64,000 nucleotides of DNA from a virus (taxonomy: Duplodnaviria; Caudoviricetes): the IMG/VR virus record IMGVR_UViG_3300001598_001791, positions 14,432 through 78,431 of that record, one strand, 5' to 3'. The notes under the pieces were generated by a model. The model saw only the letters and a list, made by a program, of their open reading frames with translations, did no database searches and had not been told where the DNA came from. How positions within the stretch are numbered: position 1 is the first letter of the stretch; each line of letters opens with the position of its first letter. The translations under genes and the position numbers were made by a program. Below, piece after piece: positions 1 through 64,000 of this stretch.

Positions 1-2
1 AA

Positions 3-272
3 ATATATGAATTAGAAGACTCTGACGTAGTATTTTTTGGATTAACATTTCCGCATCAACCTTTTGAAAAGGCTATCTTGAAGAAGGAATACACAAAGGA
101 TGATCTTGATGAAAATAATAACTTAATTATAAAATTACTTCCAGAAGATACCATTAGATTATTACCCGGTAATTATTATTACTCAGTAAAAATTTTATAT
201 CATGATGAAGTTGATAATATTTCGAAAATCGATACAATAATTGACAAAACAAAATTTATTTTAGTTGATTAA
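3..272 (+). CDS. Partial virion protein, possibly BppU-like baseplate upper protein N-terminal domain (5' end outside window)
   Basis: Frame open from position 3 to TAA at 270-272; ends ...PGNYYYSVK...IDTIIDKTKFILVD, a pattern I associate with BppU-type Ig-like domains. Confidence 0.45.
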   Translation: MYELEDSDVVFFGLTFPHQPFEKAILKKEYTKDDLDENNNLIIKLLPEDTIRLLPGNYYYSVKILYHDEVDNISKIDTIIDKTKFILVD

Positions 273-282
273 GGAGAATGCC

Positions 283-2937
283 ATGAAGAAAATAAAAGTT
301 ATAGAAGGAACTATTGCTAATTCCTTGAAAGCTATTTGAGGAAATATTGGTGGTGATATAGAAAACCAAGATGACTTAGTAGAATATATTGATGAGAAGG
401 TTTCTTCATCTGAAGGAACTCTTGATACCAAGATAACATCAGAAACTAATAATAGAGTTTCCGCTGATGTTGTTTTACAAAATAATATAAACCAAGAAAA
501 ATCTTTACGTGAAAGTGCTGATCAAGTTCTTTCAGATAGAGTTACTACTGAAAAGACTCAAAGAGAATCTTCTGATGAGACATTATCTAGTAATATCTCG
601 GCTAACTCATATGCTATTTCAAATGAAGTTTCTAATAGGACTTCTGAGATCTTACGTGTCGATGGAAGAATTGATACTGAAGCTACCACTAGACAAACAG
701 CTGATTCTTCACTCCAGTCAGCAATAAACCAAGAAGTTATTGACAGAAAAACTGCTATTGAAAATGAAGAAACCTCTAGAGTTGAAAATGATACCCTGTT
801 AAATGGTAGAATAGATAATTTACCAAAATACAATTTATATAAGGGTACTTTGGGCGTCGGTGGTACTATTACTTCATTGCCTACTGCATCAGCAGATACA
901 GTTGGTCATGTATATAGAGTTATTAGTAATGGGATTTACGGTGTTGATAATGCTGTAGTTAATGATTTATTTATTGGAGTTAATGATAGTAAAACCTGGC
1001 TAATTAATGATATTCCTGTAATTGACAACGGTATTACTACATTTACTGATAATTTTATTTCTAACAATATTACTTATTCCCAGATGAAATTAACTGGAAT
1101 TACCCTGCCAGGGATTGGAAAAGTTTATACTATTGACTATGATGATACCCAAGTTTATTCAAGCAGAAATACACCATCATGGGTAGACAGATCATATCAA
1201 CGAATTTATTTAACCAGTGATCCGTCAGAAGATCTCTTAACTTGGTTGAAGAATAATACTACAAACGGTGGATATCATTGGGTTTTAATCCCTTCTGGTT
1301 ATGTAGGAACTGTTACTAAAATTGAAACAGGTACTGGCCTTTCAGGTGGCCCAATTACTTCTACAGGGACAATCTCGGTTAATTATAGTGAAGTACAAGC
1401 TAAATTAACTCCAGGTGAACGAATTAGTATAAATAATAATACAATTAGTACTACGGCTAATGCTGTTAGTGTATCAAATACTGGAACTGCGACAGATGAA
1501 GTTCAGTATATTACAATTGATGGAGTAGAGAAGAAATTATCTGGATCAAGCATTACTGAGTATTTAAAAAATGCTTCGGTTGAGAATAATAAATTAACTT
1601 TAGTTAAAAATGATTCATCATCTATTATATATAATCCAGATATCCCTACAAAAACAAGTCAATTACAAAATGACAGTGGTTTCTTAACAAGCCATCAAAG
1701 TTTAAGTGAATATAGAAAATGGGCTGATCAAGATATTATTGATGCTCAAAAACAACCATTGTTAACACAAGGACAAAATATTGTAATAGAAAATAATGTT
1801 ATTAGTGCCATAGATACTACTTATACACAAGGTGAAAAAATAGAGATCACTAATAACACTATCAGTACTACTGCTAATGAAGTTAGTGTATCAAATGCTG
1901 GAACATCAACTGATGAAGTTAGTTATATTACAATCGATGGTACTGAGAAGAAAATTGCTGGTGAACCTAGTGAATTTATCAAGAGTGCTTCCGTTAGCAA
2001 TAAGATATTAACTTTAACTAATAAAGATGGTAGTACTGTAACATTTACAGATACAGGATCTATTGTTAGTGTAAGTAATACGGGTACTTCTACCGACACT
2101 GTTCAATACATTACAATTGATGGGGTAGAAAGAAAGCTGGCCGGTGGTGGAACTGGAAGTGGTACCGTTACTGAAGTTAGAACTGGTGCTGGCCTTACTG
2201 GTGGACCTATTACATCAAGTGGAGAGATTTCTCATTCTACAAGTGGTGTTACTGCAGGAACATATACAAAAGTAACAGTTAATAATTTAGGACATGTTAC
2301 TAATGGTACGACCTTGGGCGCAAGTGATATTCCAAATTTAACACTATCTAAGATTACAGATATTACTGCTACAGCTACAAATTTAAATTACACAAGCGGA
2401 GTAACTAGTAATATTCAAACACAATTAAATAATAAACAATCTACATTATCTGCACAAACTGCCTATAGTGCTAAAGGTAGTTCTACCAAAGTTCCCCAAA
2501 TTACAACTAATAGTCTCGGACAAGTAACCGGAATTACCGAAGTAGCTATTGCTCACCAGGATATCAGTGGAAAACAAGATACACTAGTTTCAGGAACAAA
2601 TATTAAGACAGTAAATAGCACTACACTACTTGGAAGTGGTAATTTAACTACACCATTATCAAGAATTAAATCTGGTGTTGATGTTTCTACTAGTAATTGG
2701 TCAGGTAGCTCTACTAGCTATTTTACAAAGACAATCACTCTGTCTAATTCAGGAATTACTTCTGACGATAACCCAATAGTTGATATTGACTTATCTGAGG
2801 TTACTACTAGCTCATCGGCTAAAACTAAATTAACTGAGTACAGTAAAATACTTAAAGTTACTACTGGTACTAATAGTATTACTCTGTATGCATTAGAAGT
2901 ACCTACAGAAGCTTTTAAAATTATGATTAAATATTAG
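283..2937 (+). CDS. Tail fibre / long virion protein (884 aa in code 4)
   Basis: RBS AAGGAG, ATG 283; one TGA in AIWGNIGGDIENQDDL; open in frame into track ORF 850-2937; N-terminal E..R..D..L coiled-coil repeats, Thr/Ser/Gly-rich body with internal repeats. Confidence 0.7.
1462..2145 (+). repeat. Three internal copies of a ~28-aa repeat (VSVSNxGTxTDxVxYITIDGxExKxxG) in the fibre protein
   Basis: Copies start near 1462, 1879 and 2062; GLxGGPITSxGxIS also occurs twice. Confidence 0.85.
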
Positions 2938-2949
2938 TTGAGGTAATTT

Positions 2950-3489
2950 ATGGGAAATGCATTTATTCGTAGACATGGTCTCCCAGTTCAAATAGAGGAG
3001 ATAACAGAATTTCCACAATGTTGTGGCTCTATTATTAGCAATGATCCATCCTCTACTAACACAGCAGTCAACTCCTTAACAGGTAATGCTGTTTATAACG
3101 CATCAGGTGTTGCTATTTCTCCAACAAAAAGTTTAGATAAATATTATTTGATATTTGATGGCGAAGAGTGATCATCTTCACCAGACAGAGGATGCTATAA
3201 TCTTGATACTAATAATTCAATAACTATATATTTATATTTGAAGAATGGACAATCATTTAGACCCACTAGTGTTACAAATAGTGGCCACGTCATGAGTCAC
3301 ACCGCAGATGCAACAGTAAAGGCATATGGCGGTTATGGTACTTCTGATTTATTGGCCACATTAACTACAAAAGGTACGACATCAATCACTACAGACAATT
3401 ATTATTCAATTATTACAATAGTTATAGGCCCAAATACCGCTGAAACTGATGTGGGTGAACTTACATTTAATGGGTACTGGAAACATTAA
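2950..3489 (+). CDS. Hypothetical virion-associated protein (179 aa, code 4)
   Basis: Track ORFs 2950-3171 and 3238-3489 are one frame joined through TGA 3169-3171; RBS GAGG. Confidence 0.7.
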
Positions 3490-3534
3490 AAAATAATTGT
3501 ATTATATATTGAATTCATTGGAGGTACTACATCG

Positions 3535-4449
3535 ATGAATACAGAGTTATTTAGTAATTTATCAGATCAAGAAAAAGAATATGTACTTAAAATTTTAGAT
3601 GGTATTTCAAAAAATGATAACTCAGAATTAACTAAACTGTTATATGAAGATTATAGAGAAATACCTGTAGACATAAATACTTTTTTACATGATCCTTATT
3701 ATTTAGGAAGAGGTTTGATTGATGGTGAGGGGAGATTTACTTTATTTCCTTATTGAGAGGAATTATTAAAGAAAATATACCCAGACCCACTGAAACCTGC
3801 TATATGTAATACATTAGCTCTTACAGGAGCTATTGGTATTGGTAAATCAACTGAAGCAGTAATCATAGGTATTTATGAATTATATAGAATGATGTGTTTA
3901 AGAGACCCATCAGTTTATTATGGTATCATGAGTACTGATACAATTTCATTTGCAGTTATTAATATTACTTTAGAGGCATCTAAGGGTGTTGCTTGAGATA
4001 AATTTCAAAATCTGATTCAATCTTCAGGATGGTTTATGAATCATGGAAAAATGGCCGGTATAAATAAACCTGAATGAGTTCCTGATACTCAATATAAAAT
4101 TGATTTAATTTGTGGATCTCAGCCAAGACATTTTATTGGTAAAGCATTATATTGGTGTTTAGATGGTGATACAGTTATAGCTACAACAGATGGCAATAAG
4201 AAGTTAAGTGAACTAACTAATAAAATAATACAAGTGTTTACTATTAACGAAAAAGGTGAAGTTGTTGTAAGTGAAGAGTGCACAGTAAAACCTACAGCTG
4301 TAGAAGATATAGAATATCAAATAGAACTAGATGATGGTTCAGTAATAAAATGTACACCTACACATAAATTTATGCTAAAAGATGGTTCATATAAGGAAGC
4401 ACAATTTTTAACTGAAGAAGATGAATTATATGATGTGGAGGTTTCTTAA
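3535..4449 (+). CDS. terL: Terminase large subunit, N-terminal half fused to split-intein N fragment
   Basis: Code-4 ORF with 3 TGA; Walker A GAIGIGKS; extein ends ALYW, then intein CLDGDTVIAT; stop TAA 4447-4449. Confidence 0.88.
4156..4446 (+). other. Split intein N fragment (97 aa)
   Basis: Block A CLDGDTVIATTDGNKKLSEL; block B IKCTPTHKF; ends at a stop with no C-terminal HN. Confidence 0.9.
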
Positions 4450-5136
4450 ATGAAAGTTATTAAAGAACAAAAGCATTTTGGCTATATTTATAAACTTACA
4501 ATGATTCCCACAGGTAAAATATACATAGGTAAAAGAGAAAAAGATAAAATTGATGTAGGTTATTATGGGTCAGGCAGAGATTGAAAGATTGATCTTAAAA
4601 AATATGGTAAAGAAAATGTTAAAGTTGAAATACTTGATTGAGCAGATTCAAGAGATGAATTAAGAGAAAAAGAAGTTTATTGAATTAAGGAGTATAATTC
4701 TCAAAATAAAGAAATTGGTTACAATGTTCATAAAGGTGGTGCTGGTGGAAATTCATTAGGTGATACTGAAGCTTGAGCAGAATTGCATAGAGGTGAGAAA
4801 AATGGTAGATATCATATGCCTGTCAGTCAAGAGACAAGAGATAAAATTGGTGTTGCAAACTCAGGTAAAATAAGATCACAAGAAACAAAAGACAAAATTT
4901 CAGCTTCAACAAAAGGTGTTCCAAAACCAAATGGATTTGGTGATAAAATAAGTGCTGCAAGAAAAGGTGTTCCAAACACATGAGCATGAAAATCAGTTCA
5001 ATGTATAGAAACAGGAAAGATATATAAAACAGTTCATGATGCATCAATTGATACAGGTGCAACAAATATCGCAAGATCTTGCAAATTAGGTGTGACATCA
5101 GGTGGTTATCATTGGAGATATGTAAATGAAAATTAA
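4450..5136 (+). CDS. GIY-YIG homing endonuclease with NUMOD3-like repeats and C-terminal HTH (228 aa, code 4)
   Basis: GYIYKLTMIPTGKIYIG; YYGSG; IGYN; SQETRDKI/SQETKDKIS repeats; VQCIETG...GGYHWRY; 6 in-frame TGA; coupled to both terminase halves (TAAATG and an 11-nt overlap). Confidence 0.9.
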
Positions 5137-5251
5137 ATCAATTAGAAGAACTAAATTATCTTCTTTAAAACAATACTATGATGTCATTAATGCTAATCCA
5201 TATAATAATTTTTTAATTAAAACAAATAAAAGTTATGTTTGTTCTCATAAT
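5126..5251 (+). other. Split intein C fragment (42 aa)
   Basis: Block F YYDVINANPYNNF, terminal His-Asn, followed by +1 Cys at 5252. Confidence 0.9.
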
Positions 5252-6640
5252 TGCTTTATGGATGAAGTGAGTTTTCAACCAAATCAAGACATTAATCGTC
5301 AGAAGGAGAAGGCTACAGAATTAGTATCTTCTGCAACTGCACGTATGCAATCACGTTTCATGAGAAATGATGTTAATCCTACAATTCTTGTAATGGCATC
5401 ATCAAAAAGAACTGAACAATCATTCTTAGAAACATGGATTGAAAACAAAAAGAAAAATGATAGTAAAACTACTATTGTTATAGATGAACCTCAATGGATT
5501 ATTAGAGCAGATAAACAGTCTGAAAGAACATTTAAAGTAGCAGTTGGTAATAAATTTCTTGTATCAGAAGTACTACCCCTAGACTTAACAGAAGATGAAA
5601 TTGGCTATTATAGAGAAAAGGGGTATAAAATTATCGATGTTCCAATAGGATACTATGAAACATTTATAGATAATATTGATATTGCTCTTACTGATGTTGC
5701 CGGTATTTCAACTACTAGCATCAGTGCCTATATTTCTGGGGCAAGGCTATCACAAACAAAAACTGAGAAAATTGAGAATCCTTTTGTTAAAGATATTATT
5801 GAAGTCGGTGATGGTAAAGATGACTTACAACAATATTCCGATTTCTTTAATTTAGATAAAGTAGACCCTAAGATGAAATCAAAACCCTTATTTATACATC
5901 TTGATATGTCTCTTACTGAAGATAAGACTGGACTGTGTGGTGTGTGAATAAAAGGTAAAAAACCACCACAAGATGGTGTTCCAGAGAGCCGTGAATTATA
6001 TTATCAACTGTCATTTGTTGTGTCCATAAAGGCACCAAAAGGGCATCAGGTTTCATTTGAGAAGACAAGAAATTTTATTTATTGGCTAAAAAAACAAGGT
6101 TTCAACATAAAGGGGATAACCTCAGATACTTATGCTAGGTCAGGTATAGAACAGGATCTAATTTCAAAAGGATACAATTATGGGATACTGTCAGTTGATA
6201 GGACTAAAGATCGTATCTGCGAACCATATGAATACCTTAAAAACACTATATATGAGCAAAGAATACTATTACCTAGATATGGAGTTAATTTACTGACTGA
6301 AGAATTGGTTGGCCTGAAGCGAGATAATAATTCAGGAAAAATAGACCATGACCCGTCTGGAATAAATAGTAAAGATAGTTCTGACGCCTTGTGTGGAGCT
6401 TTATGGACTGCATCCCAACATGCTGAAGAGTTTGCATATGACTTCGGTGAAAATGCCCAAGCTTTATTAGATTTTAATAATGATCTTGGAATAACTGAAT
6501 ATAATGAAGAATTTGAAGAATCTATAAAATTAGCTAAAAAGAAATCTTTATATACACAGAATGAAGATTCTAATTATCTTGATTTTGGGTATGGTATCCC
6601 GATGGAATTACCCTTTGAAGATGGAATAATGCTATTTTAG
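5126..6640 (+). CDS. terL: Split-intein C fragment fused to terminase large subunit C-terminal half (Walker B plus nuclease)
   Basis: MKIKSIRR...YVCSHN|CFMDEV (Walker B); TGA 5945-5947 joins track ORFs; nuclease motifs HLDMS and DSSDALCG. Confidence 0.88.
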
Positions 6641-6667
6641 TATATAATATTATGGAGGAATTAACTA

Positions 6668-8587
6668 ATGACACCAAATGAAATAAATGTAGAAAAGGAA
6701 GAAATCTTTCAAAACATAAATTATAAAAATAGAGTAATATCAGAGCCAAGCCCTAGTAAAATACCTGATGTAGATACCAGGGGTAGTTTTTATGGATATC
6801 TCATGGACTCAGCTGAAACATCATCTCTTGATATTAATACTTTGAGCTCATTTACTTCAATTTCTAGATCTCGTGATAGTGTTTATACACTATTAGATGT
6901 TATGGCAGAAGACCCTATGATATCATCGGCTATTAAAATTTATGCAGCAGATGTATGTGAACCAAATGATCAAGGCCAAATAGTCTGGTGTAATTGTGAT
7001 GATCCAAGAATCTTAAATGAAGTAAATAATTTATTAGATTCGTTAAATGTTAATAAAAATTCTGTAGATTGGGTTACTTCATTAATTAAATATGGTGATA
7101 TGTATTTGAGATTGTATAGACAGTCAGATTTTAGATTATTTGATCGATACATGGATGAATTCAGGAGAAACCAAGATGACTATAAGAAAAAGAAACTTGA
7201 TGAGAATTACATCCCACCTGAAAGAAATACTTTAGAAGAAGATCTCAAACTATTTGATTATTCTAAAAATGACAGATATGCTGAGTATATGGAGTTGGTA
7301 AAAAATCCAGCACAAGTTTTTGATCTACAAAAATACGGCAAGTCATATGGTTACATTAAGACCACTACGGCACCAACTAACATCAGAAATGACTCTTTAC
7401 AACCTAGATTAGAAACAAGATGGAATTATAGATATGATCAAGATGATGTAGAAATATATGAAGCAACAGAATTTGTTCATGCTTGTTTGACTGATAATTC
7501 ATGTAGAACTGATGAGGAAATTTCATTAACAACTGGATCAAGTGGTACTACTGAAATTACTTTTAATGTAAGACGTGGACAATCTTTGTTATATAACTCT
7601 TTCAAAATTTGGCGCGAACTTACTTTATTAGAAAACGCTGTTTTATTAAATAGAATCACCCAATCATCACTTATTAGATGTGTAAACGTTGAAGTACCTG
7701 ATATGGATCAAAGTGAAGCTAAAAACATTTTAAGGAGAGTCAAGGGTTTATTTGAGCAAAAGTCGGCCTTGAATCTTGGAAATAATATGCAAGATTATAC
7801 AAATGCTGGCCCTATTCAAAATACAATTTATATTCCTACTCACAATGGAATTGGAAATATTTCTGTTACAAGTGTTGGCGGTGATGTTCAAGTAGGAGAT
7901 CTTACTGATTTAGATTATTGGAAAAATAAATTATCTGGATCATTAGGTATCCCGAAGCAATACTTAGGTGATACTTCCGATTCAACTGGTTTCAATGGTG
8001 GTAGTTCTTTAAGTATTATTTCAAGTAGATATGCCAAGACGGTAAAGTCAATTCAAAATATCTATTTACAATCTATTACAGATGCAGTTAATCTTATTTT
8101 ATTAGATAAGGGATTGCGTAATTATATAAATAAATTTACATTAAGAATGCAAGAACCTACTACACAAGAAGAAAAGGATAGAAGAGATAATCTTTCAACT
8201 CAATTAAATTCTATTAGAGAAATAATGGGGTTAGTTGAAGACATTGAAAATAGAAAGATTAAGCTAGAAATTCTTAAGTCATTGTTATCTAGTGCCTTAA
8301 ACAATGAAGATGTTGTACAATTAATTCAAGAAGAGATTGACTCAATTTCTGAAACTACTAATTCTACTAGAGATGAATTAGGCGACAGTGACTTTGATGA
8401 TATTAATTTTGAACCTAGTGAATCTGAAGGACCATCTCATATGGGAAATAGTGAACCTTCATCTCCTGTATCTTCTGCAGGTGAAAATGAAACACCTATT
8501 GAAACGGCAGAAGCCCCAGCTGCCGGCGGAGATGATTTCTTAGAAACTTTTGAAGAAATGGGAGTTTCTTATAGAAACGTCTTATAG
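6668..8587 (+). CDS. Portal protein (T4 gp20-like)
   Basis: 639 aa directly after terminase; LIKYGDMYLRL, LENAVLLNRITQS, LGIPKQYLG resemble T4-type portals; acidic tail. Confidence 0.8.
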   Translation: MTPNEINVEKEEIFQNINYKNRVISEPSPSKIPDVDTRGSFYGYLMDSAETSSLDINTLSSFTSISRSRDSVYTLLDVMAEDPMISSAIKIYAADVCEPNDQGQIVWCNCDDPRILNEVNNLLDSLNVNKNSVDWVTSLIKYGDMYLRLYRQSDFRLFDRYMDEFRRNQDDYKKKKLDENYIPPERNTLEEDLKLFDYSKNDRYAEYMELVKNPAQVFDLQKYGKSYGYIKTTTAPTNIRNDSLQPRLETRWNYRYDQDDVEIYEATEFVHACLTDNSCRTDEEISLTTGSSGTTEITFNVRRGQSLLYNSFKIWRELTLLENAVLLNRITQSSLIRCVNVEVPDMDQSEAKNILRRVKGLFEQKSALNLGNNMQDYTNAGPIQNTIYIPTHNGIGNISVTSVGGDVQVGDLTDLDYWKNKLSGSLGIPKQYLGDTSDSTGFNGGSSLSIISSRYAKTVKSIQNIYLQSITDAVNLILLDKGLRNYINKFTLRMQEPTTQEEKDRRDNLSTQLNSIREIMGLVEDIENRKIKLEILKSLLSSALNNEDVVQLIQEEIDSISETTNSTRDELGDSDFDDINFEPSESEGPSHMGNSEPSSPVSSAGENETPIETAEAPAAGGDDFLETFEEMGVSYRNVL

Positions 8588-8640
8588 TCTGTATAATATA
8601 ACATAATCAAAGTTGTTAATAACAAATTGGAGGTAGACAA

Positions 8641-9096
8641 ATGATAACAAAGTCAGATGTAATTCTTCTTTTAACTGAATTACAGAATAAAGGTATCGAT
8701 GTTTCAGGTGAAGTTAAAAATGTCTTGAGCTCACCATCTATTTCTATCGATGCATTGAAAAAAATTAACGAAAATAGACCACTTGATGTTTTGAACTTTT
8801 ACAACAAATTAAGAAAATCATATAACCAAAAAAGATCTAAGTTATATATCAACATCATGAAAAGTGATGAAAATGTTCTAGAAGACCCAAAGACAATTCT
8901 TACAACATTATCTGCTTTATTAAATCAGATATTACAATATAACGCAAATGATCAAGTTATGTTTTATAAACATTCTAGAGCTGATGAAATTGTAAAAGTT
9001 TTACAGATATATTTTACTAAATACAATTTAGAGCCGGCTAGACAATTGTTAACTCTATATAAGGCTGATATAAAAGTAATGGAAATGACGAAATAA
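8641..9096 (+). CDS. Hypothetical protein in head module
   Basis: 151-aa ORF with GGAGG RBS. Confidence 0.65.
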   Translation: MITKSDVILLLTELQNKGIDVSGEVKNVLSSPSISIDALKKINENRPLDVLNFYNKLRKSYNQKRSKLYINIMKSDENVLEDPKTILTTLSALLNQILQYNANDQVMFYKHSRADEIVKVLQIYFTKYNLEPARQLLTLYKADIKVMEMTK

Positions 9097-9162
9097 TATG
9101 AAAATAAAGATGTTTTCATTGCTAAAATTATTATATAAATTAAATTATGGAGGTAAGAGCAC

Positions 9163-11421
9163 ATGTTAAAAAAGTTAGATGAAAATATGTCTCTGAGATT
9201 TAGAAATCTAGACCCTAAATATAAAAAAGAAAAAAATGTTTTAGGTAGATTCTACGGTGAGGTTGCTACTTTTGGTGGTCAAACTAGAAACGGGAGACTC
9301 TATTCTGAAAAGTTATGGGAAAAACTATTTGAATCTGATCTTATTAAAGAGAGATTTGCTAATGGTGGAATTTTTGGTGAATTGTGTCATCCTGACAGAG
9401 AAGAAGTTGATTTTGAAAAAGTTGCAATTGTAATGCCAGAACCACCAGTTAAAGATAAAGACGGATCACTTATCGGATATGTAGATATTTTAGATACTCC
9501 ATGTGGCCGTATTGCTTATCAGTTAGCAAAATATGGATATAAGTTTGGTATTAGTTCAAGAGGTACTGGTGACTTAGTTGATGGCCCTAATGGCGAAGAA
9601 GTTGATCCTGATACATATTCATTAACCGCCTTTGACCTTGTAGAAATGCCAGGTGTATATGGTGCGAGAATGTCTTTTGCCGAATCATTAGATACTAAGA
9701 AATATAATAAAACATTAAAACAAAGATTATCTGAAGAATTAGAAAATTCAGAAGGAAGAGATAAAGAAATTATGGAAGAGTCTTTAAAAGAATTAAATAT
9801 CATCTTAAATGAAAATACTAATGAAGACTTCAGCCCTTATGGTTATTCTAAAGCTATTAAAGCTATTTCTGATGGTATTGAAAATGATACAGATTTAGAT
9901 GGTTTACAAAAATACTTACAAAATATTGTTGGATTCTGTAAGTCTATTGCTGATGATTATGATCTGGCTATAGAAGGTATCAGCGAAGAACTTGTAGAGA
10001 AACAATGCCAAGAATCAATTGGAGATGAAATTAAATATATTACAAAAGAAGAAGCTGATAAAGTAATTTCTGAAAGAAATCCAAAAGGTTTGTATATTAT
10101 TAATGAACCAGAAAATAATAAAACAGTTGCTATTGATAATTCTACTGGTGATGCTTGGACTGAAGAATTTGATTCTGAAGAGGAAGCTATTAGATGGTTA
10201 AATGGTGAATTTGAAATGGCTGATAGAGTTAATGAAAAATTCTATTTATCACAAGAACCAGAAAAAGTTGAAAAAGCTAAAGAAGCTTTACAAGCAAATG
10301 TTGATTGTAAAGAGTTAGTTTCTGAATTATTAAGAGTTGCTGATAATGATACTATTGCTAAATTATGTAGACAATTTGGTGTTGAATCAAAAGAATTTGG
10401 TTTTAATATCTTAACTAAAGATGAAGTTAAACAAAAATATGGCACAGAAGATATTTCTGAGTTAGTAGATGAATCATTAGAAAATGGAAAAACTGATTCA
10501 AGAGAAGCTGATGTTTTAGATAAGATATTTACATATTTAAGAGACGAATACACGGATGAAGAATTCGTTAAATTAGCTAAACAAAAATTTGGTATGACAG
10601 ATGAAGAATTAGCTAATTTCTGTGGTTTAAATGAATCTATCAGCGAAAGCTGTGGAGATATAGAAGTTGTTAAAGAAAATGAAGAAGCTGACTGTGTCAG
10701 AGATGAATTATTAGTTAACGAACTTCAACAAACTTTATTGAAAAATAAAGAGTTAGAAAAAGATAATTTGGAACTTCAAGAAAAATTATCGGTTTGCAGT
10801 GCAAAAGAAATTAGTTTAGAAGAAGAGCTAAAGAAGTATAAAACTTCTACAGCTTCATTAAGTGAAACTGCTAAAAAGGTTAAAGATCTGAAAGAAGAAA
10901 ATAGCCGTTTAACAGAAGAACTTAGACAAAATGAAAAATTACTTATTTCTGACAAAAGAAGATTCGAAAGATTAGGAGAACAAAGAAATAGCTATTCAAA
11001 GAAACTTGAAAAATCTATTGATGAGGTCAACAGTCTTAAGGATCAAGTAGTATCTCTTAAAGAGAATTTAGAGAAATCCTCTAAGAGAACTGAGGACTAT
11101 GAATTATCTATTAAGAAATACCAAAAAGCTTTAAAAGAATCAAAAGATTTATATATTAGAGCTAAGGCTGACTCATACAACCTATCAGTTGATGAAGTTA
11201 AGTCAAATTTGAGTGAATCATTCAAATTAAAAGAAGTTGATTCAATTTGTGAAGATCTATATAATCAAAAGAAGAATTTAAATAAACTACCATTCAGAAT
11301 CACTGAAGATGTTAAGATAAATGCTAAATCATCTAAAAATGAATATCTTGGTAGAGACACTTTCTATGATGATGATAATATTGATTCTTTACTTAAGATG
11401 GCCAACTTATTTGAAAAATAG
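9163..11421 (+). CDS. Prohead protease (T4 gp21-like) with long acidic/coiled-coil scaffold-like C-terminus
   Basis: RNGRLYSEKLW, FGELCHP, ILDTPCG, GISSRGTG, FDLVEMPG motifs; directly upstream of the capsid gene. Confidence 0.8.
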   Translation: MLKKLDENMSLRFRNLDPKYKKEKNVLGRFYGEVATFGGQTRNGRLYSEKLWEKLFESDLIKERFANGGIFGELCHPDREEVDFEKVAIVMPEPPVKDKDGSLIGYVDILDTPCGRIAYQLAKYGYKFGISSRGTGDLVDGPNGEEVDPDTYSLTAFDLVEMPGVYGARMSFAESLDTKKYNKTLKQRLSEELENSEGRDKEIMEESLKELNIILNENTNEDFSPYGYSKAIKAISDGIENDTDLDGLQKYLQNIVGFCKSIADDYDLAIEGISEELVEKQCQESIGDEIKYITKEEADKVISERNPKGLYIINEPENNKTVAIDNSTGDAWTEEFDSEEEAIRWLNGEFEMADRVNEKFYLSQEPEKVEKAKEALQANVDCKELVSELLRVADNDTIAKLCRQFGVESKEFGFNILTKDEVKQKYGTEDISELVDESLENGKTDSREADVLDKIFTYLRDEYTDEEFVKLAKQKFGMTDEELANFCGLNESISESCGDIEVVKENEEADCVRDELLVNELQQTLLKNKELEKDNLELQEKLSVCSAKEISLEEELKKYKTSTASLSETAKKVKDLKEENSRLTEELRQNEKLLISDKRRFERLGEQRNSYSKKLEKSIDEVNSLKDQVVSLKENLEKSSKRTEDYELSIKKYQKALKESKDLYIRAKADSYNLSVDEVKSNLSESFKLKEVDSICEDLYNQKKNLNKLPFRITEDVKINAKSSKNEYLGRDTFYDDDNIDSLLKMANLFEK

Positions 11422-11455
11422 GCCAAATATTAATTGAAAGGTATAAAATTTTAAA

Positions 11456-14400
11456 ATGGCAAAAAACTTATTAGAAGACTACAAAGGTAGACTTTCTGTT
11501 AGATTTTAAGCAGCGTAGTGAAGTAATTTATTATGATGTTTCTTATTGTACCTAAATACAATACTTTAATCTACTGTCTCTAATAAGAGAAACAAACCTG
11601 GTGAATTCATGGAAAATCTAAAACTTAACGGGACCTCCCAACCCGGTTTTAGACAATCATGAGCCAAGCCCATTCGGGAAGGTGCAACGACTATCGAAAT
11701 GGTAGTTTAGGAGAAAAACCTAAATAAGAACAAAGTAGAGTACATCTAATTAGGTGGAAGTACCAGGGTCCTTATAAAGGATAAAACAACATAAGGATAT
11801 GATATAGTCTGATCTCCGTGGTGACATGGAGTTAACACAAATGTTCTGAAAAATTCTATGGCGACCGTAATGAAGGCGCTAAGATGGGAAACGCTAAAAA
11901 ACTTTTAACTGCTCAATGTTTAGACAATGTAGCTAAATATTTAAATGAGGCATTCACAATGACTGCAGGAACACAAAGAGGCGATTTAGGCGCTTTCAAA
12001 GTTTTCTGTATGGACATTACTACATTAACAATGCCAAACCTTATTGTTAATGACTTATTTATGGTTCAACCAATGAGTTCATTCCAAGGTTATTAAAAAG
12101 TTATAGTAACCTAGCTGCTATAATAAAAAGAAGGCAGCTACAATAAACCTCATAAATTCATGGAAACTCCTTACCTTTCAGGACAATCATGAGCCAAGCT
12201 TTCAATTTCTCAGTTGAAAGAAGGTGCAACGACTATCGAAATGATGGCTAGTAATAGCTAGAACAAAGTAGAGTACAATTCAAATGAATTGGAAAGATGA
12301 GGCTGCCAGAAATGGTAGATAATATAGTCTAAACTATATGGTAACATATAGAAAATATTTTGAGAAATTATTAATAAATGGCTACTGAGAAATAAAAAGC
12401 TTAAAATAATTTCAATGATTTATTTGTAATACAATTGTTAACTTACATGGAATATGCTTTAGCACCAGCTAAGGGTGGTGTTGCTGAAGGTACTGTTGTT
12501 CAAAATCCATTCCAATGGGCACCAATGACAGAAGCTAGAATGCAATACACTGGCGAAGCTGTTGTTGAAAAGATTGATGCTACTGGTGGTATTACCTTCG
12601 CTTGGGGACCAGTTGTTTATGGTAAAGCTGAAGACATCAGAGTTGAAGTAAACGGCGCTTACGTTCCAGTTCCAGCTGACAGACTAGTTAAAGATGCTAA
12701 TGGTAAAGTTATTGGTATCGCTGCTGGTTATATGGCTGAAGGTACAAGAGTTGCTTATAGATATGACAACCAATTAATCCCACAAGAAAAACTTCCTGGC
12801 ATCAAAGGCCAAATGAAGGGTATCGCATTAGTTGCTAAAGCAAGAAGAATTGGTATTGAATATTCACAATTCGCGGCTTAACTCAAGATACAAATCTTGA
12901 AAAGGTCCCTTACACAGTAATGTGTATTGAATAACCTATTTAATTGCTGGGAAACCTTTATAGCTAACTAAACTACAACGCAATTTGAAAAGATAATCGT
13001 GAAAGTTTTAAAATTAGTTAGATTAGGCAATCAGCAGCGAAGTTCCTTTAAAATGGAAAACGTTCAACGACTATCACCGGCGGGTGAGTAGATATTATGT
13101 AATATCAAAATAATAGGTATTTTTAAATCAAAAAAATAAATTATGGAAAAGAAAAAGAGAATTCCTTGAAACAAGGGTCTTACAAAAGAAACAGATCTAA
13201 GGGTTGCTAAGGGAGCTGAAAATACTAAAAACACAGTATTATCTAGATACGGTGTTAGTAATATATTTCAGTCAAAAGAAGTACTTGATAAACTTTCTGC
13301 AGATAGACATTCAGGTGAACTTGCAAGAAGAGCAATGGACACAAAGAAGTTAAGATATGGCGATCCGAATTATAATAATATTGAAAAGAATCATCAGACT
13401 AAATTAGATAGATATGGTGATCCAAACTATAATAATCAAGATAAAAACTATGAAACAAGAAAAATAAACGGCACATTTAATACATCTAAACCAGAAGAAG
13501 AATTAAAACAAGAACTAGTAAATAAATACGGTGAGGAAGACGTAGAAGTTGAATATAGAGATCCTAGATACCATAATAAAGAAGGGTATAAATATAAATG
13601 TGATTTCTATGTTAAATCTGAGGATTTATTTATTGAACTTAATTACTGGCAAGGACACGGACCACATCCCTTTGATGAAAATAATGAAGAAGATTTGAAA
13701 TTATTGGTTAAGTGAGAAGATAAGGCTAATTCAGGATTACCTCAATACAAAAATTATATTTATGTATGAACTGTTGATGATCCTAATAAATTAAAATGCG
13801 CAAAGGAAAATAATCTTAATTATCTGATGATTTATAGGAATGGTTTAAAAATAAAGATATAGTCTCCTCTCTTACGAAAGTAAGAGGCAATAATTATTGC
13901 ATTATAGAGTAACGATCTATAATAAAGAAAAGGTTTCAAGCTAAGCAAGATTACGGCATGGACTTCGAAGCTACTATCGCTCAACAAGCCCAAGCTGAAT
14001 TAGAGTATGAAATTGACTCTGAAGCGGTATTCATGATCAAGAATGCTGCTGATGCATCAGCTCCAGTTGTTACTTGGGTTGATGAAGAATTGGATTAAGA
14101 AAAAAAAGTTTACATTTTCTTACAATTATTGTTACATTTATTATAAAGATAATGGAAATGATATAAGAAGATGTACTACATATTTTACATATTTATTTAA
14201 TAATAAAGAACATACTTATACTCCTGATTTTATTATAGGAGATGAATATGCTGATGTTAAAGGTACACATTTTATTAAAGATAACAGAATGATTAACCCG
14301 TATGATCGATCTTTAGATGATCAATATGAAGCAAAACATCAATGTATAATTAAAAATAATGTAAGACTTATTTTAGAAGAAGAAATAAATAATTGTAAAT

Positions 14401-17400
14401 TATTTGTAGACCAAGAATATGGTTGTAATTATATAAACCAATTTGAGGTGACTAAAGGTCCCTTAATATAGAAATATATTTAGAAAACGATGTGAATTTC
14501 TGGGACATCTTATATACTTGCATACATATATAAGACAATCAGAAGCCAAGCAAATAGAAATATTTGAAGGTTCAACGACTATCGAAAAGTTAGTTTAAGA
14601 GAAATACTGAAATGAGAACTTAGTAGAGTACACTTTAAGTAAAGTGGAAGCGCATCGAAACTTACAGAGGTTCAAACAATGTAAGTTTATGATATAGTCT
14701 GATCTTATAGGTAACTATAAGAAATTAGATGGAAACGATCTAATTGTAACATAAATGACAATCAGCTATTCAATGAAGGCTAAACCTATTTTGGTCTTGG
14801 CGTAAGTAATTACGTAAAAATATAAACCGCATTAACTCAGGGGAACTCCCACAGGGAAAATCCTGATCCGAGCCTCTACTGTAAGAGGAAGGTGCAACGA
14901 CTATCGAAAAGGTCATTAATAAGAAATATATTAATGAGAACTTAGTAGAGTACATCTCAAAAGAGATGGAAGTGTGCGGCAACCTAGAGAGGATAAAACA
15001 ATCTAGGCTGAAGATATAGTCTGAACTCTATAGCAATATAGAGAGAATTAAATTTAGTTTAAATATGAACAATATAGAAGAAAAACAAAAAAATCACGCT
15101 GGAGGTACTAAAGGTTTAAAGTACTACAATGAGTGTAATTACAACTGAACTCATGGAAATACTGAACTCATGGAAATCATGCATATGATTAAAATAATGA
15201 AGACGATCTTGAGAAGGTTGTTGAATGAGAAGATAAAGCCAATGAAGGAAAAAATTATTATAAGAATGCAATCTATACATGAACAATTTTGGATGTTCGT
15301 AAACAAAAGACTGCTAAAGATAATAATTTAAACTATATTGTTATATATAAATAATTGTTTAATTCGTAACATAATTGGAAGGCTTTGCTAGAGCTATCGA
15401 AAGAGCTAAAGCTCATGTTTATAAAGCAACTGGCAGATTTATGCCTAACTGGATTAAAAATCTTGAATTTTGTTGCTAAATTTATTGTATAATATAATAA
15501 ATAAGGCAATTTGGCATGAATGAACAAATAATAAAATTTTACAAAACACATACTGGTGCAAAAACTAGAAAACAATTTAGTTAATATATGGTAAAAATTA
15601 TTTAAAGTCATTCAAAATTTAAAGATATGTCCCTTATTAAAGAAATTTAATATAGAAAACCACGAGAATTCATGGAAACGCCTATTCACATTGGAGAGTG
15701 ATTAGGTCAATCATGAGCCAAGCCCATTCGGGAAGGTGCAACGACTATCGAAATGATATGCATATACTTAATATGCAGAGTAACAGAGTAGAGTAAGACT
15801 TAAGAAATTCTGAAGTACGTGGGATCTAGAAATAAAGTAATCTAGATTATGATATAGTCTGAACTTATAAGTAATTATAAGAAAATAAACGGATTCGGTT
15901 TATTTGTAACACAATTGGTTAGTTTCTCCAGATATGATGACTATCCTTCCATTCGTTCCTGGTTTCGTTCATGCGAACAATGCTATTGCTAACGGACCAT
16001 ATGTTGCTGGAAATGTTGCTGGAATGAAAGTTATCGTATCACCAGCTTTAGGTAACAAAGTTTGTTACTTAGGTGTTTTGGGTGCAGATGGCAAGACTGC
16101 TGTTGGTGTATATGCTCCATTAAAAAATTATGCTTTCGCATAATGATTACAGTGGCCTTAAACAGAGATGTTTAAGTGAAAACAAATTTAATTGCTGGAA
16201 AGTCCTTAGAGCTCTTTTGGCTACAACGAAAGAAGTAATTCTAATCGTGAAAGCTTAAAAACAAAAGAGATTGGATAATCAGCAGCTAAGTTACTTATTT
16301 ATGAAAACATATTTATTTAGGTATATTGGTAGGACAGTGGGTTGCAAACCATTTTCTATTACTCCTAATAATAGAATTACTACCTATATATAAATTTAAT
16401 TTTAGAGGATTATATTTTGTATGGATATGTTTATTTAACTGAAAATTTAATAAGTAAAAAGTTCAACGACTAAGGGGTAGCACCCTGTAATAATCAAATG
16501 ATTATGAAAGAGTTTGCATCTTATCCTAAATAAGATGATAATATAGTCTCTTCTCTATAGAAATATAGAGCTACAAATTGTAGTAGTTAAAGTAATGAAT
16601 TAACTAAAAGATAAAAGATATGCCAATCGTCCCAACTCAATTATTAGGCTTTGCTGATGGCACTATGAGCCAAGGTTTGACAATCGCGACATGGCAGTTC
16701 GCGTAAGACCGTTTACTTAGCAATAAGTAAAATAAATCACATATTTAATTGCTGGAAAATCGTAAAGCTCACAAGCCTGAATGGTTACGAAAGTAGAAAC
16801 AAGTTGTGAGATATCTATATGGTGTAAACCTAAGTAGATGTAAATCGATAATCAGCTTCCAAGCTTCTGTTTAGAAGAAGGATCAACGACTATCCCCTAG
16901 TGGGAGTAGAGAAGAAGTCTTCTCGAAAAGGTATGCATCTTAAAAAGATGATGATATAGTCTATACTTTATTCGAAAGGTAAAGGAGAAATTATTTTGGG
17001 AAAAAGAACAAATTATATTAACCCTGATACAAAAGAAGTTATTTGATGTATTAGAGGTAATCAACCAGAAAACTGAGTTGAAATAAAACATTTTAAAAAG
17101 GTAGATGAGTTAAAGAATACTATTTCTAAAGAAGAATTATTTATTTATTATATTATAGAAAATAATAATTTTATAACTACTGCTAAATATTTCAATATAA
17201 ATCCTGCAAATGTATTACATGATTTACTAAAATATTACGGTATACATAAAGATAGTGTTTCTTCTAGTAAAAATAATAAATATAAAAGATCAAAAGAAGA
17301 ATCCATTTTAGTTGGACAGAAATCTTCTTTAACACAAAAAGAAAAATGGAAAAATAAAAGCATTGAGGAAAAAGAAGAATATAAGGAAAAACAAAAAATA

Positions 17401-18130
17401 GCTCATTCAACTGATACTTTCAGAAAAAAAATAAGTGATATAAATAGAGAATATAGAAAAGAACTAAAAGATACTGATCCTGAATTAGATTTTGAATTAA
17501 ATAGGCGTAGGTCTATTTCATGTAAAAAAACTTGGTCTAATAAAGATTTAATAGACAAAAGGAATGAAACAGCTAAAAAGAACAGATTAGAAAGAAAAAA
17601 TCAAATTTGTAGAACTAAGGCTGAACAATCAGTCTATAATGTACTGATTAATTTATTTCCAGATCTTATTTATGATAAAATAATTGATGAAAGATATCCT
17701 TATCATATTGATTTTTATATTCCAAGTGAAGATCTATTTATAGAACTAAACGCACATCCTTCTCACGGTAAACATCCTTTTACTGGTGATCTGAATGAAT
17801 GCTATAATATCACTGGTAATTGGCTAGATACTTATATTAGACGAGACGTAGAAAAAAGAAATTGTGCTATTTCAAATAATCTTAATTATTTAGTTATTTA
17901 TCCTCAATCATCTTTAAGAGAAAACATCTCATTTAATCCCGAAAAATATAAAGACTTAATAAAAATTATTTATAATTCCCAGAATAAATCTCACTAATGA
18001 TTAACGACCATTAGTAAATATATTAGTTAGCACACTTTATGATATGCGAATCTTAAATGAAAAATTATTAGCAAAGATCAACGTTGTTGAAGGCGATGAA
18101 GCTGCATTGGTAAAAGTTTTAGAAGCTTAA
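11456..18130 (+). CDS. Major capsid protein (T4 gp23-like, 454 aa), spliced from 9 exons: 11456-11499, 11844-12093, 12438-12878, 13934-14095, 14758-14781, 15378-15454, 15918-16120, 16618-16677, 18027-18130
   Basis: Exons total 1365 nt and join in frame: LSV|SEKFY, FQGY|LTYME, QFAA|FQAKQDYGMD, EELD|TISYSMKA|EGFARAIE, PNWM|LVSPD, YAPY|MPIVPTQ, QGF|STLYDM. Every junction follows the group I rule (5' exon ends in U, intron ends in G). gp23-like motifs VQPMS, KARRIGIEYS, YAPYMP. Confidence 0.88.
11500..11843 (+). ncRNA. Group I intron 1 of capsid gene (344 nt, no ORF)
   Basis: Core elements GAATTCATGGAAA, AATCATGAGCCAAG, GCAACGACTA, GATATAGTCT; IGS GCAG pairs with exon CUGU (U-G at splice site); ends ACAAATG. 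Confidence 0.88.
12094..12437 (+). ncRNA. Group I intron 2 of capsid gene (344 nt, no ORF)
   Basis: Same core elements; IGS GTAACCT pairs with exon AGGTTAT; ends ACAATTG. Confidence 0.9.
12879..13933 (+). ncRNA. Group I intron 3 of capsid gene, with endonuclease ORF in the P8 region
   Basis: TTAATTGCTGGGAAA, AATCAGCAGCGAAG, TCAACGACTA, AAGATATAGTCT; CTTGAAA near the 5' end pairs with 3' exon TTTCAAG (P10). Confidence 0.88.
13143..13862 (+). CDS. Intron-encoded endonuclease, Vsr/DUF559-like PD-(D/E)XK type (239 aa, code 4)
   Basis: IPWNKGLTKETD (W = TGA), RYGDPNYNN repeats, CDFYVKSEDLFIELNYWQGHG; 3 TGA; stop overlaps the intron S element. Confidence 0.75.
14096..14757 (+). ncRNA. Group I intron 4 of capsid gene
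   Basis: GTGAATTTCTGGGAC, AATCAGAAGCCAAG, TTCAACGACTA, GATATAGTCT; ends ACATAAATG; nuclease remnant near the 5' end. Confidence 0.85.
14148..14471 (+). pseudogene. Truncated PD-(D/E)XK (TnsA-like) endonuclease remnant in intron 4
   Basis: HTYTPDFIIGDEYADVKG motif; no in-frame start with RBS found; track ORF N-terminus (14043) is out-of-frame exon sequence. Confidence 0.55.
14782..15377 (+). ncRNA. Group I intron 5 of capsid gene
   Basis: IGS GGTCTT pairs with exon AAGGCT; core GCAACGACTA and AAGATATAGTCT; ends ACATAATTG. Confidence 0.85.
15065..15354 (+). pseudogene. Decayed paralogue of the intron-3 endonuclease inside intron 5
   Basis: NEDDLEKVVEWEDKANEGKNYYKNAIYTWTILDVRKQKTAKDNNLNYIVIY aligns by eye with the intron-3 ORF C-terminus; broken by a 17-nt tandem duplication (15144-15177) and TAA 15190-15192. 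Confidence 0.75.
15455..15917 (+). ncRNA. Group I intron 6 of capsid gene
   Basis: GAATTCATGGAAA, AATCATGAGCCAAG, GCAACGACTA, GATATAGTCT; ends ACACAATTG; splits the Met codon AT|G. Confidence 0.87.
16121..16617 (+). ncRNA. Group I intron 7 of capsid gene
   Basis: TTAATTGCTGGAAA, AATCAGCAGCTAAG, TTCAACGACTA, AATATAGTCT; IGS GTGG pairs with exon CCAT; splits Tyr T|AT. Confidence 0.87.
16417..16461 (+). pseudogene. 15-codon stub of a GIY-YIG endonuclease in intron 7
   Basis: RBS GAGGA then TTG-YGYVYLTENLISKK, resembling the GIY motif, running into the intron core. Confidence 0.45.
16678..18026 (+). ncRNA. Group I intron 8 of capsid gene, with endonuclease ORF in the P9 region
   Basis: TTAATTGCTGGAAA, AATCAGCTTCCAAG, TCAACGACTA, GATATAGTCT; likely IGS GACC pairs with exon GGTT; ends ATATTAG. 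Confidence 0.82.
16996..17997 (+). CDS. Intron-encoded Vsr/DUF559-like endonuclease (333 aa, code 4; absent from ORF track)
   Basis: RBS AAGGAG, TTG start, 2 TGA, open to TAA 17995-17997; YPYHIDFYIPSEDLFIELNAHPSHG and NNLNYLVIY, homologous to the intron-3 ORF. Confidence 0.8.
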
Positions 18131-18142
18131 TCCCAAAAATTA

Positions 18143-18170
18143 AAAGAAGCTGAAAAGCTTCTTTTTTTTT
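18143..18170 (+). terminator. Intrinsic terminator after capsid gene
   Basis: AGAAGCT-gaaa-AGCTTCT followed by a T run. Confidence 0.8.
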
Positions 18171-18172
18171 AG

Positions 18173-18204
18173 TTTACTTTTTGATATATTAATTGTAGTA
18201 TAAT
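18173..18204 (+). promoter_or_regulatory. Sigma70/sigmaA-type promoter (AGTTTAC-N17-TAnnnT family)
   Basis: TTTACT 18173 with TAGTAT 17 nt later. Family members at 18309, 18411, 47161, 52326, 56349, 59135 and 62982 all have 17-nt spacers. Confidence 0.7.
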
Positions 18205-18207
18205 TAT

Positions 18208-18306
18208 CATTGTATATTATTATTGTAATCACCCACTGTGGTTATTCTAGTGTTTTAAACACAATCCTCTTTATTCAGAAGACTTAAATAAGTCTTCTTT
18301 TTTTTT
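18208..18306 (+). ncRNA. Candidate small RNA 1
   Basis: Bounded by a promoter and terminator (AGAAGACTT/AAGTCTTCT + T run); no ORF; hairpin GTAATCA/TGGTTAT; TCCTCTTTA tract. Confidence 0.45.
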
Positions 18307-18343
18307 AGTTTACAAACATATTTATTTGTTGTATAATAATAAT

Positions 18344-18408
18344 GTAATCAAATTAATGGTTATATTTTCCCCTTTATGACAGTAGAGATCTCTGATCTCT
18401 ACTTTTCT
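18344..18408 (+). ncRNA. Candidate small RNA 2 (paralogue of RNA 1)
   Basis: Own promoter (TTTACA 18309, TATAAT 18332) and terminator (AGTAGAGATC/GATCTCTACT); same GTAATCA/TGGTTAT hairpin; TCCCCTTTA tract. Confidence 0.45.
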
Positions 18409-18460
18409 AGTTTACAAGAAATAAATTGTATTATATAATAAATATATAGAGGTAAATGAG

Positions 18461-18715
18461 ATGGTAAATCAGTTAATACAAGAGTTAATTAATTCTGAAT
18501 ATATCACATATAATAATCCGGCGATAACTGAAAAGGGTGATGCTTTTGTTTATAGATTAAATGATGGGAAATTATTATATACTCCTGTTGTTAAAGACTT
18601 TCCCTACAACAGCGGAAGTTATATAGTTAAATTAAATGATGAAGAATTTGATTTAACCGGGCAAGAATTTAGCAGATTGCAGTATGAAATTTTAGTTAGG
18701 TTTAGAAAACAATAA
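18461..18715 (+). CDS. Hypothetical protein (84 aa)
   Basis: Own promoter at 18411, RBS GAGG. Confidence 0.6.
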   Translation: MVNQLIQELINSEYITYNNPAITEKGDAFVYRLNDGKLLYTPVVKDFPYNSGSYIVKLNDEEFDLTGQEFSRLQYEILVRFRKQ

Positions 18716-18740
18716 AAAGAGGGTTAATCCCTCTTTTTTC
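18715..18740. terminator. Bidirectional terminator between convergent genes
   Basis: AAAAAGAGGG-ttaat-CCCTCTTTTTT. Confidence 0.75.
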
Positions 18741-19065
18741 ATACTCTTTCTTTCCATGATTTCTTTTTTCTTTCTTTGGTTTTTATTCCATGAACTTCTT
18801 TGTGACATTTGATACATAAAAGAGTCAGATCACTATCTTCTTCATTACCTACTCTATCATAAGTTAGGTGGTGTACATTGGCATCCCTTAGTTGTATAGC
18901 TTTACCACATTTAGTACATCTTCGATCATATTTCCTATAAATTTCTATTCTCTTGAATTTTCAATGTGAAGTTTTGAGATAGTTCTTATACCCAAGAACT
19001 TTCTCATTAGTATCTTCACAGATAATCTCTCTATTTTCTCAGAATTCTTTTGATTTGTATTTCAT
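18724..19065 (-). CDS. HNH endonuclease (113 aa, code 4; absent from ORF track)
   Basis: YLKTSHWKFKR, CTKCG, NVHHLTYDRVGNEEDSDLTLLCIKCHKEVH; 3 TGA; the only credible minus-strand gene I found. Confidence 0.85.
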
Positions 19066-19113
19066 ATAATATCATACATTTAAATTTGAAGTGTATTTTA
19101 TTTTGAATAGTTA

Positions 19114-19130
19114 TTGCTAAAATTAATATA
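19114..19130 (+). promoter_or_regulatory. Candidate phage late-promoter motif TTGCTAAAATTAWTATA
   Basis: Near-identical copies upstream of structural genes at 9119, 19114, 20662 and 26187; variants at 15473 and 43323. Confidence 0.6.
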
Positions 19131-19145
19131 CAAAGGAGGTTATCT

Positions 19146-19904
19146 ATGTTTATTAAGAGATCTTTAAATGAGGCATCCCGTGGTCAATTGATAAGCAAAT
19201 CAAAGAATGCTGATGTAGTAAAATCTTATGGGACTACTAGATATGGACGAAAAGACTATCAACACGTTGAAGATACTACTGATAACCTAAATAGAGTTGA
19301 TTTTAATGCGTTGTTTAAAGCTGATCTGTTATCTCTCATAATCCCTGTTCAGGGTGAAACTTCTGAGTATAATGTAGAAATACTTTTTGAGGGTGTTTGT
19401 TCCAATATAAAAGATCAAATAAAAAATAACAACTATATTCGAGAATATAAATGTATATATAGAGCTCTAATTGATGCGATAAATAAATATGATTTATATG
19501 TTAGTTGTGACTGCAAAGATTTTAAATTTAGACAGGCCTATTATGCATCAAAAGGGAGATACAATTCAGGTCAAACACAAATTACTCCTTCGAGGATAAC
19601 CAACCCAAATGATACTAAAGGTGCAGGGTGTAAACATATCATGAAGGTTATTTCTGACCTAGATTGGTTGCTTAATTTATCTACTTGCATAAATAATTAT
19701 ATTACTTATATAGAAGAAAATTATAATGATAAATATAGAGATATTATTTTTCCAGCTATTTATGGAATTGATTATGATTCTGCTATAAATAGAGGGATTA
19801 TCGACATTGATGACAATGAGATAGATAATATCAATATTGAAGAAGAGCCTATAGAAGATAGTTCTACTGAGCCTAGTGAAGAAAGCCAAGAGGAGGAATT
19901 ATAA
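19146..19904 (+). CDS. Hypothetical protein with SWIM-type zinc finger
   Basis: VSCDCKDF...GCKH (CxC-Xn-CxH). Confidence 0.6.
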   Translation: MFIKRSLNEASRGQLISKSKNADVVKSYGTTRYGRKDYQHVEDTTDNLNRVDFNALFKADLLSLIIPVQGETSEYNVEILFEGVCSNIKDQIKNNNYIREYKCIYRALIDAINKYDLYVSCDCKDFKFRQAYYASKGRYNSGQTQITPSRITNPNDTKGAGCKHIMKVISDLDWLLNLSTCINNYITYIEENYNDKYRDIIFPAIYGIDYDSAINRGIIDIDDNEIDNINIEEEPIEDSSTEPSEESQEEEL

Positions 19905-20611
19905 TGGAAAAAAGTGAATATATAGATCAAATTAAACTTCAATTATTTGGTGGTATTTTAGAATCTGAGATAGACGATAATACTTTTAGTAAAATAATGG
20001 ATATGTCTCTAAGTGAATTGAATAGATATTACAATGGAACGGCTTTAATTGAAGTTCCTGCCAGTAGTTGTATTGACCTAGCTTCACATCCTGAGATCAG
20101 CACTGTTGTTGCTATATATAGACCAAACCCATCTGGATTCTCTACTACTAGTAATTATTCAGGTGACCCAGTATACATGTCTCAGTTACAGATGTATAAC
20201 TTTGGATCTAGTTATTATTCTAATAGTTGGATCTATAACTATTTAACATACTCACTCAATCAAAAAATACGGAATACTATGTCTACTGATCTTGATTTTA
20301 AAGAAGATAAGAAGGATAAAAAATTATATATTAGTTTTAGTAATGGAACTCCATCTAAAATAGCGATTGAGTACGTACCTCAATTACGTGATTGTTCAGA
20401 TGTATTTGAAGATTATTGGCAAGATATTCTTCTTAGACTAGCTCTTGCTCATACAAAGGTAGCTTTAGGTAGAATTAGAACTAGATTTACTCAAAGTGAT
20501 GCCGTGTGGTCAGGTGATGGTGCTACTATCTTGGCAGAAGGAAGTACTGAGTTAAAAGAACTCAGAGAATTACTTAGATCCCATACTGATTTAATTTACC
20601 CAATAGACTAA
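19904..20611 (+). CDS. Probable neck / head-tail adaptor protein
   Basis: 235 aa between capsid and sheath; helical C-terminus LALAHTKVALGRIRTRF...DGATILAEG typical of T4-like neck proteins. Confidence 0.5.
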   Translation: MEKSEYIDQIKLQLFGGILESEIDDNTFSKIMDMSLSELNRYYNGTALIEVPASSCIDLASHPEISTVVAIYRPNPSGFSTTSNYSGDPVYMSQLQMYNFGSSYYSNSWIYNYLTYSLNQKIRNTMSTDLDFKEDKKDKKLYISFSNGTPSKIAIEYVPQLRDCSDVFEDYWQDILLRLALAHTKVALGRIRTRFTQSDAVWSGDGATILAEGSTELKELRELLRSHTDLIYPID

Positions 20612-20688
20612 TGTTCTAGCATGAGTTTTGAAAAATTTTTTGTAAAATATCTAATTTTTTATTGCTAAAATTATTATAGTACATATCT

Positions 20689-21909
20689 ATGGGAAAGGAA
20701 AAAATATTAATGAAAAATAATGATAATTATTACATCAGAGAAGCCTTTAATAGATTAAAATGTCTCGATGAAGAAGTATTTGATCTATCTGTTGATTCAG
20801 GAAAATTAGATGATTTAAGATCATTTGTTAAAGATGATATTGAGGCACCATTTGATGAATATGTTATTGAAAGAGATGCTGAAACAGTAGATGACTTAAG
20901 AGATAATAATCTCGGAAGAATTGTTACTGCCTGTGAAAGTTGTGGTGCTAAAGTTTATACCGATACTTTGGTAGAAGATGAACAAACCGGTAAAATGAAT
21001 GTTGATGTTGAATGCCCTAATTGTGGAGCTAAACTTGGATATTTTGTCGTAGGTAAAATTGTTCCTTTTGAGAATAAAGAAGTAGAAGAAAACCCAGAAG
21101 TAAATGATATTGAAGATGGCGCTATCACAGATGATATTATTCAAAATGCATTAAAAGAAGAATTACAAGAAAGAGAAATTTGCCCTGAATGTGGTGAAGA
21201 AGAATGTGAATGTGATGAATCTTGTGAGAATGATGAATCATTGTCTAACTCTAAATTAGCGTCAGATGATTCAAAGAAATTAGATGAATCTATTGAAGAA
21301 GTTGAAGTAAAAACTGAAGATGGTGAAGTTGAAGTCGAAAAAGAAGATAATAAAATAACTATTGAATTTAAAGAAGAAAATAAAGAAGAAAATGGCCTTG
21401 AACAAATTGCACCTCTTTCAGATGAAGATATCAGAGAAATTGAAAATGGCTCAAAAGCTGATATTGATTTAGAAGTAGAAGAACCTATAGAAGATGACGA
21501 AAATGCTGAAGAAGGAGATATTGATGACTTCGATGAAGAAGGCTTTGAAAATATCAGTGAATCTTTCTTAACTAGAGTTTATGATAATGTCAAGTCATTT
21601 AGAGTTAATGAAGTCAAGGAAAATGAAAATAAAGGATTAGTTATTGAAGGATTAATTACTTTTGAATCAGGGAAACAAACAAAAACATCATTTGTATTTG
21701 AAAACGCTAAGAAAACAAAGAGAGGAAAAACTTTATTTGAAGGAAGAAATACTATGTTCTCAAAATCAAACAAAGCTTTCTTATTAAAAGGTAACGTTAG
21801 TGATAATAGTTTTGTCTGTGAAAGCTTAACGTACAATTATAACGCTTCAAATATCAATGAATCAAACCAATCTGAAACTATTAGAGTTTACGGAAGAGTT
21901 GTTAGATAA
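20689..21909 (+). CDS. Acidic hypothetical protein with CxxC zinc-ribbon motifs
   Basis: CESCG...CPNCG and CPECG; D/E-rich middle. Confidence 0.55.
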   Translation: MGKEKILMKNNDNYYIREAFNRLKCLDEEVFDLSVDSGKLDDLRSFVKDDIEAPFDEYVIERDAETVDDLRDNNLGRIVTACESCGAKVYTDTLVEDEQTGKMNVDVECPNCGAKLGYFVVGKIVPFENKEVEENPEVNDIEDGAITDDIIQNALKEELQEREICPECGEEECECDESCENDESLSNSKLASDDSKKLDESIEEVEVKTEDGEVEVEKEDNKITIEFKEENKEENGLEQIAPLSDEDIREIENGSKADIDLEVEEPIEDDENAEEGDIDDFDEEGFENISESFLTRVYDNVKSFRVNEVKENENKGLVIEGLITFESGKQTKTSFVFENAKKTKRGKTLFEGRNTMFSKSNKAFLLKGNVSDNSFVCESLTYNYNASNINESNQSETIRVYGRVVR

Positions 21910-21925
21910 TTAGAGGATTATTATA

Positions 21926-22411
21926 ATGGGAAACTATGGACGTCTGGTATTACCACCTATTGAATTACAAAGACAAAATTTTAAAGAGTGTTGTAAATTA
22001 TTGGGCGTCAAGACTCAATATCAATACCCACTAGAAAATAAACAGTATAATACTCAGACAGAGTTAGAAAGTAGTTATTCACTACCACAGGAAGTGTTCT
22101 GCATTTTTAATGAAAAGATGGATCAAAAAACAGCAAAGAGATTAGGTTGGAACGCTGAAGCTGATACAAAAGCTTCTATTATAAGTGTCCCATATGATCT
22201 AGAAAATCTTCAACTTGGGTGTCTATTTGAAATACCTAGTACTTTTGATAATACTCCCGGTAGAAAATTTAGAGTAATAGAGATGAGTGCTATCATGATA
22301 TATCCTGCATCTATTACCTGTAAATTAGCTCTTGAATATGAAACAGAAATGGAAAAATCAGATACTGAATTTTTTGTAAATAGCAACTTTAATTTACTAT
22401 ACGAGGGGTAA
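21926..22411 (+). CDS. Probable head-closure / neck protein
   Basis: Position in head-tail joining region; intact 161-aa ORF. Confidence 0.4.
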   Translation: MGNYGRLVLPPIELQRQNFKECCKLLGVKTQYQYPLENKQYNTQTELESSYSLPQEVFCIFNEKMDQKTAKRLGWNAEADTKASIISVPYDLENLQLGCLFEIPSTFDNTPGRKFRVIEMSAIMIYPASITCKLALEYETEMEKSDTEFFVNSNFNLLYEG

Positions 22412-22415
22412 TTCA

Positions 22416-23264
22416 ATGAAGATAATTAAATTAAGTGAAGAATCATCTGATATTAAAAAGAGGATTAACATTGGTAAAATTTACTCAACTCCGGGAGAGG
22501 CCTATAATAATTCTAAAAATCTTAAAGAACTAGACAATGCTGTAGCTTGACAAATAAATATAACTACTGGCAACCTAGATCCAATCAAAGATATGTTAGG
22601 GAAAGATAGTTATCTAGGAAAAGAAGAATCATTTAAAGGTAAGGGTGATGATCTACTGAAGGTTCTCCCACCTGGAACTCTTACAGAATTTGCTTCATCA
22701 ATTGGATGAGATGAACTAACCAACAAAAATAACTTATTCATGAAAGTTCTGTCAAAAGTTAAACCTGATGAGATAAATAAATTCTTTTCTAACAATTCAA
22801 TTAAAGATAAACCTTATGATAAGTTTATTACTATTTATAATGGATACGTAGATGGTTTATACAACCTAAATGATATTGAACATGCATTGAATGAAGGTAA
22901 CAGTTGGAATACTGCAAAAATCAATTCAGGTAGAAAACATACTAATCAGATTAAGAGTAATCGAGGTAATAACTCAGGTGAAGACATAAAATCTCCTGAT
23001 AGTAAAAATATGAATACTGACCTATTAACAACTCTTTATAATAAGTGTAAAAATTTACCACTCACAAAAGATAAACTCCCTACACAGGATAAAGATGAAT
23101 ACTACGACATACCTGATGATATTTTAGATAAAATACAGAAACTTGGTAATGATAATAACGGTACTGATAAATTAAGAAATGCTTTTTATAATTTAGAGGG
23201 GAAAGATCAAAAATCTTTAATTAACTCATTAAAGAAATTATCTGATGGATTAGATGAGAATTAA
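22416..23264 (+). CDS. Hypothetical protein (282 aa, code 4)
   Basis: ATG 22416 with RBS GAGGGG, 2 TGA, in frame with track ORF 22740-23264. Confidence 0.65.
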
Positions 23265-23619
23265 ATTAATTAAAAATGATTTTGATAGAAATTTTGTCTA
23301 TTACTATTTACCAAAGTTTATGTATAGTATACTAAACAATGAGTTGATCTATAATAGATCTAGTATCCATAGACTAGATTCTCTCTTAAATATAGATTGT
23401 CAAGAAATTATGCTATCTTCTTTTAGGAGATTAGATATTTCATATGATAATGATTATTATTATATAAAAATAAATCAAATTGATTTACCTTTAATCAGAG
23501 AAATTACTTATGGAAATCTTTCTTGCCGTGGATATGATCTTGTAATGAAAATATTTCAATTAGTTAGTGATAAAAAATATACTATTTATAGTGAATGGAA
23601 AGGTAATTATGGCTATTAG
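23254..23619 (+). CDS. Hypothetical protein
   Basis: 121 aa; overlaps both neighbours. Confidence 0.6.
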   Translation: MRIKLIKNDFDRNFVYYYLPKFMYSILNNELIYNRSSIHRLDSLLNIDCQEIMLSSFRRLDISYDNDYYYIKINQIDLPLIREITYGNLSCRGYDLVMKIFQLVSDKKYTIYSEWKGNYGY

Positions 23620-24223
23620 ATACTATGATTTGGCTCTAGTGGAAAAGATCAAAAAATGAATTAAAGATCCTAATTTAACAATATTGAGTCCATCAGATGC
23701 TTCAAGATTATTTCAGGTAACAGCAGATCAATTAAATGATCAGCCCTTAAAGTTACCATTAATTTCTATCTCAAGAGACCCAACTGTTGAGATTTTATCA
23801 ACTACTAAAAAGGCCTTATCTTATGACGGTGGTCATATTTCAGCAAATAGTAAAAAATCTGAAGTATTAAATGCGATACCTATTAAAATATCTTATCAGA
23901 TAGATATCTATACAAAGTTTTTTGCTGAAGCTGATGAGTATGTTAGAAATTTCGTGTTTAACCTTATTAACTATCCAAAGATTAGAATAGAGATCCCTTA
24001 TAATAACTCTAAAGTTTTACACGATTCAAACTTAATGGTCGAATCAAATATATCTGACAATTCAGATATACCAGAAAGATTAATTAACGGACAATTTACT
24101 CGGATGAGTTTAAAAGTTAATATAGATGATGCATATTTATTCAGTGTACCATTTATGGATAACTGGAACATCGAGTATATTGGAGATATAGATATAAAAG
24201 AAAAAATAGAAGGAGAAAAATAA
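23609..24223 (+). CDS. Probable tail terminator / sheath stabiliser (gp15-like)
   Basis: Starts MAIRYYDLALVEKIKKW(TGA)IKDP; LPLISISR and YQIDIYT motifs; immediately before the sheath. Confidence 0.5.
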
Positions 24224-24224
24224 A

Positions 24225-25550
24225 ATGCCATATATTAATATTAATGAAAGCGAAATTTCAACACCTTCATTATTTGATGTGACTGAGAATACGGTATTAA
24301 TTCCTATTTTATATGTAAGAAAATTAGAACTAGTTCCAGGTTCAACTGAATTAGAATATACAGAAACTGAAGTTCCTGCCGCTAAGTTGTATACATCGGC
24401 TACTGAGTTTAATAAAGATTTTTCAAGTGGCGGTGGCAAGAATGGGCAAGGCGCTCGATATATTTATTATAAAGATGATGAGTCTGGTATTGATAAGTCC
24501 TATCTCATGGCTTATGAGTTATTACTAAGCGGATTAAACGTAGTGATCAAGCCAATTAAATTTGATAATAAAGAATTGTGGGATTCTGCATCATTTCAAA
24601 CAAAAATTACATATAATGCTGCCCTTATTAAAATAGCCAATGAAGTAAATGATGGTTTATTAAAAGAATTTAATGATAGAAATAATTTTAATATTAAATT
24701 CCTTACCACTGGTGGCTACTATAATGTAAAAGTACCTATTGGATATGATGAAGTAAAACAAGAAATAATTTATAGTAACCCATGTCTTGAGCTTGAAAGT
24801 ATTGCTAATTCCAGACAAGATTGTGTAGCATTATTTGAATTTAAAGAATTTGATAATACTGATGATTTCTTAACATTACTTAATGATCAAAACCCTGGCT
24901 CGGGAAGTATTTATTCAACTGCTTTCTTCCCTTGGTGTTTATTTAACACTACTAAACAATCAAATATTATAATGCCTGCATGCTTTGGATATCTAATGGC
25001 CTATGCTAATTCAATCCAAAACAATGCTAACTGGTTTGCTGCTTCAGGAGTTAACCGTGGTTATATCCCTAAAATGATTGCACCAGTAGTTGAAGTAGGT
25101 GAAGCATTTATGCATATCTTACAAGGTGACAATACAGGTAACAAATTAAGTTGTAGAGTTAATCCAATTATGAATGCCGGTTCATATGGATATCGTATTT
25201 GGGGTAACAAGGTATATTATCCAACACCTGTTACTGAAAATCAATACAGAGAATATTTGAATGTCAGAATCTTACTATGTGATATTAAGAAACAAATTTA
25301 TCATTCTGCCATGAGAACAACTTTTGAACCAAATGATGATTTAGTTTGGATTAATTTCAAGAGCTTATGTAATTCATTATTAGATACAATGAAGAGTGGC
25401 CGTGGAATTAAATGGTATAAATGGGAAAAAGTTAAATCAGATAAATATGCTACTATTACTGCTAAATTATGAGTTACACCTATCGAGGCAGTTGAATCAT
25501 TTGACATCAGTGTCATATTAACTTCTGAAGAAGTAAATGTTACAGAATAG
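24225..25550 (+). CDS. Tail sheath protein (441 aa, code 4)
   Basis: WFAASGVNRG, RVNPI, IWGNK, LNVRILL sheath motifs; extended through TGA 25470-25472. Confidence 0.85.
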
Positions 25551-25562
25551 GAGAGATAAGTA

Positions 25563-26141
25563 ATGGCGATTAATACAACAACAGATTTTGGTGTCTATCA
25601 TTTAGCTGATACTCCAGATGCATATCAACCAGTAAGAACAAATAATTTTAGATTCTCAGTTACTGGATTAAACGGAATTTTAAGAGTTGGTGATGATTCA
25701 GAAGTATTTGATAAGGCTGAAGAAGTCCTTGACTTCTCAGTAGTTAAATTTGATGCTCCACATTTTAAACAAGATGAAATTCCTGTTCAAAGAGGTAACT
25801 CAACTATGTATTTTGCTGGTAAAGCCTCATTTGATACTGGTAATTTAGTTATCAATGACTTTGCCGGAGCAGAAGGAAAATCAATTCTTGAAGCTTGGCA
25901 AAATTTATCTTATGATGTTATTAATGATATTATACCTTCATCAACTGTATATAAGAGAGATGCTATTGTTTTAGAATATTTACCTGATAATACTTTAATT
26001 CGTTATTGGGAATTAAAAGGATGTTGGGTAAAAGGTATTACTGAAACAGGATGGGATAATGAGTCATCAACTAAGAAAGTTGTTACGGCAACAATCCGTT
26101 ATGATAGAGCAATTCCACATACATCAAAAGCTGAATTATAA
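25563..26141 (+). CDS. Tail tube protein (gp19-like)
   Basis: Follows sheath; YKRDAIVLEY...WELKGCW...VTATIRYDRA. Confidence 0.75.
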   Translation: MAINTTTDFGVYHLADTPDAYQPVRTNNFRFSVTGLNGILRVGDDSEVFDKAEEVLDFSVVKFDAPHFKQDEIPVQRGNSTMYFAGKASFDTGNLVINDFAGAEGKSILEAWQNLSYDVINDIIPSSTVYKRDAIVLEYLPDNTLIRYWELKGCWVKGITETGWDNESSTKKVVTATIRYDRAIPHTSKAEL

Positions 26142-26145
26142 TAAT

Positions 26146-26174
26146 TAAAGGCTGATTATAAAATCAGCTTTTTA
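26146..26174 (+). terminator. Intrinsic terminator after tail tube gene
   Basis: AGGCTGATT-ataa-AATCAGCTT + T run. Confidence 0.7.
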
Positions 26175-26233
26175 TTTGAGAAACCTTTGCTAAAATTATT
26201 ATAATTAGACATATAGATAGGAGAAAGAGAGAT

Positions 26234-26464
26234 ATGATAATCAAGAAAGAATATAAGTCTAAAAACGCTATAAGTTACACATTGACAGACAATATAGAAA
26301 AAATTGACTCAGGAGTCCTTGAGAACGGTACTAGCTTTATAAATGTATATAAGCGAGATCGTAAGAAAGATGATGATTTTGAGACTATTTTAATTGAGTC
26401 TGTCAATATTTATGTTTGTAATGATGAGGGAAAAACTTTATCAATTTTTAGATCAAATAGATAG
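26234..26464 (+). CDS. Hypothetical protein
   Basis: 76 aa, RBS GGAG. Confidence 0.55.
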   Translation: MIIKKEYKSKNAISYTLTDNIEKIDSGVLENGTSFINVYKRDRKKDDDFETILIESVNIYVCNDEGKTLSIFRSNR

Positions 26465-26473
26465 GAAGATATT

Positions 26474-27226
26474 ATGGGAAAAGAAATTATTACAGAAGAA
26501 TACACATTACCAAGTTTAGGTAATATTTACAAAACTAAATTTAATCCAGAAGTAAAATTAAGATCGATGACTGTCGCTGAAGAAATGAAGAGATTATCTC
26601 CATCTAAAAATCCTTATAAAACAATGTCTGAAATTATTGAAGATTGTTTAGTTGAGAAATTACCTATACCTGTTTATAACTTATGTATCGGTGATTATAC
26701 TTATTTATTACACAAATTAAGAGTTACTACCTATGGCCCAGATTATGTAATTAACTATAGATGTCCTGTTTGTGGAAATAATGAAAAAATAATAATTAAT
26801 TTAGATGATATTGAAGTATTTAAATATAATGACTCTATTATTAATGATATGAGTTTTACTTTACCTAAGTTAGGAAACGTAGTAAAACTAAGATTCCAAA
26901 CACCACGTGACTTAGATACTATTGAAAGAAAGAAAAGAGAATTCGAAGAGAAATTCCCAGACCACAAAGAAGATCAAACAATACTTCTTACATTAGAATC
27001 ACTAATTGATACAATAGATGACGAACCACTTGATCCTATTTTAGGAAAAGAATGGTTAAGACAATTAAATATGATGGATATGAACACTATTGCACAAAAA
27101 GCTACACAACTACAATCAAAAATAGGTGTTAATAATTTAGTTAATTTAAAATGTAGTAAGTGTGGTAATGAGGTAACGACACCCTTTCGCTACACAAGTG
27201 AATTTTTTGGACCCTCTATTGGATAG
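26474..27226 (+). CDS. Baseplate hub assembly / tail assembly protein (gp26-like)
   Basis: TLPSLG, LRSMTVAEE, CPVCG and CSKCG zinc motifs. Confidence 0.6.
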   Translation: MGKEIITEEYTLPSLGNIYKTKFNPEVKLRSMTVAEEMKRLSPSKNPYKTMSEIIEDCLVEKLPIPVYNLCIGDYTYLLHKLRVTTYGPDYVINYRCPVCGNNEKIIINLDDIEVFKYNDSIINDMSFTLPKLGNVVKLRFQTPRDLDTIERKKREFEEKFPDHKEDQTILLTLESLIDTIDDEPLDPILGKEWLRQLNMMDMNTIAQKATQLQSKIGVNNLVNLKCSKCGNEVTTPFRYTSEFFGPSIG

Positions 27227-27434
27227 TAGAGGAAATCCATATGGACCTACTAGACTAAAAGAAATAATAAAAGAATGTTTTATGATTTCTAAAAATTGTA
27301 GTACTTCATACGTAGATATTTTAAAAATGACTCCTACTGAGAAAAAATATCTATGTGAATTTATTATTGAGGATGCCAAAAAAGCACAGGAAATGATAGA
27401 AGAAAATAGAGACCGATTGAGAAACAACCAATAA
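27198..27434 (+). CDS. Small tail assembly protein (gp51-like)
   Basis: TSYVDILKMTPTEK motif; overlaps the preceding gene. Confidence 0.4.
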   Translation: MNFLDPLLDSRGNPYGPTRLKEIIKECFMISKNCSTSYVDILKMTPTEKKYLCEFIIEDAKKAQEMIEENRDRLRNNQ

Positions 27435-27450
27435 AGGAGGTAACTAAACT

Positions 27451-29262
27451 ATGCCAAATAGAATGGGGAATGGAAATAATTATACCCTGAACTCTGCTAT
27501 TAAATATCTAGAAAATAATAAGAAAACAGATCAAGATGAAGCCTCCCTTGAGATTTTAAAAGACGCCAAAAGAGAAGAGATTGCCAAGAAGGAACTAGAT
27601 CAGAGAAAAAAAATTGAAGAATTAGTCCATCAAGCTAAATTAGAGAATTTAAAAAAAGAAGGTAAAGTACTTCAGGCTGGACTTGAAGAGGCTGGAGATA
27701 AGTTTCAAGAAAAACTTGAAGAGGCGACAAATAAGCTAGTATCAGGTATCCAAAGCGGTGACTATACTAAATCTCTAACTTCTACATTGGACGGAATTAT
27801 TGATAATTATATTAGCGCACAAGAAAGTTTATCAGCACACTTAGTCGGAAGCAATACTCAGCTATCAGATATGATAAATAACCTAAATGGTGCATTATCT
27901 TCAACTAGTTTAGTAAAACAAGAAAGTGTCTATAATAATTTATCTAAATTAGTTGAGTCTGGTATTGTTTATAACGTTGAACAAAGAGCTTTTCTTGAAA
28001 CGTTATCACAAGATCTTGATATGACCTTCAATGCCGCTGACGGTACTCTTTCAAGATTAATCAGATTACAAACAGAAGATTTGAGTGCTAATAGAATGGC
28101 TATTGAATATAGTTTACAAGAGTTCTTGAATCAAAACTATAATACATCTGAGTATATCAAAGGAGCTTTTACTGACGTATCGTCTGCTATTATTGAGATG
28201 CAATCATTAGTATCTGCTAGTCAAGCTGTTTCATTAGAAACAGGAATTCAAACTTGGTTAGGTACTTACTATAGTGCTGGTGTCGACAAGTCTACAGTAA
28301 CTAGTTTAGCTAGCGCTATTAATGCTTTGGGTAGTGGTGACATTTCTAATTTGGGAAGTGGTATTTCTAACTTGGTGTTAATGGGTGCTGCTAGGATGGG
28401 TATGGATTATGGTGGACTTCTTACTAATGGATTATCTACGGCAGACCTTGATAAATTAATGACTGGTATTACCGGATATCTACAAGAAATAAATAGCGGT
28501 TATTCTAGTAATGTTGTTAAGTCACAATTAGCCAGCTTATTCGGGGTTAAAGTATCTGACTTAGTAGCATCAGGTAATCTTAGAGCAACTACAGGAACAG
28601 TTAGCTCAGATATATATTCAACTGTTTTAAGTGATTTAGGTAGTTTAGTCCCATGGCAACAATGGATACAGAATTCATTAGGTAATGCTATGTTTACTTG
28701 AGGTACTTCAATTGCTTCTGATTCTGGTGAATATATTGCCTATGAAATAGAGAAGTTAATATCAAATTCTGGTATTGGGACAATGGTTAATGAATGAGGT
28801 AATACTCTTGGTGGATTAGGTGGCTTGGCCCTCAATCTTTTGGGGACTGGGTTAAGTAACGCACCTCTTCTTTCTTTATTCACCTCAGGTGCCTTTGAAA
28901 ATATTTTAAGTTCAATTTCAGGAACGGTGACTTCTGGTGCTTCTAATATATTTGATAGTTTATATAGAGCTAATACTTTAGGATCTGTTTTTAAATTTTC
29001 AGGAAGTAATCAATCTGGTACCATGTATATATCGACTGGTACTGAAGATTTATTGAATGGGTCAAGTAGCACAGTTACTGATTTTAGTAATTCTATCAAC
29101 AATTATACTGGAGACACTGAAGAACCAATTGATTTCATAAGATCTGATGTTGCTAGTATTTTAGATTTTTTAACTAATAACCTTTTGGATTTATCAGGTA
29201 AAGTAAGTGAGTTAAATGAGACAATCGGTAAAATGGACTTTGGTCAATTGGGTGGATATTAG
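27451..29262 (+). CDS. Tape-measure-like protein (603 aa, code 4)
   Basis: Track ORFs 27451 and 28825 joined by 2 TGA; helical, S/G/A-rich; position after tail chaperones. Confidence 0.55.
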
Positions 29263-29273
29263 GAGGTAATTAA

Positions 29274-30710
29274 ATGAAATATAACTTTCAAGATACATCT
29301 ATTATTGTTGGTCAAATAAAAGAGTTATTAAGAAACTTTAATTTACCAATGATACCTGTCTATTCAGAAAAAACAGTTTTATATGATAATAGAGTATATA
29401 TAAAAAATAATGATATCGTGAAATATCATAAACTAGATAATTCATTTGAGGTTTTAGGCAATTATATGTATGGAAAAGAGTTTCTGAACTTAACAAAGAA
29501 AATGGAACTCAATTCATCTAATTATGATACATATACTCATAAATGTTTAGGTGATTATTTAAGATTTATCCGTGATTATAAAAAAATTAACTTAATGTCT
29601 ATGTATAATTGTTTTGGTAATCAACAACCCTCTAGAATATATAGTTCAGTAAAATTGTCTTCAGGTAACTATTTAATTGATACCGATGATAAAAGATACA
29701 ATTTTTATATTATTCCAGTAAAATTTAATGAAGTTTACACTATTGCAATTGATTCAGCTGCTAGATATGATATTTTCTGTTGTTTTTATAATAATAAGTT
29801 CATTACAGATACACCAGTTAATTTAATAGAACAATCTTTATTAGTGAAAAATGGATCTAACTTTAACTCACCCTTTATTTATAACACTAATTTCAAGTGT
29901 GCTGAAAATTGTTGGAGGAAAGAGAAAGATCTCATGATGGTATTAAAATTACCACAAATAGTTAATTCATCAGTTGTTATCTTAGAAGGAAATTATACTG
30001 AAAGTTGTAATATCGTAGATGGTACACTAGTAACTGATTATCATTACAACGATAATAACTTACCAGAAAATTATTTATCAAAAATTTCACTACTACAATA
30101 CAATAATAAAATAAGTTATCCCTTTAGTGATAGGTTAGTTGAATACTTAACAAATAATGCTATTACTTCACAAGATACAATTAATAAAAATATCGAAAGA
30201 GTTCAAGATGGGTTGTATCCAGTAGTTTTAAATGGATATTATGGATTATGAGATGAATCCATCAGAAGTGATATCTATAAACACTCAATTGAAGAGGATA
30301 AGACTAAAGGTAAAATTGGGAGATATGGTAATATTATTAAGCGTGACATAACTAAACTAAGAATACCTAAGTCTTTCAGAGATCTGTATAAAGACTTAAT
30401 TTACTGTGTAGATAAAGATGTAGAGACTATGATCTCAGTTCTATGAGATACCCTAATTATTTTAGATCACGGAGTTGGTATTACCTTTGATAAAAAGATT
30501 GTAAATCCTGTTACAAAAATAGTTGTTAAATATGGAGAAGACCTACCTGTTATCAGTGTACCTTCAAAATCTGGGTTTAAATTAGATGGTTATTATAATA
30601 AACCAGATGGTGAAGGGATAAAATATTACAATGATAAAGGTAATCCATTATTAAAATGAAATATTCTTACAACTAAAGAAACTCTATATGCATATTGGGT
30701 GGAGGTATAA
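29274..30710 (+). CDS. Tail/baseplate protein with C-terminal Listeria-Bacteroides (InlB B-type) repeat (478 aa, code 4)
   Basis: 3 TGA; C-terminus YGEDLP...PSKSGFKLDGYY...TLYAYW. Confidence 0.6.
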
Positions 30711-30712
30711 TT

Positions 30713-31435
30713 ATGGAAAATAAAGGAATTAGTTTATTAGATAATTACATTTATTTATACCACTTAGAGAAATTTTGTTTAATACCTACATACCCAGATT
30801 CTATTCAAGATTCGATGAGATCATCATTTGAAGAAACACAAGCACTATCAAGATCAGCACCTGTATTTTCTTATAAAAATTCAGGACCTAGAAGTGTCCA
30901 TATTTCTCTAACATTACATCGTGATATGATGAATGATCTTAACAGAGATATCTCTAATTTAAAGGATAATGTAGTAGATTTCAGAGGAGATGACTATGTA
31001 GATACTTTAATAAAATATTTGCAATCATGTTCTCTACCAAAATATAATAGTTATAGTGGAGGCTCTAAGGGTGTTATTCCACCAATGGTAGCCGTTAGAT
31101 TTGGTAATAATATTTTTATAAAAGGTGTTATTAACTCTGAAATTTCAATTACTTGGAAGAAACCTATCACCGTAAATAATAAGTATATTCAATGTGAGAT
31201 ATCATTTAATATAACAGAGTCAGATCCATATGATGCAGTGTCAGTTGCCTCTGAGGGATCATTTAGAGGTCTTACCAGAACGTTTAAAGATGGAATATTT
31301 AAATCTGAGACATTAGGCCCAATTATGAACACAGTTAATTCTGTAGATACTAATAATGCTAGTGGAAGTAATGAAGATATTAAGAGTAAATCAGTTAACC
31401 AAAAAATTACTCCAAGAGTATGAGGAGGTAAATAG
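30713..31435 (+). CDS. Tail tube initiator / baseplate protein
   Basis: RSAPVFSYKNSGPRSV motif; ends ...PRVW(TGA)GGK-TAG abutting the next ATG. Confidence 0.5.
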
Positions 31436-31756
31436 ATGAGTGTGTTAATTAATAAAGGAAAAAAAGACTATAATTACACTTCAAGATATGCTATCTTCCC
31501 CTATTACTATAATACAAATGATAAAAAATATGTGTATGGTATTACAGGAAGCCTGAGGCAAGATACTGAGTATACATTACATACAGTTGAAGATACTGAT
31601 ACTCTAGACTCTCTTGCTTTAAAATATTATGGTAGACCTGATTTCTTCTGGATCATTGCTGATTTTAATAGAATAAATGATTCATATACTAATCTAAAAG
31701 AAAATTATAATTTTTTATATATTCCATCATTAAGTGGGATCAGATACAAAAAATAG
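31436..31756 (+). CDS. LysM/tail-X-like baseplate protein
   Basis: HTVEDTDTLDSLALKYYGRPDFFWIIADFN. Confidence 0.7.
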   Translation: MSVLINKGKKDYNYTSRYAIFPYYYNTNDKKYVYGITGSLRQDTEYTLHTVEDTDTLDSLALKYYGRPDFFWIIADFNRINDSYTNLKENYNFLYIPSLSGIRYKK

Positions 31757-31766
31757 GAGATAATTT

Positions 31767-33050
31767 ATGGGTGATATTTTAAGTAGATCGAATGGCCCTA
31801 CATCTTTAATTTCAACAGTTTGCTTAGTTGAAGCACCTTTTATTAGAGTTCAATTAGGTGGTTTTACTATGGGGGTTTATGAGGGAAAGACATCTGTTGA
31901 AAATACTGCCAATGGTGTCGTTACTACGGTTACGAATAAATACCCAAATTACGTTCAGGAATTAAGTATAAAGAAAATTAATGGCAGTGTTAACCAATAT
32001 AGTTTAACAATAAAATATCCTATTACAGAAAACAACGACCCAAATTTCTTTGAAAAATTACTTAGTTCAGTTTCAACAACTAGAAAGATTTCAATTACCT
32101 ATGGTGACTTTATGTTACCAGATTATATTTATAGAGATGAAGAAGCTATTATTACTAAAGTTACTAATAGGTTTAATATTGCTACTTCAGTTATCGATTA
32201 TACTATAGAAGCTGTGTCTGCTGCAAAATTAACACTTAGCGGTACCTATAATTTCCCGTCAGTATATGCTAAACCTAGTGATATTATTATTCAAAAACTA
32301 TATGAAAGCTCATATCATTTAACTGATGTTTTTGTGGGAATGAGAGATCGGTCGTTAGTTGAACAACTAGGATTGATAGCGACTGATGATCAACCTACTC
32401 AAATACCTACATGCACAAACGTTTCTATTCTTGAATATATTTCGACTCTAGTTGATTATATGGCACCAGAAGGTAGTGGTAATTCAGCTATCAAGTCAAA
32501 CATATATTCACTTGCTACTTTTGAAGACACCACCGGTACTATAGGTGGAGCTTATTTTAAAGTTCAAAAAATTCAAAAGTCATCAAATTCATTGAATCAG
32601 TTATGTACTTACAACATTGATATTGGCTACCCATCATCAAATGTAATTACTGACTTCAGTGTTAATAATGATGAGAACTGGTCGATGTATTATAACTATA
32701 ATAGGGATCTAGGTAATTCTGATTACATAAAAAGAATTGACAGTAAAGGTGAAGTTGAGTACATATTTTCACCACAATTGATGGGTACTAATTTTAGTTT
32801 TAAGGAATCAGACTCAACTTGGTGGACTAGAGTTACTGAGTATCCAATAACTGCTACTATAAAATTAAAGGGTTTATTAAAACCAGCAGTATTGATGAGT
32901 TATGTTAAATTAAATGTTTGGTTTTATGGCCATAAACATATATTGAGTGGGTTCTATTTAATTAAAAACCAGGTTGATAGAGTAGGATATTCAGGTTATT
33001 CCACAACATTAACCTTATTAAGAGTAGCCCCAGATGAGGATATGCAATAA
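31767..33050 (+). CDS. Baseplate hub protein (gp27/GpD-like)
   Basis: Position; beta-rich C-terminus ATIKLKG...GFYLIKNQVDRVGYSGYSTTLTLLR. Confidence 0.55.
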   Translation: MGDILSRSNGPTSLISTVCLVEAPFIRVQLGGFTMGVYEGKTSVENTANGVVTTVTNKYPNYVQELSIKKINGSVNQYSLTIKYPITENNDPNFFEKLLSSVSTTRKISITYGDFMLPDYIYRDEEAIITKVTNRFNIATSVIDYTIEAVSAAKLTLSGTYNFPSVYAKPSDIIIQKLYESSYHLTDVFVGMRDRSLVEQLGLIATDDQPTQIPTCTNVSILEYISTLVDYMAPEGSGNSAIKSNIYSLATFEDTTGTIGGAYFKVQKIQKSSNSLNQLCTYNIDIGYPSSNVITDFSVNNDENWSMYYNYNRDLGNSDYIKRIDSKGEVEYIFSPQLMGTNFSFKESDSTWWTRVTEYPITATIKLKGLLKPAVLMSYVKLNVWFYGHKHILSGFYLIKNQVDRVGYSGYSTTLTLLRVAPDEDMQ

Positions 33051-33628
33051 TGATAGTTACTAAAGCTTATATAACAGAGATGCCAAAAGATGGCGATAAT
33101 ATCTTTAAGGTTAATGTACCCTTGATGTCAGATAACACTTTAAATGATGCTATATTTGATGCGTTATTGTGTACTGACCCTATTAGTTATAGTGGTTATT
33201 CTGTTGGTGACCCAGTCTTTGTGACATTTGAAGATGAAAAATATAATATTGCTATAATTTTAGGTAAATTATTTGTTTCTATACCAACAGAGTCTAAGTC
33301 ATATACTATTACAAATGAATTGAGAGTAACTGGACAAGCAAACTTACCACCAAGTACAAAATTTGGAGAGTATACCGTTCAAGACTTCACTAATTTATAT
33401 AATGCTACACTTAATTCAGGTGGAGGATCGCTAGATAAAGAAGGATTAGAAAAGTACTTAAAAGAATATGTTAAGTGAGAAAGCACTGAAGAAATAATAG
33501 AAGAAGAACCAGTAGAGGTTTTTGCGAATAAAATTTTATGTATGTCAGGTGAAACCTACTCTCTGATAACACCAGTAGATAATACATTATACTTCTTAAC
33601 AAGTGTACCTACAGAGGAAACTCAATAA
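33050..33628 (+). CDS. Probable baseplate spike / OB-fold protein (192 aa, code 4)
   Basis: FKVNVP...YSVGDPVFVTFED...IILGKL; extended via TGA 33476-33478. Confidence 0.45.
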
Positions 33629-34674
33629 TGCCAATTAAGTTAAAAATAGAAGATATTTTAAGAATTAGATTAAAAGATAAACAAATTTGGAGAGTATATA
33701 ACAAAGATCAACTTATCTGAGGATATTATCTAGTTAATTATAACTTTGCTGAGGGAATTAACGACCCAGATAATCCTAAAGATTATGTTTGAGGTATTAA
33801 AGATATTACTTTATTACCAGCTGAATGAGAAGAAGCTGATGACTTTATGGGTTGATATGATAGTATAACTCTTGAACGAGTTATTGATAAAATAAGCAAA
33901 GATGATCACCTTGATTTTAACTTATATGCAAAGTGAGTTAAACATAAGTTGCAATACAGAGGATGGTATACTTGGACAGAGCCATTTACTCCAACTTGGA
34001 CTATTAGAACAGCCAGGCCTACAGTAACCAGACCAGATGTGTTCCCTTATACAAATGATATTTATTGGGGGTGGAGTCCACATACTTGTGCCTGGTATTG
34101 TTATGGTAGAACTGCCGAAGCAGCAGTCAATAGTGGTATAAGTAGTGAATCCAATGCGTTTTTTGCACCAAATGGAAACCCACCATGGGATGGTAAGTCG
34201 GGTGGTCACTATGGAGATGCCAAAGACTGGATTAACAGTGTATATGCAGTAACAGACTCTACAGTTGGTGTTCAACCTGGAAATGTTGTTATTTGTACCT
34301 ATACTGGAGAAACATCTGGATATAAACCAGGTCACGTTTTATTTATTGAAAGAGTTGAGTCAACTAGAATAACTACAACTTGTACTGCATATGGTTTCCC
34401 CTATTACTGAGATCCTGGTGCCTTGAATATGGGTCAAAATTTATATAATATTCCAGGTGATAGTGGTTACTTTACTGTTATTGGTTATATAGATAATCCT
34501 CAAATGGGAGGCACTGTTATCAAAGAAGCTGAACAAACTGAATGGAGTGATAACCCAAACCCACCCAAGGGAAGTTGAAAAGAAGGTTACCCTGAAACAA
34601 GAGGACTTGAAAGTGTGTATGATTATGAAAGTGAATCATGGGGAGAATGGAGGGAGATAAATGAGATCAATTAA
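33628..34674 (+). CDS. Baseplate protein with B-type repeat and CHAP (Cys/His amidase) domain (348 aa, code 4)
   Basis: 7 TGA; TCAWYCYGR, GDAKDW, PGNVV, GHVLFIE (catalytic Cys and His present). Confidence 0.7.
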
Positions 34675-35032
34675 ATTTCCAGATATGTTTAGTCGTACTA
34701 AAACAAATTTAGTAACTGACTATGACGCAACATTACAAAATTTAAAAATGTTATTATGGTCAGAAAAAGGAGAACTGTTTGGAGACCCTTATTATGGAAC
34801 AGGTCTTAAAAAATATCTATTCGACCAAAATGATTACGTATTACAAGATATCTTAATTGATAATATCTACACGGCAATATGTTTATTTATACCTCAAATA
34901 AAGATTGAGAGAAAAGATATAACCTTGGTAAAAGAAGAAAATGGTAAATTAACTATTACTATAAAAGCGATAAATAGAGCTGACTTCACTACAAACCTAT
35001 ACTCAATAGTTTTACTTGAAGCTGAAGTTTAA
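34661..35032 (+). CDS. Baseplate wedge protein (gp25-like)
   Basis: GELFGDPYYGTGLKKYLFD motif. Confidence 0.75.
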   Translation: MRSIKFPDMFSRTKTNLVTDYDATLQNLKMLLWSEKGELFGDPYYGTGLKKYLFDQNDYVLQDILIDNIYTAICLFIPQIKIERKDITLVKEENGKLTITIKAINRADFTTNLYSIVLLEAEV

Positions 35033-35068
35033 TCTATATATTATACAAATGAAAGGAAATTTGTAAAA

Positions 35069-38000
35069 ATGAAAGATCCTAATATCTCAGCAATGAGTTA
35101 TACCTCAAAAGACTTTGGTCAAATTTATAAAGAGGCGCTTGATCTGGCTAAAGAATTAACAAACAGATGAGATCCTTCACAATCAAATGAAAGTGACCCT
35201 GGAGTTGTTCTTTTAAAAGAAGGTGCTTTTTTAACAGACCACAATAACTATAATATTGATAAAAATGTTTTAGAAAACTTTTTACCTAGTGCTACACAAG
35301 ATAGATCTGTCCGTAATATTATGGAGATGAATGGCTATACACCAAGATATTATGTATCAGCTATGGGTAAAGTATCATTCAAATGGGAAAATCCAAATGC
35401 CACAAAAGGTGATTACTCAGGGACTAGCTTTACTATACCTAGATTTACCTTAGTAGTATCTGACGCTGATGGAACTGTTTCATATACTCAAGCTGATGAT
35501 CTAGCTATCTCGATAGATTATGAAAACCCATCTTCTGCCTCATTAGTATCATCATGTAACTTCATTGAAGGTACTTTACAAACATTAACGATAAATAACT
35601 CTGATACTGTTTTCTTGGAAAATATCGACGACAACAATAGAGTTTATTTACCTGAAACAATGGTTGCCCAAAATGGTGTTTATATCAGATACTCAAATGA
35701 TTCTGAGCATAAAGAATATGGATTCTGGGAAAGAAATAATTATTTATCTACACAACCAGCCGGTTCTAGATTATATAAAATTGATTATGACTCATTTAAA
35801 GGATTACCTTATATTGAATTCCCTTCAGATATTTCTAACATTATTTTAAGTGGGTTATTAGTTCAATACATTTCAACATCAGGTGAAGCCGGTAATGTTA
35901 GTGCTAACACTTTAGTTAATATTGTTACACCGACAGAATTTTATGATAGAGACGGATATTCTAGGTCAACTGAGTACTTAACTTTAAATAACGTTTCAGC
36001 AATTACTAATGGCAAAGACCCTGAAACAATTGAAGAGATGTACCAATCGTTTAAAAAAGTTGTTGGTACTTTCGATACTTTAGTTTCATGTAATGATTAT
36101 AAAAATAAAATTAATTTATTGGATGATGGTGTCAATTATCTTGTATCAAATAACTATGTTACGGATAGAAGAACTGATTACAATAAATCAGCTAATGTAG
36201 TTACTTTTGATAGTAAAGGTGTTTATCAGGCTAATTTAAGTATTAAACCATGTTCACTAAGACTTAAAGGATCAGCTGATGAGTGTACTTCCATAGGTGA
36301 TATGTACTATGATTCTGTCTCTAAAAAATTAAAAGTTAAAATTGGAGTCACTGAAGATAATTTTGAAAGTTGCGATACAATTAATTTAAATGACTTCTCT
36401 TTATTGACAGAGGCAATGACTCCATATGATTTAGTTGTTTACGCTTTAAAGAATTTTTCTCTTTCAGATTATAATAGATCATATCCTTATAGGGCTTTAC
36501 AAAATTCTTTTACTCCTATTTCATCTTCAGTTAGAAATGATTTAGAGAATTTAAATTATGGATATCTAAGTGATAGTAAATGTATTTGCCATACATTTAA
36601 CGATCCTAAATCAGGTGAAGTTTACTGTTTTAAAAATTATGTACCATTAAATGTTACTATTATACCATATAACAAAATTACTGCTGATGAAAAGTCTAAT
36701 ATTATAAATAATATTTATATTGCTTTGTCAGAAAACTTTAACCCTAGAAATATTGAATTCGGTGAAGATTTAGATATTACAGCTGCAAAAGAAGTTATTC
36801 TAAATAGTGATAGCAGAATTAAAGATTGTAATATTGATTATAAATATGAAACCTATGCTATGAACAGTATTTCTGGTAGTGATGGTATTTATGAAGAGAA
36901 AAAACTAAATGGTACTCTCACCGGATCTTCATCAGTATTACTACTTGATTTAGTTACTAAAAATATTTTAGCTGGTAGAGTCTGTTTATTTGAATTTGAT
37001 GAAGACTTTACTTATGACTATGAGCAATCTGATTGTAAATTTATCGATAATGCTACATCATTTAAAACAGCACTCCCATTACCACTTAAACAGTCAGCCG
37101 TAAAAAGTGTAACAACTGCGAAAACAACTACAACAACTTCAGTCATTGATGGTTCTTCTAGTGGTTATACAATTTACTATAATTTTAATGCACCTAACTT
37201 AGATTCACCTGAAAGTAGAGTAAATGTAACAAAGGGAACTTCATATACACTACAAACAGATGAAGATGGAGTATATGTTGACTCCTTTAGACTAGAAATT
37301 ATTCAAGGCACTGGCACTGAAAGTAAAGTTATTAGTGATGTTACCTATAAAGCTTCACTTGACACTACATATAGTTTCAGTTTAGATGATGCAAATATCA
37401 TTAACACTGCTGATGATACATTAACTTCGATAACTGGTAAATTAACTATTGTTACTATTAGGGTTGATGCATCAGATGATGAAGGAACAGAGAACCTTAA
37501 TTATACTTTAGATAAGAATGAATATATTCAAATCCTTTATCCAAATTACTACTCAACTGATACATATGGAATCTATGTTAATTATAGATATCAATCAACT
37601 GATCCAGACAGTATAATCAGAGCTAACACTGAACATACATTGAGATCTGATGAAAAACTAGTATTAGTTTATACAAATAATGGTGTTACTGTAACTGATG
37701 TACCTGTTACTGGTACTATCATTAGATCAAGTTTTGATATCAATCAAACTGATAAATTATCGGCAACAGGAACCAAAAAGAGTTGAACTGATTTAGATGG
37801 TACTTACCATGATAATGAAAAATTCATGTCATTGTCATCAAATCAAACTATTTCAAAACGTTCTCAATTTAGTACTATTCTAAATGGTACTAATATTAAC
37901 TGTTATTGGATGGTTAATAATTCAACAAATACTCTATTCTCAAATAAAGGACTGAGTGAAGAAAGAGTTTTAGGCAATAATGAATATTTCATTTATACCA

Positions 38001-39376
38001 ATTCAACTAAAGATGAGATGATGATTCTAGGTTCTGGGACTAAACTTTTGAAGTCTAGTAATGATAAAAATAATTGGATAATTGATAAAGATACTACTCA
38101 AACTATTGAGTCTATTACTACAAACGGAATTACATCTTCAATTCCGTGGTCAGTTATGGACTTCTCACAAGCACCATTTGAGATAGTTGAAATGAATTTT
38201 ATTACATTATCAGAAGGTGATTCTATTAAGATTAGCGGATGAGAAGGATTAAAATCAGGTGATAAGATTAATAACTCATGGGTATATTGTAATGGTACAA
38301 TAGCCTATACGTCAGGTGGAACTACTACAATTTTACCAAAAGTTTCAAATTTTTATAAAATTAGAAGTAGACTTGATTTAGTTTGTGGCCCAACAACTCC
38401 ACAAGAAATAATCTATCGAGGAACTGACGGAATAAACCAAGAAGTACATATTAACAGTACTGCCTTATCCGGGTATAAAATCCAGTCATCTATTCAATTA
38501 AATTTATTAGGTGATGAAAATATTGATGTTTCTGTATATACTCAAAATGGGATATCAATTAACATCTTAGGATATAAGACAGAAGAAAAAATGACAGCAG
38601 TATTAACTCCTGATGGATTAGACCCTATAAATCTAACTCCAGGTAGATCTGTTAATATTGATTATAATAAGTCATATCCAAATAGAAAACAAACTTATAC
38701 ATACACATACCCGTTCTATTATTTCAATTCAGCTGAACATGTTCGTGAATATCTTGTACCTGTTTATATTGAAGGTGATGAAATTAACCTCAACGCTAAG
38801 ATGCAGAAAAAGTCTGGAGAAGATAGTTGGGAAGATATTTATTTCATTGATTATAATGTTGATACTTCTTCAGTGCTTTCAAAAACTCTCACTGGAAATA
38901 ACATGTATTTCTTATCACCGTCTACATCAGGAGGAACAACCCCTCTAGTTTATACAGGTGAATTAAGATTAGTTCTAACATGGGAATTCCCGGAATCATT
39001 TACTGGAATGAAAAACTTACAAACTTTAATAGTTGATGATTTAACAGTTATTAAGGGTATTAATAATAAATTATCTATTGATATTACTAATATAAATAAA
39101 ACCAATATACTTTCAAGAATAAATGGTATTATTAGTGGATCTGATAAACCAAGTACAAAGTTCTATTACTCATATAGACCAGATTCATCAATGGAAATTA
39201 ATTTAGATAAATATTTGAGTTATACTATTAACAACAATCAGATAGTTTATGAAATGAAGGCCTTTGATAATCCATTAATTATGTGAGATACAAATAACGT
39301 TGCCAATAAAATGACTATTGCTCAATTAGATTTGGCCAATTCTAGAATTGATACAGATAGTAACATGGTGGTTTAA
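35069..39376 (+). CDS. Large baseplate wedge protein (gp6/J-like, 1435 aa, code 4)
   Basis: YTSKDF...W(TGA)DP...SDPG; GEAGN; GKDPETIEEM; four track ORFs joined in frame by 4 TGA. Confidence 0.75.
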
Positions 39377-39377
39377 T

Positions 39378-40022
39378 ATGATTGATGTTGTAAAAAATAC
39401 TCCAAGTGAGTACAGTAAACAATCAAGAGATTTCCAGGTGATTGCAAGATTATATACAGCAATGTTCAATTACACAAAGATGTATATTGATAATATGTCA
39501 GTGTGGAATACTAATATTGACGATAATCTTGCTTCACTTAGAGCAACTACGTTAAACCTAATTACTGAGCACCAATGAGATCTTTCTGATCTAGAGGCAA
39601 TTACTTCTTGTTTTAAGTACTTAATTATCAGAAAGGGAACTATCGAGGCAATTAAGGCACTTATTTGTATTTTAATGAAGGTTCAACATTTAGAAGGAAC
39701 TGTTGATGACACTACGGTAACCTTTGAAAATAATAATCTAACAATTAGAATTGAAGATGCTCTAGTTACGGTTGGCATTATTGAAGACCTATTTAAATAT
39801 CTATTACCGGCAGGATTAACCTACAGAATTGTTAGATATAAATCAGTTAATATTAATGATTTACTAAATACCAACATTTATTACAATGATGAAAAAGTTA
39901 AATATAGTGATCTAAGTAGAGGTGATTATTTATATGTTGGAAATAATAACTCAAGTGACAGAATAATTACTAGAACATACGTATATAATAATAGATGAGA
40001 CCCTAGTTTGAAGGAGGAATAA
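39378..40022 (+). CDS. Baseplate protein (tail protein I-like, 214 aa, code 4)
   Basis: IRKGTIEAIK motif; 2 TGA. Confidence 0.55.
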
Positions 40023-40024
40023 TT

Positions 40025-40558
40025 TTGCCAAAAAAGAAAAAACAAATAACTTTATATAATGAAGTTAAAGAGGTTAAAGTTAAAGAAAACAATAATATAG
40101 CCGGTAATGTTAAAATAACTGTGGTTCAGGGTGGAAGAAAGATAAGATCTTTCACCCGCCACAATGAGGCAACACAGGCTTTGTGTGAATACATTAGAGA
40201 TGCTCTTTTAGGTGATTATGTTATAGCCAAACGACCTGGAATAATTATCCCTTGTAGAAAAGTTGATGGTGTTTTAACTGAAATTTTCTCTGCCGGTATA
40301 CCAGATGAAGGAGTCTTGGGAAGAACCAGCCCATCAACAGGATCAACTGATATCTGAGCAGGTGGTACTCTAAAATTTATCATACCTGAAACATCTTTAA
40401 CATCTGGTATGTCCATAAATGGATTTAACCTTTACAGCAGAGGGTATGATAGAAAATTATTTGCTACTCTAGACTTAGGCGACTCTTCTATTATTGTAAG
40501 TGGAAACATAAGTCTAGAAATAGAATGAACAATGAAAGTTAGCCCAACAGTAGGCTAA
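40025..40558 (+). CDS. Hypothetical tail protein (177 aa, code 4)
   Basis: 2 TGA; ends IEW(TGA)TMKVSPTVG. Confidence 0.55.
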
Positions 40559-40577
40559 GGAGAGGAAAAAATATTTT

Positions 40578-41375
40578 ATGAGTTATATATCATCTTCAAA
40601 CGTTAGTGTGTTTCCTTCAACATATAGAAACCAATACCAGACAAGCAAGCTAACAAGTGAAAATAATTTTGTAAATATAATTAATGCCATTATCAATAGA
40701 CCTAACGGTAGCTATGTAGTATCACATGAAAATAATGTATTACGATTAGTTATTCATGGTTATTATTTCGAAGTAACCAATTGGACAAAATCTCCAAATT
40801 TAGTTGCATCAATTAAAGTTGAAAATAACGGTTTCAGTTTGGTTAGACATGATAATTTATCAATTGATAATTTAGATCAAAATTCAATTTTTTATGGCTT
40901 AGATATTTCAGAGGGTAATCCTGTTAATGGCTCTGATGAAAATTATACAACTTATTCATTACAAATAACAGACTCATCTAATAATATTATTAACCAAGAA
41001 AGACTTACTACAGATGTTATCGAATGAGGTAAGTCAGGAAAAACGTTATCTACAAGATTAGATGAGCTTCAAGAGCAATTAGTTGTGGGAGATAATTCAG
41101 GTCTTACTTTATCATCTGACAAGAAAACGCTTGCTCTCAATCTTAAATATAAAAATAGCCTAGATAACTTAGGTAACAAAGGTGGTTCTGGTAATAAATT
41201 AATCTACTTCGATAACGATGGCGTTGTCAAAGATTCAACTTCTACAATAGGAACAGATCATCAAATTGTTTATGTGAATAATGGAACATTAACAGCAGGA
41301 GCTAAAATAACTATTAGTAATTCTAATCCATCTGGTGGAAATAACGGTGACATCTGGCTTAAATATGGAGGCTAG
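40578..41375 (+). CDS. Tail fibre-associated protein (265 aa, code 4)
   Basis: Track ORFs 40578 and 41085 joined by TGA; ends PSGGNNGDIWLKY. Confidence 0.55.
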
Positions 41376-41380
41376 ATAGT

Positions 41381-43192
41381 ATGTCAATAAATGTTGTTAT
41401 ACATACATACGATACAGAATTATCAAGAAGTGGTAATGTTACTGGGTATCATTATGACTCTAGTGGAACTTCAATTAAAACAATCAATATTCCATCAGGA
41501 ACTATTAAAAAAACATATCAATGTAATTATGGAGATGTTTTATATTCATTAAAATATTCTCATGTGGGTTATACTATAGACCATTGATATGGAGAAATAT
41601 CAACAGGATCTTCAGCTAGATCCACAGTATATTTACCAACAGAAGGTATAGTAAATATTGATATAACCTCTGATATGAAGGCTCTAGAGCTATGGCCAGA
41701 AGTTAATGCTAATACCTATACAGTAACTGCATCTGCTAGTGGAAGCGGTGGTTCTGTAAAACCTACTTCAACAACAGTAGAGTACAAAAAAACTGCTACA
41801 TTTACAGCTAATGTAGATTCTGGATATGTAGTTGATTGTTGGTATTTTAATAATGCTCCTAAAACTTCGGCCGGAACTAGCTCAACGTATACTACTCCAG
41901 AAATAACAGAAAATAGTACTGTTAAAGTTGTATTTGCGAAAACCCAATTGAAGTATTATTTTTATGATAACGGCCAAGAAGTAAAATCAGGTGATGGATA
42001 CCTGGGTGAAACGATTAACTTTTCTAAGTATAAAATATCTAAAGATAATACTGTAACACAGAGAACTGGGTATAAGATGTCTTTTTATGATTATCAAGGT
42101 GGAAGTAAAATTGGTGAGTCTGACATATCTGGTGGACAAATTATAACATCATATACTTTGTCAGGTTGAAATAACGGGTTTGGTAATTTTTTTGAGGCAG
42201 ATGGAATTGAAACTATAAAACCACTATCAGGAAATCGAGAATTCTATGCACAATGAACAGAGTCTTCTACATCTACTAATAACAAATTACAATCAATACT
42301 AGATTCACCTTCTAGATTAGGGTATACTTTTAATTTCTGGAAGTGAAATGGTGAACAGCTATCAAAAGGACAAGAGATTACCGAAGATGGTAATCAAAAT
42401 GCTTATGGTGATTGGACTCCACGTATATATAATGTATCATTTGCACTTGGATCTTCTGATACAACAATTGGAAAGTTACCAGAACCAACTTGAGGAACTG
42501 GATCAAAACCGTCTACTCAAACAAAAACATTCGGTACTGCTATAGGGAAACCTGAAGTTATACCTGAAAGATTTGGTTATACTTTTGTTGGTTGGCATAT
42601 TGATAAAAATGTATCACCAACAGATTCTAGTATAATTACTGGTACTACTATTGATGATAGATTCTTTACCTCAAATTCAACTACTACTGTAACATTATAT
42701 ACTATTTGGAAACCAAAAGAATTAACAGGTAGAAAAAATTATTACTATAACGGTGTCTCTTATACTGAAGACTTCTCCTACACTATTGAAAGTGTTAATT
42801 CTAGAGGTGAAAGAATTTATGATGTAGGATTGCCGGATAAGGGATCTACCGACGGTGAGTGGGTTTTTGCTGGATGAGTAAAAGATAAACCTTCTAGTTG
42901 AACAGATAAAAAGGGAAGATATAGAAATCTTATCGAAGTAGGAAGTGAGCCTAAATTACCTTATGAAATTAAGGTAATCACTATCACTGACTGGGACAGT
43001 AAAGACACAGAACAATTTTATGGCATCTGGTCTTCAAGTGGTAAATATGTTAAAATAAATGGTGAATGAGTTCAAGTTCCGGTAGCATATGTAAACGTTA
43101 ATGGTGAATGGAAATTAATGTATGATTCAGATGGTTGTTCATTCTATGTTAATGTTAATGGAAACTGAAAACCTGAAGCAGGTGGAAATTAA
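41381..43192 (+). CDS. Tail fibre / receptor-binding protein with several B-type repeats (603 aa, code 4)
   Basis: 9 TGA; PSRLGYTFNFW, PERFGYTFVGW, TLYTIW; C-terminal VxxNGEW repeats. Confidence 0.65.
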
Positions 43193-43216
43193 GAGAGGAT
43201 TAATCCTCTCTTTTTA
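43190..43216 (+). terminator. Intrinsic terminator ending the structural operon
   Basis: AGAGAGGA-ttaa-TCCTCTCT + T run. Confidence 0.8.
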
Positions 43217-43338
43217 ATAGTTTACTTTTTATAAAAAAGTGATGCAAGATATAAGGTATGCTTTAGCTTAGCCTTGTGAATTGCATCTATTTTGTAAAAA
43301 TTAAAATTTTTGTAAAAATCTAATGCTAAATTTAATAT

Positions 43339-43506
43339 ATGGAAAAATACAAAGCAACAGACAGAATTGTGGCGTCAATAAAGCCAGACAACCCTCTAAT
43401 GAAACAACTAATTAGGTATTTAGAGGAAAATGACTACTCTATGACAAGTGTAGTTAAAAAAGCTTTGAAGATGTACCTTGACAGTGAGGAGAATAAACAA
43501 AAATAA
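43339..43506 (+). CDS. Small ORF inside the IS, possibly ribbon-helix-helix (55 aa)
   Basis: MEKYKATDRIVASIK...SMTSVVKKALKMYL; below track length cutoff. Confidence 0.4.
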   Translation: MEKYKATDRIVASIKPDNPLMKQLIRYLEENDYSMTSVVKKALKMYLDSEENKQK

Positions 43507-44008
43507 TTTTAAGTCAAGAAATCATTCAAAGTTTCTATTGCAATTTCATGTGATTTTAGTTTGTAAATACAGATTAAAATTATTGGATAGTAATGTTTCA
43601 ATCGAAATAAAAAAATTATCTGATGAAATTGTGCAAAAGCATGGTTGTTCTATTAAGTATGTTGAGTCTGATTTAGATCATATTCACTACTTAATAGAAA
43701 CATTGCCAACAACAAATCTTTCAAATCTAGTAAGAGTACTTAAACAATACACTACATATCACATTTGAAAAAGATTTGATTTTTCAAACTATTTATGAAA
43801 AGAACATACTTTTTGAACTGATGGCTATTTTATTAGCTCAATAGGTAATGTGTCAGAAATGACAATAAGAGAGTATATAGAAAACCAAGGGAGAAATCAT
43901 GGTCAAAAAACAAAGCATACAAATTTAAACTTGAACCAACTAAAGATCAAGCTATTTTGATCAATAAAACTTTTGGTTGTGTTCGCTTTATTTACAATAA
44001 AATGCTAG
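43478..44008 (+). CDS. tnpA: IS200-type Y1 (HUH) transposase
   Basis: FHVILVCKYR, DHIHYL (HUH), LW(TGA)KEHTFW(TGA)TDGYF, YIENQ; in code 4 it reads on to TAG 44006-44008, giving a ~36-aa atypical extension. Confidence 0.85.
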
Positions 44009-45028
44009 CTGACAAAAAAAGAAGCTTGAGAAAAAGATAAAATAAATTTAAAAGTTTCTCCAGCACAATATAAAGAAGAATTTGAATGGCTGTCTGAAGT
44101 AGATAGTCATGCACTTGGTAATGCTCAATTAGATTTGAATGCCGCATATTCTAATTTTTTCAGAGGACTCAAAAAGAAACAAAATATTGGATTCCCCAAA
44201 TTTAAGTCAAAGAAATTTTCGAAAAGAAGTTATACAACTAATATAGCGAATAAAGACTCAACATCAATAAGGCTTGAAGATGATCATTTCTTAGTTCTTC
44301 CTAAGCTAGGTAGAGTAAGATTTAGAAAATCTAGGGATGTTGTTGGTAAAATAAAATCAGCTACAATTTTTCAAAATGCAGTTGGAAAATACTTTGTAAG
44401 TATCTTAGTCGAATACGAATGAGAAAAACCAAATTATCAAATAAACTTAGAAAATTCAATTGGTCTAGATTATTCATCTCCTGATTTCTATGTAGATAAC
44501 TTTGGAAACTCTCCTGAAAAGATTAAATTCTTTAGAGAGTATGAAGATCAGTTAGCTAAAGAACAAAGAAAATTAGCAAACATGAAATTAAACTCAAACA
44601 ATTATCAAAAGCAAAGAAAGAAAGTTGCAAAAGTATATGAGAAGATAGCCAATTCTCGTTTAGATTTTTGTCATAAACTTTCTACACAACTTGCTAACCA
44701 ATATGATATTGTTTGTGTTGAAGATATAAATTTAAGAGCTATGTCTCAATGTCTTACTTTAGGCAAAGCAACTATGGACAATGTGTTTGGAATGTTTAGA
44801 TCTTTTCTACAGTACAAACTAGAAGATAGAGGTAAAGAATTTGTAAAGATAGACAAATGGACTCCAACATCTACGGTATGTTCAGTTTGTGGAACGTATC
44901 ATAAAGATATAGTCTCTAATCTCTCTGTTAGAGAATGGACATGTCCAGATTGTGGGACTATCCACAACAGAGATATCAACGCTGCTGAAAATATTAGATT
45001 AGCTGGAATTAGTTTACTCACAACATAA
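43899..45028 (+). pseudogene. tnpB: TnpB RNA-guided nuclease with two +1 frameshifts near the 5' end
   Basis: KAYKFKLEPT...FGCVRFIYN; RuvC motifs GLDY, VEDINL, RDINAA; zinc finger CSVC/CPDC; one extra A in each of the A runs at ~43905-43910 and 44014-44020. Confidence 0.75.
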
Positions 45029-45140
45029 GTTGTGTTAAAATAATTATACAGGGTAGGGACTACCCGGTGAGCCTGTTGATACTGTGCCAGTTATGGCACT
45101 TGAGCAGGAATGGTCTTAGCTTTAGCTGAGACCTAGTTCA
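45029..45140 (+). ncRNA. Probable TnpB omega-RNA scaffold / IS right end
   Basis: GGGTAGGGACTACCCGG...GCCTGT...GCAGGAA...GGTCTTAGC-TTTA-GCTGAGACC-TAGTTCA, as at IS605 right ends. Confidence 0.6.
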
Positions 45141-45161
45141 AATATAGTAAAGGAGATCTTT

Positions 45162-45488
45162 ATGAATATAGAAAAGAAAATTCCATTAATTGTTTGCCCT
45201 GTTTGCGGACAAACCTATGTTCCATCTGAAGTATTTATCCCTGAATCATTTTTTGGAGATCAAAAAGAAGTTATTAAAGATAACCAAGGAAAAGTTGAAT
45301 TCTACACTGGGGATGACATGGATCTTGAAGAAGAATATATTTGTGATGGATGCGGTACTAAATTGAAGATAATTGCAGATTTAAGTTTTGATGTTATACC
45401 TGAAGATAAATTTGATGATGAATATACTGTTGAAATAAATAAACCTGCTAAATTAAAACTAAGAGAAACCGACTTATTTAATGATTAA
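45162..45488 (+). CDS. Hypothetical zinc-binding protein
   Basis: CPVCG...CDGCG. Confidence 0.6.
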   Translation: MNIEKKIPLIVCPVCGQTYVPSEVFIPESFFGDQKEVIKDNQGKVEFYTGDDMDLEEEYICDGCGTKLKIIADLSFDVIPEDKFDDEYTVEINKPAKLKLRETDLFND

Positions 45489-47160
45489 AATAACTGAGAT
45501 ACCATCAATAAAGGTAGTAGGTGAAACGTCACTATCAATAGAGTTTCCATTTGATGAAAAGGTTATTAAAATTATAAAAGAAGCAGGAGATTCTGTTTGG
45601 AATAAAAAATTAAAAATATGGGAATTACCAACAAATAAATTATCATTTTTAATAGATAACTTAACATATATTAGTGATATTGAAATAAATTTATTACCGG
45701 ATATTGAGAAAACTAAAACATTATTAAATAAAAATTATAAAACAACACCTTTTAGTTATCAAGAAGAGGGAATACAATACATTGTTGATAATAAAAATAT
45801 TTTACTCCTGGATCAGCCAGGTACTGGAAAGACATTGCAAACAATCTATGCCGCACAAGAGTTAAAAGAAAAAGAAGGTTATGGACATTGTCTTGTTATC
45901 TGTGGGATTAATTCATTAAAAACCAATTGGGAAAAGGAGATTCATAAACACTCAGAACTTGATTGTATAATTATAGGTAAACAAATAACCAAAAAAGGTA
46001 CTGTTAAATATGCATCTATCAAAGAAAGAGCTGATCAATTATATAATAAAATAGATGAATTCTTCGTTATTATAAACATAGAATCATTGAGAGATAACTT
46101 AGTTATAGATGCTATTTTAAATAGTGTTAATAAGTGGGATATGATTGTAATAGATGAGTGTCATCGAGTAAAAGATCCTGGAAGTATTCAAGGTAAGAAT
46201 TTCTTAAAATTATCTAAGGTAGGTAAGTCACATTTAGGTTTAACTGGTACCTTATTAGTAAATGAGCCAATGGACTCATATGTACCTTTAAAATTCATTG
46301 GAAAAGAAAAGGGTACCTGGACTAATTTTAAACAATTCTATTGTATTTATGAACAAAAATTTGGACACAATCAAATAGTAGGATACAAAAATCTAGATGT
46401 ATTAAAAGAAGAAATAGGTGAATGTTCAATCAGGCGAACAAAGGATCGTTTAGGATTTCAATTACCGCCAAAAACTATTTTACCTGAATATATTGAAATG
46501 AGTGATAGGCAGTTAAAATTTTATGATGATATTTCTAAAGGTGTTTTAGATGAAGTAGACCGTGTTGAGATAAAAACAACATCATTATTAGGTTTGGTTA
46601 TCAGATTAAGGCAGGCCTCAACGTGCCCATCTGTCTTAACAACTTCAATTGAAATAGATTCATGTAAAGTAAAAAGAGCGATTGAACTAGTTGATGAGAT
46701 AGTAGGTAATGGTGAAAAAGTTGTTATATTTTCTACTTTTAAAGAGCCATTGAATATCTTAAAAAATATATTATCAAAATATAATCCATTATTGGGTACG
46801 GGTGACATCTCAGATGATGAAGTATCCCAGAATATAGATAAATTTCAAACAGATGATAAATATAAAGTATTTCTAGGAACATTTTCTAAAACATCAACAG
46901 GTGTAACCTTAAATGCTGCTAGTTATATGATTATGCTTGATGAACCGTGGACATATGCCCTATTTGAGCAGGCAACAGATAGAATTCACCGTATTAATAA
47001 CGTTAATCCGGCTTTTATTTATGTATTAATAGCTGAAAACACTATTGATGAAAGAGTATTCTCATTAGTTGAAAAGAAAAAAGAATTAAGTGATGACATA
47101 ATTGATGATTCATTACAAAGAGAAGAACTGTTAGAATTAATAAAAGGAAGTAAATTCTAG
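45481..47160 (+). CDS. SNF2/SF2-family helicase
   Basis: DQPGTGKT, DECH, LTGT, QATDRIHRI. Confidence 0.9.
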   Translation: MIKITEIPSIKVVGETSLSIEFPFDEKVIKIIKEAGDSVWNKKLKIWELPTNKLSFLIDNLTYISDIEINLLPDIEKTKTLLNKNYKTTPFSYQEEGIQYIVDNKNILLLDQPGTGKTLQTIYAAQELKEKEGYGHCLVICGINSLKTNWEKEIHKHSELDCIIIGKQITKKGTVKYASIKERADQLYNKIDEFFVIINIESLRDNLVIDAILNSVNKWDMIVIDECHRVKDPGSIQGKNFLKLSKVGKSHLGLTGTLLVNEPMDSYVPLKFIGKEKGTWTNFKQFYCIYEQKFGHNQIVGYKNLDVLKEEIGECSIRRTKDRLGFQLPPKTILPEYIEMSDRQLKFYDDISKGVLDEVDRVEIKTTSLLGLVIRLRQASTCPSVLTTSIEIDSCKVKRAIELVDEIVGNGEKVVIFSTFKEPLNILKNILSKYNPLLGTGDISDDEVSQNIDKFQTDDKYKVFLGTFSKTSTGVTLNAASYMIMLDEPWTYALFEQATDRIHRINNVNPAFIYVLIAENTIDERVFSLVEKKKELSDDIIDDSLQREELLELIKGSKF

Positions 47161-47216
47161 TTTACTTCCTTTTTATTTTGTTGTATAATGATAAGGTAGT
47201 AATTAGAGAGGTAGAT

Positions 47217-47759
47217 ATGAGTGATGTATTGGTTATTCATCTAGATGACAGAAGCACAGATTTTTTAAAATTAATCTATAAAGATAAAAATTATGATATT
47301 ATAAATGATGGTAATATGAGAAATAGTGAGTTAGTAGATCAAATTAGAAATCATAATAAAATTATTATGATGGGTCATGGTCTTCCTTATGGGTTAATTA
47401 ATGTAAATAGAGGACCTAAAAATTTGAATTTATTTTTTATCAATGACTCACATGCCGACTTATTAAGAGAAAAAGAAACTGTTTCTATATGGTGTTTCTC
47501 AGATGAGTATTTTAGTAGAAATACTATTAAAGGTTTTCATACAGGGATGATCATATCAGAAACTTCAGAAGAACGTATGGTTTTAAATTATGAACCACTT
47601 AATAAAGATGAATTGCTTGATAATATGAATTTTATGGCAACTATATTTAGTGAATGTATTGAGTTATCTCCTGAAGAGATAAGGTCTTATATGCTAACTA
47701 ATTATAATAGACATGATCCTGTTAGTGAATTTAATAGAAAAAACATGATTGTTATTTAG
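47217..47759 (+). CDS. Hypothetical protein
   Basis: Start at ATG 47217 (RBS GAGG) after promoter 47161-47189. Confidence 0.6.
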   Translation: MSDVLVIHLDDRSTDFLKLIYKDKNYDIINDGNMRNSELVDQIRNHNKIIMMGHGLPYGLINVNRGPKNLNLFFINDSHADLLREKETVSIWCFSDEYFSRNTIKGFHTGMIISETSEERMVLNYEPLNKDELLDNMNFMATIFSECIELSPEEIRSYMLTNYNRHDPVSEFNRKNMIVI

Positions 47760-47771
47760 TAGGTGAGATAG

Positions 47772-48542
47772 ATGTTAGAAGATGTATATAAAAGTTATAG
47801 AAAACTTGCAGATGAGGTAAGTTGGAAAAAGTATAATATCAATGAATTATTTTTTAAAACAATAGAATATGAAAATACTGATTTGTATGAAAAATACTAT
47901 GCAGGTGTTATTTGTAGAGTATGGGGTTATTCTGGTAAAGTGTTTAGATCAGTTAACCGTCATATACCATTTGATCAATGTTATGATATTGTAATAGATG
48001 CAGTAAATTATGTGTTATCTAAAAGAGTTTGGGAAAGTGAGAATAGTTCACTATATGGTGATAAATCAGCCCCTGATAAAGCTTTTCATATTGCCCTTAG
48101 GAGACAGAGATCCATTATCCTTTCTAGCCTTACAGCTGATAAAAGGCAGTCTAATTTTAATAATTTAAGTATAGATTCTTTTAGAGAAGAATATAATGAT
48201 GCCTCTGATGGGTTACTAATATTCAATCAAACAGAATACTCAGATAATACTAAAATCAGAAGTTTAATAACTCATTATTTTGATCATAATTATCCTGTAA
48301 AAGGTTTTGCTTTAGATTTCATTTGTTTTGGGAATTCAGATCAATTTTCTACTGATAGAATAATCAAACAAATAAAGGAAATAAATTGTAATGAATATAA
48401 TTATTACAACTTAGTTTACGGGATATCAAAACAACAATATAATAGATATGTTAATGAAATTAAACATACTAGTAAACAGATTATAAATTATCAAATAAAG
48501 GGTTTACTATATGAGTTAAGAAAGGAGTATGTTAATGCGTAA
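47772..48542 (+). CDS. Hypothetical protein, possibly a divergent sigma-like transcription factor
   Basis: Helical; CYDIVIDAV...KRQSNFNNLSID loosely resembles sigma region 2; weak. Confidence 0.3.
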   Translation: MLEDVYKSYRKLADEVSWKKYNINELFFKTIEYENTDLYEKYYAGVICRVWGYSGKVFRSVNRHIPFDQCYDIVIDAVNYVLSKRVWESENSSLYGDKSAPDKAFHIALRRQRSIILSSLTADKRQSNFNNLSIDSFREEYNDASDGLLIFNQTEYSDNTKIRSLITHYFDHNYPVKGFALDFICFGNSDQFSTDRIIKQIKEINCNEYNYYNLVYGISKQQYNRYVNEIKHTSKQIINYQIKGLLYELRKEYVNA

Positions 48543-49359
48543 TATTGATGCAAGATTTTTTGTAATTCATGGGTGGATGATGAGTAAATTAGGTTTATGC
48601 GGATGTGATCGTGACGTTTATTCAATTATATATGGTTTCTCACAAGATGGTGAAAGTGACTATCATGGTAGTATCGGATATCTATCAGATCTCACTCAAT
48701 ACTCAAAAAGATCATGTGGTAACTCGTTAAAATTTCTAACTGACTCAAAATTAGTAATTAAATACTGGGAACCTAATGCTAAGTCTGCTACCTATAAAAT
48801 TAATTTTAATATTATTAATAATTTCAATAATGAAGATAATTCTGGCAATGAAGATACTTCCTCTCTACCAGAAAATACTTCTGGTGAACAAGAAGATACT
48901 TCTGGTATAACGGAAAATACTTCCTACAATAATATAGATATAAAAAATAATAATAAAATTATAAATAATACTGATTCTCTTTTAGAAAATAATAAATATA
49001 TTAAAGAAAAGAGTTTACAAGAGACTGTCGATGAGGTGATTGATTTTATGAACACTACGTGCCATACCTCATTTAAGAAAACAACCAATGGGACTAAGCG
49101 GAAAATTAAATCACTAATAAAACAAGGTTTTAGTTTACAAGATATGAAAAATGTTATATTATGTAAATATGAACAGTGGGGAAAGAAACCTATTAAATTT
49201 AGTAATGGCCAAATGAGTGATGCCTATCTAAGGCCAGATACTTTATTCAGTGATAAATTTGAAAGTTATCTATCTGAATACCAAAAGAATACCCCAAAAC
49301 AACGTTCAAATGAAAATAATATCGATATCAATAATATAGAAATAATTGATGAGTATTAA
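48529..49359 (+). CDS. Replication initiator (N-terminal wHTH, conserved phage C-terminal domain)
   Basis: YSIIYGFSQDG wHTH; YLRPDTLFSDKFESYL; upstream of the loader. Confidence 0.7.
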   Translation: MLMRNIDARFFVIHGWMMSKLGLCGCDRDVYSIIYGFSQDGESDYHGSIGYLSDLTQYSKRSCGNSLKFLTDSKLVIKYWEPNAKSATYKINFNIINNFNNEDNSGNEDTSSLPENTSGEQEDTSGITENTSYNNIDIKNNNKIINNTDSLLENNKYIKEKSLQETVDEVIDFMNTTCHTSFKKTTNGTKRKIKSLIKQGFSLQDMKNVILCKYEQWGKKPIKFSNGQMSDAYLRPDTLFSDKFESYLSEYQKNTPKQRSNENNIDINNIEIIDEY

Positions 49360-49370
49360 AGGAGGTAACC

Positions 49371-50072
49371 GTGGATAGTAGTAAATGTTGGTTAAAGAAT
49401 GATTGCAGTTGTGTTGATTGTGATTCTCCTAGTTGTATAAGGTTAGTAAAATTAGATTATTTATATACTAATGCCAATATCTCACTGAATCAAAGATATG
49501 ATGTAAAATTAAAAATAATTTCAGGTGTGAATAATGTTGATAGTGAATCATTTAAACGATTAGGAGATATCAAATCTGATATAAAAAATTTTATTTCAAA
49601 AGGTAATAACCTATATCTATACTCAGAAACAGTTGGTAATGGTAAGACTGCGTGGGCAATAAAACTATTACAATCATATTTTAATAATATTTGGCCAACA
49701 ACTGGGCTGAAATGTAAGGCATTGTTTATTCATGTTCCACAGTTTTTATTAGCTTTAAAAGATAATATCTCAGAAAAAAGTGATTATATCCAACATATTA
49801 AAGAAAATATCTTAGATTGTGACCTGGTGATTTTTGATGAGTTAACTACTAGAGCAGGTACCAACTTTGAGTTAGATCATTTACTTTCGTATATAAACAC
49901 TCGTTTATCAACAGGTAAGTCATGCATCTATACTTCAAATGTAAAACCTGATGAGTTGTCTTCATATTTAGGTGAGAGATTGTCTAGCAGAGTAGTTAAC
50001 CTATCTGAAGTAATCGAATTAAGAGGGTCTGATATGAGAGCTTTATCAAAAGAATGGAGAAATAATAATTAG
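49371..50072 (+). CDS. DnaC/IstB-like helicase loader ATPase
   Basis: GNGKT, LVIFDEL, IYTSN, RLSSR. Confidence 0.8.
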   Translation: MDSSKCWLKNDCSCVDCDSPSCIRLVKLDYLYTNANISLNQRYDVKLKIISGVNNVDSESFKRLGDIKSDIKNFISKGNNLYLYSETVGNGKTAWAIKLLQSYFNNIWPTTGLKCKALFIHVPQFLLALKDNISEKSDYIQHIKENILDCDLVIFDELTTRAGTNFELDHLLSYINTRLSTGKSCIYTSNVKPDELSSYLGERLSSRVVNLSEVIELRGSDMRALSKEWRNNN

Positions 50073-50074
50073 TT

Positions 50075-51376
50075 ATGATTACACAAATTCAAACATTGAA
50101 TTATTTATTATCTAGAGGTGATTCATCTTTATTAACAACGAGAGGTTTATCATTAGATCATTTCCCTCAATTAAGAAATGAATTTAAATTTATTTTAAAT
50201 CATTTTAATAAATATAACCAATTACCTGATATGTCTACTTTCTTAAAGACATTTCCTGATTTTGAAGTTATTGAAGTAAATGAGTCTATAGATTATTTGA
50301 TCTCTGAGTTAAATAAAGAAAAGACAGAAACTAACATTATTGAGTTAGTAAACAAAATTAAAGAACCTTTATTAAAAGGTGAAACAGATAAAGTAACTCA
50401 AATGATTTCCTCTTTCTCAGATAAGTTAACATCTAGTAAACATCTAGAAGCAGTTGATATTTTAAATGATATTTCTAGATATGATTCATATATTGATAAA
50501 TGTAATGACTTCAATAAGTATTATATATCAACTGGATTTAGAGAACTTGATGAGATCATCGGTGGATGGGATAGAAATGAAGAATATGCTACTATCGCTG
50601 CACGTTCAGGTACTGGTAAGACATGGATTTTATTGAAAAGTATTACTGCTTCAGTTGAAAGGGGTTTAAGAGTAGGATTATTCTCAGGTGAAATGAGTGT
50701 CAATAAGGTTGCATATAGATTTGATACTCTCATGGGGCATATCTCTAATGGTAAATTAACTCATGGTAATATTGAAGCTGCTGTTGGTTATAAAAGATAC
50801 TTAGATAATTTAAAAGATAATCATAAAGGTAGTTTATATGTGTTAACTCCTAATATGGTTGATGGTTTGTGTGGTGTAAACGCCCTAAGAGGATTCGTTG
50901 AAAAATATAATCTTGATATTTTATTTATTGACCAACATTCTTTATTACAGGATGATAGGCATGGTAGAACTACTTTTGAGTCTGCTGCTAACATTTCAGG
51001 TGATCTAAAACAATTACAAGTAAGAAAAGGAATTCCTATTATAACTGTATCTCAACAAAACAGATCATCAATAGATGAAGGAAAATTCGCCGGAACAGAA
51101 AATATTTCTAATTCAGATAAGATCTCACAAGATAGTACTGTTATTTTATTTTTATCTACTAAAGATGATATTATGACAATTCATATAGCCAAAAGTAGAG
51201 ATGGTGGTTCATTTAAACAAATTAAATATGCAGTTGACTTTGATAAAGGAAATTTCACTTATATACCAGAGGAGAAAGATCTAGAAGATGAAGATTCATT
51301 AAACGAAGCTAATGAATTATTGAATAAATATTCTCCGACAAACAACAATGAGGAAAGGAACGATATATTTAAATAA
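50075..51376 (+). CDS. dnaB: Replicative DNA helicase (DnaB-like)
   Basis: ARSGTGKT, FSGEM, LFIDQ, SQQNR, IAKSRDG. Confidence 0.88.
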   Translation: MITQIQTLNYLLSRGDSSLLTTRGLSLDHFPQLRNEFKFILNHFNKYNQLPDMSTFLKTFPDFEVIEVNESIDYLISELNKEKTETNIIELVNKIKEPLLKGETDKVTQMISSFSDKLTSSKHLEAVDILNDISRYDSYIDKCNDFNKYYISTGFRELDEIIGGWDRNEEYATIAARSGTGKTWILLKSITASVERGLRVGLFSGEMSVNKVAYRFDTLMGHISNGKLTHGNIEAAVGYKRYLDNLKDNHKGSLYVLTPNMVDGLCGVNALRGFVEKYNLDILFIDQHSLLQDDRHGRTTFESAANISGDLKQLQVRKGIPIITVSQQNRSSIDEGKFAGTENISNSDKISQDSTVILFLSTKDDIMTIHIAKSRDGGSFKQIKYAVDFDKGNFTYIPEEKDLEDEDSLNEANELLNKYSPTNNNEERNDIFK

Positions 51377-52341
51377 TGATAGTAGTAAGAAATAGAACCT
51401 TAACAGAAGATGCATTTACTATCTTAAAAAAAGTTCAATCTGAAATTTCTAATGGTAAATTGGATATTGTAAGAAGGTCTAGTTCATCAGATATTATGAT
51501 AACGTGTCCAAAACACAGTAATGGCCATGAATCAAGGCCATCCTGTTTTATTAGAAATGATGATGGTGTTGGAAATTGTTTTACTTGTGGACTTAAAGGC
51601 CCTCTACAAAATTTTATAGCTGAGTCAATGGATATTTCTATTTCTAAAGCTGAAGAATGGCTTATTTCTAATTTTGGTGGTGACTTTACTCACAGAGATA
51701 TTGTTTTCCCTGATATTACCATCTATAAAAATTCAGATATCATCATGGATGAGTCAGTTCTAGAATCATTTGAGAATTATCACCCTTATATGTCAATGAG
51801 AAAACTTACCCCAGAGGTAATATCAAAATTTCAAATCAAATATGATCCAAAAACTGAGTGTTTGGTATTCCCAGTTAGAGATTATCTAGGCAAATTAAGA
51901 TTTTTAACAAGAAGATCAGTAAATAATAAAAAATTTATTATCGATAAAGAGGCTAATAAAAAATATATTTATTTACTGGATAATGTTTATAGAAATAATT
52001 ATAAAGAAGTATACGTAGTAGAATCTCAGATTAACGCTTTAACTTTAGAAGGTTGGGGGTATCATGCTGTTGCTTTATTTGGGGCAGGAGCTCCCTCAGA
52101 ACAAATTAAAGAATTAAACAAAACTGGAGTTAATCACTTTATATTGGCACTCGATAATGATCCTGCAGGTATTAAAGGTACAAAGAAACTATGTGAGTAT
52201 ATATACAGAAATAAATTAGTTGACGTAGTTATTTTTAATGATAACAGAGATGTTAATGATCTTTCAAAAGAAGAGTTTTCATCACTTAAACAAATAGATC
52301 GGTATGAATTTATAAATAAAAATAGTTTACAATTGATATAA
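51376..52341 (+). CDS. dnaG: DNA primase (zinc finger + Toprim)
   Basis: CPKH...CFTC; VVESQINAL; LALDNDPAG; DVND. Confidence 0.85.
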   Translation: MIVVRNRTLTEDAFTILKKVQSEISNGKLDIVRRSSSSDIMITCPKHSNGHESRPSCFIRNDDGVGNCFTCGLKGPLQNFIAESMDISISKAEEWLISNFGGDFTHRDIVFPDITIYKNSDIIMDESVLESFENYHPYMSMRKLTPEVISKFQIKYDPKTECLVFPVRDYLGKLRFLTRRSVNNKKFIIDKEANKKYIYLLDNVYRNNYKEVYVVESQINALTLEGWGYHAVALFGAGAPSEQIKELNKTGVNHFILALDNDPAGIKGTKKLCEYIYRNKLVDVVIFNDNRDVNDLSKEEFSSLKQIDRYEFINKNSLQLI

Positions 52342-52413
52342 TTTGTTGTATAATTATATCGTAATTTAATATTACCTAAGAATTTTAGATATGTGGAAAG
52401 AGAGGTGCCCATA

Positions 52414-53097
52414 ATGGGTTATGTTACAAGAAAAGAATACTTAGAATTACAAGCAAATAAAGAAAAGAAAAAAACTGAAGGACAAAGCAGTACTAGATCA
52501 CTTTGGAATTTCAAATTAAAAGATGATGGTGATGAAAGCATCGTACGATTCTGCTACTCAGATCCATCTCAATTTAATATTATTACAGTTCATCCAGGTA
52601 CGGCAGAAGATCATTACAAGAAAATTAATTGTTTAAATGATTTGAAAAATGGAATTACTGATTGTCCTTTATGCGCAGCTGGTGTTAAAGTTCAAAACAG
52701 ATTTTACGTAAAAATGATTGAATATGTTAGAAATGAAGATGGAACAATTACTCCATATGCTAGAGTATGGGATAGACCAGCTAAGTTTATGGATACTTTA
52801 GTTAACTTATTTACCGAGTATGGTGATATTAGTGAATGTGTTTTTAAAGTAAAACGTAGAGGTAAAGCTGGTGATATGCAAACAGATTATGATATTATGT
52901 TTGGGAACCCACAAGTTTACAATGCACAATTATATCCAAAAGATTTCTCAGCATTTGATAATTATGATTTAATTGGGACTAACGTTTTAAATAAAACAAA
53001 AGAAGAGTTAGAAGTAATAGTTAAAAATATGGTTGGAGATACACCTAAAACTCAACAACAATCAATTAATCCACAACCAAGAACAGTCGTATACTAA
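52414..53097 (+). CDS. Single-stranded DNA-binding protein (gp32-like)
   Basis: FKLKDDGDESIVRF, CPLC, RVWDR, KVKRRGKAGDMQTDY. Confidence 0.65.
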   Translation: MGYVTRKEYLELQANKEKKKTEGQSSTRSLWNFKLKDDGDESIVRFCYSDPSQFNIITVHPGTAEDHYKKINCLNDLKNGITDCPLCAAGVKVQNRFYVKMIEYVRNEDGTITPYARVWDRPAKFMDTLVNLFTEYGDISECVFKVKRRGKAGDMQTDYDIMFGNPQVYNAQLYPKDFSAFDNYDLIGTNVLNKTKEELEVIVKNMVGDTPKTQQQSINPQPRTVVY

Positions 53098-53103
53098 AAT
53101 AAA

Positions 53104-53132
53104 TAGGGTGGAGAATATCCACCCTAATTTTT
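53104..53132 (+). terminator. Hairpin / terminator between SSB and polymerase genes
   Basis: TAGGGTGG...CCACCCTA followed by ATTTTTT. Confidence 0.6.
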
Positions 53133-53151
53133 ACTAGGAGGAAATATTATA

Positions 53152-54795
53152 ATGCCAATTATCCAAGAGAGTTTATTTGATTCATTTAGTGTTGATATGG
53201 ATAATACTAAAAATATTTTAACCAAATTAAAGTCACCTAAAAAGGTAAAAGAAGTAACTGTTGAAAAACAATTATCATCAAACGATGTTCCTTTTGATGA
53301 AAAATTAAGATTAGTAACAACTGAAGTAAACCGCATTTTGGGCCATTTCAAAGATGATACTATCTGCATCTATGATTATAGTGAATTAGAAAAATATATT
53401 GATAAGGCAATTCAAAATGGTGTTATTTCAGTAGATACAGAAACTATTGGTACTCGTGATGATATTGATAAACCTGCTACTGATGCGTATACTTGTAAAT
53501 TAGCTGGACCATGCCTTTATACACCGGGTATGAAAAATGCTTATATTCCAATAAACCATGTAGATCCTTATACTAATATTCGTTTAGAGAATCAATTATC
53601 AGAAGATCAGTTAACTGTCCAATTTAAAAGATTAGTTAATAATAAGGTAAAGGTAATTTATCATAATGGTAAATTCGATTATAAAGTATTATATTATACT
53701 TGTGGTGTTAAATTACCTATTTACTGGGATACTATGATCGGTGCTCAGATACTAAATGAAAATGAACAAGCAGGCCTTAAGTTTCAATATAAAGATAAAA
53801 TTAATCCAGAACAAGAGAAATATAATATTGAGAAATTATTTAACGTAGAAATGTTTCCTAAATACCCACCTGAATTGTTTGCTTTATATGCTGCTACTGA
53901 TGCCTATGAAACATATAAATTATACGAATATCAGAAGAGTCAATATGAAAAACGGGGAAACGAGAGACTATACAATTTATTTTTAAATATTGAGATGCCT
54001 GTAGTAACAGTTGTCTCTGAGATGGAAATACGTGGAGTAGGTCTTGATAATGAATTTGCACAAAGATTAAGCAAAAAATTCCATTTGAAACTTGATGATA
54101 TTAATCACGCTATTGAAGTTGAAATGGGTAAATATAGAGAGATAATTTCTGAGTGGAGATCTTCGTCTTCAGCAAATTTCCATCCGACCAAAAATGGTAA
54201 ACAACAGAAATCTATGAATGAACAGTTATCAGATCCAATTGAATTGACTTCATCAATTCAATTAGGAATATTCTTATATGATATTCTTCAAGTATTAAAG
54301 GTTGATAAAGACGGTAAAAAAGTTGTTGATGAAGCAACATTACTTATTATAAAAGATAAATTACCATTAATTAATTTAATCCTAAGGAAAAGAGAATATG
54401 AAAAATATCTTGGTACTTATATTGACGCGATACCATTGGTTGCTAGCCCAAGAGATGGTCGAATTCACCCAAAATTTAATCAACTAGGTCGAGAAGATAA
54501 AAATGTTGTTACCGGAAGATTTAGTTCAACTTCACCAAATTTCCAAAACATCCCAGCCAGAGGTCAAATAACTTCAGTAAGGTGTATGTTTGTTCCTACT
54601 ATAAATTATAATGAATTTAATAAACAAAATAATGGGTTATATGAGATACCTGTTGAAGAAGAATGTTTAATGGCTGATGGCTCATATAAATGGGTATCAG
54701 AACTGCAAGTTGATGATATACTCGATGGCGGTGAAATAGTTAAAAGTATTGGTAAAAGTACAACAGGTAGATTAATTAGAGTGGAGGTAGCTTAA
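53152..54795 (+). CDS. polA: Family A DNA polymerase, N-terminal part (3'-5' exonuclease, thumb, start of palm) with a Hint-like C-terminal appendage
   Basis: Exo DTET, HNGKFD, YAATDA; TGRFSSTSPNFQNIP; VRCMFVP, then LMADGSYKWVSELQVDDIL and a stop. Confidence 0.88.
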   Translation: MPIIQESLFDSFSVDMDNTKNILTKLKSPKKVKEVTVEKQLSSNDVPFDEKLRLVTTEVNRILGHFKDDTICIYDYSELEKYIDKAIQNGVISVDTETIGTRDDIDKPATDAYTCKLAGPCLYTPGMKNAYIPINHVDPYTNIRLENQLSEDQLTVQFKRLVNNKVKVIYHNGKFDYKVLYYTCGVKLPIYWDTMIGAQILNENEQAGLKFQYKDKINPEQEKYNIEKLFNVEMFPKYPPELFALYAATDAYETYKLYEYQKSQYEKRGNERLYNLFLNIEMPVVTVVSEMEIRGVGLDNEFAQRLSKKFHLKLDDINHAIEVEMGKYREIISEWRSSSSANFHPTKNGKQQKSMNEQLSDPIELTSSIQLGIFLYDILQVLKVDKDGKKVVDEATLLIIKDKLPLINLILRKREYEKYLGTYIDAIPLVASPRDGRIHPKFNQLGREDKNVVTGRFSSTSPNFQNIPARGQITSVRCMFVPTINYNEFNKQNNGLYEIPVEEECLMADGSYKWVSELQVDDILDGGEIVKSIGKSTTGRLIRVEVA

Positions 54796-54805
54796 GTTCA
54801 AAAAG

Positions 54806-54928
54806 ATGATTAAAGATAATAAAGTTACCCGAGCCAAAAAAGAAGAAATAGATAAATATTTACAAGAAGGATACAAATTTGTATCCAAGAAAGGTGGTGA
54901 TATAAATGAAAAGTCTAAAAACTCGTAG
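54806..54928 (+). pseudogene. Possible endonuclease-gene remnant between the PolA halves (40 codons)
   Basis: MIKDNKVTRAKKEEIDKYLQEGYKF resembles C-terminal tails of homing endonucleases; position mirrors the GIY-YIG gene in the terminase. Confidence 0.35.
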
Positions 54929-56348
54929 AAGATATCAACTTCTAGGTGCAGACTTTTCCTAAAGTCTGCTCAGGAAGTTAAGGTATTTGCACAAACATGT
55001 GGTGATGAAACTCTATTGTCAGCCTTAATGGCCGGAAAAGATTTATATTCAGAGGTAGCTTCGAGTGTTTATAATATGCCATATTCTGAGTGTTGTGAAT
55101 TCAGACCAGATGGAACCTTTAATTTAGAAGGTAAACAACGACGAACTAAGTCCAAGAGTATTGTATTGGGTTAATTTTTGTACTCTTGGACTAAAACATT
55201 AAGCCCCTTCACATAGTAATATGTGTCGAATAACGATGTGAACTGCGATTACAAGCAGGTGTCTAAAGATAAGAACAAATAACTTTAGGCTAACGGCAAA
55301 AGCTTATTATTAAGTTAAAGTTAATGCCGTGCTAAGATTTTATTAACAGTGAAATAAAGTGTATCGACTAACTCTGATGAATGTAAGAGTGTAAGGTGGA
55401 GATGTTACCATTTGAAGCGCATCGCAACCATATGGTTGATGAAATAGTCAGTACTATTAGGAATAATAGATAATTACGTTAATGTATGGGCGTGGTACTA
55501 GTTCTATTGCAGAACAGATCAAATCTCACCCAGGCCCGGTAACCAAAGAGGATAAAGAGGAAGCAAAAGCTATTGTTGATAATTTCTTTACTAACTATCC
55601 CGGTGCTAAGGAATGGGTAGAAAGAATGCATAAACAAGCTAGAGAAATTGGGTATGTTGAAGATATTTGGGGTAGAAGAAGAAATTTACCTGATGCTTCC
55701 TTACCTAAATATACTTTTGAATCTATAGAGACAGACTCAAGTAGTTTTAACCCATTAATTGACTCACCTTTAGTTATAAAGGAAGTTAGCCAAAACATCA
55801 TTGATAAGTATTCTCAATTACTTGATAAAACATTTAGTGTGGAGAAAAGGAAAGAAATTATTGATGATGCCCTAAGATATGATAAAGTAAAAATTACTAA
55901 TAATAGTGGTTTTATTGCTCAAGCAGAAAGACAAAGCCAAAATTCACCAATACAGGGTGGAGCAGCTACTATGACAAAAATTGGTATGCGTGATATCCAC
56001 TTTGATAAAGAGTTAAATGACCTTGATCTTCACTTATTAATTCCTGTTCATGATGAAGTTATTGCTGAGGCTCCACTTTGGAATATTGAAGAAGCTAAGA
56101 AGAGAATGTTTTATCTAATGTGTAATGCTGGGAAACCTGAGTTTAAATTACCAATGAAATGTGATGGTGATGACTGGTCAAGATGGTATCTAGATGTTTG
56201 TGGACAACATATTAGAGATGAATATCAAGAAAGTATTAAGAGTGGGTGTGCTCCGGAAGTAGCTTTCCAAGATGTTTATGAGAATAATTGTGAATTTACA
56301 GAAGATCAGATAAAGTTAATTTTAGAAGATAATAAACGTGATGTTTAG
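54906..56348 (+). CDS. polA: Family A DNA polymerase, C-terminal part (motifs A, B, C; 375 aa from segments 54906-54959, 54968-55171, 55479-56348)
   Basis: RBS GGTGG; LLGADFS[8 nt]AQEVK (motif A); RTKSKSIVLG|LMYG (motif B across intron); AERQSQNSPIQG; VHDEV (motif C). Confidence 0.82.
54948..54969 (+). other. Stop-containing 8-nt insertion in a 9-bp hairpin within PolA motif A
   Basis: GCAGACTTT-TCCT-AAAGTCTGC; reading GAC TTT TCC TAA AG TCT GCT CAG GAA. Confidence 0.85.
55172..55478 (+). ncRNA. Group I intron in PolA motif B (307 nt, no ORF)
   Basis: Exon ends GGT, intron starts TAA and ends ATTACG; core GTGAACTGCG, AATGCCGTGCTAAG, TATCGACTA, GAAATAGTCAG; splicing gives VLG-LMYG. Confidence 0.85.
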
Positions 56349-56422
56349 TTTACAATATTCATTATATATGATAATATAGTTATGAAGATAAGAATATATT
56401 CTTGAGGAGGATTTTTACAGTT

Positions 56423-56949
56423 ATGAATATCGTTATATACGGTTGCGATAACTGTGGTTAAGTAAGACCACATTAGCAGAATTTCTAGAAGATGAGTTAT
56501 GCGGTAAACAAGTTCATAGCTTAGGTAATGTCTCGATTGAAAAACAGGTAGAATTTATGAATAATGAACTTTTACCAAAAGGAAGTACTTCTATTAAAAT
56601 ATTTGATAGATTCCCCATTATTGAAGAGGAAGTATATGGTAATCTTTTGCGTGGTGGAAGTAAATATGATTCAGACCCTGACTTCAAAAAAGAAATGTTA
56701 GATAAAATTGATTTATTTATCTACGCATACCCTGGATTACTATCAACTTTAAATTGGAATAACCGAGAACAGATGGATGGTGTAATTGAAAACGTAATTA
56801 AAATTATAAATGAGTATAATAAGATTACTTATAGTTTTATAACTGAAAGATCAGTTATTGAGTTTAATTATAATGAAGATCCTTATTATATGAAGATATC
56901 AAAAAAGATAAAGGAGTTTATTAATGAACACAATCGATGTGAAATATAA
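56423..56949 (+). CDS. dNMP (thymidylate-like) kinase, 173 aa, requiring removal of a 5-nt insertion at 56459-56463
   Basis: RBS GAGGAGG; MNIVIYGCDNCG[TAAGT]KTTLAEFL; FDRF motif; track ORF 56557 is only the distal part. Confidence 0.8.
56453..56472 (+). other. Stop-containing 5-nt insertion in a hairpin within the kinase P-loop
   Basis: TGTGGT-TAAGTAAG-ACCACA; reading TGT GGT TAA GT AAG ACC ACA. Confidence 0.85.
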
Positions 56950-57541
56950 TAATGACATAGATAGTTGGAATACCTTATTTAAGTTAGCTAGAGAACAATT
57001 TTTAAATTATGAAAAAATTGAGGGTATTGAAAATTGGGATGAATATGATTTCTCAATAGATTGCTCATCTGATCAAATGAAATTTAAAGATATGCTTCAG
57101 ATTAGATTTATTGAAGAATTAACAGAGTCATCAATTGCTTTACATGAATCAGAGGAACACTTCTGGGAAGAAATAGGTGATTCTTTAAATTTTTTCTTAT
57201 CAGCTATGATTATGCTTGGAGTTGATCTTGACTCAATGGAATCACCGGATCATTTTCTTTCGACATACTCACTGAGAATTGTTCCTGATCCAGATTCTTT
57301 TGGCCTATCAGCCTATACAGTAATTGAGTCAGTTGGTTACTTATGCAATTTATTAAAAAATAGACCTTGGGCACAAAGTAATTATTTAGTTTCTATGTAT
57401 GACTTTGATGAAAGACTTAGAAAGTTGTGGTGTATTTTCTGGGGGTTTATGGGTGATTTAGGTCTAATTAAAGAAAATGTATTCGAGATATTCTGAAAAA
57501 AATTTAAAGTAAATGAACATAGAATGTCAACAAATTATTAA
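56924..57541 (+). CDS. Dimeric all-alpha dNTP pyrophosphatase (dUTPase-2 / T4 gp56 dCTPase-like; 205 aa, code 4)
   Basis: EELTE, EEIGDSLNFF, KNRPW, W(TGA)KKFKVNEHRMSTNY. Confidence 0.7.
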
Positions 57542-57554
57542 AAGGAGTAGATAG

Positions 57555-58301
57555 ATGAGAACTTATAAAACTATTAGGGAATCACTTGATGAAACAGCTA
57601 GAGACCTTTTAGTCCGTGGGATTACTGTTGAATGCAAATCTTATCAAGATAAAATCCTTGAGGGGAATGACCGTTTCGTAAAGGAGTTAATGGGTGTTGA
57701 CTTTATGATCTCAAAACCTATGTTAGGTTGGAGAGAAGCAGTACAATACTTATTTAAAACTGATGAAGAAACAGATAAAATCCTTAAATATTGCGAACAA
57801 GAAATTAAAGATAGGACATCTGGTGAAATGCTAAATCCAGGTAATTCATATAAAATTAGAGGTGATTATTGGTCTAATTTCTTAGAAGGTAATAATAAAT
57901 TTAGTTATCAGTATGCAGAAAGATTGTGGACAAATAATCAATTTGGATCTGTAATTAATTGTTTAAGAAATGATCCAGGAACAAGACAAGCAGTATTATC
58001 GGTTTGGTACCCAGAATTAGATATGAATTCAGAAAAATTGGGTGGTGGTAATAGAATACCTTGTTCTTTAAATTACCAGTTCATGATTAGAAATAACCGA
58101 TTACATTGTATTTATCATATGAGAAGTTCTAATTTCTTTGAACATCTACCAATTGATTTAATTTGTGCTGCTGGGATGATGGATTATATTGTTAAACAAT
58201 TAAAAGATACTTACCCTGATTTACAGGTAGGAAGTCTTTCTTATCTCGGTGGGAGTTTGCACGGATTCCAATGGTCACTATCTAAATTCGTTTTATTTTA
58301 A
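57555..58301 (+). CDS. Thymidylate-synthase-fold enzyme, dCMP hydroxymethylase-like
   Basis: TRQAVL, catalytic PCSLNYQF, MRSSNFFEHLPID with Asp where ThyA has Asn (LPFN). Confidence 0.65.
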   Translation: MRTYKTIRESLDETARDLLVRGITVECKSYQDKILEGNDRFVKELMGVDFMISKPMLGWREAVQYLFKTDEETDKILKYCEQEIKDRTSGEMLNPGNSYKIRGDYWSNFLEGNNKFSYQYAERLWTNNQFGSVINCLRNDPGTRQAVLSVWYPELDMNSEKLGGGNRIPCSLNYQFMIRNNRLHCIYHMRSSNFFEHLPIDLICAAGMMDYIVKQLKDTYPDLQVGSLSYLGGSLHGFQWSLSKFVLF

Positions 58302-58303
58302 TT

Positions 58304-59134
58304 ATGATCTATTTAAAATATAAAGACTTTACTCAATTATATTATGAATTATCAAGATTTCCCTTAACCGATCCAAAATCAACAGATTTCTTTACTATAG
58401 GTGCATCAATTTATGTAAATAACTTAGTTATAGAAACTGAATCTCATGATCTAGTAGGGCCAGCTTCAGACTTAGGAAATTTTAATTATACCATTTCTAA
58501 GTGGACTACTCTTCTAAATAAGTATGTTGATCCAAAAGATTATAGTGACCTAAAAACACGTCTTACTTGGTCTACTTGTAAAACAGTTACTTTTAATTTT
58601 AAAATACATGTAGCCATGCCGACCGATACAGATCAAACTAAAAGTAGAGATTCTTGTATTATTGCTATGGTTTTTAGTAGAAATGGTACTAAAGGTAAAT
58701 GGACTCATGTAAATGTTTATTGGAGAGCCCAAGAGATATATCAGAAAGGTGCAGCCGACTGGATCTTACTGAATAGAATATTTGAAGACCTTCCTAATTT
58801 AGATTTAAAACACTATTGTTTTCATATAGCCCAGCCATTTTGGAGTACATTTAAACTATGTGAATTGATAGATAGCCCTTTATTTAGTGTTGAAGAATTT
58901 AAAGATTCATCCTCTTTTCTAGGTAGGAAATTATACGCTCATTACCTGAGATATTATGGGCCTGGTGCTGAATTATCCAATTTTCATGCGATAAGAAGAA
59001 AACAAGAAATGAAACTTAGTGGTAAAGTTAATAAATCAATTCCATTGGAATCATTGGTGTTACCTTCACCATTAAAAGAAGAATACGATTTAAAAACTAT
59101 TCCTACTGAAGTGATTCAAACATCACTTTGGTAG
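58304..59134 (+). CDS. Second, divergent thymidylate-synthase-fold-like protein
   Basis: SCIIAMVF...VNVYWRAQEIYQKGAADWILL parallels the PC...RS.D...N/D segment; weak, by eye. Confidence 0.35.
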   Translation: MIYLKYKDFTQLYYELSRFPLTDPKSTDFFTIGASIYVNNLVIETESHDLVGPASDLGNFNYTISKWTTLLNKYVDPKDYSDLKTRLTWSTCKTVTFNFKIHVAMPTDTDQTKSRDSCIIAMVFSRNGTKGKWTHVNVYWRAQEIYQKGAADWILLNRIFEDLPNLDLKHYCFHIAQPFWSTFKLCELIDSPLFSVEEFKDSSSFLGRKLYAHYLRYYGPGAELSNFHAIRRKQEMKLSGKVNKSIPLESLVLPSPLKEEYDLKTIPTEVIQTSLW

Positions 59135-59181
59135 TTTACATATACTAACTATGCTGATATAATTAAGATAAGGAGATAGAT

Positions 59182-59595
59182 ATGAAAGTAAAATTAATTA
59201 AATTTAATAACTTTATTAAAGAACCAAAACGTGAACATTATAATGACTCTGGGGCAGATGTTTTTGCTGCAGAAGACTGTGTTATTAAAGCACATTCAGT
59301 TTATGCAGTACCTTTAGGAATTGGTGTTGAATTACCAAATGGATATGACATGATCATTCACTGTAAATCAGGGTTATCAAAAAATGGAATCTGGTCTGCC
59401 AATGCTCCAATAGACTCAGGCTACAGAGGTGAAATTCATGCAATTCTTTATAATACAACCGAAAATGACTATGAAATCAAATCTGGTACTAAAGTTGGAC
59501 AACTAGTCATGAGACCTGTTATCTATTGTGATTTCGTTGATGAATTAGGTGAGGAGAGAAACACTGGTTCATTTGGGAGTACTGGCTTAAAATAA
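59182..59595 (+). CDS. dut: Trimeric dUTPase
   Basis: DSGADV, KSGLS, IDSGYRGEI, GQLV, GSFGSTG. Confidence 0.9.
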   Translation: MKVKLIKFNNFIKEPKREHYNDSGADVFAAEDCVIKAHSVYAVPLGIGVELPNGYDMIIHCKSGLSKNGIWSANAPIDSGYRGEIHAILYNTTENDYEIKSGTKVGQLVMRPVIYCDFVDELGEERNTGSFGSTGLK

Positions 59596-60071
59596 TGAAT
59601 AAAAAAGATTTATTCTATATGTCAGTAGCTGAGCTTACTGCTACTCAGAGTAAAGACCCAAACACTAAAGTTGGTTCTGTTTTAGTGAAAGATGGTAAGA
59701 TCTTATCAGTAGGTTGGAACGGACCACCAAGATCATTAAATGATTCAATAGTCCCATTTACCTGCAGAGATAGATCTAAGCCACTAAAAGAACAGAAATA
59801 TCCTTATATTTTACACTCAGAAGTTAATTCACTTTTAAATTACGCTGGACAATTAGATGATTTAAAAGATTCATCTCTTTACGTAACAGTGTTTCCTTGT
59901 CACAACTGTGCCTTGCAGATTATACAGGCAGGAATTAAAGAAATTTACTATTTAGAAGAGTATAAGGGAAATCCTGAATCTGATGAGATGTCAAAATATT
60001 TATTCGATATGACCGGAATTAGATATATAAAATTAGATAGACAGGGAGATAATTATGAAGATAGAAACTAA
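59595..60071 (+). CDS. dCMP deaminase
   Basis: SKDPNTKVG, HSEVN, PCHNC. Confidence 0.88.
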   Translation: MNKKDLFYMSVAELTATQSKDPNTKVGSVLVKDGKILSVGWNGPPRSLNDSIVPFTCRDRSKPLKEQKYPYILHSEVNSLLNYAGQLDDLKDSSLYVTVFPCHNCALQIIQAGIKEIYYLEEYKGNPESDEMSKYLFDMTGIRYIKLDRQGDNYEDRN

Positions 60072-61170
60072 AGAATTTAGACAAGCAAGTAGATTGATTT
60101 TGCAAGCCATCGATACTCAAGAGGTTTCATTATTCAATGAGACCTTAGAGTTAAAGGCTAGCGGTAACAAATTATTCTTAAATATTACTAATAGACAATA
60201 TTATGTTACAGTTACTTTTAATTTACAAAATGAAGAGAATTTCCACGCATCAGTAAATGCTAGTTTGTTTCTAAAACTAATAGATAAGATTACTACTGAT
60301 ACTATAGAAATCTTAATTGAGGGTAATTCAGTTAAAGTTGTCGGAAATGGTACTTATAAATTGCCTATTATATACAACAATGATTCTATGTTAGAGTTAC
60401 CAATTATCACATTGGATAATAAGACAGCAGAATTTGAAATATCAACTGATATTTTACAAAGTATTGTTTCTAACAACTCAAAGGAACTTCTCCGAGGTAT
60501 ACCAAACAGAGAAGCTCAAAAATATTATTATATAGATGAAAAGGGATGTATCACTTTTGTATCTGGTGCCTGTGTTAATTACTTTGAATTACCACAACCA
60601 ATTAAGATGCAACTTTCATCTAAAGTAGTTAAATTATTTAAATTATTTAAAGATACTGCATATGTTAAATTTTCTATGTTTCAAGATCCTATTAGTGATA
60701 ATATGATTCAAACAAAAGTTAAATTCACAAATGATAAAGTAGTCCTTATTGCTAAATTACCAAATTCATCACTTATTAATGATGTACCAGTTGATTCAAT
60801 CAGAAATATGTGTATGAAAGAATTCCCATATTCTCTAGTTTTAGATAAAAATCAATTATCAGCAGTTATTGATAGATTAAGATTATTTACAACTGAGAAA
60901 AATTATGGATATTTTGATTTTAGTAGAGATTCTTTGACAATTAGTGATTTCTCACGTGAGAACAAAGAGACTGTTTCTATTTCATCTGATTGTCCTACTT
61001 TAGAATCATATTCGGTTATTTTAAATTTAGATAACTTTAAATTAATTCTTGATGGATGTACTGAAGATTATATTACAATTTGTTTTGGTGATGGTAGATC
61101 AGTATTAGTAAAGAAACCAAATATTGCTGTCTCTGAATTGTTGCCTGAATTGAAATTTGTTAATGTATAA
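60055..61170 (+). CDS. Sliding clamp (bacterial beta-like)
   Basis: 371 aa, three-domain periodicity, ending LNLDNFKLILDGCTEDYITICFG; recognised by pattern only. Confidence 0.55.
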   Translation: MKIETKEFRQASRLILQAIDTQEVSLFNETLELKASGNKLFLNITNRQYYVTVTFNLQNEENFHASVNASLFLKLIDKITTDTIEILIEGNSVKVVGNGTYKLPIIYNNDSMLELPIITLDNKTAEFEISTDILQSIVSNNSKELLRGIPNREAQKYYYIDEKGCITFVSGACVNYFELPQPIKMQLSSKVVKLFKLFKDTAYVKFSMFQDPISDNMIQTKVKFTNDKVVLIAKLPNSSLINDVPVDSIRNMCMKEFPYSLVLDKNQLSAVIDRLRLFTTEKNYGYFDFSRDSLTISDFSRENKETVSISSDCPTLESYSVILNLDNFKLILDGCTEDYITICFGDGRSVLVKKPNIAVSELLPELKFVNV

Positions 61171-61176
61171 TATTAC

Positions 61177-61653
61177 ATGGATAGAGGAAAAGAGTGGGAG
61201 AAAAGAGTAAAACTTGACTGAGAGAAAACGGTCGGTGATTCTTTTCTTTATAGATTATTTGATACATCAATGGGTTATAAAAACATAGCCAATGTAAGTG
61301 ATTATATTGGCTATAAATATCCTATAATGTATTGTATTGAGTCAAAGTGTCATTTGGGAAATACTTTCCCCTTCTCTGCCTTTCGTCAATATGAGAAGAT
61401 GGTTCCTTATATTGGAATAACTGGCTTGAAATTAGGTGTCGTGTTGTGAATGATAGATCACCATAAAGTATTATGGATACCTATTGAAACTTTTAAAAAG
61501 ATTAAAGATGAAGGCGGTAAATCTTTTAATATAAAAATGTTAAGTGATCCCAATTATGAAATTTTAGATTTAATGGCAAAAGACCTCAGGACATATATGT
61601 CAGTTGACTATAATAACTTAGTTAATTATTACAAGGAGAATAACATTGAATAA
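61177..61653 (+). CDS. Holliday junction resolvase (RecU-like, 158 aa, code 4)
   Basis: RGKEWE, SDYIG, CIESK, RQYE; 2 TGA. Confidence 0.7.
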
Positions 61654-62185
61654 TATTACTGGTGATGAAATTAGAAAAATGAGCGAATCTCTCCATAATG
61701 ATTTTAGATACTTAAATGAAGAATGTGATAAGATTGCTACTGAATATTCACGAGATCTAGATGAAAAAGTTGACAGAATTACCTGGTACTTAAAAGCTAC
61801 TAAGGATAATAATTTAGACTTTGATGTACCGTCTTTACAGCGGATGGCTATGGAATTATCGGCAATTATCTATTATGCAAATGATAGGTTAGAGAAACTT
61901 CAAATCCTCAGTGACATGGCCGAGATTAAATATCGTGATAAATATAATGAATCTTACTTATCAAAGCAGGGTGCTAAAAAACTTGAAGATAGAACTTTAA
62001 CTAAAGATCAAGTTAAAAGTATGGCTGAGCAAGAGTCATTGCCAGAAGAATTAATTTCATTTATATATTCACATGCAGCTAAGATATTAAAGGGTAAAAT
62101 AGATTCTGCCTATGAGTTATTGAAGTCAGTATCTAAATCTTTATCTGCTGAGATTACACAAATGCAACAATTTTCAAATAAATAA
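61646..62185 (+). CDS. Hypothetical coiled-coil protein
   Basis: 179 aa, helical. Confidence 0.55.
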   Translation: MNNITGDEIRKMSESLHNDFRYLNEECDKIATEYSRDLDEKVDRITWYLKATKDNNLDFDVPSLQRMAMELSAIIYYANDRLEKLQILSDMAEIKYRDKYNESYLSKQGAKKLEDRTLTKDQVKSMAEQESLPEELISFIYSHAAKILKGKIDSAYELLKSVSKSLSAEITQMQQFSNK

Positions 62186-62204
62186 AAACTAAGGGAGTAT
62201 CTAA

Positions 62205-62981
62205 ATGAGTAAAGTAAGTTATAGTAAAGTTAGTACTTTTTCACAATGTCCATTTTTATATAAATTAAAATACATAGATCATTTAAAACCAATCTTTGAT
62301 GAAAAACCAGATAACGCTTTACATTTAGGTACCTGTTTGCATGAGGCTCTTGAGTCAAGAGATATTGAGAAAGCTATTGACCTATATAAATCTAAATATC
62401 AATCATTAGATGATAATAATGAGATTGAAATTTTAAAATTAAGAACTATTCTCCCAAAAGCATTGTCACAAATTCCACAAGGTGAGTACGAATATCAAAT
62501 AAATATCTCTGATGAATTTGTTGGTTATATTGATATGTTAGTCAAGGTCGATGATGGTGTGTATGATCTTTATGACTTCAAGTATGCTACTAACTCAAAA
62601 AGATATGAGTCATCTGCTCAAGTTCACTTGTATAAATATTACTATGAAAAAACTACTAATAATAAAATTAGAAATATTTATTATGCTGTTATACCTAAGT
62701 GTAAGGATACATTAAGTACTCTTGATAAAGATAAACTAGTTAATAAAATAACTAATTCTTATTCAAAGAAGGATGTTGAATTTATTAATATAGAATATAA
62801 TATTGGAAAAGTATATCAGTTTTTAGCACAGAAATCAATGCTTGATGAGGCAAAAGTTTTCGAGAAAGTTTATAGCACAAAATGTGCCTGGTGTCAATTC
62901 CAAAAGTATTGTAGATCAAATGGCGAGGATACTTCTGAGATAATCAAAAAACAATCCATAGAAGAAACATCCTTGTTTTAG
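62205..62981 (+). CDS. PD-(D/E)XK exonuclease (Cas4/AddB-like)
   Basis: SYSKVSTFSQCP, GTCLH, GYIDML, YDFK, QVHLY, CAWCQFQKYC. Confidence 0.8.
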   Translation: MSKVSYSKVSTFSQCPFLYKLKYIDHLKPIFDEKPDNALHLGTCLHEALESRDIEKAIDLYKSKYQSLDDNNEIEILKLRTILPKALSQIPQGEYEYQINISDEFVGYIDMLVKVDDGVYDLYDFKYATNSKRYESSAQVHLYKYYYEKTTNNKIRNIYYAVIPKCKDTLSTLDKDKLVNKITNSYSKKDVEFINIEYNIGKVYQFLAQKSMLDEAKVFEKVYSTKCAWCQFQKYCRSNGEDTSEIIKKQSIEETSLF

Positions 62982-63039
62982 TTTACTTATTTATCATTTA
63001 ATGATATTATTATTAATGTAAATAAAGAGGTAACTAGCT

Positions 63040-63465
63040 ATGATGATATACAACATATTAATACGAAATTACACTGATGGTATCCAGAGACAATTCTATT
63101 TATCAGCTGAATCTCAAGAAGCTGTTATTAAACGAGCTTGTTATACGTATAATGTTATACCTGAACAAATAACTGTTGTTGAGTATTATAAAGATCTAAA
63201 TCAATTTGAATATGATCCTGTTCCAATTAAGGTTGTGTCTAAACAAATTAGTATTAATGATAAGGCATCTGAAATGTTTTATGGTGCAATTAGAAAAAGG
63301 GGAAAGAAGAAATTAGATTATATTAATAAATATAATTTTTCTGAAATCAAAATATCTTCACCTGATGATCTAGCTAAACTTATTGGTAAATATAAGCAGG
63401 TAAAGTGTTATTGGGAATCTGGTGATACCAGAGGTGAACATCAATACTATGCCTTATACAAATAA
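63040..63465 (+). CDS. Hypothetical protein
   Basis: 141 aa after promoter 62982-63010. Confidence 0.6.
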   Translation: MMIYNILIRNYTDGIQRQFYLSAESQEAVIKRACYTYNVIPEQITVVEYYKDLNQFEYDPVPIKVVSKQISINDKASEMFYGAIRKRGKKKLDYINKYNFSEIKISSPDDLAKLIGKYKQVKCYWESGDTRGEHQYYALYK

Positions 63466-63567
63466 AGATTGTAGGTGATTATAATGGATAAAGATAAAAT
63501 TCTAGAATGGATTCAAACCTAAATTAAGAAATCTGATAAAAAATAATGAGAGGGGAAATTAGCTATA

Positions 63568-64000
63568 ATGAATAAATATTTTGTTGTTAGTGATGTTCAT
63601 GGATTCTATAATGAGATGATATCTGCTCTTACAGAAAATGGTTTCGATAAAAACAATCCTGAGCATATATTTGTTAGCTGCGGAGATTTATTTGATAGAG
63701 GTAGACAACCGAGAGAGTGTTTAGATTTCGTTCTTAGTTTACCTAGAGAGAGAAGAATTCTTATTAGAGGTAATCATGAAGATCTTCTTGATAATATTAT
63801 GAAATTTCATACATATAATAGCTATGACCACTCAAATGGAACTATTGATACAATAAAGAGATTAACAAAAAAACAATTTGTTGATGATTCAGCTATCTCT
63901 AAATTATCTTCTGACAAGAAAGTTACTGAATATTATAACTCATTAGTTAATTATCACGAAACTGATAAATTTATTTTTGTTCATTCATGGTATCCTTTGG
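63568..64000 (+). CDS. Metallophosphoesterase (calcineurin-like), runs off the window
   Basis: SDVHG, GDLFDRG, RGNHE, FVH. Confidence 0.85.
   Translation, partial: MNKYFVVSDVHGFYNEMISALTENGFDKNNPEHIFVSCGDLFDRGRQPRECLDFVLSLPRERRILIRGNHEDLLDNIMKFHTYNSYDHSNGTIDTIKRLTKKQFVDDSAISKLSSDKKVTEYYNSLVNYHETDKFIFVHSWYPL

Follow-up and report, generated by a model that had tools for sequence, protein, structure and literature searches.

How does a phage come to carry eight introns in its major capsid gene, and can a gene in that state still give rise to a capsid protein? The gene lies at 11456-18130 of the window, the whole 64,000-nucleotide stretch that was analysed, which is part of a 78 kb IMG/VR metagenome record with an estimated completeness of ~47%. 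The genome is that of an uncultured T4-like phage of roughly 30% G+C. Very probably, eight IA-type group I introns have colonised a gp23-type capsid gene, as selfish elements that are tolerated because they splice.

The nine exons and their product

We derived the exons independently, by tblastn of an intronless homologue (P0001, 420 aa) against the region combined with reading of the sequence at the junctions. This yields nine exons that sum to 1365 nt and encode 454 aa, the same totals as in the first-pass annotation, which had also called a 24-nt exon 5 and a 60-nt exon 8. The eight introns, 344-1349 nt each, occupy 80% of the 6.7-kb locus. Upstream on the same (+) strand, a prohead protease (S77/gp21-like) fused to a scaffold-like tail (9163..11421; Pfam PF03420, E 4e-9; phrog_207 head maturation protease, E 2e-32) sets the head-module context. 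A terminator-like hairpin with a T run follows 12 nt past the capsid stop codon (18142..18165, +), and the same consensus scan found no + strand terminator-like site within 11456-18130. The locus is most likely one transcription unit.

All exons are on the + strand. Exon 1 (11456..11499, 44 nt, MAKNLLEDYKGRLSV) covers P0001 residues 1-15 by tblastn and ends in phase 2 by the junction check. Exon 2 (11844..12093, 250 nt) corresponds to residues 16-98 and on its own matches phrog_138 (major head protein) at E 3e-7 and PF07068 at E 0.009, the latter below the Pfam cut-off. Exon 3 (12438..12878, 441 nt) encodes the variable insertion-domain part of the capsid protein; it aligns to residues 99-223 with 42% identity and, although the largest exon, has no match of its own in Pfam, PHROGs or the phage collection. 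Exon 4 (13934..14095, 162 nt) aligns to residues 224-270 and onward, and is followed by the micro-exon, exon 5 (14758..14781, 24 nt, TISYSMKA). Exons 6 (15378..15454, 77 nt), 7 (15918..16120, 203 nt) and 8 (16618..16677, 60 nt, 79% identity) align to residues 286-310, 312-378 and 380-398, and exon 9 (18027..18130, 104 nt), which ends in TAA, to residues 400-413.

Joined, the exons form a reading frame of 454 codons with no internal stop before the TAA. Across 436 aa its translation shares 44% identity with P0001 (E 6e-118), and the alignment is ungapped at all eight junctions. P0001 itself carries PF07068, matches T4 gp23 structures and chains at E 5e-6, and matches annotated capsid genes in 271 phage records. 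Judged from these sequence matches, the gene product is a gp23-type (HK97-fold) major capsid protein of the PF07068 family, as had been proposed at first reading.

Intron cores, splice sites and guide pairing

The initial call of eight group I introns flanking, among other exons, a 24-nt micro-exon holds: the junctions are gap-free, and an Infernal search with Rfam model RF00028 finds a group I core in all eight introns. Six reach the gathering score of 50 bits, and introns 3 and 7 score lower because of an ORF in the former and an insert in the latter. The 64-kb window holds exactly eight copies of the motif CAA[CA]GACTA (5' strand of P7), one in each intron, and nine of ATA[TG]AGTC (3' strand of P7), one in each intron and one elsewhere. 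Neither the core motifs nor RF00028 searches turned up another group I intron, in the window or elsewhere in the record.

Hairpins P7.1 and P7.2 lie between P7 and P3'. They are supported by covariation in a family of five introns (1, 2, 4, 5 and 6; family A), were read directly from the sequence in intron 3, and in introns 7 and 8 from inserts of 34-35 nt in the cmscan alignments. By these predicted hairpins the introns are of the IA (phage) type.

A U precedes the 5' splice site and a terminal (omega) G closes the intron in 8/8 cases, in accordance with the junction rule first noted. Between 3 and 20 alternative in-frame solutions to this rule exist within ±15 nt of each junction, so the rule alone discriminates weakly; the chosen junctions are those that align gap-free with P0001. 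In every intron a guide G begins 4-7 contiguous exon-side pairs to the end of its own upstream exon. The earlier report of guide pairings in most introns is borne out best by introns 2 and 5, where P1 reaches 9 bp with the intron side included, but the other six have only 4-5 contiguous pairs including U.G, at guide positions picked after scanning. The positions in introns 1, 4 and 6 are candidates, either local or 175-363 nt downstream. Five introns end in the 3' motif GTAAYAYAAWTG, and the same end directly precedes exons in introns of relatives.

The family A introns are the more uniform. Intron 1 (11500..11843) has no ORF, scores 78.4 bits at 11556-11831, ends in TTAACACAAATG and has a local P1 candidate in which exon end CUGU pairs with GCAG (G at 11510). 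Intron 2 (12094..12437), also ORF-free, scores 62.9 bits, ends in GTAATACAATTG and forms its 9-bp P1, with U.G, between GGUUAU of the exon plus UA of the intron and UAGUAACC. Intron 4 (14096..14757; 71.1 bits at 14440-14721; 3' end GTAACATAAATG) carries an ORF between the 5' splice site and the guide, and GUCC at 14458 pairs with exon end GGAU. In intron 5 (14782..15377; 70.7 bits at 14772-15043; 3' end GTAACATAATTG) a decayed remnant of a nuclease gene follows P9: positions 15178-15362 match the 3' end of the ORF in intron 3 at 67% identity. Intron 6 (15455..15917; 67.6 bits at 15609-15881; 3' end GTAACACAATTG) has no ORF, and its guide lies 174 nt from the 5' splice site; the cmscan alignment puts the model guide G at the G of GUCC (15629), and this stretch pairs with GGAU at the end of the exon.

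Introns 3 and 7 form family B and are 72% identical over 142 nt. Intron 3 (12879..13933) holds an ORF in the P8 loop and matches the model in two pieces around it, at 39.3 bits (12933-13085) and 28.3 bits (13801-13886); P7.1, P7.2, P3' at 13112 and the P8 strands at 13119 and 13838 were located from the sequence. Intron 7 (16121..16617) lacks an ORF, has a 136-nt insert in P6 and scores 30.4 bits over the full model length. The guide, GUGG at 16152, pairs with CCAU at the exon end, and the closest outside match to intron 7, in L081, is an intron that shares its 3' splice site. Intron 8 (16678..18026) has its core at the 5' end (56.8 bits at 16695-16984 in a stand-alone RF00028 search; missed by the filters in larger searches), a large ORF after P9, and a guide, GACC at 16707, that pairs with exon end GGUU.

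We infer that these introns are spliced in vivo. Each would fold and excise itself by two guanosine-initiated transesterifications, with its short guide paired to the 4-7 nt that close the exon before it, and the product would be a 1365-nt mRNA translated into the 454-aa capsid protein. The first read-through stop in every unspliced intron is a TAA within 0-9 codons, and ribosomes entering one would thus stop within ten codons. The assertion that virion output needs eight splicing events is, as a structural reading from the predicted gene anatomy, correct.

Intron families, nuclease genes and competing readings

Family A has members in the capsid genes of relatives as well, and an alignment of 18 such introns, from here and from related capsid genes, shares a P3-P9 fold with P7.1 and P7.2 in which 50 of 64 pairs show compensatory changes on both sides (RNAalifold). 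The paralogous introns are 60-78% identical and have different guide sequences; introns 1 and 6 share one 51-nt patch at 98% identity. Introns 4 and 6 have a common guide, GUCCC, and both follow UGGAU, with unrelated 3' exons. As the suggested comparison of related capsid genes brought out, occupancy varies: 1-3 group I introns lie in the same gene in ~9 of the 80 relatives from IMG/VR and in 5 of the 25 from metagenomes, and in most relatives it is intron-free. The introns are probably drawn from a pool common to the capsid genes of related phages. Conservation at the insertion sites is 0.754 vs 0.629, a level reached by 1.5% of random site sets. The array would have built up as selfish mobile introns invaded conserved sites of the capsid gene again and again, and the phage would tolerate them since they are spliced out; three introns would have kept presumed homing endonuclease genes, and one a remnant of such a gene.

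These three, introns 3, 4 and 8, carry ORFs for Vsr/TnsA-like nucleases that seem intact if TGA is read as Trp. The intron 3 ORF (13143..13862, +), a putative homing nuclease, has three in-frame TGA codons and would encode 239 aa on that reading. It has no Pfam or PHROG match, and over its C-terminal 85 aa it aligns with the intron 8 ORF at 41% identity, through two TGA codons. The intron 4 ORF (14082..14471, +), a stand-alone nuclease-like domain of 129 aa, starts at an ATG 14 nt inside exon 4 in a different frame. Its Atlas model superposes on DUF7487-domain proteins with a TM score of 0.87 over 124 residues; a TnsA-like N-terminal domain is among its feature matches, and Pfam endonuclease I appears only at E 0.05.

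The intron 8 ORF (16996..17997, +; 333 aa, TTG start, two TGA=Trp) encodes a putative homing endonuclease that is identical to a database protein, P0006, only if TGA is read as Trp. It has 139 homologues, many with DUF7487 or NUMOD3. In its AlphaFold2 model (pLDDT 91), residues 202-333 resemble Vsr (Z 8.1, rmsd 3.0, 99 aligned) and TnsA (Z 5.7, rmsd 2.5, 84 aligned). Also high among the structural matches of this modelled domain, with its putative Vsr-like fold, is I-Bth0305I, a homing endonuclease of the EDxHD family from a group I intron in a Bacillus phage (catalytic domain, PDB 3r3p: Z 6.1, rmsd 3.4, 84 aligned, 20% identity); it ranks first in Foldseek with a probability of 0.95 and an E-value of only 0.12. 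Z values of this order may come from a common arrangement. Unlike I-Bth0305I, the intron 8 ORF has no sequence-family match. D239, E250, H257, D284 and K287 are invariant, and a contiguous E-D-x-H-D motif was not found in the C-terminal domain. The intron ORFs have no match to curated homing-endonuclease families and their fold scores are moderate; their products are presumably homing endonucleases.

Could the array be adaptive? It might delay or gate capsid synthesis, or its nucleases might cut the intron-less alleles of co-infecting relatives and so exclude competitors. All eight introns of the record are confined to the capsid gene, the nuclease ORFs seem intact with TGA=W, and conserved insertion sites would suit a weapon against relatives. 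Selfish homing on its own, however, would lead one to expect such sites equally; an intact ORF is absent from five of the eight introns, and most relatives manage without an intron in this gene. We regard an adaptive array as rather improbable, and roles for the introns in exon skipping or splicing-based timing are speculation.

The micro-exon raises the question of whether exon 5 belongs to the main product at all, since introns 4 and 5 might be removed with the 24 nt between them, together or alternatively, to give a 446-aa protein or a mixture of isoforms. Exons 3, 4, 5 and 8 are multiples of 3, so skipping is possible on paper; phase 0 applies at junctions 4 and 5 alike, and loss of exon 5 would stay in frame. 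A 7-nt repeat, GAAGGCT, closes exon 5 and opens exon 6, and only 2 of the 8 exon 5 residues match the family. Skipping also has reported precedents in the 23-nt exon of Twort orf142 and in engineered tandem introns around a 24-nt exon (PMC10136302). Yet the eight residues lost would come from a segment with no gap in any of the 45 aligned family members shown, which exon 5 fills while retaining the I/V-S motif. It also sits directly between the family-typical 3' end of intron 4 and the P1 of intron 5, in which AAGGCU of the exon plus AAA of the intron pairs with UUUGGUCUU (9 bp with U.G), using the last 6 nt of exon 5. In a relative (L083), a 7-nt micro-exon restores RRIAV-YY-SQIAAFQ, identical to P0001 there. 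We find it improbable that exon 5 lies outside the main product.

Still less probable is a contig that is a composite of strain variants, with real introns that no single genome holds in full. The record is a metagenome assembly, occupancy differs among relatives, and the patch shared by introns 1 and 6 could confuse an assembler. Outside that patch, though, identity among the paralogous introns is only 60-78%. The exons keep the order of the protein, and those of 24, 60 and 77 nt are smaller than a single read, which means that introns 4, 5 and 6, and introns 7 and 8, must be linked within single reads or k-mers. That the gene is dead, with at least one intron no longer splicing in a defective phage, is very hard to credit: intron 7 falls under the Rfam threshold, intron 3 matches only in pieces and several P1 helices are short, but the nine exons are colinear with homologues without frameshift or stop, core motifs are intact in 8/8 introns, the missing helices of intron 3 are found around its ORF, and the family A helices are retained by compensatory changes.

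Known systems and what the array may mean

The T4 td, nrdB and sunY introns belong to subgroup IA2 and carry homing endonucleases. The colonised capsid gene shares their IA architecture with P7.1/P7.2, their endonuclease ORFs in peripheral loops and their early stop codons, whereas the T4 introns occur singly, in genes of nucleotide metabolism, and encode GIY-YIG or HNH rather than Vsr-like endonucleases. The view that phage introns sit mostly in DNA-metabolism genes, repeated in the first-pass annotation, is dated: structural and capsid cases have been published (PMC7886860, PMC3706429). They include group I introns of Cluster J mycobacteriophages (PMC3706429). Group I introns also interrupt structural genes of the crAss-like Delta and Zeta groups, among them a capsid gene of the Zeta group that is broken into five pieces (cMAG OLRF01000054; Yutin et al. 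2021, PMC7886860). Here, as in Zeta, an uncultured, alternatively coded phage bears group I introns with endonuclease domains, but Zeta has four interruptions against nine exons here, belongs to a crAss-type podovirus lineage rather than being gp23/T4-like, and had its introns recognised via protein domains instead of RNA cores.

The nearest layout to exon 5 is in Twort orf142 (Landthaler & Shub 1999, as cited in PMC10136302 and PMC11878797), where three introns are described, with a 23-nt exon between two similar IA2 introns and exon skipping. Both are phage protein genes with several IA2-type introns; Twort has three introns rather than eight, and its splicing and skipping were demonstrated by experiment, whereas splicing here is predicted from sequence. 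Jug (jumbo gut) phages are likewise uncultured and have many group I introns in essential genes, ~18.5 per genome, with 37 of 76 confirmed as spliced by metatranscriptomes (PMC12880540), but theirs lie scattered across numerous genes, terL being split into two to three pieces, and here eight are in one. The capsid gene of faustovirus E12 has 12 introns and 13 exons, the shortest 13 bp, by RNA-seq (PMC6247863). It too is a viral capsid gene spread over many exons, with group I introns and homing endonuclease ORFs, but it belongs to a giant virus of eukaryotes whose capsid protein has the double jelly-roll fold, and group I identity was recognised for only 5 of the 12 introns. Eight introns were called exceptional at first reading, and the number does exceed the three to four of the published phage cases found, but in degree, not in kind. 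At twice the highest published count found for a phage gene, it is an extreme case of a phenomenon already described, with no new mechanism.

If all eight introns splice, each capsid protein needs eight ribozyme reactions on one bacterial-type mRNA, which would show how heavily an essential, highly expressed gene can bear selfish introns and still function. Such capsid genes are missed in viromes because gene callers see fragments, and the largest exon alone finds no match. The paralogous introns with distinct guides are material for the study of splice-site specificity and intron spread, as are the recurrent micro-exons (24 nt here, 7 nt in L083). We suggest only tentatively, at a fairly low probability, that the array preserves a record of the way group I introns arrive at new sites. 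Related introns occupy different positions in the capsid gene, each with a guide retuned to the end of its own exon, and introns 4 and 6 share a guide at unrelated 3' exons. On this still doubtful view, the pattern points beyond endonuclease homing alone, and introns may have moved through reverse splicing into the very abundant capsid mRNA or through ectopic insertion directed by the guide. If that is true, this phage clade would be a natural test system for intron transposition by short guide pairing.

A capsid gene in nine exons

When the largest coding piece of the locus (11456-18130) served as query, one long relative was retrieved, an intronless homologue of 420 aa (P0001) that carries Pfam PF07068 (Gp23), is encoded on a 209-kb contig and shows sequence similarity to T4 gp23 structures (E about 5e-6). 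When P0001 was compared with the region by tblastn it aligned as eight colinear pieces, and together with the junction sequences these define nine exons, at 11456-11499, 11844-12093, 12438-12878, 13934-14095, 14758-14781, 15378-15454, 15918-16120, 16618-16677 and 18027-18130. The exons total 1365 nt and encode 454 residues followed by TAA, without internal stops, and this recovers exactly the structure proposed in the first-pass annotation. The joined protein is 44% identical to P0001 across 436 residues (E 6e-118), with gaps at none of the eight junctions. P0001 also has matches to genes annotated as capsid in 271 phage records, the best being from a Listeria and a Bacillus phage (30-33% identity). 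No close relative of the exon 3 peptide was found in an IMG/VR search, nor any match in the phage collection, and a metagenome scan for closer relatives returned no match above 52% identity.

Every 5' splice site is preceded by U and every intron ends in G (8/8 each), as had been claimed at the outset. The rule holds but is weak evidence alone, since the DNA is AT-rich and 3-20 alternative in-frame solutions obey it near each junction; homology selects the junction. For intron 1, moving the 5' splice site to 11504 or 11505 would improve its pairing with core-adjacent sequence, yet this was rejected because there is no G at a compatible 3' position or the product gains two residues absent in relatives. 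Extensions of some exons into intron 3' ends by tblastn were also discarded. They arise because an intron 3' end, GA.TTATTTGTAACA.AATTG, translates as NDLFV.QL and resembles the NDLFMVQP of the real exon 2; a relative's contig (L083) has an in-frame stop there, marking the segment as intron.

Introns account for 79.6% of the locus, with a G+C content of 28.7%, versus 39.2% in exons (about 30% all along the window). A ribosome running into any intron would meet TAA within 0-9 codons, and the longest single ORFs in the locus under code 11 are at most 158 codons, two intronic ones excepted. The source record comprises 78,431 bases and is judged about 47% complete. Immediately 5' of the locus, a + strand gene (9163-11421) codes for a prohead protease of the gp21-like type that bears a scaffold-like tail, so the locus occupies the place of the major capsid gene in a T4-like head module. 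A consensus scan placed a terminator-like hairpin after the capsid stop codon (18142-18165) and no + strand terminator-like site inside the gene. Three strong hairpins of this kind lie at 18142, 18277 and 18381 in the 300 nt 3' of the gene, stacked over 18142-18403 with near-consensus promoter-like sites at 18309 and 18411. No tRNA genes were found in the window.

Group I cores, families and guides

The Rfam group I model RF00028, searched over the whole window, placed five introns above the gathering score, every one within the capsid gene. A permissive search added intron 7 (30.4 bits, with a 136-nt insert) and intron 3 as two halves (39.3 and 28.3 bits), and intron 8, which speed filters dropped in larger searches, scored 56.8 bits when searched alone. 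The group I assignment made at first pass was thereby borne out for all eight introns, intron 3 in halves and intron 7 below the gathering score. Across the 64 kb, the P7 5' motif CAA[CA]GACTA has eight copies, one per intron; the P7 3' motif ATA[TG]AGTC is present once per intron and at one other site in the window. In intron 3, P7.1, P7.2 and P3' come after P7, and the strands of P8 lie on either side of its ORF.

Introns 1, 2, 4, 5 and 6 form one family with core identities of 60-78%. Introns 3 and 7 are 72% identical across 142 nt, and intron 8 has short core stretches in common with intron 7. Aligning the five family members with 13 introns from relatives' capsid genes revealed P3, P4-P5, P6, P7.1, P7.2, P8 and P9, with compensatory change in 50 of the 64 pairs across the 18 introns. 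Classical phage introns have this IA architecture, a P3-P9 core with P7.1 and P7.2. The shared fold and its compensatory changes argue that the ribozymes are maintained in working order.

Introns 2 and 5 have a textbook 9-bp P1 with a U.G wobble, 12-13 nt inside the intron. Introns 3, 7 and 8 have a common layout, in which the splice site is followed by a small hairpin and then A-G-NNN, where NNN varies with the exon end (GGCU/GGUC, CCAU/GUGG and GGUU/GACC, respectively). Introns 4 and 6 carry GUCC where cmscan aligns the guide G of the model, 363 and 175 nt from the splice site, and both upstream exons end in UGGAU; for intron 1 the sole candidate is local and 5 bp long. These short candidate pairings, picked by scanning, fit the exon ends. 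The intron 5 guide (14793) can also pair with the end of exon 8, forming nine contiguous pairs versus six with its own exon, and the intron 7 guide (16152) eight with the end of exon 2 versus four with its own. Many of these cross-pairs are wobbles, and they may reflect chance or be a source of mis-splicing.

A 51-nt patch from P5/P6 to P7 is 98% identical between introns 1 and 6 (11654-11704 and 15708-15758), which are about 64% identical outside it; the pattern suggests gene conversion between paralogous introns. Derivation of the 174-nt 5' leader of intron 6 from the intron 4 ORF found no support (local alignment score 27 versus a shuffle mean of 26.5).

Intron-encoded proteins and the reading of TGA

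Many genes in the window require TGA to be read as sense. The intron 8 ORF equals a database protein (P0006) at 16996-17997 only if two TGA codons are read as Trp. Elsewhere, 35033-39376 forms an open frame of 1447 codons that includes four TGA, 41363-43192 contains nine and 33583-34674 seven, and none occurs in frame in the capsid exons or the portal and protease genes. From these reading frames, TGA seems to be sense in part of the genome (33583-43192 and the intron ORFs).

Read in this way, the intron 8 ORF encodes 333 aa and has 139 homologues, several of which carry DUF7487 or NUMOD3. For the C-terminal domain of its model (pLDDT 91), the best matches, at moderate scores, were Vsr (Z 8.1, rmsd 3.0, 99 aligned residues) and the catalytic domain of I-Bth0305I, a phage intron endonuclease (Z 6.1, rmsd 3.4, 84 aligned; Foldseek rank 1). 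The intron 3 ORF (239 aa) is 41% identical to this domain over 85 aa, the intron 4 ORF (129 aa) is similar to this sort of domain in the Atlas structure resource, and intron 5 holds a decayed copy. Read with TGA as Trp, the ORFs had no significant family match in Pfam or PHROGs; the part of the intron 3 ORF that is open under code 11 had one weak PHROG match, to a Holliday junction resolvase (E 0.003). The ORFs likely encode homing nucleases of a poorly described family, with activity inferred from these similarities.

Micro-exons, relatives and the origin of the array

Exon 5 (24 nt) is bordered on the left by a family-typical 3' end of intron 4, GTAACATAAATG, and on the right by the P1 of intron 5, which takes in the last six bases of the exon. 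Its eight residues retain an I/V-S motif and fall in a segment that is ungapped in all 45 aligned relatives shown. Skipping of exon 5 would keep the frame, so a minor, shorter capsid form is conceivable. The layout has a precedent and is not new: in Twort orf142, two IA2 introns are reported to flank a 23-nt exon that is sometimes skipped (PMC10136302). The 7-mer GAAGGCT occurs at the end of exon 5 (14775-14781) and the start of exon 6 (15378-15384), so that the two copies, which intron 5 exactly separates, would form a perfect tandem repeat in the spliced mRNA. In L083, a 2.4-kb contig with at least four group I cores, a relative's capsid gene fragment (1100-1935) has cores at 1118-1432 and 1604-1892 between two exons. 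Under the same splice-site rule, a 7-nt micro-exon, ATACTAT (1469-1475), separates them and appears to restore RRIAV-YY-SQIAAFQ, identical to P0001.

The capsid gene is uninterrupted in most relatives. One to three group I introns, mainly within the first 100 codons, occur in about 9 of the 80 best IMG/VR loci and 5 of 25 metagenome loci; the fragmentary contigs L081 and L083 have a heavier load, and no locus in these sets has as many as eight. The intron 2 site is also occupied in three relatives (L078, L073 and L094). The 3' splice site of intron 7 recurs in L081, whose intron is its best outside match. In L081 (3978-5808) an intron that resembles intron 7 and contains a GIY-YIG ORF begins only once the capsid C-terminus has been encoded in full (3978-4583), and at least the last 34 residues are repeated after it (5707-5808); the intron is thus flanked on both sides by copies of the 3' exon.

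A recent burst within the gene that gave rise to all five introns of the larger family is unsupported, as the family tree interleaves them with relatives' introns: intron 4 groups with one from L081 and intron 5 with one from L038 (60-72% identity), and deep nodes are weak. Given this interleaving, the array looks as though it was assembled from an old, shared pool of introns. As would be anticipated of homing elements, the eight insertion sites are in stretches with better conservation than at random positions.

Viral genes and genomes with multiple introns have been described before. Bastillevirinae DNA polymerase and terminase genes have up to three per gene (PMC11878797), Jug phages average 18.5 per genome, spread across many genes and with RNA-confirmed splicing (PMC12880540), and a faustovirus capsid gene has 12 (PMC6247863). 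The eight in one phage gene here compare with three in Twort orf142 (PMC11878797) and four interruptions in the crAss-like Zeta capsid gene, a single case (PMC7886860). The capsid locus is a genuine, extreme instance of a known phenomenon, in a gp23-type lineage.

Follow-up and report, generated by a model that had tools for sequence, protein, structure and literature searches.

The polymerase gene of this phage is naturally split into an upstream (PolA-N) and a downstream half (PolA-C), and the frame of PolA-C is broken between codons 18 and 19 by a short stop-containing insert. Positions refer to the window, i.e. the whole 64-kb stretch of DNA that was analysed. The locus comprises the following features:

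53152 to 54795, plus strand: PolA-N, a 3'-5' exonuclease plus the N-terminal part of a family A polymerase domain, 547 aa (ORF list; Pfam PF01612 and PF00476)
54601 to 54792, plus strand: C-terminal extension (CTE) that the mobile cassette contributes to PolA-N, about 64 aa (INYNEF to RLIRVEVA)
54806 to 54928, plus strand: 40-codon remnant of a free-standing GIY-YIG homing endonuclease gene (BLASTP to relative L108)
54893 to 54901, plus strand: strong SD of PolA-C, GGTGGTGAT (sequence)
54906 to 54959, plus strand: PolA-C leader of 18 codons (MKSLKTRRRYQLLGADFS), from the start ATG at 54906 to the candidate take-off codon
54948 to 54969, plus strand: perfect 9-bp hairpin with loop TCCT (sequence, fold)
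54957 to 54959, plus strand: candidate take-off codon TCC (Ser), codon 18 of PolA-C
54960 to 54964, plus strand: coding gap TAAAG, consisting of the stop TAA and AG (sequence, alignment)
54965 to 54967, plus strand: candidate landing codon TCT (Ser) (alignment with intact relatives)
54965 to 55171, plus strand: PolA-C segment from motif A to ...KSIVLG, 69 codons (ORF list, relatives)
55172 to 55478, plus strand: ORF-less group I intron of 307 nt between IVLG and LMYG (U before the 5' splice site, terminal G)
55479 to 56348, plus strand: last PolA-C segment with motifs B and C, 289 codons plus stop (Pfam PF00476)

A split N part of 540-555 aa is found in many relatives. In the window it ends in the cassette-derived tail, followed by TAA; this extension is missing from uninvaded polymerases, where ...MF.A.(PG)Y runs directly into motif A. 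The tail begins like an Int-N (C-L-M-A-D-G-S...), with the Cys replaced by Val in most relatives. A split intein was nevertheless rejected, since there is no Int-C, PolA-C has only about nine residues before the native sequence begins, and the Cys is not conserved. Besides a basic N-terminal extension, the PolA-C leader encodes the motif A catalytic Asp. Homologous PolA-C starts are present in L003, L012, L014, L108 and L109, and the basic leader peptide occurs in insert-free relatives too. Strong SDs comparable to that of the window precede PolA-C in all insert-bearing relatives. A megablast search of the locus against GenBank phages returned no match.

The DNA from 54945 to 54976 reads GGT GCA GAC TTT TCC TAA AG TCT GCT CAG GAA, with TCC TAA AG TCT (54957-54967) located inside motif A. 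As noticed in the first-pass annotation, the motif is interrupted by an 8-nt stop-bearing insert, composed of TAAAG and a second Ser codon. Without these 8 nt motif A becomes GADFSAQEVK, and G-A-D-F-S-A-Q-E is what intact relatives encode. The resume codon after the landing codon is GCT (Ala). TCC accounts for only 3% of the Ser codons in the long ORFs of the window; it also occupies the take-off position in L108, L109 and L087. The same annotation had proposed that removal of the 8 nt restores the frame all the way to motifs B and C. This is correct for motif A, but the restored frame extends only to 55171, where the 307-nt intron interrupts it, and removal of 55172-55478 is also needed to reach motifs B and C. 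This intron gave a weak match to RF00028 (21.4 bits, E = 0.002, below the gathering score). It is missing from L004 and L005; L014 and L109 have homologous introns in this position, which bear a GIY-YIG gene or its remnant.

The insert is embedded in the perfect 9-bp stem with loop TCCT that had been described initially, in which GCAGACTTT (54948-54956) pairs with AAAGTCTGC (54961-54969). The stem is built from the Asp-Phe codons on one side and the end of the gap with the landing codon on the other, so that the loop contains the candidate take-off codon, while the landing codon is part of the 3' arm. Folding of 54930-54985 yielded -20.9 kcal/mol (z = -4.3 relative to shuffles); we rejected a strong role for the outer stem of this fold because it is not conserved in L108 or L109. 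Perfect 9-bp hairpins are not rare in the AT-rich 64-kb window (21 versus about 5 expected from Markov simulations). Therefore, the significance of the structure derives from its placement and its recurrence in relatives, and not from the stem as such. An exact search of IMG/VR found no second copy of the window hairpin, and an Rfam search over 10 kb found no family at the insert site. A quasi-palindrome template switch was considered as the origin of the insert and rejected, since only AAAG is templated (by the upstream CTTT), while the loop TCCT is without a template.

Stop-containing inserts that immediately follow the Ser of D[FY]S were found in 11 distinct contigs from different samples, namely the window and ten diverged relatives, whose assemblies stem from other samples and pipelines (JGI, ENA, Logan). 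In these relatives, the stretch from the first to the second Ser codon reads:

L108: TCC TAA CGA TCT
L109: TCC TAG TGG TCT
L020: TCT TAA G TCT
L026 and L055: TCT TAG TCA
L087: TCC TAG TA TCA
L094: TCT TAG AGCGG TCA
L024 and L080: TCT, a stop, 6 nt with a second stop, AAG, TCA
L040: AGT T AGT

A stop codon immediately 3' of the first Ser codon is present in all 11 (UAA in four, UAG in seven, UGA in none). The matched Ser codons around the stop, first remarked on in the window, are likewise general: in 11/11 contigs the resume codon is immediately preceded by another Ser codon from the same box, where homologues have one Ser. The pairs are UCC/UCU (three times), UCU/UCU, UCU/UCA (five times), UCC/UCA, and AGU/AGU, i.e. 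both codons are identical in two cases and match at positions 1 and 2 in the others. What varies is the gap (1 to 12 nt); the stop and the Ser codons on either side are conserved. The resulting shifts (+4, +6, +6, +7, +8, +8, +9, +9, +11, +15, and +15) represent all three frame relations. No one frameshift or readthrough event accounts for all cases. The hairpin forms in nine of the 11 contigs, being weak or absent in L108 and L087, and its pairs covary between clades (CAGAC/GUCUG versus GUGAC/GUCAC). Recurrence of stop-plus-hairpin inserts at this Ser codon, with compensatory changes in the stem, had been suggested as a check on the first reading and is what we observed. A test of whether hairpin stability dictates the choice of the free gap bases gave only modest support (Fisher combined p = 0.02, eight cases). 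We found no published description of such short polymerase inserts.

The insert is linked to a mobile cassette. Of 17 genes split at this site, 11 carry it; among the distinct unsplit genes, at least 53 in number, none does (Fisher p = 6e-9). The cassette splits the polymerase just upstream of motif A and consists of a C-terminal tail, a homing endonuclease of the GIY-YIG or HNH type, a strong SD, and an N-terminal tail. A GIY-YIG gene lies between the two halves in L026, L055, L080 and L108, and an HNH_3 gene in L087. Outside the site, the invaded L055 and the uninvaded L074 share 95-100% identity. What separates them is the 945-nt cassette and an adjoining 120-nt tract of 78-83% identity, which carries the insert; the PolA-N tail also arrives with the cassette in this comparison. 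This near-isogenic pair shows that cassette and insert arrived together. In the window, the endonuclease is represented by a 40-codon ORF that keeps the start and the last ~37 codons, with the body deleted. This ORF has no match in Pfam and is identified solely by its pairwise match to the last 27 aa of the intact 276-aa GIY-YIG gene that L108 has in this position (56% identity, E = 3e-8); the L108 product does match Pfam GIY-YIG. The endonuclease ORF overlaps the start of PolA-C in L026, L108, and the window remnant. Since the cassettes are homologous, the 11 cases do not represent 11 independent origins.

The frames downstream of the inserts are under purifying selection. PolA-C is complete (306-358 codons) in all nine judgeable insert-bearing cases. 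The dN/dS values are 0.17, 0.13 and 0.18 at dS of about 1-1.5 among insert-bearing members of the window's clade, and 0.05-0.11 between insert-bearing genes elsewhere. Complete frames and dN/dS values of 0.05-0.18 agree with the earlier impression that the rest of the gene shows no decay, and they contradict the scenario that had been set against it, a recent palindrome mutation in a decaying gene. Four insert-bearing genomes that are at least 96% complete, one of them with terminal repeats, encode a sole family A polymerase and no family B enzyme. The same applies to the window's record, with an estimated 47% of its genome present. No tRNA or suppressor genes were found in the 78-kb record, L055, L108 or L109.

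These observations are probably explained by programmed Ser-to-Ser translational hopping past the insert, functionally similar to T4 gene 60/mobA. Programmed bypassing was already the first proposal for the window, and the recurrence, the matched codons and the retained selection argue for it by way of comparison. According to this model, the 8 nt belong to a mobile homing-endonuclease cassette that has invaded family A polymerase genes in a group of uncultured phages. It provides the upstream half with a C-terminal tail. The downstream half receives an endonuclease gene and a strong SD, together with a start codon and a basic N-terminal tail. In addition, the cassette plants a short stop-containing insert ~24-50 nt further on, in the codons of a catalytic motif, which would protect the invaded allele from re-cutting, by analogy to T4 mobA. 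Once a ribosome translating PolA-C has reached codon 18 (UCC), its A site would contain UAA, whereupon the peptidyl-tRNA(Ser) would detach, the mRNA would slide by 8 nt, and the tRNA would re-pair with UCU so that decoding restarts at GCU. The expected hop product contains ...GADFSAQEVK..., with the predicted junction peptide ...LLGADFSAQEVK / ...YQLLGADFSAQEVK. In the window, the endonuclease gene has since been deleted to its 40-codon stub, with the proposed hop site kept.

Some points speak against a hop. The non-identical codon pairs (all but two of the 11) require that one tRNA(Ser) reads both codons. Spontaneous short hops over stop codons in E. coli are reportedly inefficient (Weiss 1987, O'Connor 1989). 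A preprint on T4 bypassing likewise terms E. coli hops at stop or hungry codons low-efficiency (bioRxiv 10.1101/2022.08.31.505936). We identified no hop enhancer at the insert sites, and any contribution of the hairpin is presumptive: both arms would be inside the ribosome at take-off, so that a mechanical role is not obvious. The conserved natural sites in a sole polymerase nevertheless imply an adequate hop yield, and we infer from the comparison of relatives that the ribosome, rather than an RNA-level process, removes the insert. Termination followed by reinitiation after the 18-codon leader was rejected, since no AUG, GUG or UUG is found near the resume codon and the leader holds the catalytic Asp.

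Alternatively, the insert could be removed or skipped at the RNA level before translation, either by excision of the hairpin loop and ligation or by realignment of RNA polymerase across a short direct repeat, so that the mRNA would be colinear with the protein. Most inserts do lie in a hairpin with covarying pairs, and short direct repeats flank every gap (TC...TC, TCT...TCT, TAGT TAGT), with L040 amounting to a tandem TAGT duplication. Moreover, the kinase inserts described below share the hairpin and lack a well matched landing codon. We nevertheless regard this route as unlikely. The hairpin is weak in L108 and L087, and a stop right after the first Ser codon in 11/11 cases fits a ribosomal event but would be irrelevant to an RNA-level one. 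A group I reaction requires a catalytic core, and we know of no bacterial or phage process that excises 4-15 nt from an mRNA. The micro-intron with U...G ends suggested in the first-pass annotation found no support in the comparison: the inserts measure only 4-15 nt, the preceding base is C in four of them (L020, L026, L087, L094), and the last base is A or U in three (L108, L087, L040), which breaks the group I boundary rule.

It is also improbable that the insert inactivates PolA-C, as a cassette scar or immunity mutation in a gene that persists as a recently dead passenger while a host or helper polymerase replicates the genome. L055 differs from L074 by only a few percent, meaning that at least this invasion is recent and decay might not be visible yet, and the window's record comprises an estimated 47% of its genome. 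But the window, L108 and L109 share the TCC-stop-...-TCT arrangement at dS ~1-1.5, with a dN/dS of 0.13-0.18 downstream, and every downstream frame is complete. Only the gap is variable, not the stop or the Ser codons around it. Furthermore, cassette tails that keep a split enzyme working would be pointless if the gene were killed, and a second polymerase is absent from the four nearly complete genomes.

A mixture of recoding events, with readthrough of the in-frame inserts and +1 or -1 frameshifting at the others, would leave one to five extra residues in motif A. Six of the 11 inserts are multiples of three, and the -1 frame of the window is open through the gap (...LFLKSAQE). Yet L024 and L080 contain two in-frame stops, and none of the out-of-frame sites offers an X XXY YYZ heptamer or a cognate +1 re-pairing. 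The 78-kb record, being devoid of tRNA genes, also encodes no suppressor. Extra residues between the catalytic Asp and the Glu of D[FY]SxxE would be expected to destroy the active site of a family A polymerase. We consider this combination very unlikely. Finally, an assembly or sequencing artefact is hardly credible, because, although the window is a single metagenomic contig and no replicate contig was present in the protein collection, ten other assemblies carry different inserts at the same codon and L108 and L109 repeat its TCC-stop-...-TCT form.

A second micro-insert is present in the same genome, in the P-loop of a neighbouring dNMP-kinase-like gene (56459-56463, GGT TAA GT AAG), and recurs in L117 (GGT TAG C AAA). 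An alignment-based scan of IMG/VR with the kinase gave 10 loci, a single-protein scan none. The inserts of the window and L117 share a conserved hairpin and have no well matched landing codon, so codon matching may not be the whole story of hopping.

Natural programmed bypassing is firmly established for T4 gene 60, together with its homologues in myovirus topoisomerases, and for one yeast mitochondrion. The T4 gene 60 bypass lies within the MobA homing-endonuclease element (Huang 1988, Bonocora 2011). Both there and here, a free-standing endonuclease cassette splits an essential gene of DNA metabolism and adds C- and N-terminal tails. A stop-led, non-coding insert with matching codon flanks is found early in the downstream half (codon 46 in T4, 18 in the window), within a tract that is transferred with the cassette. 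The stages of decay also correspond: endonuclease intact, pseudogene, endonuclease lost but insert kept, insert lost but split kept, and re-fused gene. For T4-type elements, Manning and Atkins describe an endonuclease pseudogene, a bypass kept after endonuclease loss, loss of the bypass, and refusion (bioRxiv 10.1101/2022.08.31.505936). The differences are considerable. The target is motif A of a family A polymerase instead of the large subunit of topoisomerase II, the endonuclease is GIY-YIG or HNH_3 instead of MobA, and the gap is 1-12 nt (shift +4 to +15) instead of ~50 nt. Here, the take-off codon is found in the loop or where the stem ends; in T4 it is part of the 5' side of a take-off stem-loop. 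Neither an internal SD-like element nor a downstream barrier stem-loop, both known from T4, is seen here; the landing codons are mostly synonymous and not identical, and there is no sequence homology.

In hops on E. coli reporters, as proposed here, the peptidyl-tRNA lets go of its codon when a slow codon is in the A site and pairs again a few nucleotides further 3', independent of frame, and UCU UAG UCA in L026 and L055 corresponds to '9 nt specifying one amino acid'. Those hops are synthetic or unprogrammed and inefficient, in contrast to natural, conserved sites in a sole polymerase. The byp elements of Magnusiomyces capitatus mitochondria (Lang 2014, Nosek 2015), as summarised in the T4 preprint, are 27-55 nt long, GC-cluster-like, and present in 81 copies per mitochondrial genome (bioRxiv 10.1101/2022.08.31.505936). 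They share mobility, location in essential genes, and hairpin potential with our inserts, and their take-off codons match the landing codons and are followed by a codon that cannot be decoded, but they are not accompanied by an endonuclease cassette, while the 4-15 nt inserts are tied to homing endonucleases and found at one or two sites per phage genome. Genes that free-standing homing endonucleases split with no bypass involved, namely MobE in Aeh1 nrdA and the 'fractured genes' (Dassa 2009, PMC2677866), resemble our locus in that an endonuclease cassette cuts the gene and supplies a stop, a start and overlapping control signals, with the endonuclease ORF overlapping the beginning of the downstream half. 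In fractured genes, split inteins rejoin the halves, unlike in the polymerase here with its lack of an Int-C, and a stop-containing insert is absent from those systems.

According to the T4 bypass preprint, similar bypassing is unreported in other phages (bioRxiv 10.1101/2022.08.31.505936). A practical consequence concerns annotation: gene callers stop at the insert and report a 'truncated' PolA-C without motif A (340 aa in L108). Beyond the polymerase, we tentatively suggest, as a possibility short of an expectation, that ultra-short programmed hops over gaps of 1-12 nt are a general trick of homing-endonuclease cassettes, based on a new decoding signal and permissive hosts. Such hops may be planted as self-immunity in those catalytic codons of phage replication genes that are most strongly conserved. 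The signal may include a hairpin in which the landing codon pairs with the codons preceding take-off, as well as a move from a weakly read Ser codon (UCU, or UCC, which is rare) to UCA or UCU as a better read one, and host translation in these phages, which apparently read UGA as Trp, may be generally permissive for hops at UAA and UAG. If hopping is true, the locus would represent an independent bypass family in the active-site codons of a sole DNA polymerase. Its gaps of 1-12 nt would provide a minimal, easily engineered system for ribosome release and re-pairing, for which evolution has already supplied a natural series of gap lengths and frames. A selfish endonuclease would then guard its own allele inside an invariant catalytic motif while leaving the protein unchanged.

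The window lies on a 78.4-kb viral contig from IMG/VR. Its family A DNA polymerase (PolA) is not a single gene with a single lesion. It is split into an upstream (PolA-N) and a downstream half (PolA-C), with the following features:

53152-54795: PolA-N, 547 aa, exonuclease and first part of the polymerase domain
54806-54928: 40-codon ORF after PolA-N
54906: ATG start of PolA-C behind a strong SD sequence, GGTGGTGAT; reads MKSLKTRRRYQLLGADFS up to a stop codon
to 55171: PolA-C segment after an 8-nt insert, 69 codons, ending ...KSIVLG
55172-55478: intervening sequence of 307 nt without an ORF, between IVLG and LMYG, preceded by U and ending in G
55479-56348: last PolA-C segment, 289 codons, with motifs B and C

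PolA-N ends in a tail of ~64 aa that is absent from uninvaded polymerases. The 40-codon ORF shares 56% identity (E = 3e-8) with the last 27 residues of the endonuclease of L108, a related locus on another contig, and is a deletion remnant of such an endonuclease gene. The intervening sequence matches the group I intron model RF00028 weakly (21.4 bits, E = 0.002, under the gathering score). It is missing from the related loci L004 and L005, and L014 and L109 have homologous introns at this position (760 nt in L109) that carry a GIY-YIG/NUMOD3 gene or its remnant. The PolA-N tail (54640-54792 in the window; also in the related proteins P0002-P0032) resembles the start of a Hint/intein N-fragment (C-L-M-A-D-G-S-Y-K-W...G-D-x-L...). 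No Int-C partner is present and most relatives have Val in place of the Cys; the tail may be a split-intein relic or a small beta domain joining the two halves.

The insert in motif A is a real, inherited part of a functional gene and was brought in by a mobile cassette, a homing-endonuclease unit that splits PolA before motif A and adds a tail to each half. The first-pass annotation had described a stop-containing hairpin insertion at this place, and both the sequence (54945-54976, GGT GCA GAC TTT TCC TAA AG TCT GCT CAG GAA) and the perfect 9-bp stem, GCAGACTTT (54948-54956) with AAAGTCTGC (54961-54969) around the loop TCCT, were confirmed. Removal of the 8 nt yields G-A-D-F-S-A-Q-E-V-K, identical to motif A of intact relatives, as had been claimed; the frame that was said to continue to motifs B and C is not restored by this step alone, but only once the 307-nt intron is removed too. 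The frame break falls at codon 18/19 of PolA-C, a half with its own initiation. RNA of the insert with its flanks (54930-54985) folds at -20.9 kcal/mol (z = -4.3 against dinucleotide shuffles). The window (30% G+C) holds 21 perfect 9-bp hairpins versus about 5 in Markov simulations, so the stem by itself proves little, and the weight of the insert lies in its place in the gene.

Split PolA genes occur naturally and are widespread; many PolA-N of 540-555 aa with the same kind of tail were found by protein search. PolA-C of five related loci (L003, L012, L014, L110, L111) begins M..(L)KTRRRY... and has an uninterrupted motif A without insert. The 69-aa post-insert segment was used to search JGI metagenome contigs and IMG/VR; together with contigs fetched for split-type proteins, this yielded about 100 loci. 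Inserts directly 3' of the Ser codon of D[FY]S were found on 11 distinct contigs, including the window, so that the stop-plus-insert does recur at this position in related phages.

Inserts in motif A of PolA (locus: take-off codon, gap and landing codon; added nt)
Window: TCC TAA AG TCT; +8
L108: TCC TAA CGA TCT; +9
L109: TCC TAG TGG TCT; +9
L020: TCT TAA G TCT; +7
L026 (= L086): TCT TAG TCA; +6
L055: TCT TAG TCA; +6
L087: TCC TAG TA TCA; +8
L094: TCT TAG AGC GG TCA; +11
L024: TCT TAG CAA TAA AAG TCA; +15
L080: TCT TAA CAG TGA AAG TCA; +15
L040: AGT T AGT; +4, second AGT overlapped by the stop codon TAG

Gap length and sequence vary and all three frame relations are represented. Constant in all inserts are a Ser codon before the gap, with UAA or UAG immediately after it, and a Ser triplet of the same box before the resume codon, where homologues have one Ser; L040, the only case with AGU as take-off codon, also lands on AGU. 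Counted from the likely start, the take-off codon is always codon 17-19, and a strong SD sequence always precedes that start. Further irregularities were seen in several related loci, with or without an insert. In L040 (2504-3214), PolA-N is also interrupted at the NLQNIP motif, with an HNH_3 ORF within, probably by another intron, and L065 and L069 have a stop codon at the same place, about 100 nt upstream of motif A. The L012 polymerase (3608-6252) consists of three ORFs (a 128-aa exonuclease piece, 378 aa and 371 aa), and its split at motif A has a TAATG stop-start overlap and no insert. L076 (1127-3423) also has the split at this position but no insert; two large ORFs (470 and 302 aa) lie between its halves, and its PolA-C is nearly identical to that of the unsplit L019, L073, and L075.

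The insert is linked to the cassette: of 17 genes with the split at this site 11 carry it, whereas it is absent from all 82 unsplit loci, of which at least 53 are distinct (Fisher p = 6e-9). Between the halves, L026, L055, L080, and L108 carry a GIY-YIG gene and L087 an HNH_3 gene, while no gene was found there in L020, L024, L040, L094, and L109; a GIY-YIG-like gene lies downstream of PolA-C in L024 (1793-2599). Insert-bearing rows are scattered over the PolA-C tree, whose well-supported branches force at least six changes. The insert-bearing L055 is sister to the unsplit L074 (95-100% nucleotide identity), and in their alignment two codons are replaced by a 945-nt block comprising a 70-aa tail with stop codon, a 235-aa GIY-YIG gene, an SD sequence, a start codon and the tail MKKLLARRN. 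Directly downstream, identity drops to 78-83% over 120 nt, where AGT is changed to TCT TAG TCA, and then returns to 95-100%. The insert thus moves together with the cassette; it lies 24 nt from the junction, in an apparent co-conversion tract. Since the tails are homologous between the clade of the window and the other clade, one element family has invaded diverse polymerases.

Programmed Ser-to-Ser hopping is the best, and a likely, explanation of the insert; a single process, translational bypassing, explains all eleven cases. While the stop codon occupies the A site, the peptidyl-tRNA(Ser) in the P site would let go of the take-off codon, the mRNA would slide by 4-15 nt, and the tRNA would re-pair with the next Ser codon. 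The take-off codon UCC, used in the clade of the window and in L087, makes up 3% of the Ser codons in long ORFs of the window, and the landing codons UCA and UCU 39% and 29%. If a single U34 tRNA(Ser) reads this box, the hop would lead from weaker to stronger pairing; no tRNA genes were found in the whole 78.4-kb record. The first stop codon is never UGA. When only TAA and TAG are taken as ORF ends, long ORFs of the window contain 53 in-frame TGA versus 136 TGG codons, and PolA-N of L110 (3001-4647) gives its database protein only with TGA=W, all of which fits UGA being read as Trp in this phage. The polymerase genes of the window contain no TGA. The rarity of UCC, landing on UCA or UCU, and the lack of UGA as first stop are consistent with a hop, but do not prove it.

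Removal of the insert at the RNA level is an unlikely rival; no mechanism is known for 4-15 nt, and it fails to predict a stop codon exactly after the first Ser codon. The alternative parse as a group I-like micro-intron breaks the group I boundary rule in several cases. A dead gene, also considered in the first-pass annotation, is contradicted by complete downstream frames (306-358 codons in nine of nine judgeable cases), by purifying selection and by the lack of a second polymerase. Downstream of the insert, dN/dS (Nei-Gojobori) was 0.17 for window-L108 (dS 1.2), 0.13 for window-L109, 0.18 for L108-L109, 0.11 for L055-L080, and 0.05 for L040-L055. The TCC-stop-...-TCT form is common to the window, L108, and L109, whose divergence around the insert matches that elsewhere; the insert has therefore been carried through long purifying selection. 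In four insert-bearing genomes (96-100% complete, one with terminal repeats) the split gene encodes the sole family A polymerase and no family B polymerase was found; likewise, the record of the window contains no other polymerase of either family. A mixture of readthrough and frameshifting leaves the two-stop cases unexplained, lacks slippery sites and would put extra residues within D[FY]SxxE. Ten other assemblies also have inserts, which contradicts an assembly error.

A hairpin, stronger than in the insert-less version, is formed in nine of the 11 cases by pairing of the Asp-Phe codons with the gap end and the landing codon; L108 and L087 have almost none. Its stem shows compensatory changes between clades (CAGAC/GUCUG in the window and L109 versus GUGAC/GUCAC in the other clade), and this covariation accounts for the choice between UCU and UCA as landing codon. 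Free gap bases favor pairing modestly (combined p = 0.02). At take-off both arms would be inside the ribosome, and the hairpin might act in mRNA outside translation, act as DNA in endonuclease immunity, or be a trace of the origin of the insert.

The closest known system is the MobA element with T4 gene 60, where an endonuclease cassette that adds tails splits a topoisomerase gene and a stop-led gap early in the downstream half blocks re-cutting; its decay states are loss of the endonuclease, loss of the bypass, and refusion of the gene (bioRxiv 10.1101/2022.08.31.505936). All these states also occur among the PolA relatives, including apparent refusions (L004, L005, L009) that keep part of the tail in one ORF of 894-916 aa. 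The PolA insert is nevertheless outside the gene 60 family, differing in gene, endonuclease, gap length, and stem-loop geometry, and the proposed hop resembles in scale the inefficient stop-hops of E. coli reporters. Full-text literature searches found no description of hops in family A polymerases.

A second insert was found in the neighboring dNMP-kinase-like gene (start 56423), which reads ...GCDNCG GGT TAA GT AAG ACC ACA (56453-56472) and without 5 nt (56459-56463, TAAGT) encodes the P-loop GCDNCGKTT. This insert lies in the hairpin TGTGGT/ACCACA. In L105/L117, the kinase is interrupted at the same codon (GGT TAG C AAA ACC ACG, stem GTGGTT/AACCAC; about 1490-1510 in L117, L105 from 4652 onward), and the gene is intact in about ten other relatives. 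No endonuclease gene adjoins the kinase inserts. The triplet before their resume codon, AGT or AGC, is a poor match to GGT; codon matching may therefore not be the whole mechanism. Recurrence of the kinase insert supports the view that these phages generally tolerate insertions of this kind.

Follow-up and report, generated by a model that had tools for sequence, protein, structure and literature searches.

Short stop-initiated coding gaps in a split PolA gene and a kinase gene of a phage as candidates for programmed translational bypassing

In the window (the whole analysed stretch of 64,000 nt from a 78-kb Caudoviricetes genome), a family A DNA polymerase (PolA) gene and a downstream kinase gene are each interrupted within a catalytic motif by a few nucleotides that begin with a stop codon. 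The polymerase is encoded in two halves, the second of which is itself discontinuous:

53152-54795, plus strand: ORF of the PolA N-fragment (3'-5' exonuclease and first part of the polymerase domain; Pfam DNA_pol_A_exo1 and DNA_pol_A), stop TAA
54601-54792, plus strand: C-terminal "tail", i.e., the last 64 codons of the N-fragment, 76 % identical in the relative L001
54796-54905, plus strand: 110-nt spacer between the polymerase halves, holding most of a 40-codon ORF (54806-54928)
54893-54908, plus strand: SD GGTGGTGA and ATG (54906) of the C-fragment ORF, read from the sequence
54906-54959, plus strand: first 18 codons of the C-fragment, ending G-A-D-F-S and including the catalytic Asp of motif A; putative take-off codon TCC (54957-54959)
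54937-54979, plus strand: hairpin enclosing take-off codon and gap (inner 9-bp stem 54948-54956 / 54961-54969, outer helix 54937-54943 / 54972-54979)
54960-54967, plus strand: 8-nt coding gap, composed of stop TAA, AG and putative landing codon TCT (54965-54967); relatives are contiguous here
54968-55171, plus strand: second stretch of the C-fragment, beginning with A-Q-E of motif A and reaching into motif B; 85-90 % amino acid identity to L002-L004
55172-55478, plus strand: 307-nt intervening sequence in motif B, preceded by T, starting with TAA and ending with G
55479-56348, plus strand: last polymerase exon (motif C, V-H-D-E; Pfam DNA_pol_A), stop TAG

Direct reading gives the motif A codons GAC TTT TCC, then TAA (54960-54962), AG and TCT, and then GCT CAG GAA, at a place where the relatives L001-L005 possess uninterrupted D-F-S-A-Q-E-V-K. 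Pfam DNA_pol_A matches lie on both sides of this first break, and the three coding pieces of the C-fragment join to a stop-free product of 375 aa. The frame resumed behind the gap has no start codon of its own and lacks the catalytic Asp. No second polymerase was seen in the 78-kb genome. The 307-nt sequence in motif B, without which relatives read I-V-L-G-L-M-Y-G, is a probable divergent group I intron; model RF00028 yielded 21 bits only (E 0.002) and a larger search no match.

Other insert-bearing relatives have an equivalent tail at the end of the N-fragment, which is absent from the near-identical unsplit L036. A split intein was considered for the tail and rejected, since no intein C-terminal motif occurs in the C-fragment and the unsplit gene of L005 includes an in-frame stretch resembling the tail. 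The spacer is regarded as the probable remnant of a lost homing-endonuclease gene, such genes being located at this position in several relatives. This call is weak, as the similarity of the 40-aa spacer ORF to a motif inside the HNH-like ORFs is slight (E 0.05 against a tiny database).

The kinase gene follows immediately downstream:

56404-56458, plus strand: kinase gene start with SD GAGGAGGA, ATG (56423) and 12 codons ending G-C-D-N-C-G; putative take-off codon GGT (56456-56458)
56453-56472, plus strand: hairpin TGTGGT / ACCACA at the gap, 6-7 bp stem (56453-56458 / 56467-56472)
56459-56463, plus strand: 5-nt coding gap, in which the stop TAA (56459-56461) overlaps the putative landing triplet AGT (56461-56463)
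56464-56949, plus strand: downstream part of the gene for a P-loop (d)NMP-kinase-like protein (161 codons, first residues K-T-T-L), matching PHROG 761 (thymidylate kinase) with E 2e-5; ORF also conserved in L005

Here, TGT GGT is followed by TAAGT and then by AAG ACC ACA, placing the break between the Gly and Lys of Walker A (read directly). In intact kinase relatives G-K-[ST]-T is contiguous (G-C-D-N-x-G-K-S-T in L003 and L004), and since relatives are contiguous at both points, the inserts amount to 8 nt in the polymerase and 5 nt in the kinase. An intact kinase homologue likewise matches PHROG 761 (thymidylate kinase, E 2e-7); a Pfam search with the kinase returned no family. The triplet AGT agrees with the take-off codon GGT at two of three positions, making the landing feature marginal for the kinase.

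A first-pass annotation had described both inserts as a TAA directly after a sense codon, containing TAA(A)GT, with a length of 2 mod 3 and located in catalytic motifs. Direct reading and comparison with relatives bear this out for motif A of PolA (Pfam flanks) and Walker A of the kinase (PHROG 761). Its placement of both inserts in hairpins holds for the polymerase, where the structure (loop TCCT, -20.5 kcal/mol, z -3.4) is equalled by 1 of 200 shuffles and includes the landing codon itself as a base-paired element. The kinase hairpin is weak on its own (z -1.5), because 18 of 200 shuffles fold as well; the equivalent stem in L005 has z -1.8. No further junction of this kind appeared when the ORFs of the 78-kb genome were mapped with stops restricted to TAA and TAG; the first-pass annotation had noted none in structural genes. 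Automated ORF-junction scans were too noisy to decide this by themselves and mainly showed in-frame TGA sense codons. The in-frame TAG at 44006, the one candidate of this type that was followed, was discarded as a stop-hop, since it lies between the ordinary genes of IS200 TnpA and TnpB. Searching the PDB with the sequence of a terminase fragment gave no match.

Alignment queries found relatives of the region, which number roughly 340 in IMG/VR, while the kinase and the last polymerase exon as single-protein locus queries retrieved 0 and 3 loci, respectively; megablast of the region against GenBank phages yielded no match, and a literature search found no paper on this polymerase gap family. 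Among related uncultured phages, 22 distinct stop-initiated inserts of 5-15 nt were found in PolA, 21 of them directly after the Ser codon of D-[FY]-S and one (L047) two codons downstream, and polymerases broken in this manner have been retained across many samples, in dozens of contigs. Together with a gapped kinase in L005, they provide the further examples in relatives that the first-pass annotation had proposed to look for. The breaks recur in independent contigs and at the same codons, and are thus beyond chance, in agreement with the earlier view that two independent random mutations seemed unlikely.

The signature common to these inserts differs from the one originally proposed: any of TAA, TAG and TGA can serve as the stop, lengths range from 4 to 15 nt in any frame (5, 6, 7, 8, 9, 10, 12, 14 and 15 nt in the polymerase, covering all reading frames), and TAA(A)GT is not conserved. 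The TAA(A)GT and "2 mod 3" shared by the two inserts of the window are, on the best reading of the compared sequences, coincidental. What is constant is a stop directly after the take-off codon, i.e., in the A site, in all variants. Each stop is valid in the genetic code of its own phage: the window uses TAA in its gaps, with TGA being decoded as Trp and recoding of TGA occurring in late genes, while L045 and L046 are the only ones with TAG as Gln inside the polymerase, and it is precisely their inserts that start with TGA or TAA. All 29 viral matches open with a true stop though the search pattern permitted TGG.

The second recurrent feature concerns the last triplet of the insert, which the search pattern left unconstrained. 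It is a Ser codon TCN in 17 of 22 variants as compared to none of 26 chance pattern matches in bacterial genomes (Fisher p 6e-9; this and the other p-values given here overstate the support, because the variants are not phylogenetically independent). In four of the remaining five variants, it matches the take-off codon at two of three positions, exactly or via third-position wobble. TCC and TCT, as found in the window, are synonymous Ser codons, and one tRNA can read both according to wobble rules. Insert-bearing sites fold better than intact sites (Mann-Whitney p 0.006 on energy) and are enriched in hairpins of varying form (p 0.006-0.02), and a basic N-terminal peptide (M-K-K-S-I-K-x-R...) preceding the polymerase gap is conserved.

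In the kinase of L005 the gap is TAGC rather than TAAGT, leading from GGT to AGC with again two of three positions matched. An approximately 70-nt start module is 62-80 % identical between the window and L005 (40-nt windows), as compared to ~50 % in the rest of the gene, and the kinase gap is known from these two lineages with their common module. An exact-pattern search for it in viral contigs returned the L005 contig only, and a metagenome scan added 20 further kinase relatives, all intact except the L005 contig. This restriction to two lineages, and the consideration that a nucleotide kinase may be dispensable, would suit the assumption that one or both genes are dead, i.e., recent pseudogenes or assembly errors, most plausibly so for the kinase. 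Such decay is nevertheless given little credence. The polymerase is the only one seen in the genome and its break is so widely kept, and the downstream ORFs are under purifying selection, with a dN/dS of 0.08-0.16 for the post-gap polymerase. The gapped L005 kinase and the intact one of L120 share 97 % protein identity at dS 0.50 (dN 0.03, dN/dS 0.06), demonstrating strong purifying selection on the L005 downstream ORF. Moreover, a stop and an AGY triplet are retained in both gaps despite their different sequences (TAAGT and TAGC).

These properties suggest, with good though not full confidence, that both inserts are short coding gaps skipped by the ribosome (programmed translational bypassing), an option already named in the first-pass annotation that fits all comparative data. 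Translation of the C-fragment would start at ATG 54906 and proceed to codon 18, where peptidyl-tRNA(Ser) would be paired with UCC while the A site presents UAA. Termination would be avoided in that the tRNA would unpair, the mRNA slide by 8 nt, and re-pairing with UCU allow decoding to resume at GCU, generating exact motif A (D-F-S-A-Q-E). With the downstream intron removed, a C-fragment of 375 aa would result that may work with the separately made N-fragment. In case of the kinase, peptidyl-tRNA(Gly) on GGU would hop 5 nt over UAA to AGU and decoding resume at AAG, restoring G-x4-G-K-T. The hairpins may assist both events, although base pairing of the landing codon in the full polymerase hairpin speaks against a simple role. 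In E. coli, the measured efficiency of short stop-hops is usually low (PMC5009743), and a sufficient polymerase output by this route is therefore an assumption.

Conventional recoding, i.e., -1 or +1 frameshifting, or readthrough in those relatives with in-frame inserts, would add 1-5 residues to motif A or Walker A. The downstream frame is indeed open across the gap in every case, and D-F-S-L-K-S-A-Q and G-L-S-K-T-T are formally possible products in the window. There is, however, no slippery heptamer at the gap, and relatives would need different changes at one and the same site (0, +1 or +2 frame, thus -1, +1 or readthrough); since the lengths fall in every frame, one frameshift or readthrough cannot explain all variants, and only skipping restores the motif each time. 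Residue spacing is invariant in motif A of family A polymerases and in the P-loop G-K-[ST], and from general structure-function knowledge extra residues would break the Asp-Glu and Gly-Lys distances. The Ser identity of the last triplet would also be left unexplained, so that conventional recoding is judged very unlikely. Termination followed by reinitiation was rejected, since TTG in L034 is the only landing triplet that is a start codon, and since this route would strand the catalytic Asp on an 18-aa peptide.

Removal of the gaps from the RNA before translation, by micro-introns or by trans-acting excision and ligation, could draw on the location of the inserts in hairpins and on the abundance of group I introns in this genome and its relatives. 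In addition, orthologues carry intervening sequences exactly at the polymerase site, as the first-pass annotation had suggested checking: 243 nt in L063, a probable group I intron (40 bits, below the Rfam gathering score), and a larger untyped one of ~1.1 kb in L055. These mark the polymerase site as a mobile-element hot spot. A further group I intron match elsewhere in these genes is that of L034 (73 bits). The inserts themselves, at 4-15 nt, are too small for any known ribozyme core, and neither their sequences nor their lengths are conserved. Features of group I introns (P1-P9 core, U before the 5' splice site, terminal G) are not displayed by the 5-15 nt inserts, whose take-off codons end in C, G or T. 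What is conserved is a code-valid stop and a landing triplet for the same amino acid as the take-off codon, often with another wobble base; both are properties read by ribosome and tRNA and hence not a signature of RNA processing. Minimal introns are accordingly disfavoured, and excision at the RNA level as a whole is considered highly improbable.

An origin as residues of lost group I introns, the other earlier suggestion, is likewise not supported; the inserts travel with gene-splitting homing-endonuclease cassettes and not with introns. All 15 insert-bearing lineages have a split polymerase with SD and start 17-24 codons upstream, as compared to 6 of 65 intact ones (p 8e-12); the SD-ATG arrangement precedes the gap in nearly all insert-bearing relatives, with the start of L031 apparently being ATT. 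Between the polymerase halves, several relatives harbour GIY-YIG (7e-9) and LAGLIDADG (4.5e-10) genes as recognized by Pfam, and HNH-like genes as recognized by eye. Examples of such genes are those for a GIY-YIG enzyme in L012 (2743-3465) and an HNH-like enzyme in L031 (1298-2233). No relative has an endonuclease gene between polymerase and kinase or elsewhere near the kinase. The border is most precisely visible in L034/L035 versus L036/L038: flanks are 96 % identical, the landing codon is the very last one of the replaced segment, and homology resumes with the next codon. From these alignments, the bypass gap represents the 3' border of a mobile insert. In the window, the gap would be the 3' end of a degenerate homing-endonuclease cassette that split the gene and added the tail to the first half and the basic N-terminal stretch to the second. 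The cassette probably interrupts the endonuclease's own target in the motif A DNA; by analogy to the T4 precedent, and in view of the intron hot spot, the gap may protect the carrier genome from the cassette endonuclease.

On this reading, the polymerase insert is the end of a selfish nuclease-gene cassette rather than a dedicated switch of DNA synthesis. The first-pass annotation had favoured a coupled system in which release-factor or tRNA availability sets the output of polymerase and kinase. In both gaps a stop occupies the A site at take-off, and hop efficiency should therefore follow the termination rate (mechanistic knowledge, T4 gene 60); both genes serve DNA synthesis, and TGA is recoded in late genes. 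Against coupling, L005 has the kinase hop with an intact and unsplit polymerase. Moreover, the polymerase gap co-varies with the mobile cassette rather than with gene function, close relatives replicate with uninterrupted genes, and the genome contains neither a release-factor nor a tRNA gene, for which the first-pass annotation had proposed a search. A dedicated switch is therefore unlikely. Equally doubtful is a secondary co-option of the stop-hops as a timer, by which the two TAA-hops would tie C-fragment and kinase output to release-factor activity; if true, the condition of the host termination machinery would thereby adjust DNA synthesis.

To our knowledge, very few natural systems utilise translational bypassing, namely T4 gene 60 with its homologues, the yeast mitochondrial byps and the candidate phiHau3. 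If bypassing applies, the phage polymerases supply more than 20 naturally occurring gaps of 5-15 nt, in all frames and with three different stops, at one codon of an essential enzyme, and the kinase a second site in another gene of the same genome. Rules of short hops, such as distance, pairing stringency of the landing codon and the roles of hairpin and nascent peptide, would thereby become testable. The combination of homing endonuclease and bypass would reach beyond the T4 topoisomerase, and would account for the frameshifted look of polymerase genes in many uncultured gut and rumen phages, which annotation pipelines should not label as pseudogenes.

In low-level stop-hops on synthetic constructs in E. 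coli (Weiss 1987), as cited in PMC5009743 and PMC10732093, peptidyl-tRNA re-pairs at +5 or +6 over a stop; TCT-TAG-TCT in L037 has the same geometry. Those constructs differ in being artificial and, according to the account in PMC5009743, inefficient. A natural in-frame stop-hop was not known to a 2016 review (PMC5009743). The byps of Magnusiomyces capitatus mitochondria resemble the phage gaps as many short inserts tolerated by translational jumping, with take-off and landing pairs that, similar to the kinase pair, sometimes agree at only two of three positions, but are mitochondrial, 27-55 nt long, scattered over many genes and have an unused codon in the A site (PMC5009743). In the terminase of Streptomyces phage phiHau3, two 10-nt inserts represent similarly short gaps in an essential phage enzyme, with proposed bypass, local RNA structure and a slow-to-decode A-site codon, and junction-peptide evidence obtained in E. 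coli (PMC10732093). There, however, bypassing is triggered by a rare sense codon, UUA, for which a tie to the host developmental state has been proposed (PMC10732093), and neither a homing-endonuclease cassette nor a gene split is involved.

The T4 gene 39 / mobA / gene 60 bypass cassette and its homologues, reportedly described by Huang in 1988 and Bonocora in 2011, share several features with the phage PolA system. In both, the gap follows soon after the start of the second ORF, a stop stands directly after the take-off codon, a stem-loop is located at take-off, and the landing codon corresponds to the take-off codon, at times except for the wobble base. A homing-endonuclease gene, present as a pseudogene in T4 itself, likewise divides an essential replication gene, and the cassette supplies C- and N-terminal extensions to the resulting halves. 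Endonuclease types are interchanged, and the border of the T4 insert lies at the landing codon or immediately behind it (bioRxiv 10.1101/2022.08.31.505936). The two differ in the interrupted gene (topoisomerase in T4, PolA motif A here), in gap size (50 nt versus 5-15 nt) and in take-off position (codon 46 versus 17-24); many length variants, including in-frame ones, occur here, and sequence homology between both is undetectable. The phage PolA system would thus work like the T4 gene 60 cassette but is not a member of that family.

The source phage is uncultured, and its genome is represented by a single contig of 78,431 bp (31% G+C), with the window as its final 64 kb. Among named phages, its family A polymerase has only distant kin (e.g., Clostridium phage phiCTP1 and Streptococcus phage Dp-1). 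The polymerase coding sequence lies in pieces and is followed by an interrupted P-loop gene, an intact homologue of which matches PHROG 761 (thymidylate kinase):

53152-54795, ORF of the PolA N-fragment
directly after the N-fragment, spacer of 110 nt between the polymerase halves
54906, ATG of the polymerase C-fragment ORF, preceded by a good Shine-Dalgarno (SD) sequence
54960, TAA following 18 codons of the C-fragment that end in G-A-D-F-S
54968-56348, frame continuing motif A (A-Q-E-V-K...)
55172-55478, intervening sequence of 307 nt in motif B, second interruption of the continuation frame
56423, start of the P-loop gene, 75 nt downstream of the polymerase end
56459, TAA following 12 codons of the P-loop gene (...G-C-D-N-C-G)
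56464-56949, resume frame of the P-loop gene (K-T-T-L...)

Related loci from uncultured phages (L-numbers) read straight through both sites, with uninterrupted D-F-S-A-Q-E-V-K in L001 (N-fragment 80% identical) and L002-L005, and uninterrupted G-C-D-N-x-G-K-S-T in L003 and L004; the inserts (or gaps) therefore comprise 8 nt in polymerase motif A (54960-54967) and 5 nt in the kinase Walker A motif (56459-56463). Both start with TAA behind a sense codon and sit in hairpins (strong in the polymerase, z -3.4; weak in the kinase, z -1.5), confirming the two inserts described in the first-pass annotation. With only TAA and TAG counted as stops, the + strand consists of long ORFs end to end, and no further junction of this kind was seen in this ORF map. 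The in-frame stop between the two ORFs of an IS200/IS605 element within the phage (43454-45028) was considered as a third break and rejected, since it is the boundary of TnpA (Y1_Tnp, 3e-31) and TnpB (OrfB_IS605 plus Cas12f1-like TNB domain), which share a frame with a single TAG between them. An ORF at 3490-4446 shows a weak Intein_splicing match (E 8e-5) under the Pfam cut-off.

Loci retrieved with an N-fragment query, a last-exon alignment query and a degenerate DNA pattern revealed, in many independent contigs, a short insert immediately behind the D-[FY]-S Ser codon. This recurrence at the same polymerase codon bears out the earlier view that the breaks are non-random. The 22 distinct inserts are 5, 6, 7, 8, 9, 10, 12, 14 or 15 nt long, and all 22 begin with TAA, TAG or TGA; the TAA(A)GT string and the "2 mod 3" length previously taken as a signature are coincidences of this genome. 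The DNA pattern permitted TGG at the stop position and left the remainder of the insert unconstrained; nonetheless, a true stop was present in 29 of 29 viral matches, all within split PolA genes. Bacterial genomes (596 Gb) yielded 28 matches, two of which are further phage contigs binned with a Lachnospiraceae and an Acholeplasmatales MAG. The other 26 are chance matches, carrying TGG in nine cases and a terminal Ser codon in none.

The signature of the inserts appears to be one that is read by the ribosome. In 17 of the 22 variants the landing triplet (last triplet of the gap) is a Ser codon TCN like the take-off codon preceding the gap (TCG->TCG, TCT->TCT, TCG->TCA, TCT->TCA, TCG->TCT; TCC->TCT in the window's polymerase), and in four more, two of its three positions match the take-off codon, exactly or by third-position wobble. 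The insert of L047, located two codons downstream of the usual site, matches at one position. Compared with the chance bacterial matches, the landing-triplet agreement has p = 6e-9, which is overstated because the variants share ancestry. Among homologous 7-nt inserts the identity of the stop varies, the stop itself always being retained.

Moreover, the initiating stop is consistent with each phage's own code. TAG encodes Gln within the polymerase in L045 and L046 only (e.g., Q-Q-E as CAA TAG GAA), and precisely these two have inserts that start with TGA or TAA; in-frame TAG is absent elsewhere from the polymerase gene of TAG-initiated lineages. The TAG codons of L045 and L046 often fall at Gln positions of the window's protein. 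Late genes of the window phage use TGA as a sense codon, one such TGA aligning to the conserved Trp of IS200 TnpA (solved structures, PDB chains 2ec2 and 2f4f), and both gaps start with TAA. Sense TGA occurs in many late, structural and mobile-element genes (e.g., five at 43454-44005; also 35033-39376 and 41363-43192); in the replication block (about 45100-63500), the majority of ORFs are free of TGA. ARAGORN found no tRNA gene in the whole 78-kb genome and thus no evident phage-encoded suppressor tRNA. Gaps most commonly open with TAG (about 14 of 23 variants, L177 counted), although genes of these A+T-rich phages usually stop with TAA; UAG is also used by T4 gene 60.

Since all three frame relations are represented among the inserts, neither one frameshift nor one readthrough event could serve every insert. 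The canonical motif is always regained when the insert is skipped, and bypass was rightly listed as a candidate in the first-pass annotation. Over stretches of 48 nt, polymerase sites that carry an insert fold better than intact sites (Mann-Whitney p 0.006 for energy, 0.02 for z, both ignoring shared ancestry). In the usual fold, an outer helix joins the L-V-G codons to the Q-Q-E codons; there is also an inner stem, to which the insert contributes an inverted copy of the Asp-Phe codons. The hairpin form differs between lineages, and the window's landing codon lies within the stem.

The interrupted genes are apparently alive. The window polymerase 3' of the gap displays dN/dS of 0.08-0.16 versus intact relatives, and its three coding pieces, once joined, encode 375 residues with no internal stop. 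The polymerase resume frame offers no start codon in the vicinity of the gap, and the catalytic Asp lies outside it. Translational bypassing (hop) of the polymerase gap is, judged from sequence comparison, highly probable.

The polymerase gap marks where a mobile cassette ends. In the first set of insert-bearing lineages examined, the polymerase is split in all 15, with an in-frame stop 18-42 codons and an SD plus start 17-24 codons upstream, versus only 6 of 65 intact-motif lineages (p 8e-12, ignoring shared ancestry). The new ORFs share a similar basic N-terminal peptide (M-K-K-S-I-K-x-R...). The L031 C-fragment ORF (2225-2290) is devoid of ATG, GTG and TTG and appears to start with ATT, as indicated by its position behind the SD and the conserved K-K-S-V-K peptide. 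In relatives with the gap region examined, the N-fragment terminates with a tail of about 45-65 aa (G-W-K-x-V...G-D-x-I type) without Pfam or PHROG family (window 54601-54792; L012 2440-2682; L031 990-1226; L047 651-887). A tail-like stretch also lies in frame within the unsplit L005 gene, which may reflect secondary re-fusion. The genes between the halves differ:

L012, GIY-YIG (Pfam 7e-9)
L035, LAGLIDADG (4.5e-10)
L031, L047 and L053, HNH-like (H-H-I-I-P...A-H motif and weak NUMOD3 matches)
L106, ORF with no family assigned

The window's spacer no longer contains an endonuclease gene, and its 40-codon ORF shows only weak resemblance to a motif internal to the HNH-like ORFs. A quick last-exon tree (SH-aLRT support only) places all insert-bearing rows within one clade of 43, interspersed with intact rows. 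The most clear-cut example comes from one metagenome, in which L034/L035 (cassette and 6-nt gap) and the unsplit, intact L036/L038 share 96% identical flanks; 84 nt are swapped for 646 nt, and homology restarts at the codon that follows the landing triplet.

The insert site is a hot spot. The first-pass annotation had proposed checking orthologues for full group I introns at the insert positions, and intervening sequences indeed occur at the polymerase site: 243 nt in L063, with the Ser codon exactly on one side and the Gln codon on the other (P1 pairing with the exon, terminal G, full-length RF00028 match of 40 bits, below the Rfam gathering score of 50), and about 1.1 kb in L055. L034 carries a group I intron elsewhere in the gene (73 bits, reaching the Rfam threshold). 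These features fit motif-A DNA as a favoured endonuclease target that the gap would disrupt, a putative protective role suggested by the T4 precedent. The window's motif B sequence (55172-55478) is preceded by T, has TAA at its start and G at its end, and is missing from L002-L004; it scores only 21 bits versus RF00028 and probably represents a divergent group I intron that escapes the Rfam threshold. Five matches to the group I model RF00028 (63-78 bits) interrupt one gene within 4.4 kb at 11556-15881.

Viral and metagenome scans gave about 25 kinase lineages, of which only two contain the gap, namely the window and one contig of 139.9 kb (L005, identical with L109 and L121; TAGC after GGT, 4 nt, stop TAG); every other lineage reads G-x-D-N-x-G-K-[ST]-T. 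Both gaps comprise a stop plus an AGY triplet before the Lys codon (two of three positions matching GGT) and have a TGTGGT/ACCAC stem in common. The L005 kinase body resembles intact L120 (DNA identity 80-95%, dN 0.03, dS 0.50), whereas its 5' module (about 70 nt: SD, 12 codons, gap) resembles that of the window instead, thus placing a mosaic breakpoint at the gap and suggesting the latter to be part of a mobile module. No relative has an endonuclease gene between polymerase and kinase. A kinase hop is plausible and somewhat favoured, being less secure than that of the polymerase. The kinase-like gene forms a module (56423-58301) with a MazG-type pyrophosphohydrolase (PHROG 12184) and a thymidylate-synthase-fold gene (Pfam 1e-8), its synteny behind the polymerase being kept in most relatives; it may represent a nucleotide-modification cassette.

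The first-pass annotation had also postulated a joint system gating DNA synthesis. The hops are uncoupled in relatives, and nothing points to a switch; dependence of the hop on termination efficiency is mechanistically expected. Full-text literature searches retrieved no description of PolA motif-A stop-hops, and a 2016 review (PMC5009743) states that natural in-frame stop-hops were not known. Comparable systems are T4 gene 60 and its homologues, phiHau3 (PMC10732093) and yeast byps (PMC5009743). The layout of the polymerase cassette is as described for the T4 gene 39/mobA/gene 60 element, whose description likewise includes extensions encoded by the insert, exchange of endonucleases, take-off and landing codons matched through wobble, and an insert that stops at the landing codon (bioRxiv 10.1101/2022.08.31.505936).

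Follow-up and report, generated by a model that had tools for sequence, protein, structure and literature searches.

For decades T4 gene 60 was the only known case of natural translational bypass, to which the byps of yeast mitochondria and the gaps in phage Hau3 have since been added. The take-off stem-loop of gene 60 includes the take-off codon together with sequence 5′ of it (PMC5009743). The byps of Magnusiomyces capitatus mitochondria are described in a 2016 review as frame-breaking inserts of 27–55 nt that are corrected at translation, number 81 per genome, rely on an unused A-site codon and appear to be mobile (PMC5009743). In the terminase of the Streptomyces phage Hau3, gaps of 10 nt occur, and their bypass was demonstrated by mass spectrometry in E. 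coli, using a construct in which UAA replaced the native UUA (PMC10732093). Working with E. coli, Weiss et al. (1987; cited in PMC5009743 and PMC10732093) obtained synthetic forward hops of +5 and +6 as well as stop-hops, and no natural in-frame stop-hop was known as of the 2016 review (PMC5009743). Re-pairing in the P site is not proofread, and its latitude has been documented (Manning & Atkins 2022, bioRxiv 10.1101/2022.08.31.505936). In full-text literature searches, we found no report of natural gaps of 4–8 nt in phage polymerase or kinase genes.

We analysed a stretch of 64,000 nt (the window), which corresponds to bases 14432–78431 of a linear, 78.4-kb IMG/VR virus record. It has a GC content of 30%, and every gene lies on the + strand. 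Tryptophan is encoded by TGA in many of its genes, for example at the conserved tryptophans of an IS200 TnpA, and all 23 long ORFs are terminated by TAA or TAG. RNA-splicing elements are abundant in this genome, with group I introns at 11.5–15.9 kb. Special tRNAs, such as those with an expanded anticodon, were found neither in the window nor in the remaining 14.4 kb of the record. In one kinase gene of this window, the five nucleotides TAAGT stand between the codons for the Gly and the Lys of the Walker A motif (Table 1).

Table 1 Features of the kinase gene and the neighbouring PolA gene, in window coordinates (L007 is a related locus; hairpins and their energies are predicted).
Feature	Position	Strand	Remark
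C-terminal PolA gene, start (MKSLKTRRRYQLLGADFS)	54906..54959	+	Ends at the proposed take-off codon TCC (54957–59)
Hairpin around the PolA gap, GCAGACUUU-UCCU-AAAGUCUGC	54948..54969	+	Perfect, 9 bp; predicted −12.9 kcal/mol
PolA motif A gap, TAA AG TCT	54960..54967	+	8 nt, including the putative landing codon TCT
Shine-Dalgarno sequence of the kinase gene, GAGGAGG	56404..56410	+	Read directly; kept in L007 with the spacer TTT(T/A)TACAGTT
Upstream coding piece, 12 codons (MNIVIYGCDNCG)	56423..56458	+	β1 strand and first half of Walker A
Predicted hairpin UGUGGUU-AAGUAA-GACCACA	56453..56472	+	Covers the gap and, on its two sides, the proposed take-off and resume codons
Proposed take-off codon GGT (invariant Walker A Gly)	56456..56458	+	GGT in 5/5 interrupted lineages
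Coding gap TAAGT	56459..56463	+	Missing from about 90 homologues
In-frame stop codon TAA	56459–61	+	Opens the kinase gap
Putative landing triplet AGT	56461–63	+	Last three bases of the gap
Downstream coding piece, 161 codons and TAA (P0001)	56464..56949	+	Begins with the Walker A Lys codon AAG

The kinase gene starts with the ATG at 56423, preceded by its Shine-Dalgarno sequence, in agreement with an earlier note on this DNA that had described a good ribosome binding site and start codon ahead of the gap. The take-off codon GGT is followed by TAA, GT (56462–63) and AAG ACC ACA, and the reading frame closes with TAA at 56947–49. The upstream piece resembles the N-termini of intact homologues and is nucleotide-identical to L007. 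Deleting TAAGT in silico joins both pieces into one frame encoding G-C-D-N-C-G-K-T-T, a loop of the type that the homologues encode, so the restoration claimed in the earlier note was reproduced; the Walker A motif GxxxxGK[ST] is recovered only by skipping these 5 nt. The downstream frame has no start codon before the ATG at 56557. The kinase is present as a single copy in the record; because the record is only ~47% complete, a second kinase or polymerase may still be encoded elsewhere.

PHROG 761, annotated as thymidylate kinase, was matched both by the downstream piece (E = 2e-5) and by intact homologues, with E-values as low as 4e-17, and matches to the curated models in Pfam and NCBIfam (PF02223, TIGR00041) stayed below their thresholds. 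We modelled the structure of an intact homologue, P0004 (66% identity to the window kinase). The model has a pLDDT of 94.8 and shows a strand at residues 2–7 followed by a helix at residues 13–24, which would place the G12|K13 junction at the tip of the P-loop. It matched thymidylate kinases, YorR of Bacillus subtilis (TM 0.71) and deoxynucleoside kinases with E-values of 5e-6 to 1e-4. Downstream of the kinase follow a nucleotide pyrophosphohydrolase-like gene, a gene of the thymidylate synthase family and a PHROG 34294 gene without assigned function. The predicted fold and the neighbouring genes are consistent with a P-loop kinase resembling thymidylate or deoxynucleoside kinases. The designation dNMP kinase, which the earlier note had used, is thus supported only in part, as the assignment to a curated family did not reach threshold.

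To collect relatives, we used the neighbouring PolA gene, an alignment query and protein searches. The single kinase protein as a locus query returned no related loci, and a megablast search with 53–59.2 kb against GenBank phages gave no match. In about 90 homologues the G-x-D-N-x-G-K-[ST]-T loop is continuous, among them those of L002–L004, L008 and about 35 other loci, and G12 and K13 are invariant in an alignment of 40 diverse full-length homologues. A scan of metagenome contigs yielded 25 loci, and all 24 that cover the P-loop are uninterrupted there (L027 begins downstream of it). The homologue alignment, suggested in the earlier note as a check, confirms that TAAGT is an insertion between the P-loop Gly and Lys, and the independent assembly mentioned below has the same bases.

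The Gly|Lys junction is interrupted in five distinct lineages, the window and four others, from at least nine samples and several assemblers. These lineages share only 46–75% protein identity with one another. The junction reads TGT GGT [TAAGT] AAG ACC ACA in the window, TGT GGT [TAGGA] AAG ACC ACG in L007, AGT GGT [TAGC] AAA ACC ACA in L009/L010 as well as in L049/L050, and TGT GGT [TAGC] AAA ACC ACG in L011, a 140-kb contig (gaps in brackets). TAA or TAG stands immediately 3′ of GGT in every interrupted kinase, and skipping the gap gives G-K-T-T each time. One interrupted allele of the L049 type, P0023, was present in seven contigs from at least four samples. Because the 4-nt and 5-nt gaps need opposite shifts, one frameshift direction cannot account for all variants; judged from these junctions, a single hop rule would cover both. 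Two further proteins that looked truncated, P0080 and P0099, were rejected as interrupted kinases; their genes are uninterrupted and have non-ATG starts.

The earlier note had located the insertion in the loop of TGTGGT/ACCACA, and the predicted hairpin UGUGGUU/GACCACA does enclose the gap, with a predicted free energy of −8.6 kcal/mol and z = −3.2. The fold GUGGUU-loop-[AG]ACCAC is predicted for every interrupted copy, at energies of −7.4 to −11.4 kcal/mol (z down to −5.9), and in most of them the stem is lengthened by GAUAAY/RUUAUC. RNAalifold predicted the hairpin independently from the five interrupted copies. Among 30 distinct P-loop regions, five of the six most stable folds belong to interrupted copies, compared with a median near −2 kcal/mol for the uninterrupted ones, and the uninterrupted kinase genes lack the GUGGUU/[AG]ACCAC hairpin. 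One pair is compensatory, being C-G in L007 and L011 (AAC/ACG), U-A in L009/L010 and L049 (AAU/ACA) and mismatched in the window; the covariation statistics for these five sequences did not rise above those of shuffles. The 3′ arm uses ACC, which makes up 9% of the Thr codons in this genome. The hairpin is probably the recoding signal. What counts against such a role is that it cannot form while both arms occupy the mRNA channel of the ribosome, and that the ribosome still has to decode the 3′ arm. An Rfam search of 54.6–56.7 kb (E ≤ 1) returned nothing relevant.

A similar gap is found in the PolA gene of the same window. With the single 895-residue gene of L004 as reference, the window copy is broken in three ways: it is divided into separate N and C genes by a stop codon at 54795 and a new ATG at 54906, it has an 8-nt gap in motif A, 3′ of the Ser codon (GAC TTT TCC [TAA AG TCT] GCT), and it carries an intron-like insert of 307 nt at 55172–55478. 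Gaps of 6 nt follow the same PolA codon in L010 (GAC TAT TCT [TAG TCA]) and L049 (GAC TAT TCT [TAG TCT]), and motif A is unbroken in L002–L004, L008, L051 and L055. The Ser codons of take-off and landing are matched in each case (TCC and TCT in the window, TCT and TCA in L010, TCT and TCT in L049). The earlier note had judged the kinase to fit a hop less well than PolA, with AGT matching GGT at two of three positions, and this assessment holds, in that AGT and AGC are non-cognate at the kinase, whereas the PolA Ser codons are fully matched.

Each PolA insert is complementary to the D-F or D-Y codons that precede it, and the predicted hairpins follow these codons (GCAGACUUU/AAAGUCUGC versus (A)GACUA/UAGUC(U)); no comparable fold was found in uninterrupted PolA genes. 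Because the phage would hardly tolerate a knock-out of the motif with the catalytic Asp, the PolA gaps are the strongest argument that these genomes read across such sites. We found no homing endonuclease gene beside the kinase in any locus and none next to the PolA gap. PolA and the kinase are not separated by any ORF in the window, L007, L010, L011 or L049. An ORF located between the PolA halves of L049 and L010 encodes a hydrophobic N-terminal segment and a 3D domain and is not a nuclease; by inspection, this segment is a probable signal peptide or membrane anchor. We also scanned the window in a crude way for further gaps, looking for open frames with at least 25 codons ahead of the first ATG. 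This flagged the sites in PolA and the kinase, together with capsid exons and a frame change in an IS605 tnpB, and nothing else.

The upstream 12–14 codons of the kinase vary between lineages, yet they always encode [ILV]x[FY]GxDNxG, and the downstream frame is open in every lineage. For the window and L007 we obtained a dN/dS of 0.23 (dS 0.87), and for the interrupted sisters L009 and L010 a dN/dS of 0.21 (dS 0.39). Between the window and L007, two of the five gap bases differ, compared with four of ~85 flanking bases, and the stop codon and the length are preserved. The 5′ block, from the ribosome binding site spacer to helix α1, is ~93% identical between these two, compared with ~70% elsewhere. 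In L011, the 5′ block is 83% identical to the window and 66–71% identical to its own sisters, a relation that is reversed elsewhere, and this argues for lateral movement of a cassette of ~60 nt. The gap and its flanks, as far as can be judged from sequence, behave as such a cassette, recombined between kinase lineages. A quick tree of the kinases shows a patchy distribution of the gap that needs at least three to four gains or losses. As the 5′ cassette looks recently exchanged, much of the signal of purifying selection in the gene body may predate the insertion.

We consider it fairly probable that the gap is a programmed coding gap skipped by ribosomes, with a hop of +5 here and of +4 in relatives. 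That ribosomes most likely hop follows from the four diverged relatives that are gapped at the same spot in the same hairpin. The earlier note had considered both a hop and a −1 shift at the micro-insertion, and the hop is now supported by the recurrence of the gap, its variable length, the stop codon, the hairpin and the intact halves. After initiation at the ATG, the ribosome would make MNIVIYGCDNCG until GGU occupies the P site and UAA the A site, where slow termination would cause it to stall. The peptidyl-tRNA-Gly would then release GGU, the mRNA would advance by 5 nt, or by 4 nt where the gap is TAGC, and the tRNA-Gly would find a loose new pairing with positions two and three of AGU, or with AGC or GGA in relatives. 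The landing triplet is AGT in the window, AGC in the TAGC type and GGA in L007, and only the last of these is a Gly codon. Each would be the first triplet downstream that has a middle G and one further match to the GCC anticodon. Lys-tRNA would next decode AAG (AAR), so that a single kinase of 173 residues with an ordinary Walker A loop (G-K-T-T) would result. Pairing of UGUGGUU with GACCACA just past the resume codon would form the hairpin, whose ACC may compete with the anticodon for GGU, comparable to the stem-loop at the take-off site of T4 gene 60. The reason why such a gap is retained might lie in protection of a nuclease target or in dosage control.

A more far-reaching version of this hop is possible but doubtful. 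It would have an endonuclease-less cassette of ~60 nt, composed of the ribosome binding site spacer, 12 codons, the stop-led gap of 4–5 nt and the hairpin, move among phage kinases. In it, an ACC mimic of the anticodon would displace the tRNA-Gly and set the resume point without a matched landing codon. Together with the stop-hop in PolA, the cassette would gate the phage enzymes for DNA precursors and replication via release-factor activity, in a host in which TGA encodes Trp.

Other explanations can be given for the same observations. The gap could be a selfish scar, that is, a small recombining cassette of gap and palindromic flanks that knocks kinases out, with the loss tolerated and the halves still intact as the insertions are recent. 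The mosaic 5′ block common to non-sister lineages (L011 and the window, the window and L007) and the patchy tree speak for it, and the kinase may be dispensable. However, the sisters L009 and L010 are both gapped and have diverged at a low dN/dS without further breaks, no variant has lost the stop codon or a length that restores the frame, and a like gap lies in PolA motif A of the same genomes, where a knock-out is probably lethal. Also the covarying hairpin pair, even if it does not exceed shuffles in five sequences, and the position of the kinase within a putative nucleotide-modification gene cluster are at odds with mere decay, and we regard a scar as unlikely. An artefact of sequencing or assembly, or a minority DNA variant of a true or dominant genome without the 5 nt, would have in its favour that the window comes from a single metagenomic record. 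Yet an independent Logan assembly (contig L006, run SRR1221442) is identical across the kinase gap, equivalent gaps recur in the samples and assemblies listed above, and the insert lies outside any homopolymer. The protein collections searched, with 5.8 billion clusters, contain no uninterrupted near-identical kinase allele, and the best full-length relative in them is 66% identical. An artefact is therefore extremely improbable.

The gap could also be dealt with on the transcript, where the hairpin would be recognised, the 4–5 nt excised and the ends rejoined by micro-splicing or editing. This would agree with the constant position of the gap in the loop of a conserved predicted hairpin and with a genome that is rich in splicing elements, such as its group I introns. 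Still, 5 nt are too small for any ribozyme core, and to our knowledge no bacterial or phage enzyme pair excises and rejoins such 4–5 nt. The rules for group I introns, a 5′ exon ending in U and an insert ending in G, cannot both hold at the kinase gap. At PolA the bases to be excised comprise the loop and part of the 3′ arm instead of the loop alone, and removal from the RNA would give no role to the stop codon present in every gap or to the matched PolA Ser codons. We consider such removal very unlikely. A conventional frameshift, −1 (or +2) here and +1 in the TAGC relatives, would in turn draw on an A-site stop codon that promotes P-site slippage, the shifty stop known from prfB, and on a downstream frame that is open from 56452. 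As the earlier note had stated for the −1 shift, two residues would be added to the P-loop, which would read G-L-S-K; G-L-G-K or G-S-K would result in other cases. But C UGU GGU UAA contains no slippery X XXY YYZ heptamer, GGU re-pairs poorly on UGG or GUU, close relatives would have to shift in opposite directions, and the invariant Walker A residues G and K would be pushed apart by additions of differing number and type. Such a frameshift is highly improbable. Apart from these, we rejected three readings: the stop codon cannot be read as a sense codon, as the frame changes across the gap; termination followed by re-initiation could use only the late downstream start, and its product, without β1 and half of the P-loop, would not be a kinase; and a micro-intron does not comply with splice-site rules and size.

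The proposed hop shares several features with gene 60 and the MobA system of T4. A stop codon comes after a Gly codon used for take-off, the predicted stem-loop includes the take-off codon, the insert lies at an invariant catalytic residue of an enzyme of DNA metabolism, and the distribution is patchy and driven by recombination. The PolA of the window is, moreover, split a few codons upstream of its gap, comparable to genes 39 and 60 of T4. Unlike in the T4 system, no endonuclease gene adjoins the kinase gap; some homologues of gene 60 likewise retain bypass after the loss of the endonuclease. Further differences from gene 60 concern the signals. A kinase gap of only 4–5 nt, compared with 50 nt in gene 60, makes the landing triplet overlap with the stop codon. 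In the kinase hairpin, the 3′ arm is coding sequence that is read afterwards. A nascent-peptide signal of the KKYK type, located 25–30 residues back in gene 60, is impossible at the kinase because the nascent peptide has only 12 residues, and we found no mini-SD as in gene 60 at the kinase gap.

With the synthetic stop-hops, the present sites have in common a sense codon, a stop codon and resumption a few bases further on with the peptidyl-tRNA retained. The PolA sites of L010 and L049 (TCT TAG TCA/TCT) would be literal stop-hops, in which 9 nt give one residue, and the kinase would correspond to a +5 hop. The synthetic hops were, however, engineered and of low efficiency, whereas the present sites are natural and recurrent and have their own predicted hairpin. 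The gaps of Hau3 resemble the kinase gap as natural, short gaps in a phage gene with a Gly take-off (GWG junction peptide) and flanking RNA structure; they differ in their length of 10 nt, in a landing codon that is proposed to match, in the host group and in the gene. The mitochondrial byps, in the account cited above, are likewise frame-breaking inserts corrected at translation and apparently mobile, but they differ in size, in number per genome and in their dependence on an unused A-site codon. At the +1 shifty stop of prfB, slow decoding of an in-frame stop codon likewise permits realignment of the P-site tRNA; there, the tRNA re-pairs with an overlapping codon (+1) under stimulation by an upstream SD, whereas the kinase needs +4 or +5.

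If true, the kinase gap would be among the shortest natural cases of bypass of the gene 60 type. New aspects would be a gap within the most conserved motif of an enzyme and a non-cognate landing triplet that overlaps the stop codon. Confirmation would imply that a small local hairpin alone can programme very short, precise forward steps of the ribosome, and would provide a compact model system for take-off and landing, about 35 nt in size and 12 codons from the start. The lateral transfer of the cassette bears on the question why bypass elements exist, be it for protection of a nuclease target site or for regulation. Gene callers report gapped kinases and polymerases as truncated or split, so essential phage genes may be miscalled as broken. 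Indeed, the odd products of gene callers among the relatives, with lengths of 128–130 residues or with starts such as MVSKTT..., could be traced to gapped kinase DNA.

In the window, the polymerase gene PolA is divided, the N-terminal part ending with a TAA stop codon at 54793-95 and the C-terminal part starting with an ATG at 54906. Eighteen codons past this ATG, motif A, which holds the catalytic Asp, is interrupted by an 8-nt gap that begins with a stop codon (TCC TAA AG TCT) and is enclosed by a perfect 9-bp hairpin. This combination of a gene split and a gap is similar to the arrangement of T4 genes 39 and 60. At the same position, L010 and L049, two related loci that carry the kinase gap, read TCT TAG TCA/TCT. 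PolA is likewise encoded by two genes in L008, the closest uninterrupted relative, whose motif A contains no gap. The split therefore either predates the gaps or arose independently of them.

Coordinates of PolA features, introns, downstream genes and the transposon-like element
Feature	Location	Description
PolA split and gap region	window 54795-54970	two genes instead of one
PolA gene junction in L008	L008 6826-6840	overlapping TAATG, spacer absent
ORF between PolA halves	L049 3116-3793; L010 3-293	two relatives
307-nt insert in PolA	window 55172-55478	between codons ...IVLG and LMYGRG
Five group I introns	window 11556-15881	Rfam support
Gene block after kinase	window 56924-59134	MazG-like pyrophosphohydrolase, thymidylate-synthase-family enzyme, PHROG 34294 gene
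IS200/IS605-type element	window 43454-45028	tnpA and tnpB

The 225-residue product of the ORF lying between the PolA halves in L049 and L010 has a hydrophobic N-terminal segment, a linker that is acidic and rich in Ser, and a domain of the 3D (MltA/RlpA-like) type. By inspection, the N-terminal segment is probably a signal peptide or membrane anchor. A nuclease identity was ruled out for this 3D domain protein. The PolA halves of the window are separated by only 110 nt, in which no remnant of this ORF is present.

The insert within the window PolA looks like a group I intron. The 5′ exon preceding it ends in U and its own last base is G. Conserved counterparts of its 3′ part occur in L010 (about 560-850) and in L007, another kinase gap carrier; the one in L007 contains an ORF that matches NUMOD3 and HNH. 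The insert has no match in Rfam, even at E <= 1. Elsewhere in the window, a stretch of about 4.3 kb holds the five group I introns supported by Rfam.

Directly downstream of the kinase gene, the MazG-like protein would be 205 residues long, provided that one TGA is decoded as Trp. It is followed by the thymidylate-synthase-family gene and then by the PHROG 34294 gene of unassigned function, an order that, counted from the kinase, is kept in L008, L010 and L049. This gene order is consistent with a modified-pyrimidine pathway.

TGA also encodes conserved Trp positions in tnpA of the IS200/IS605-type element. The tnpB gene of this element changes frame at an A8 run, GACAAAAAAAGAAG (about 44012-44020), which could reflect transcriptional slippage, ribosomal slippage or a broken gene.
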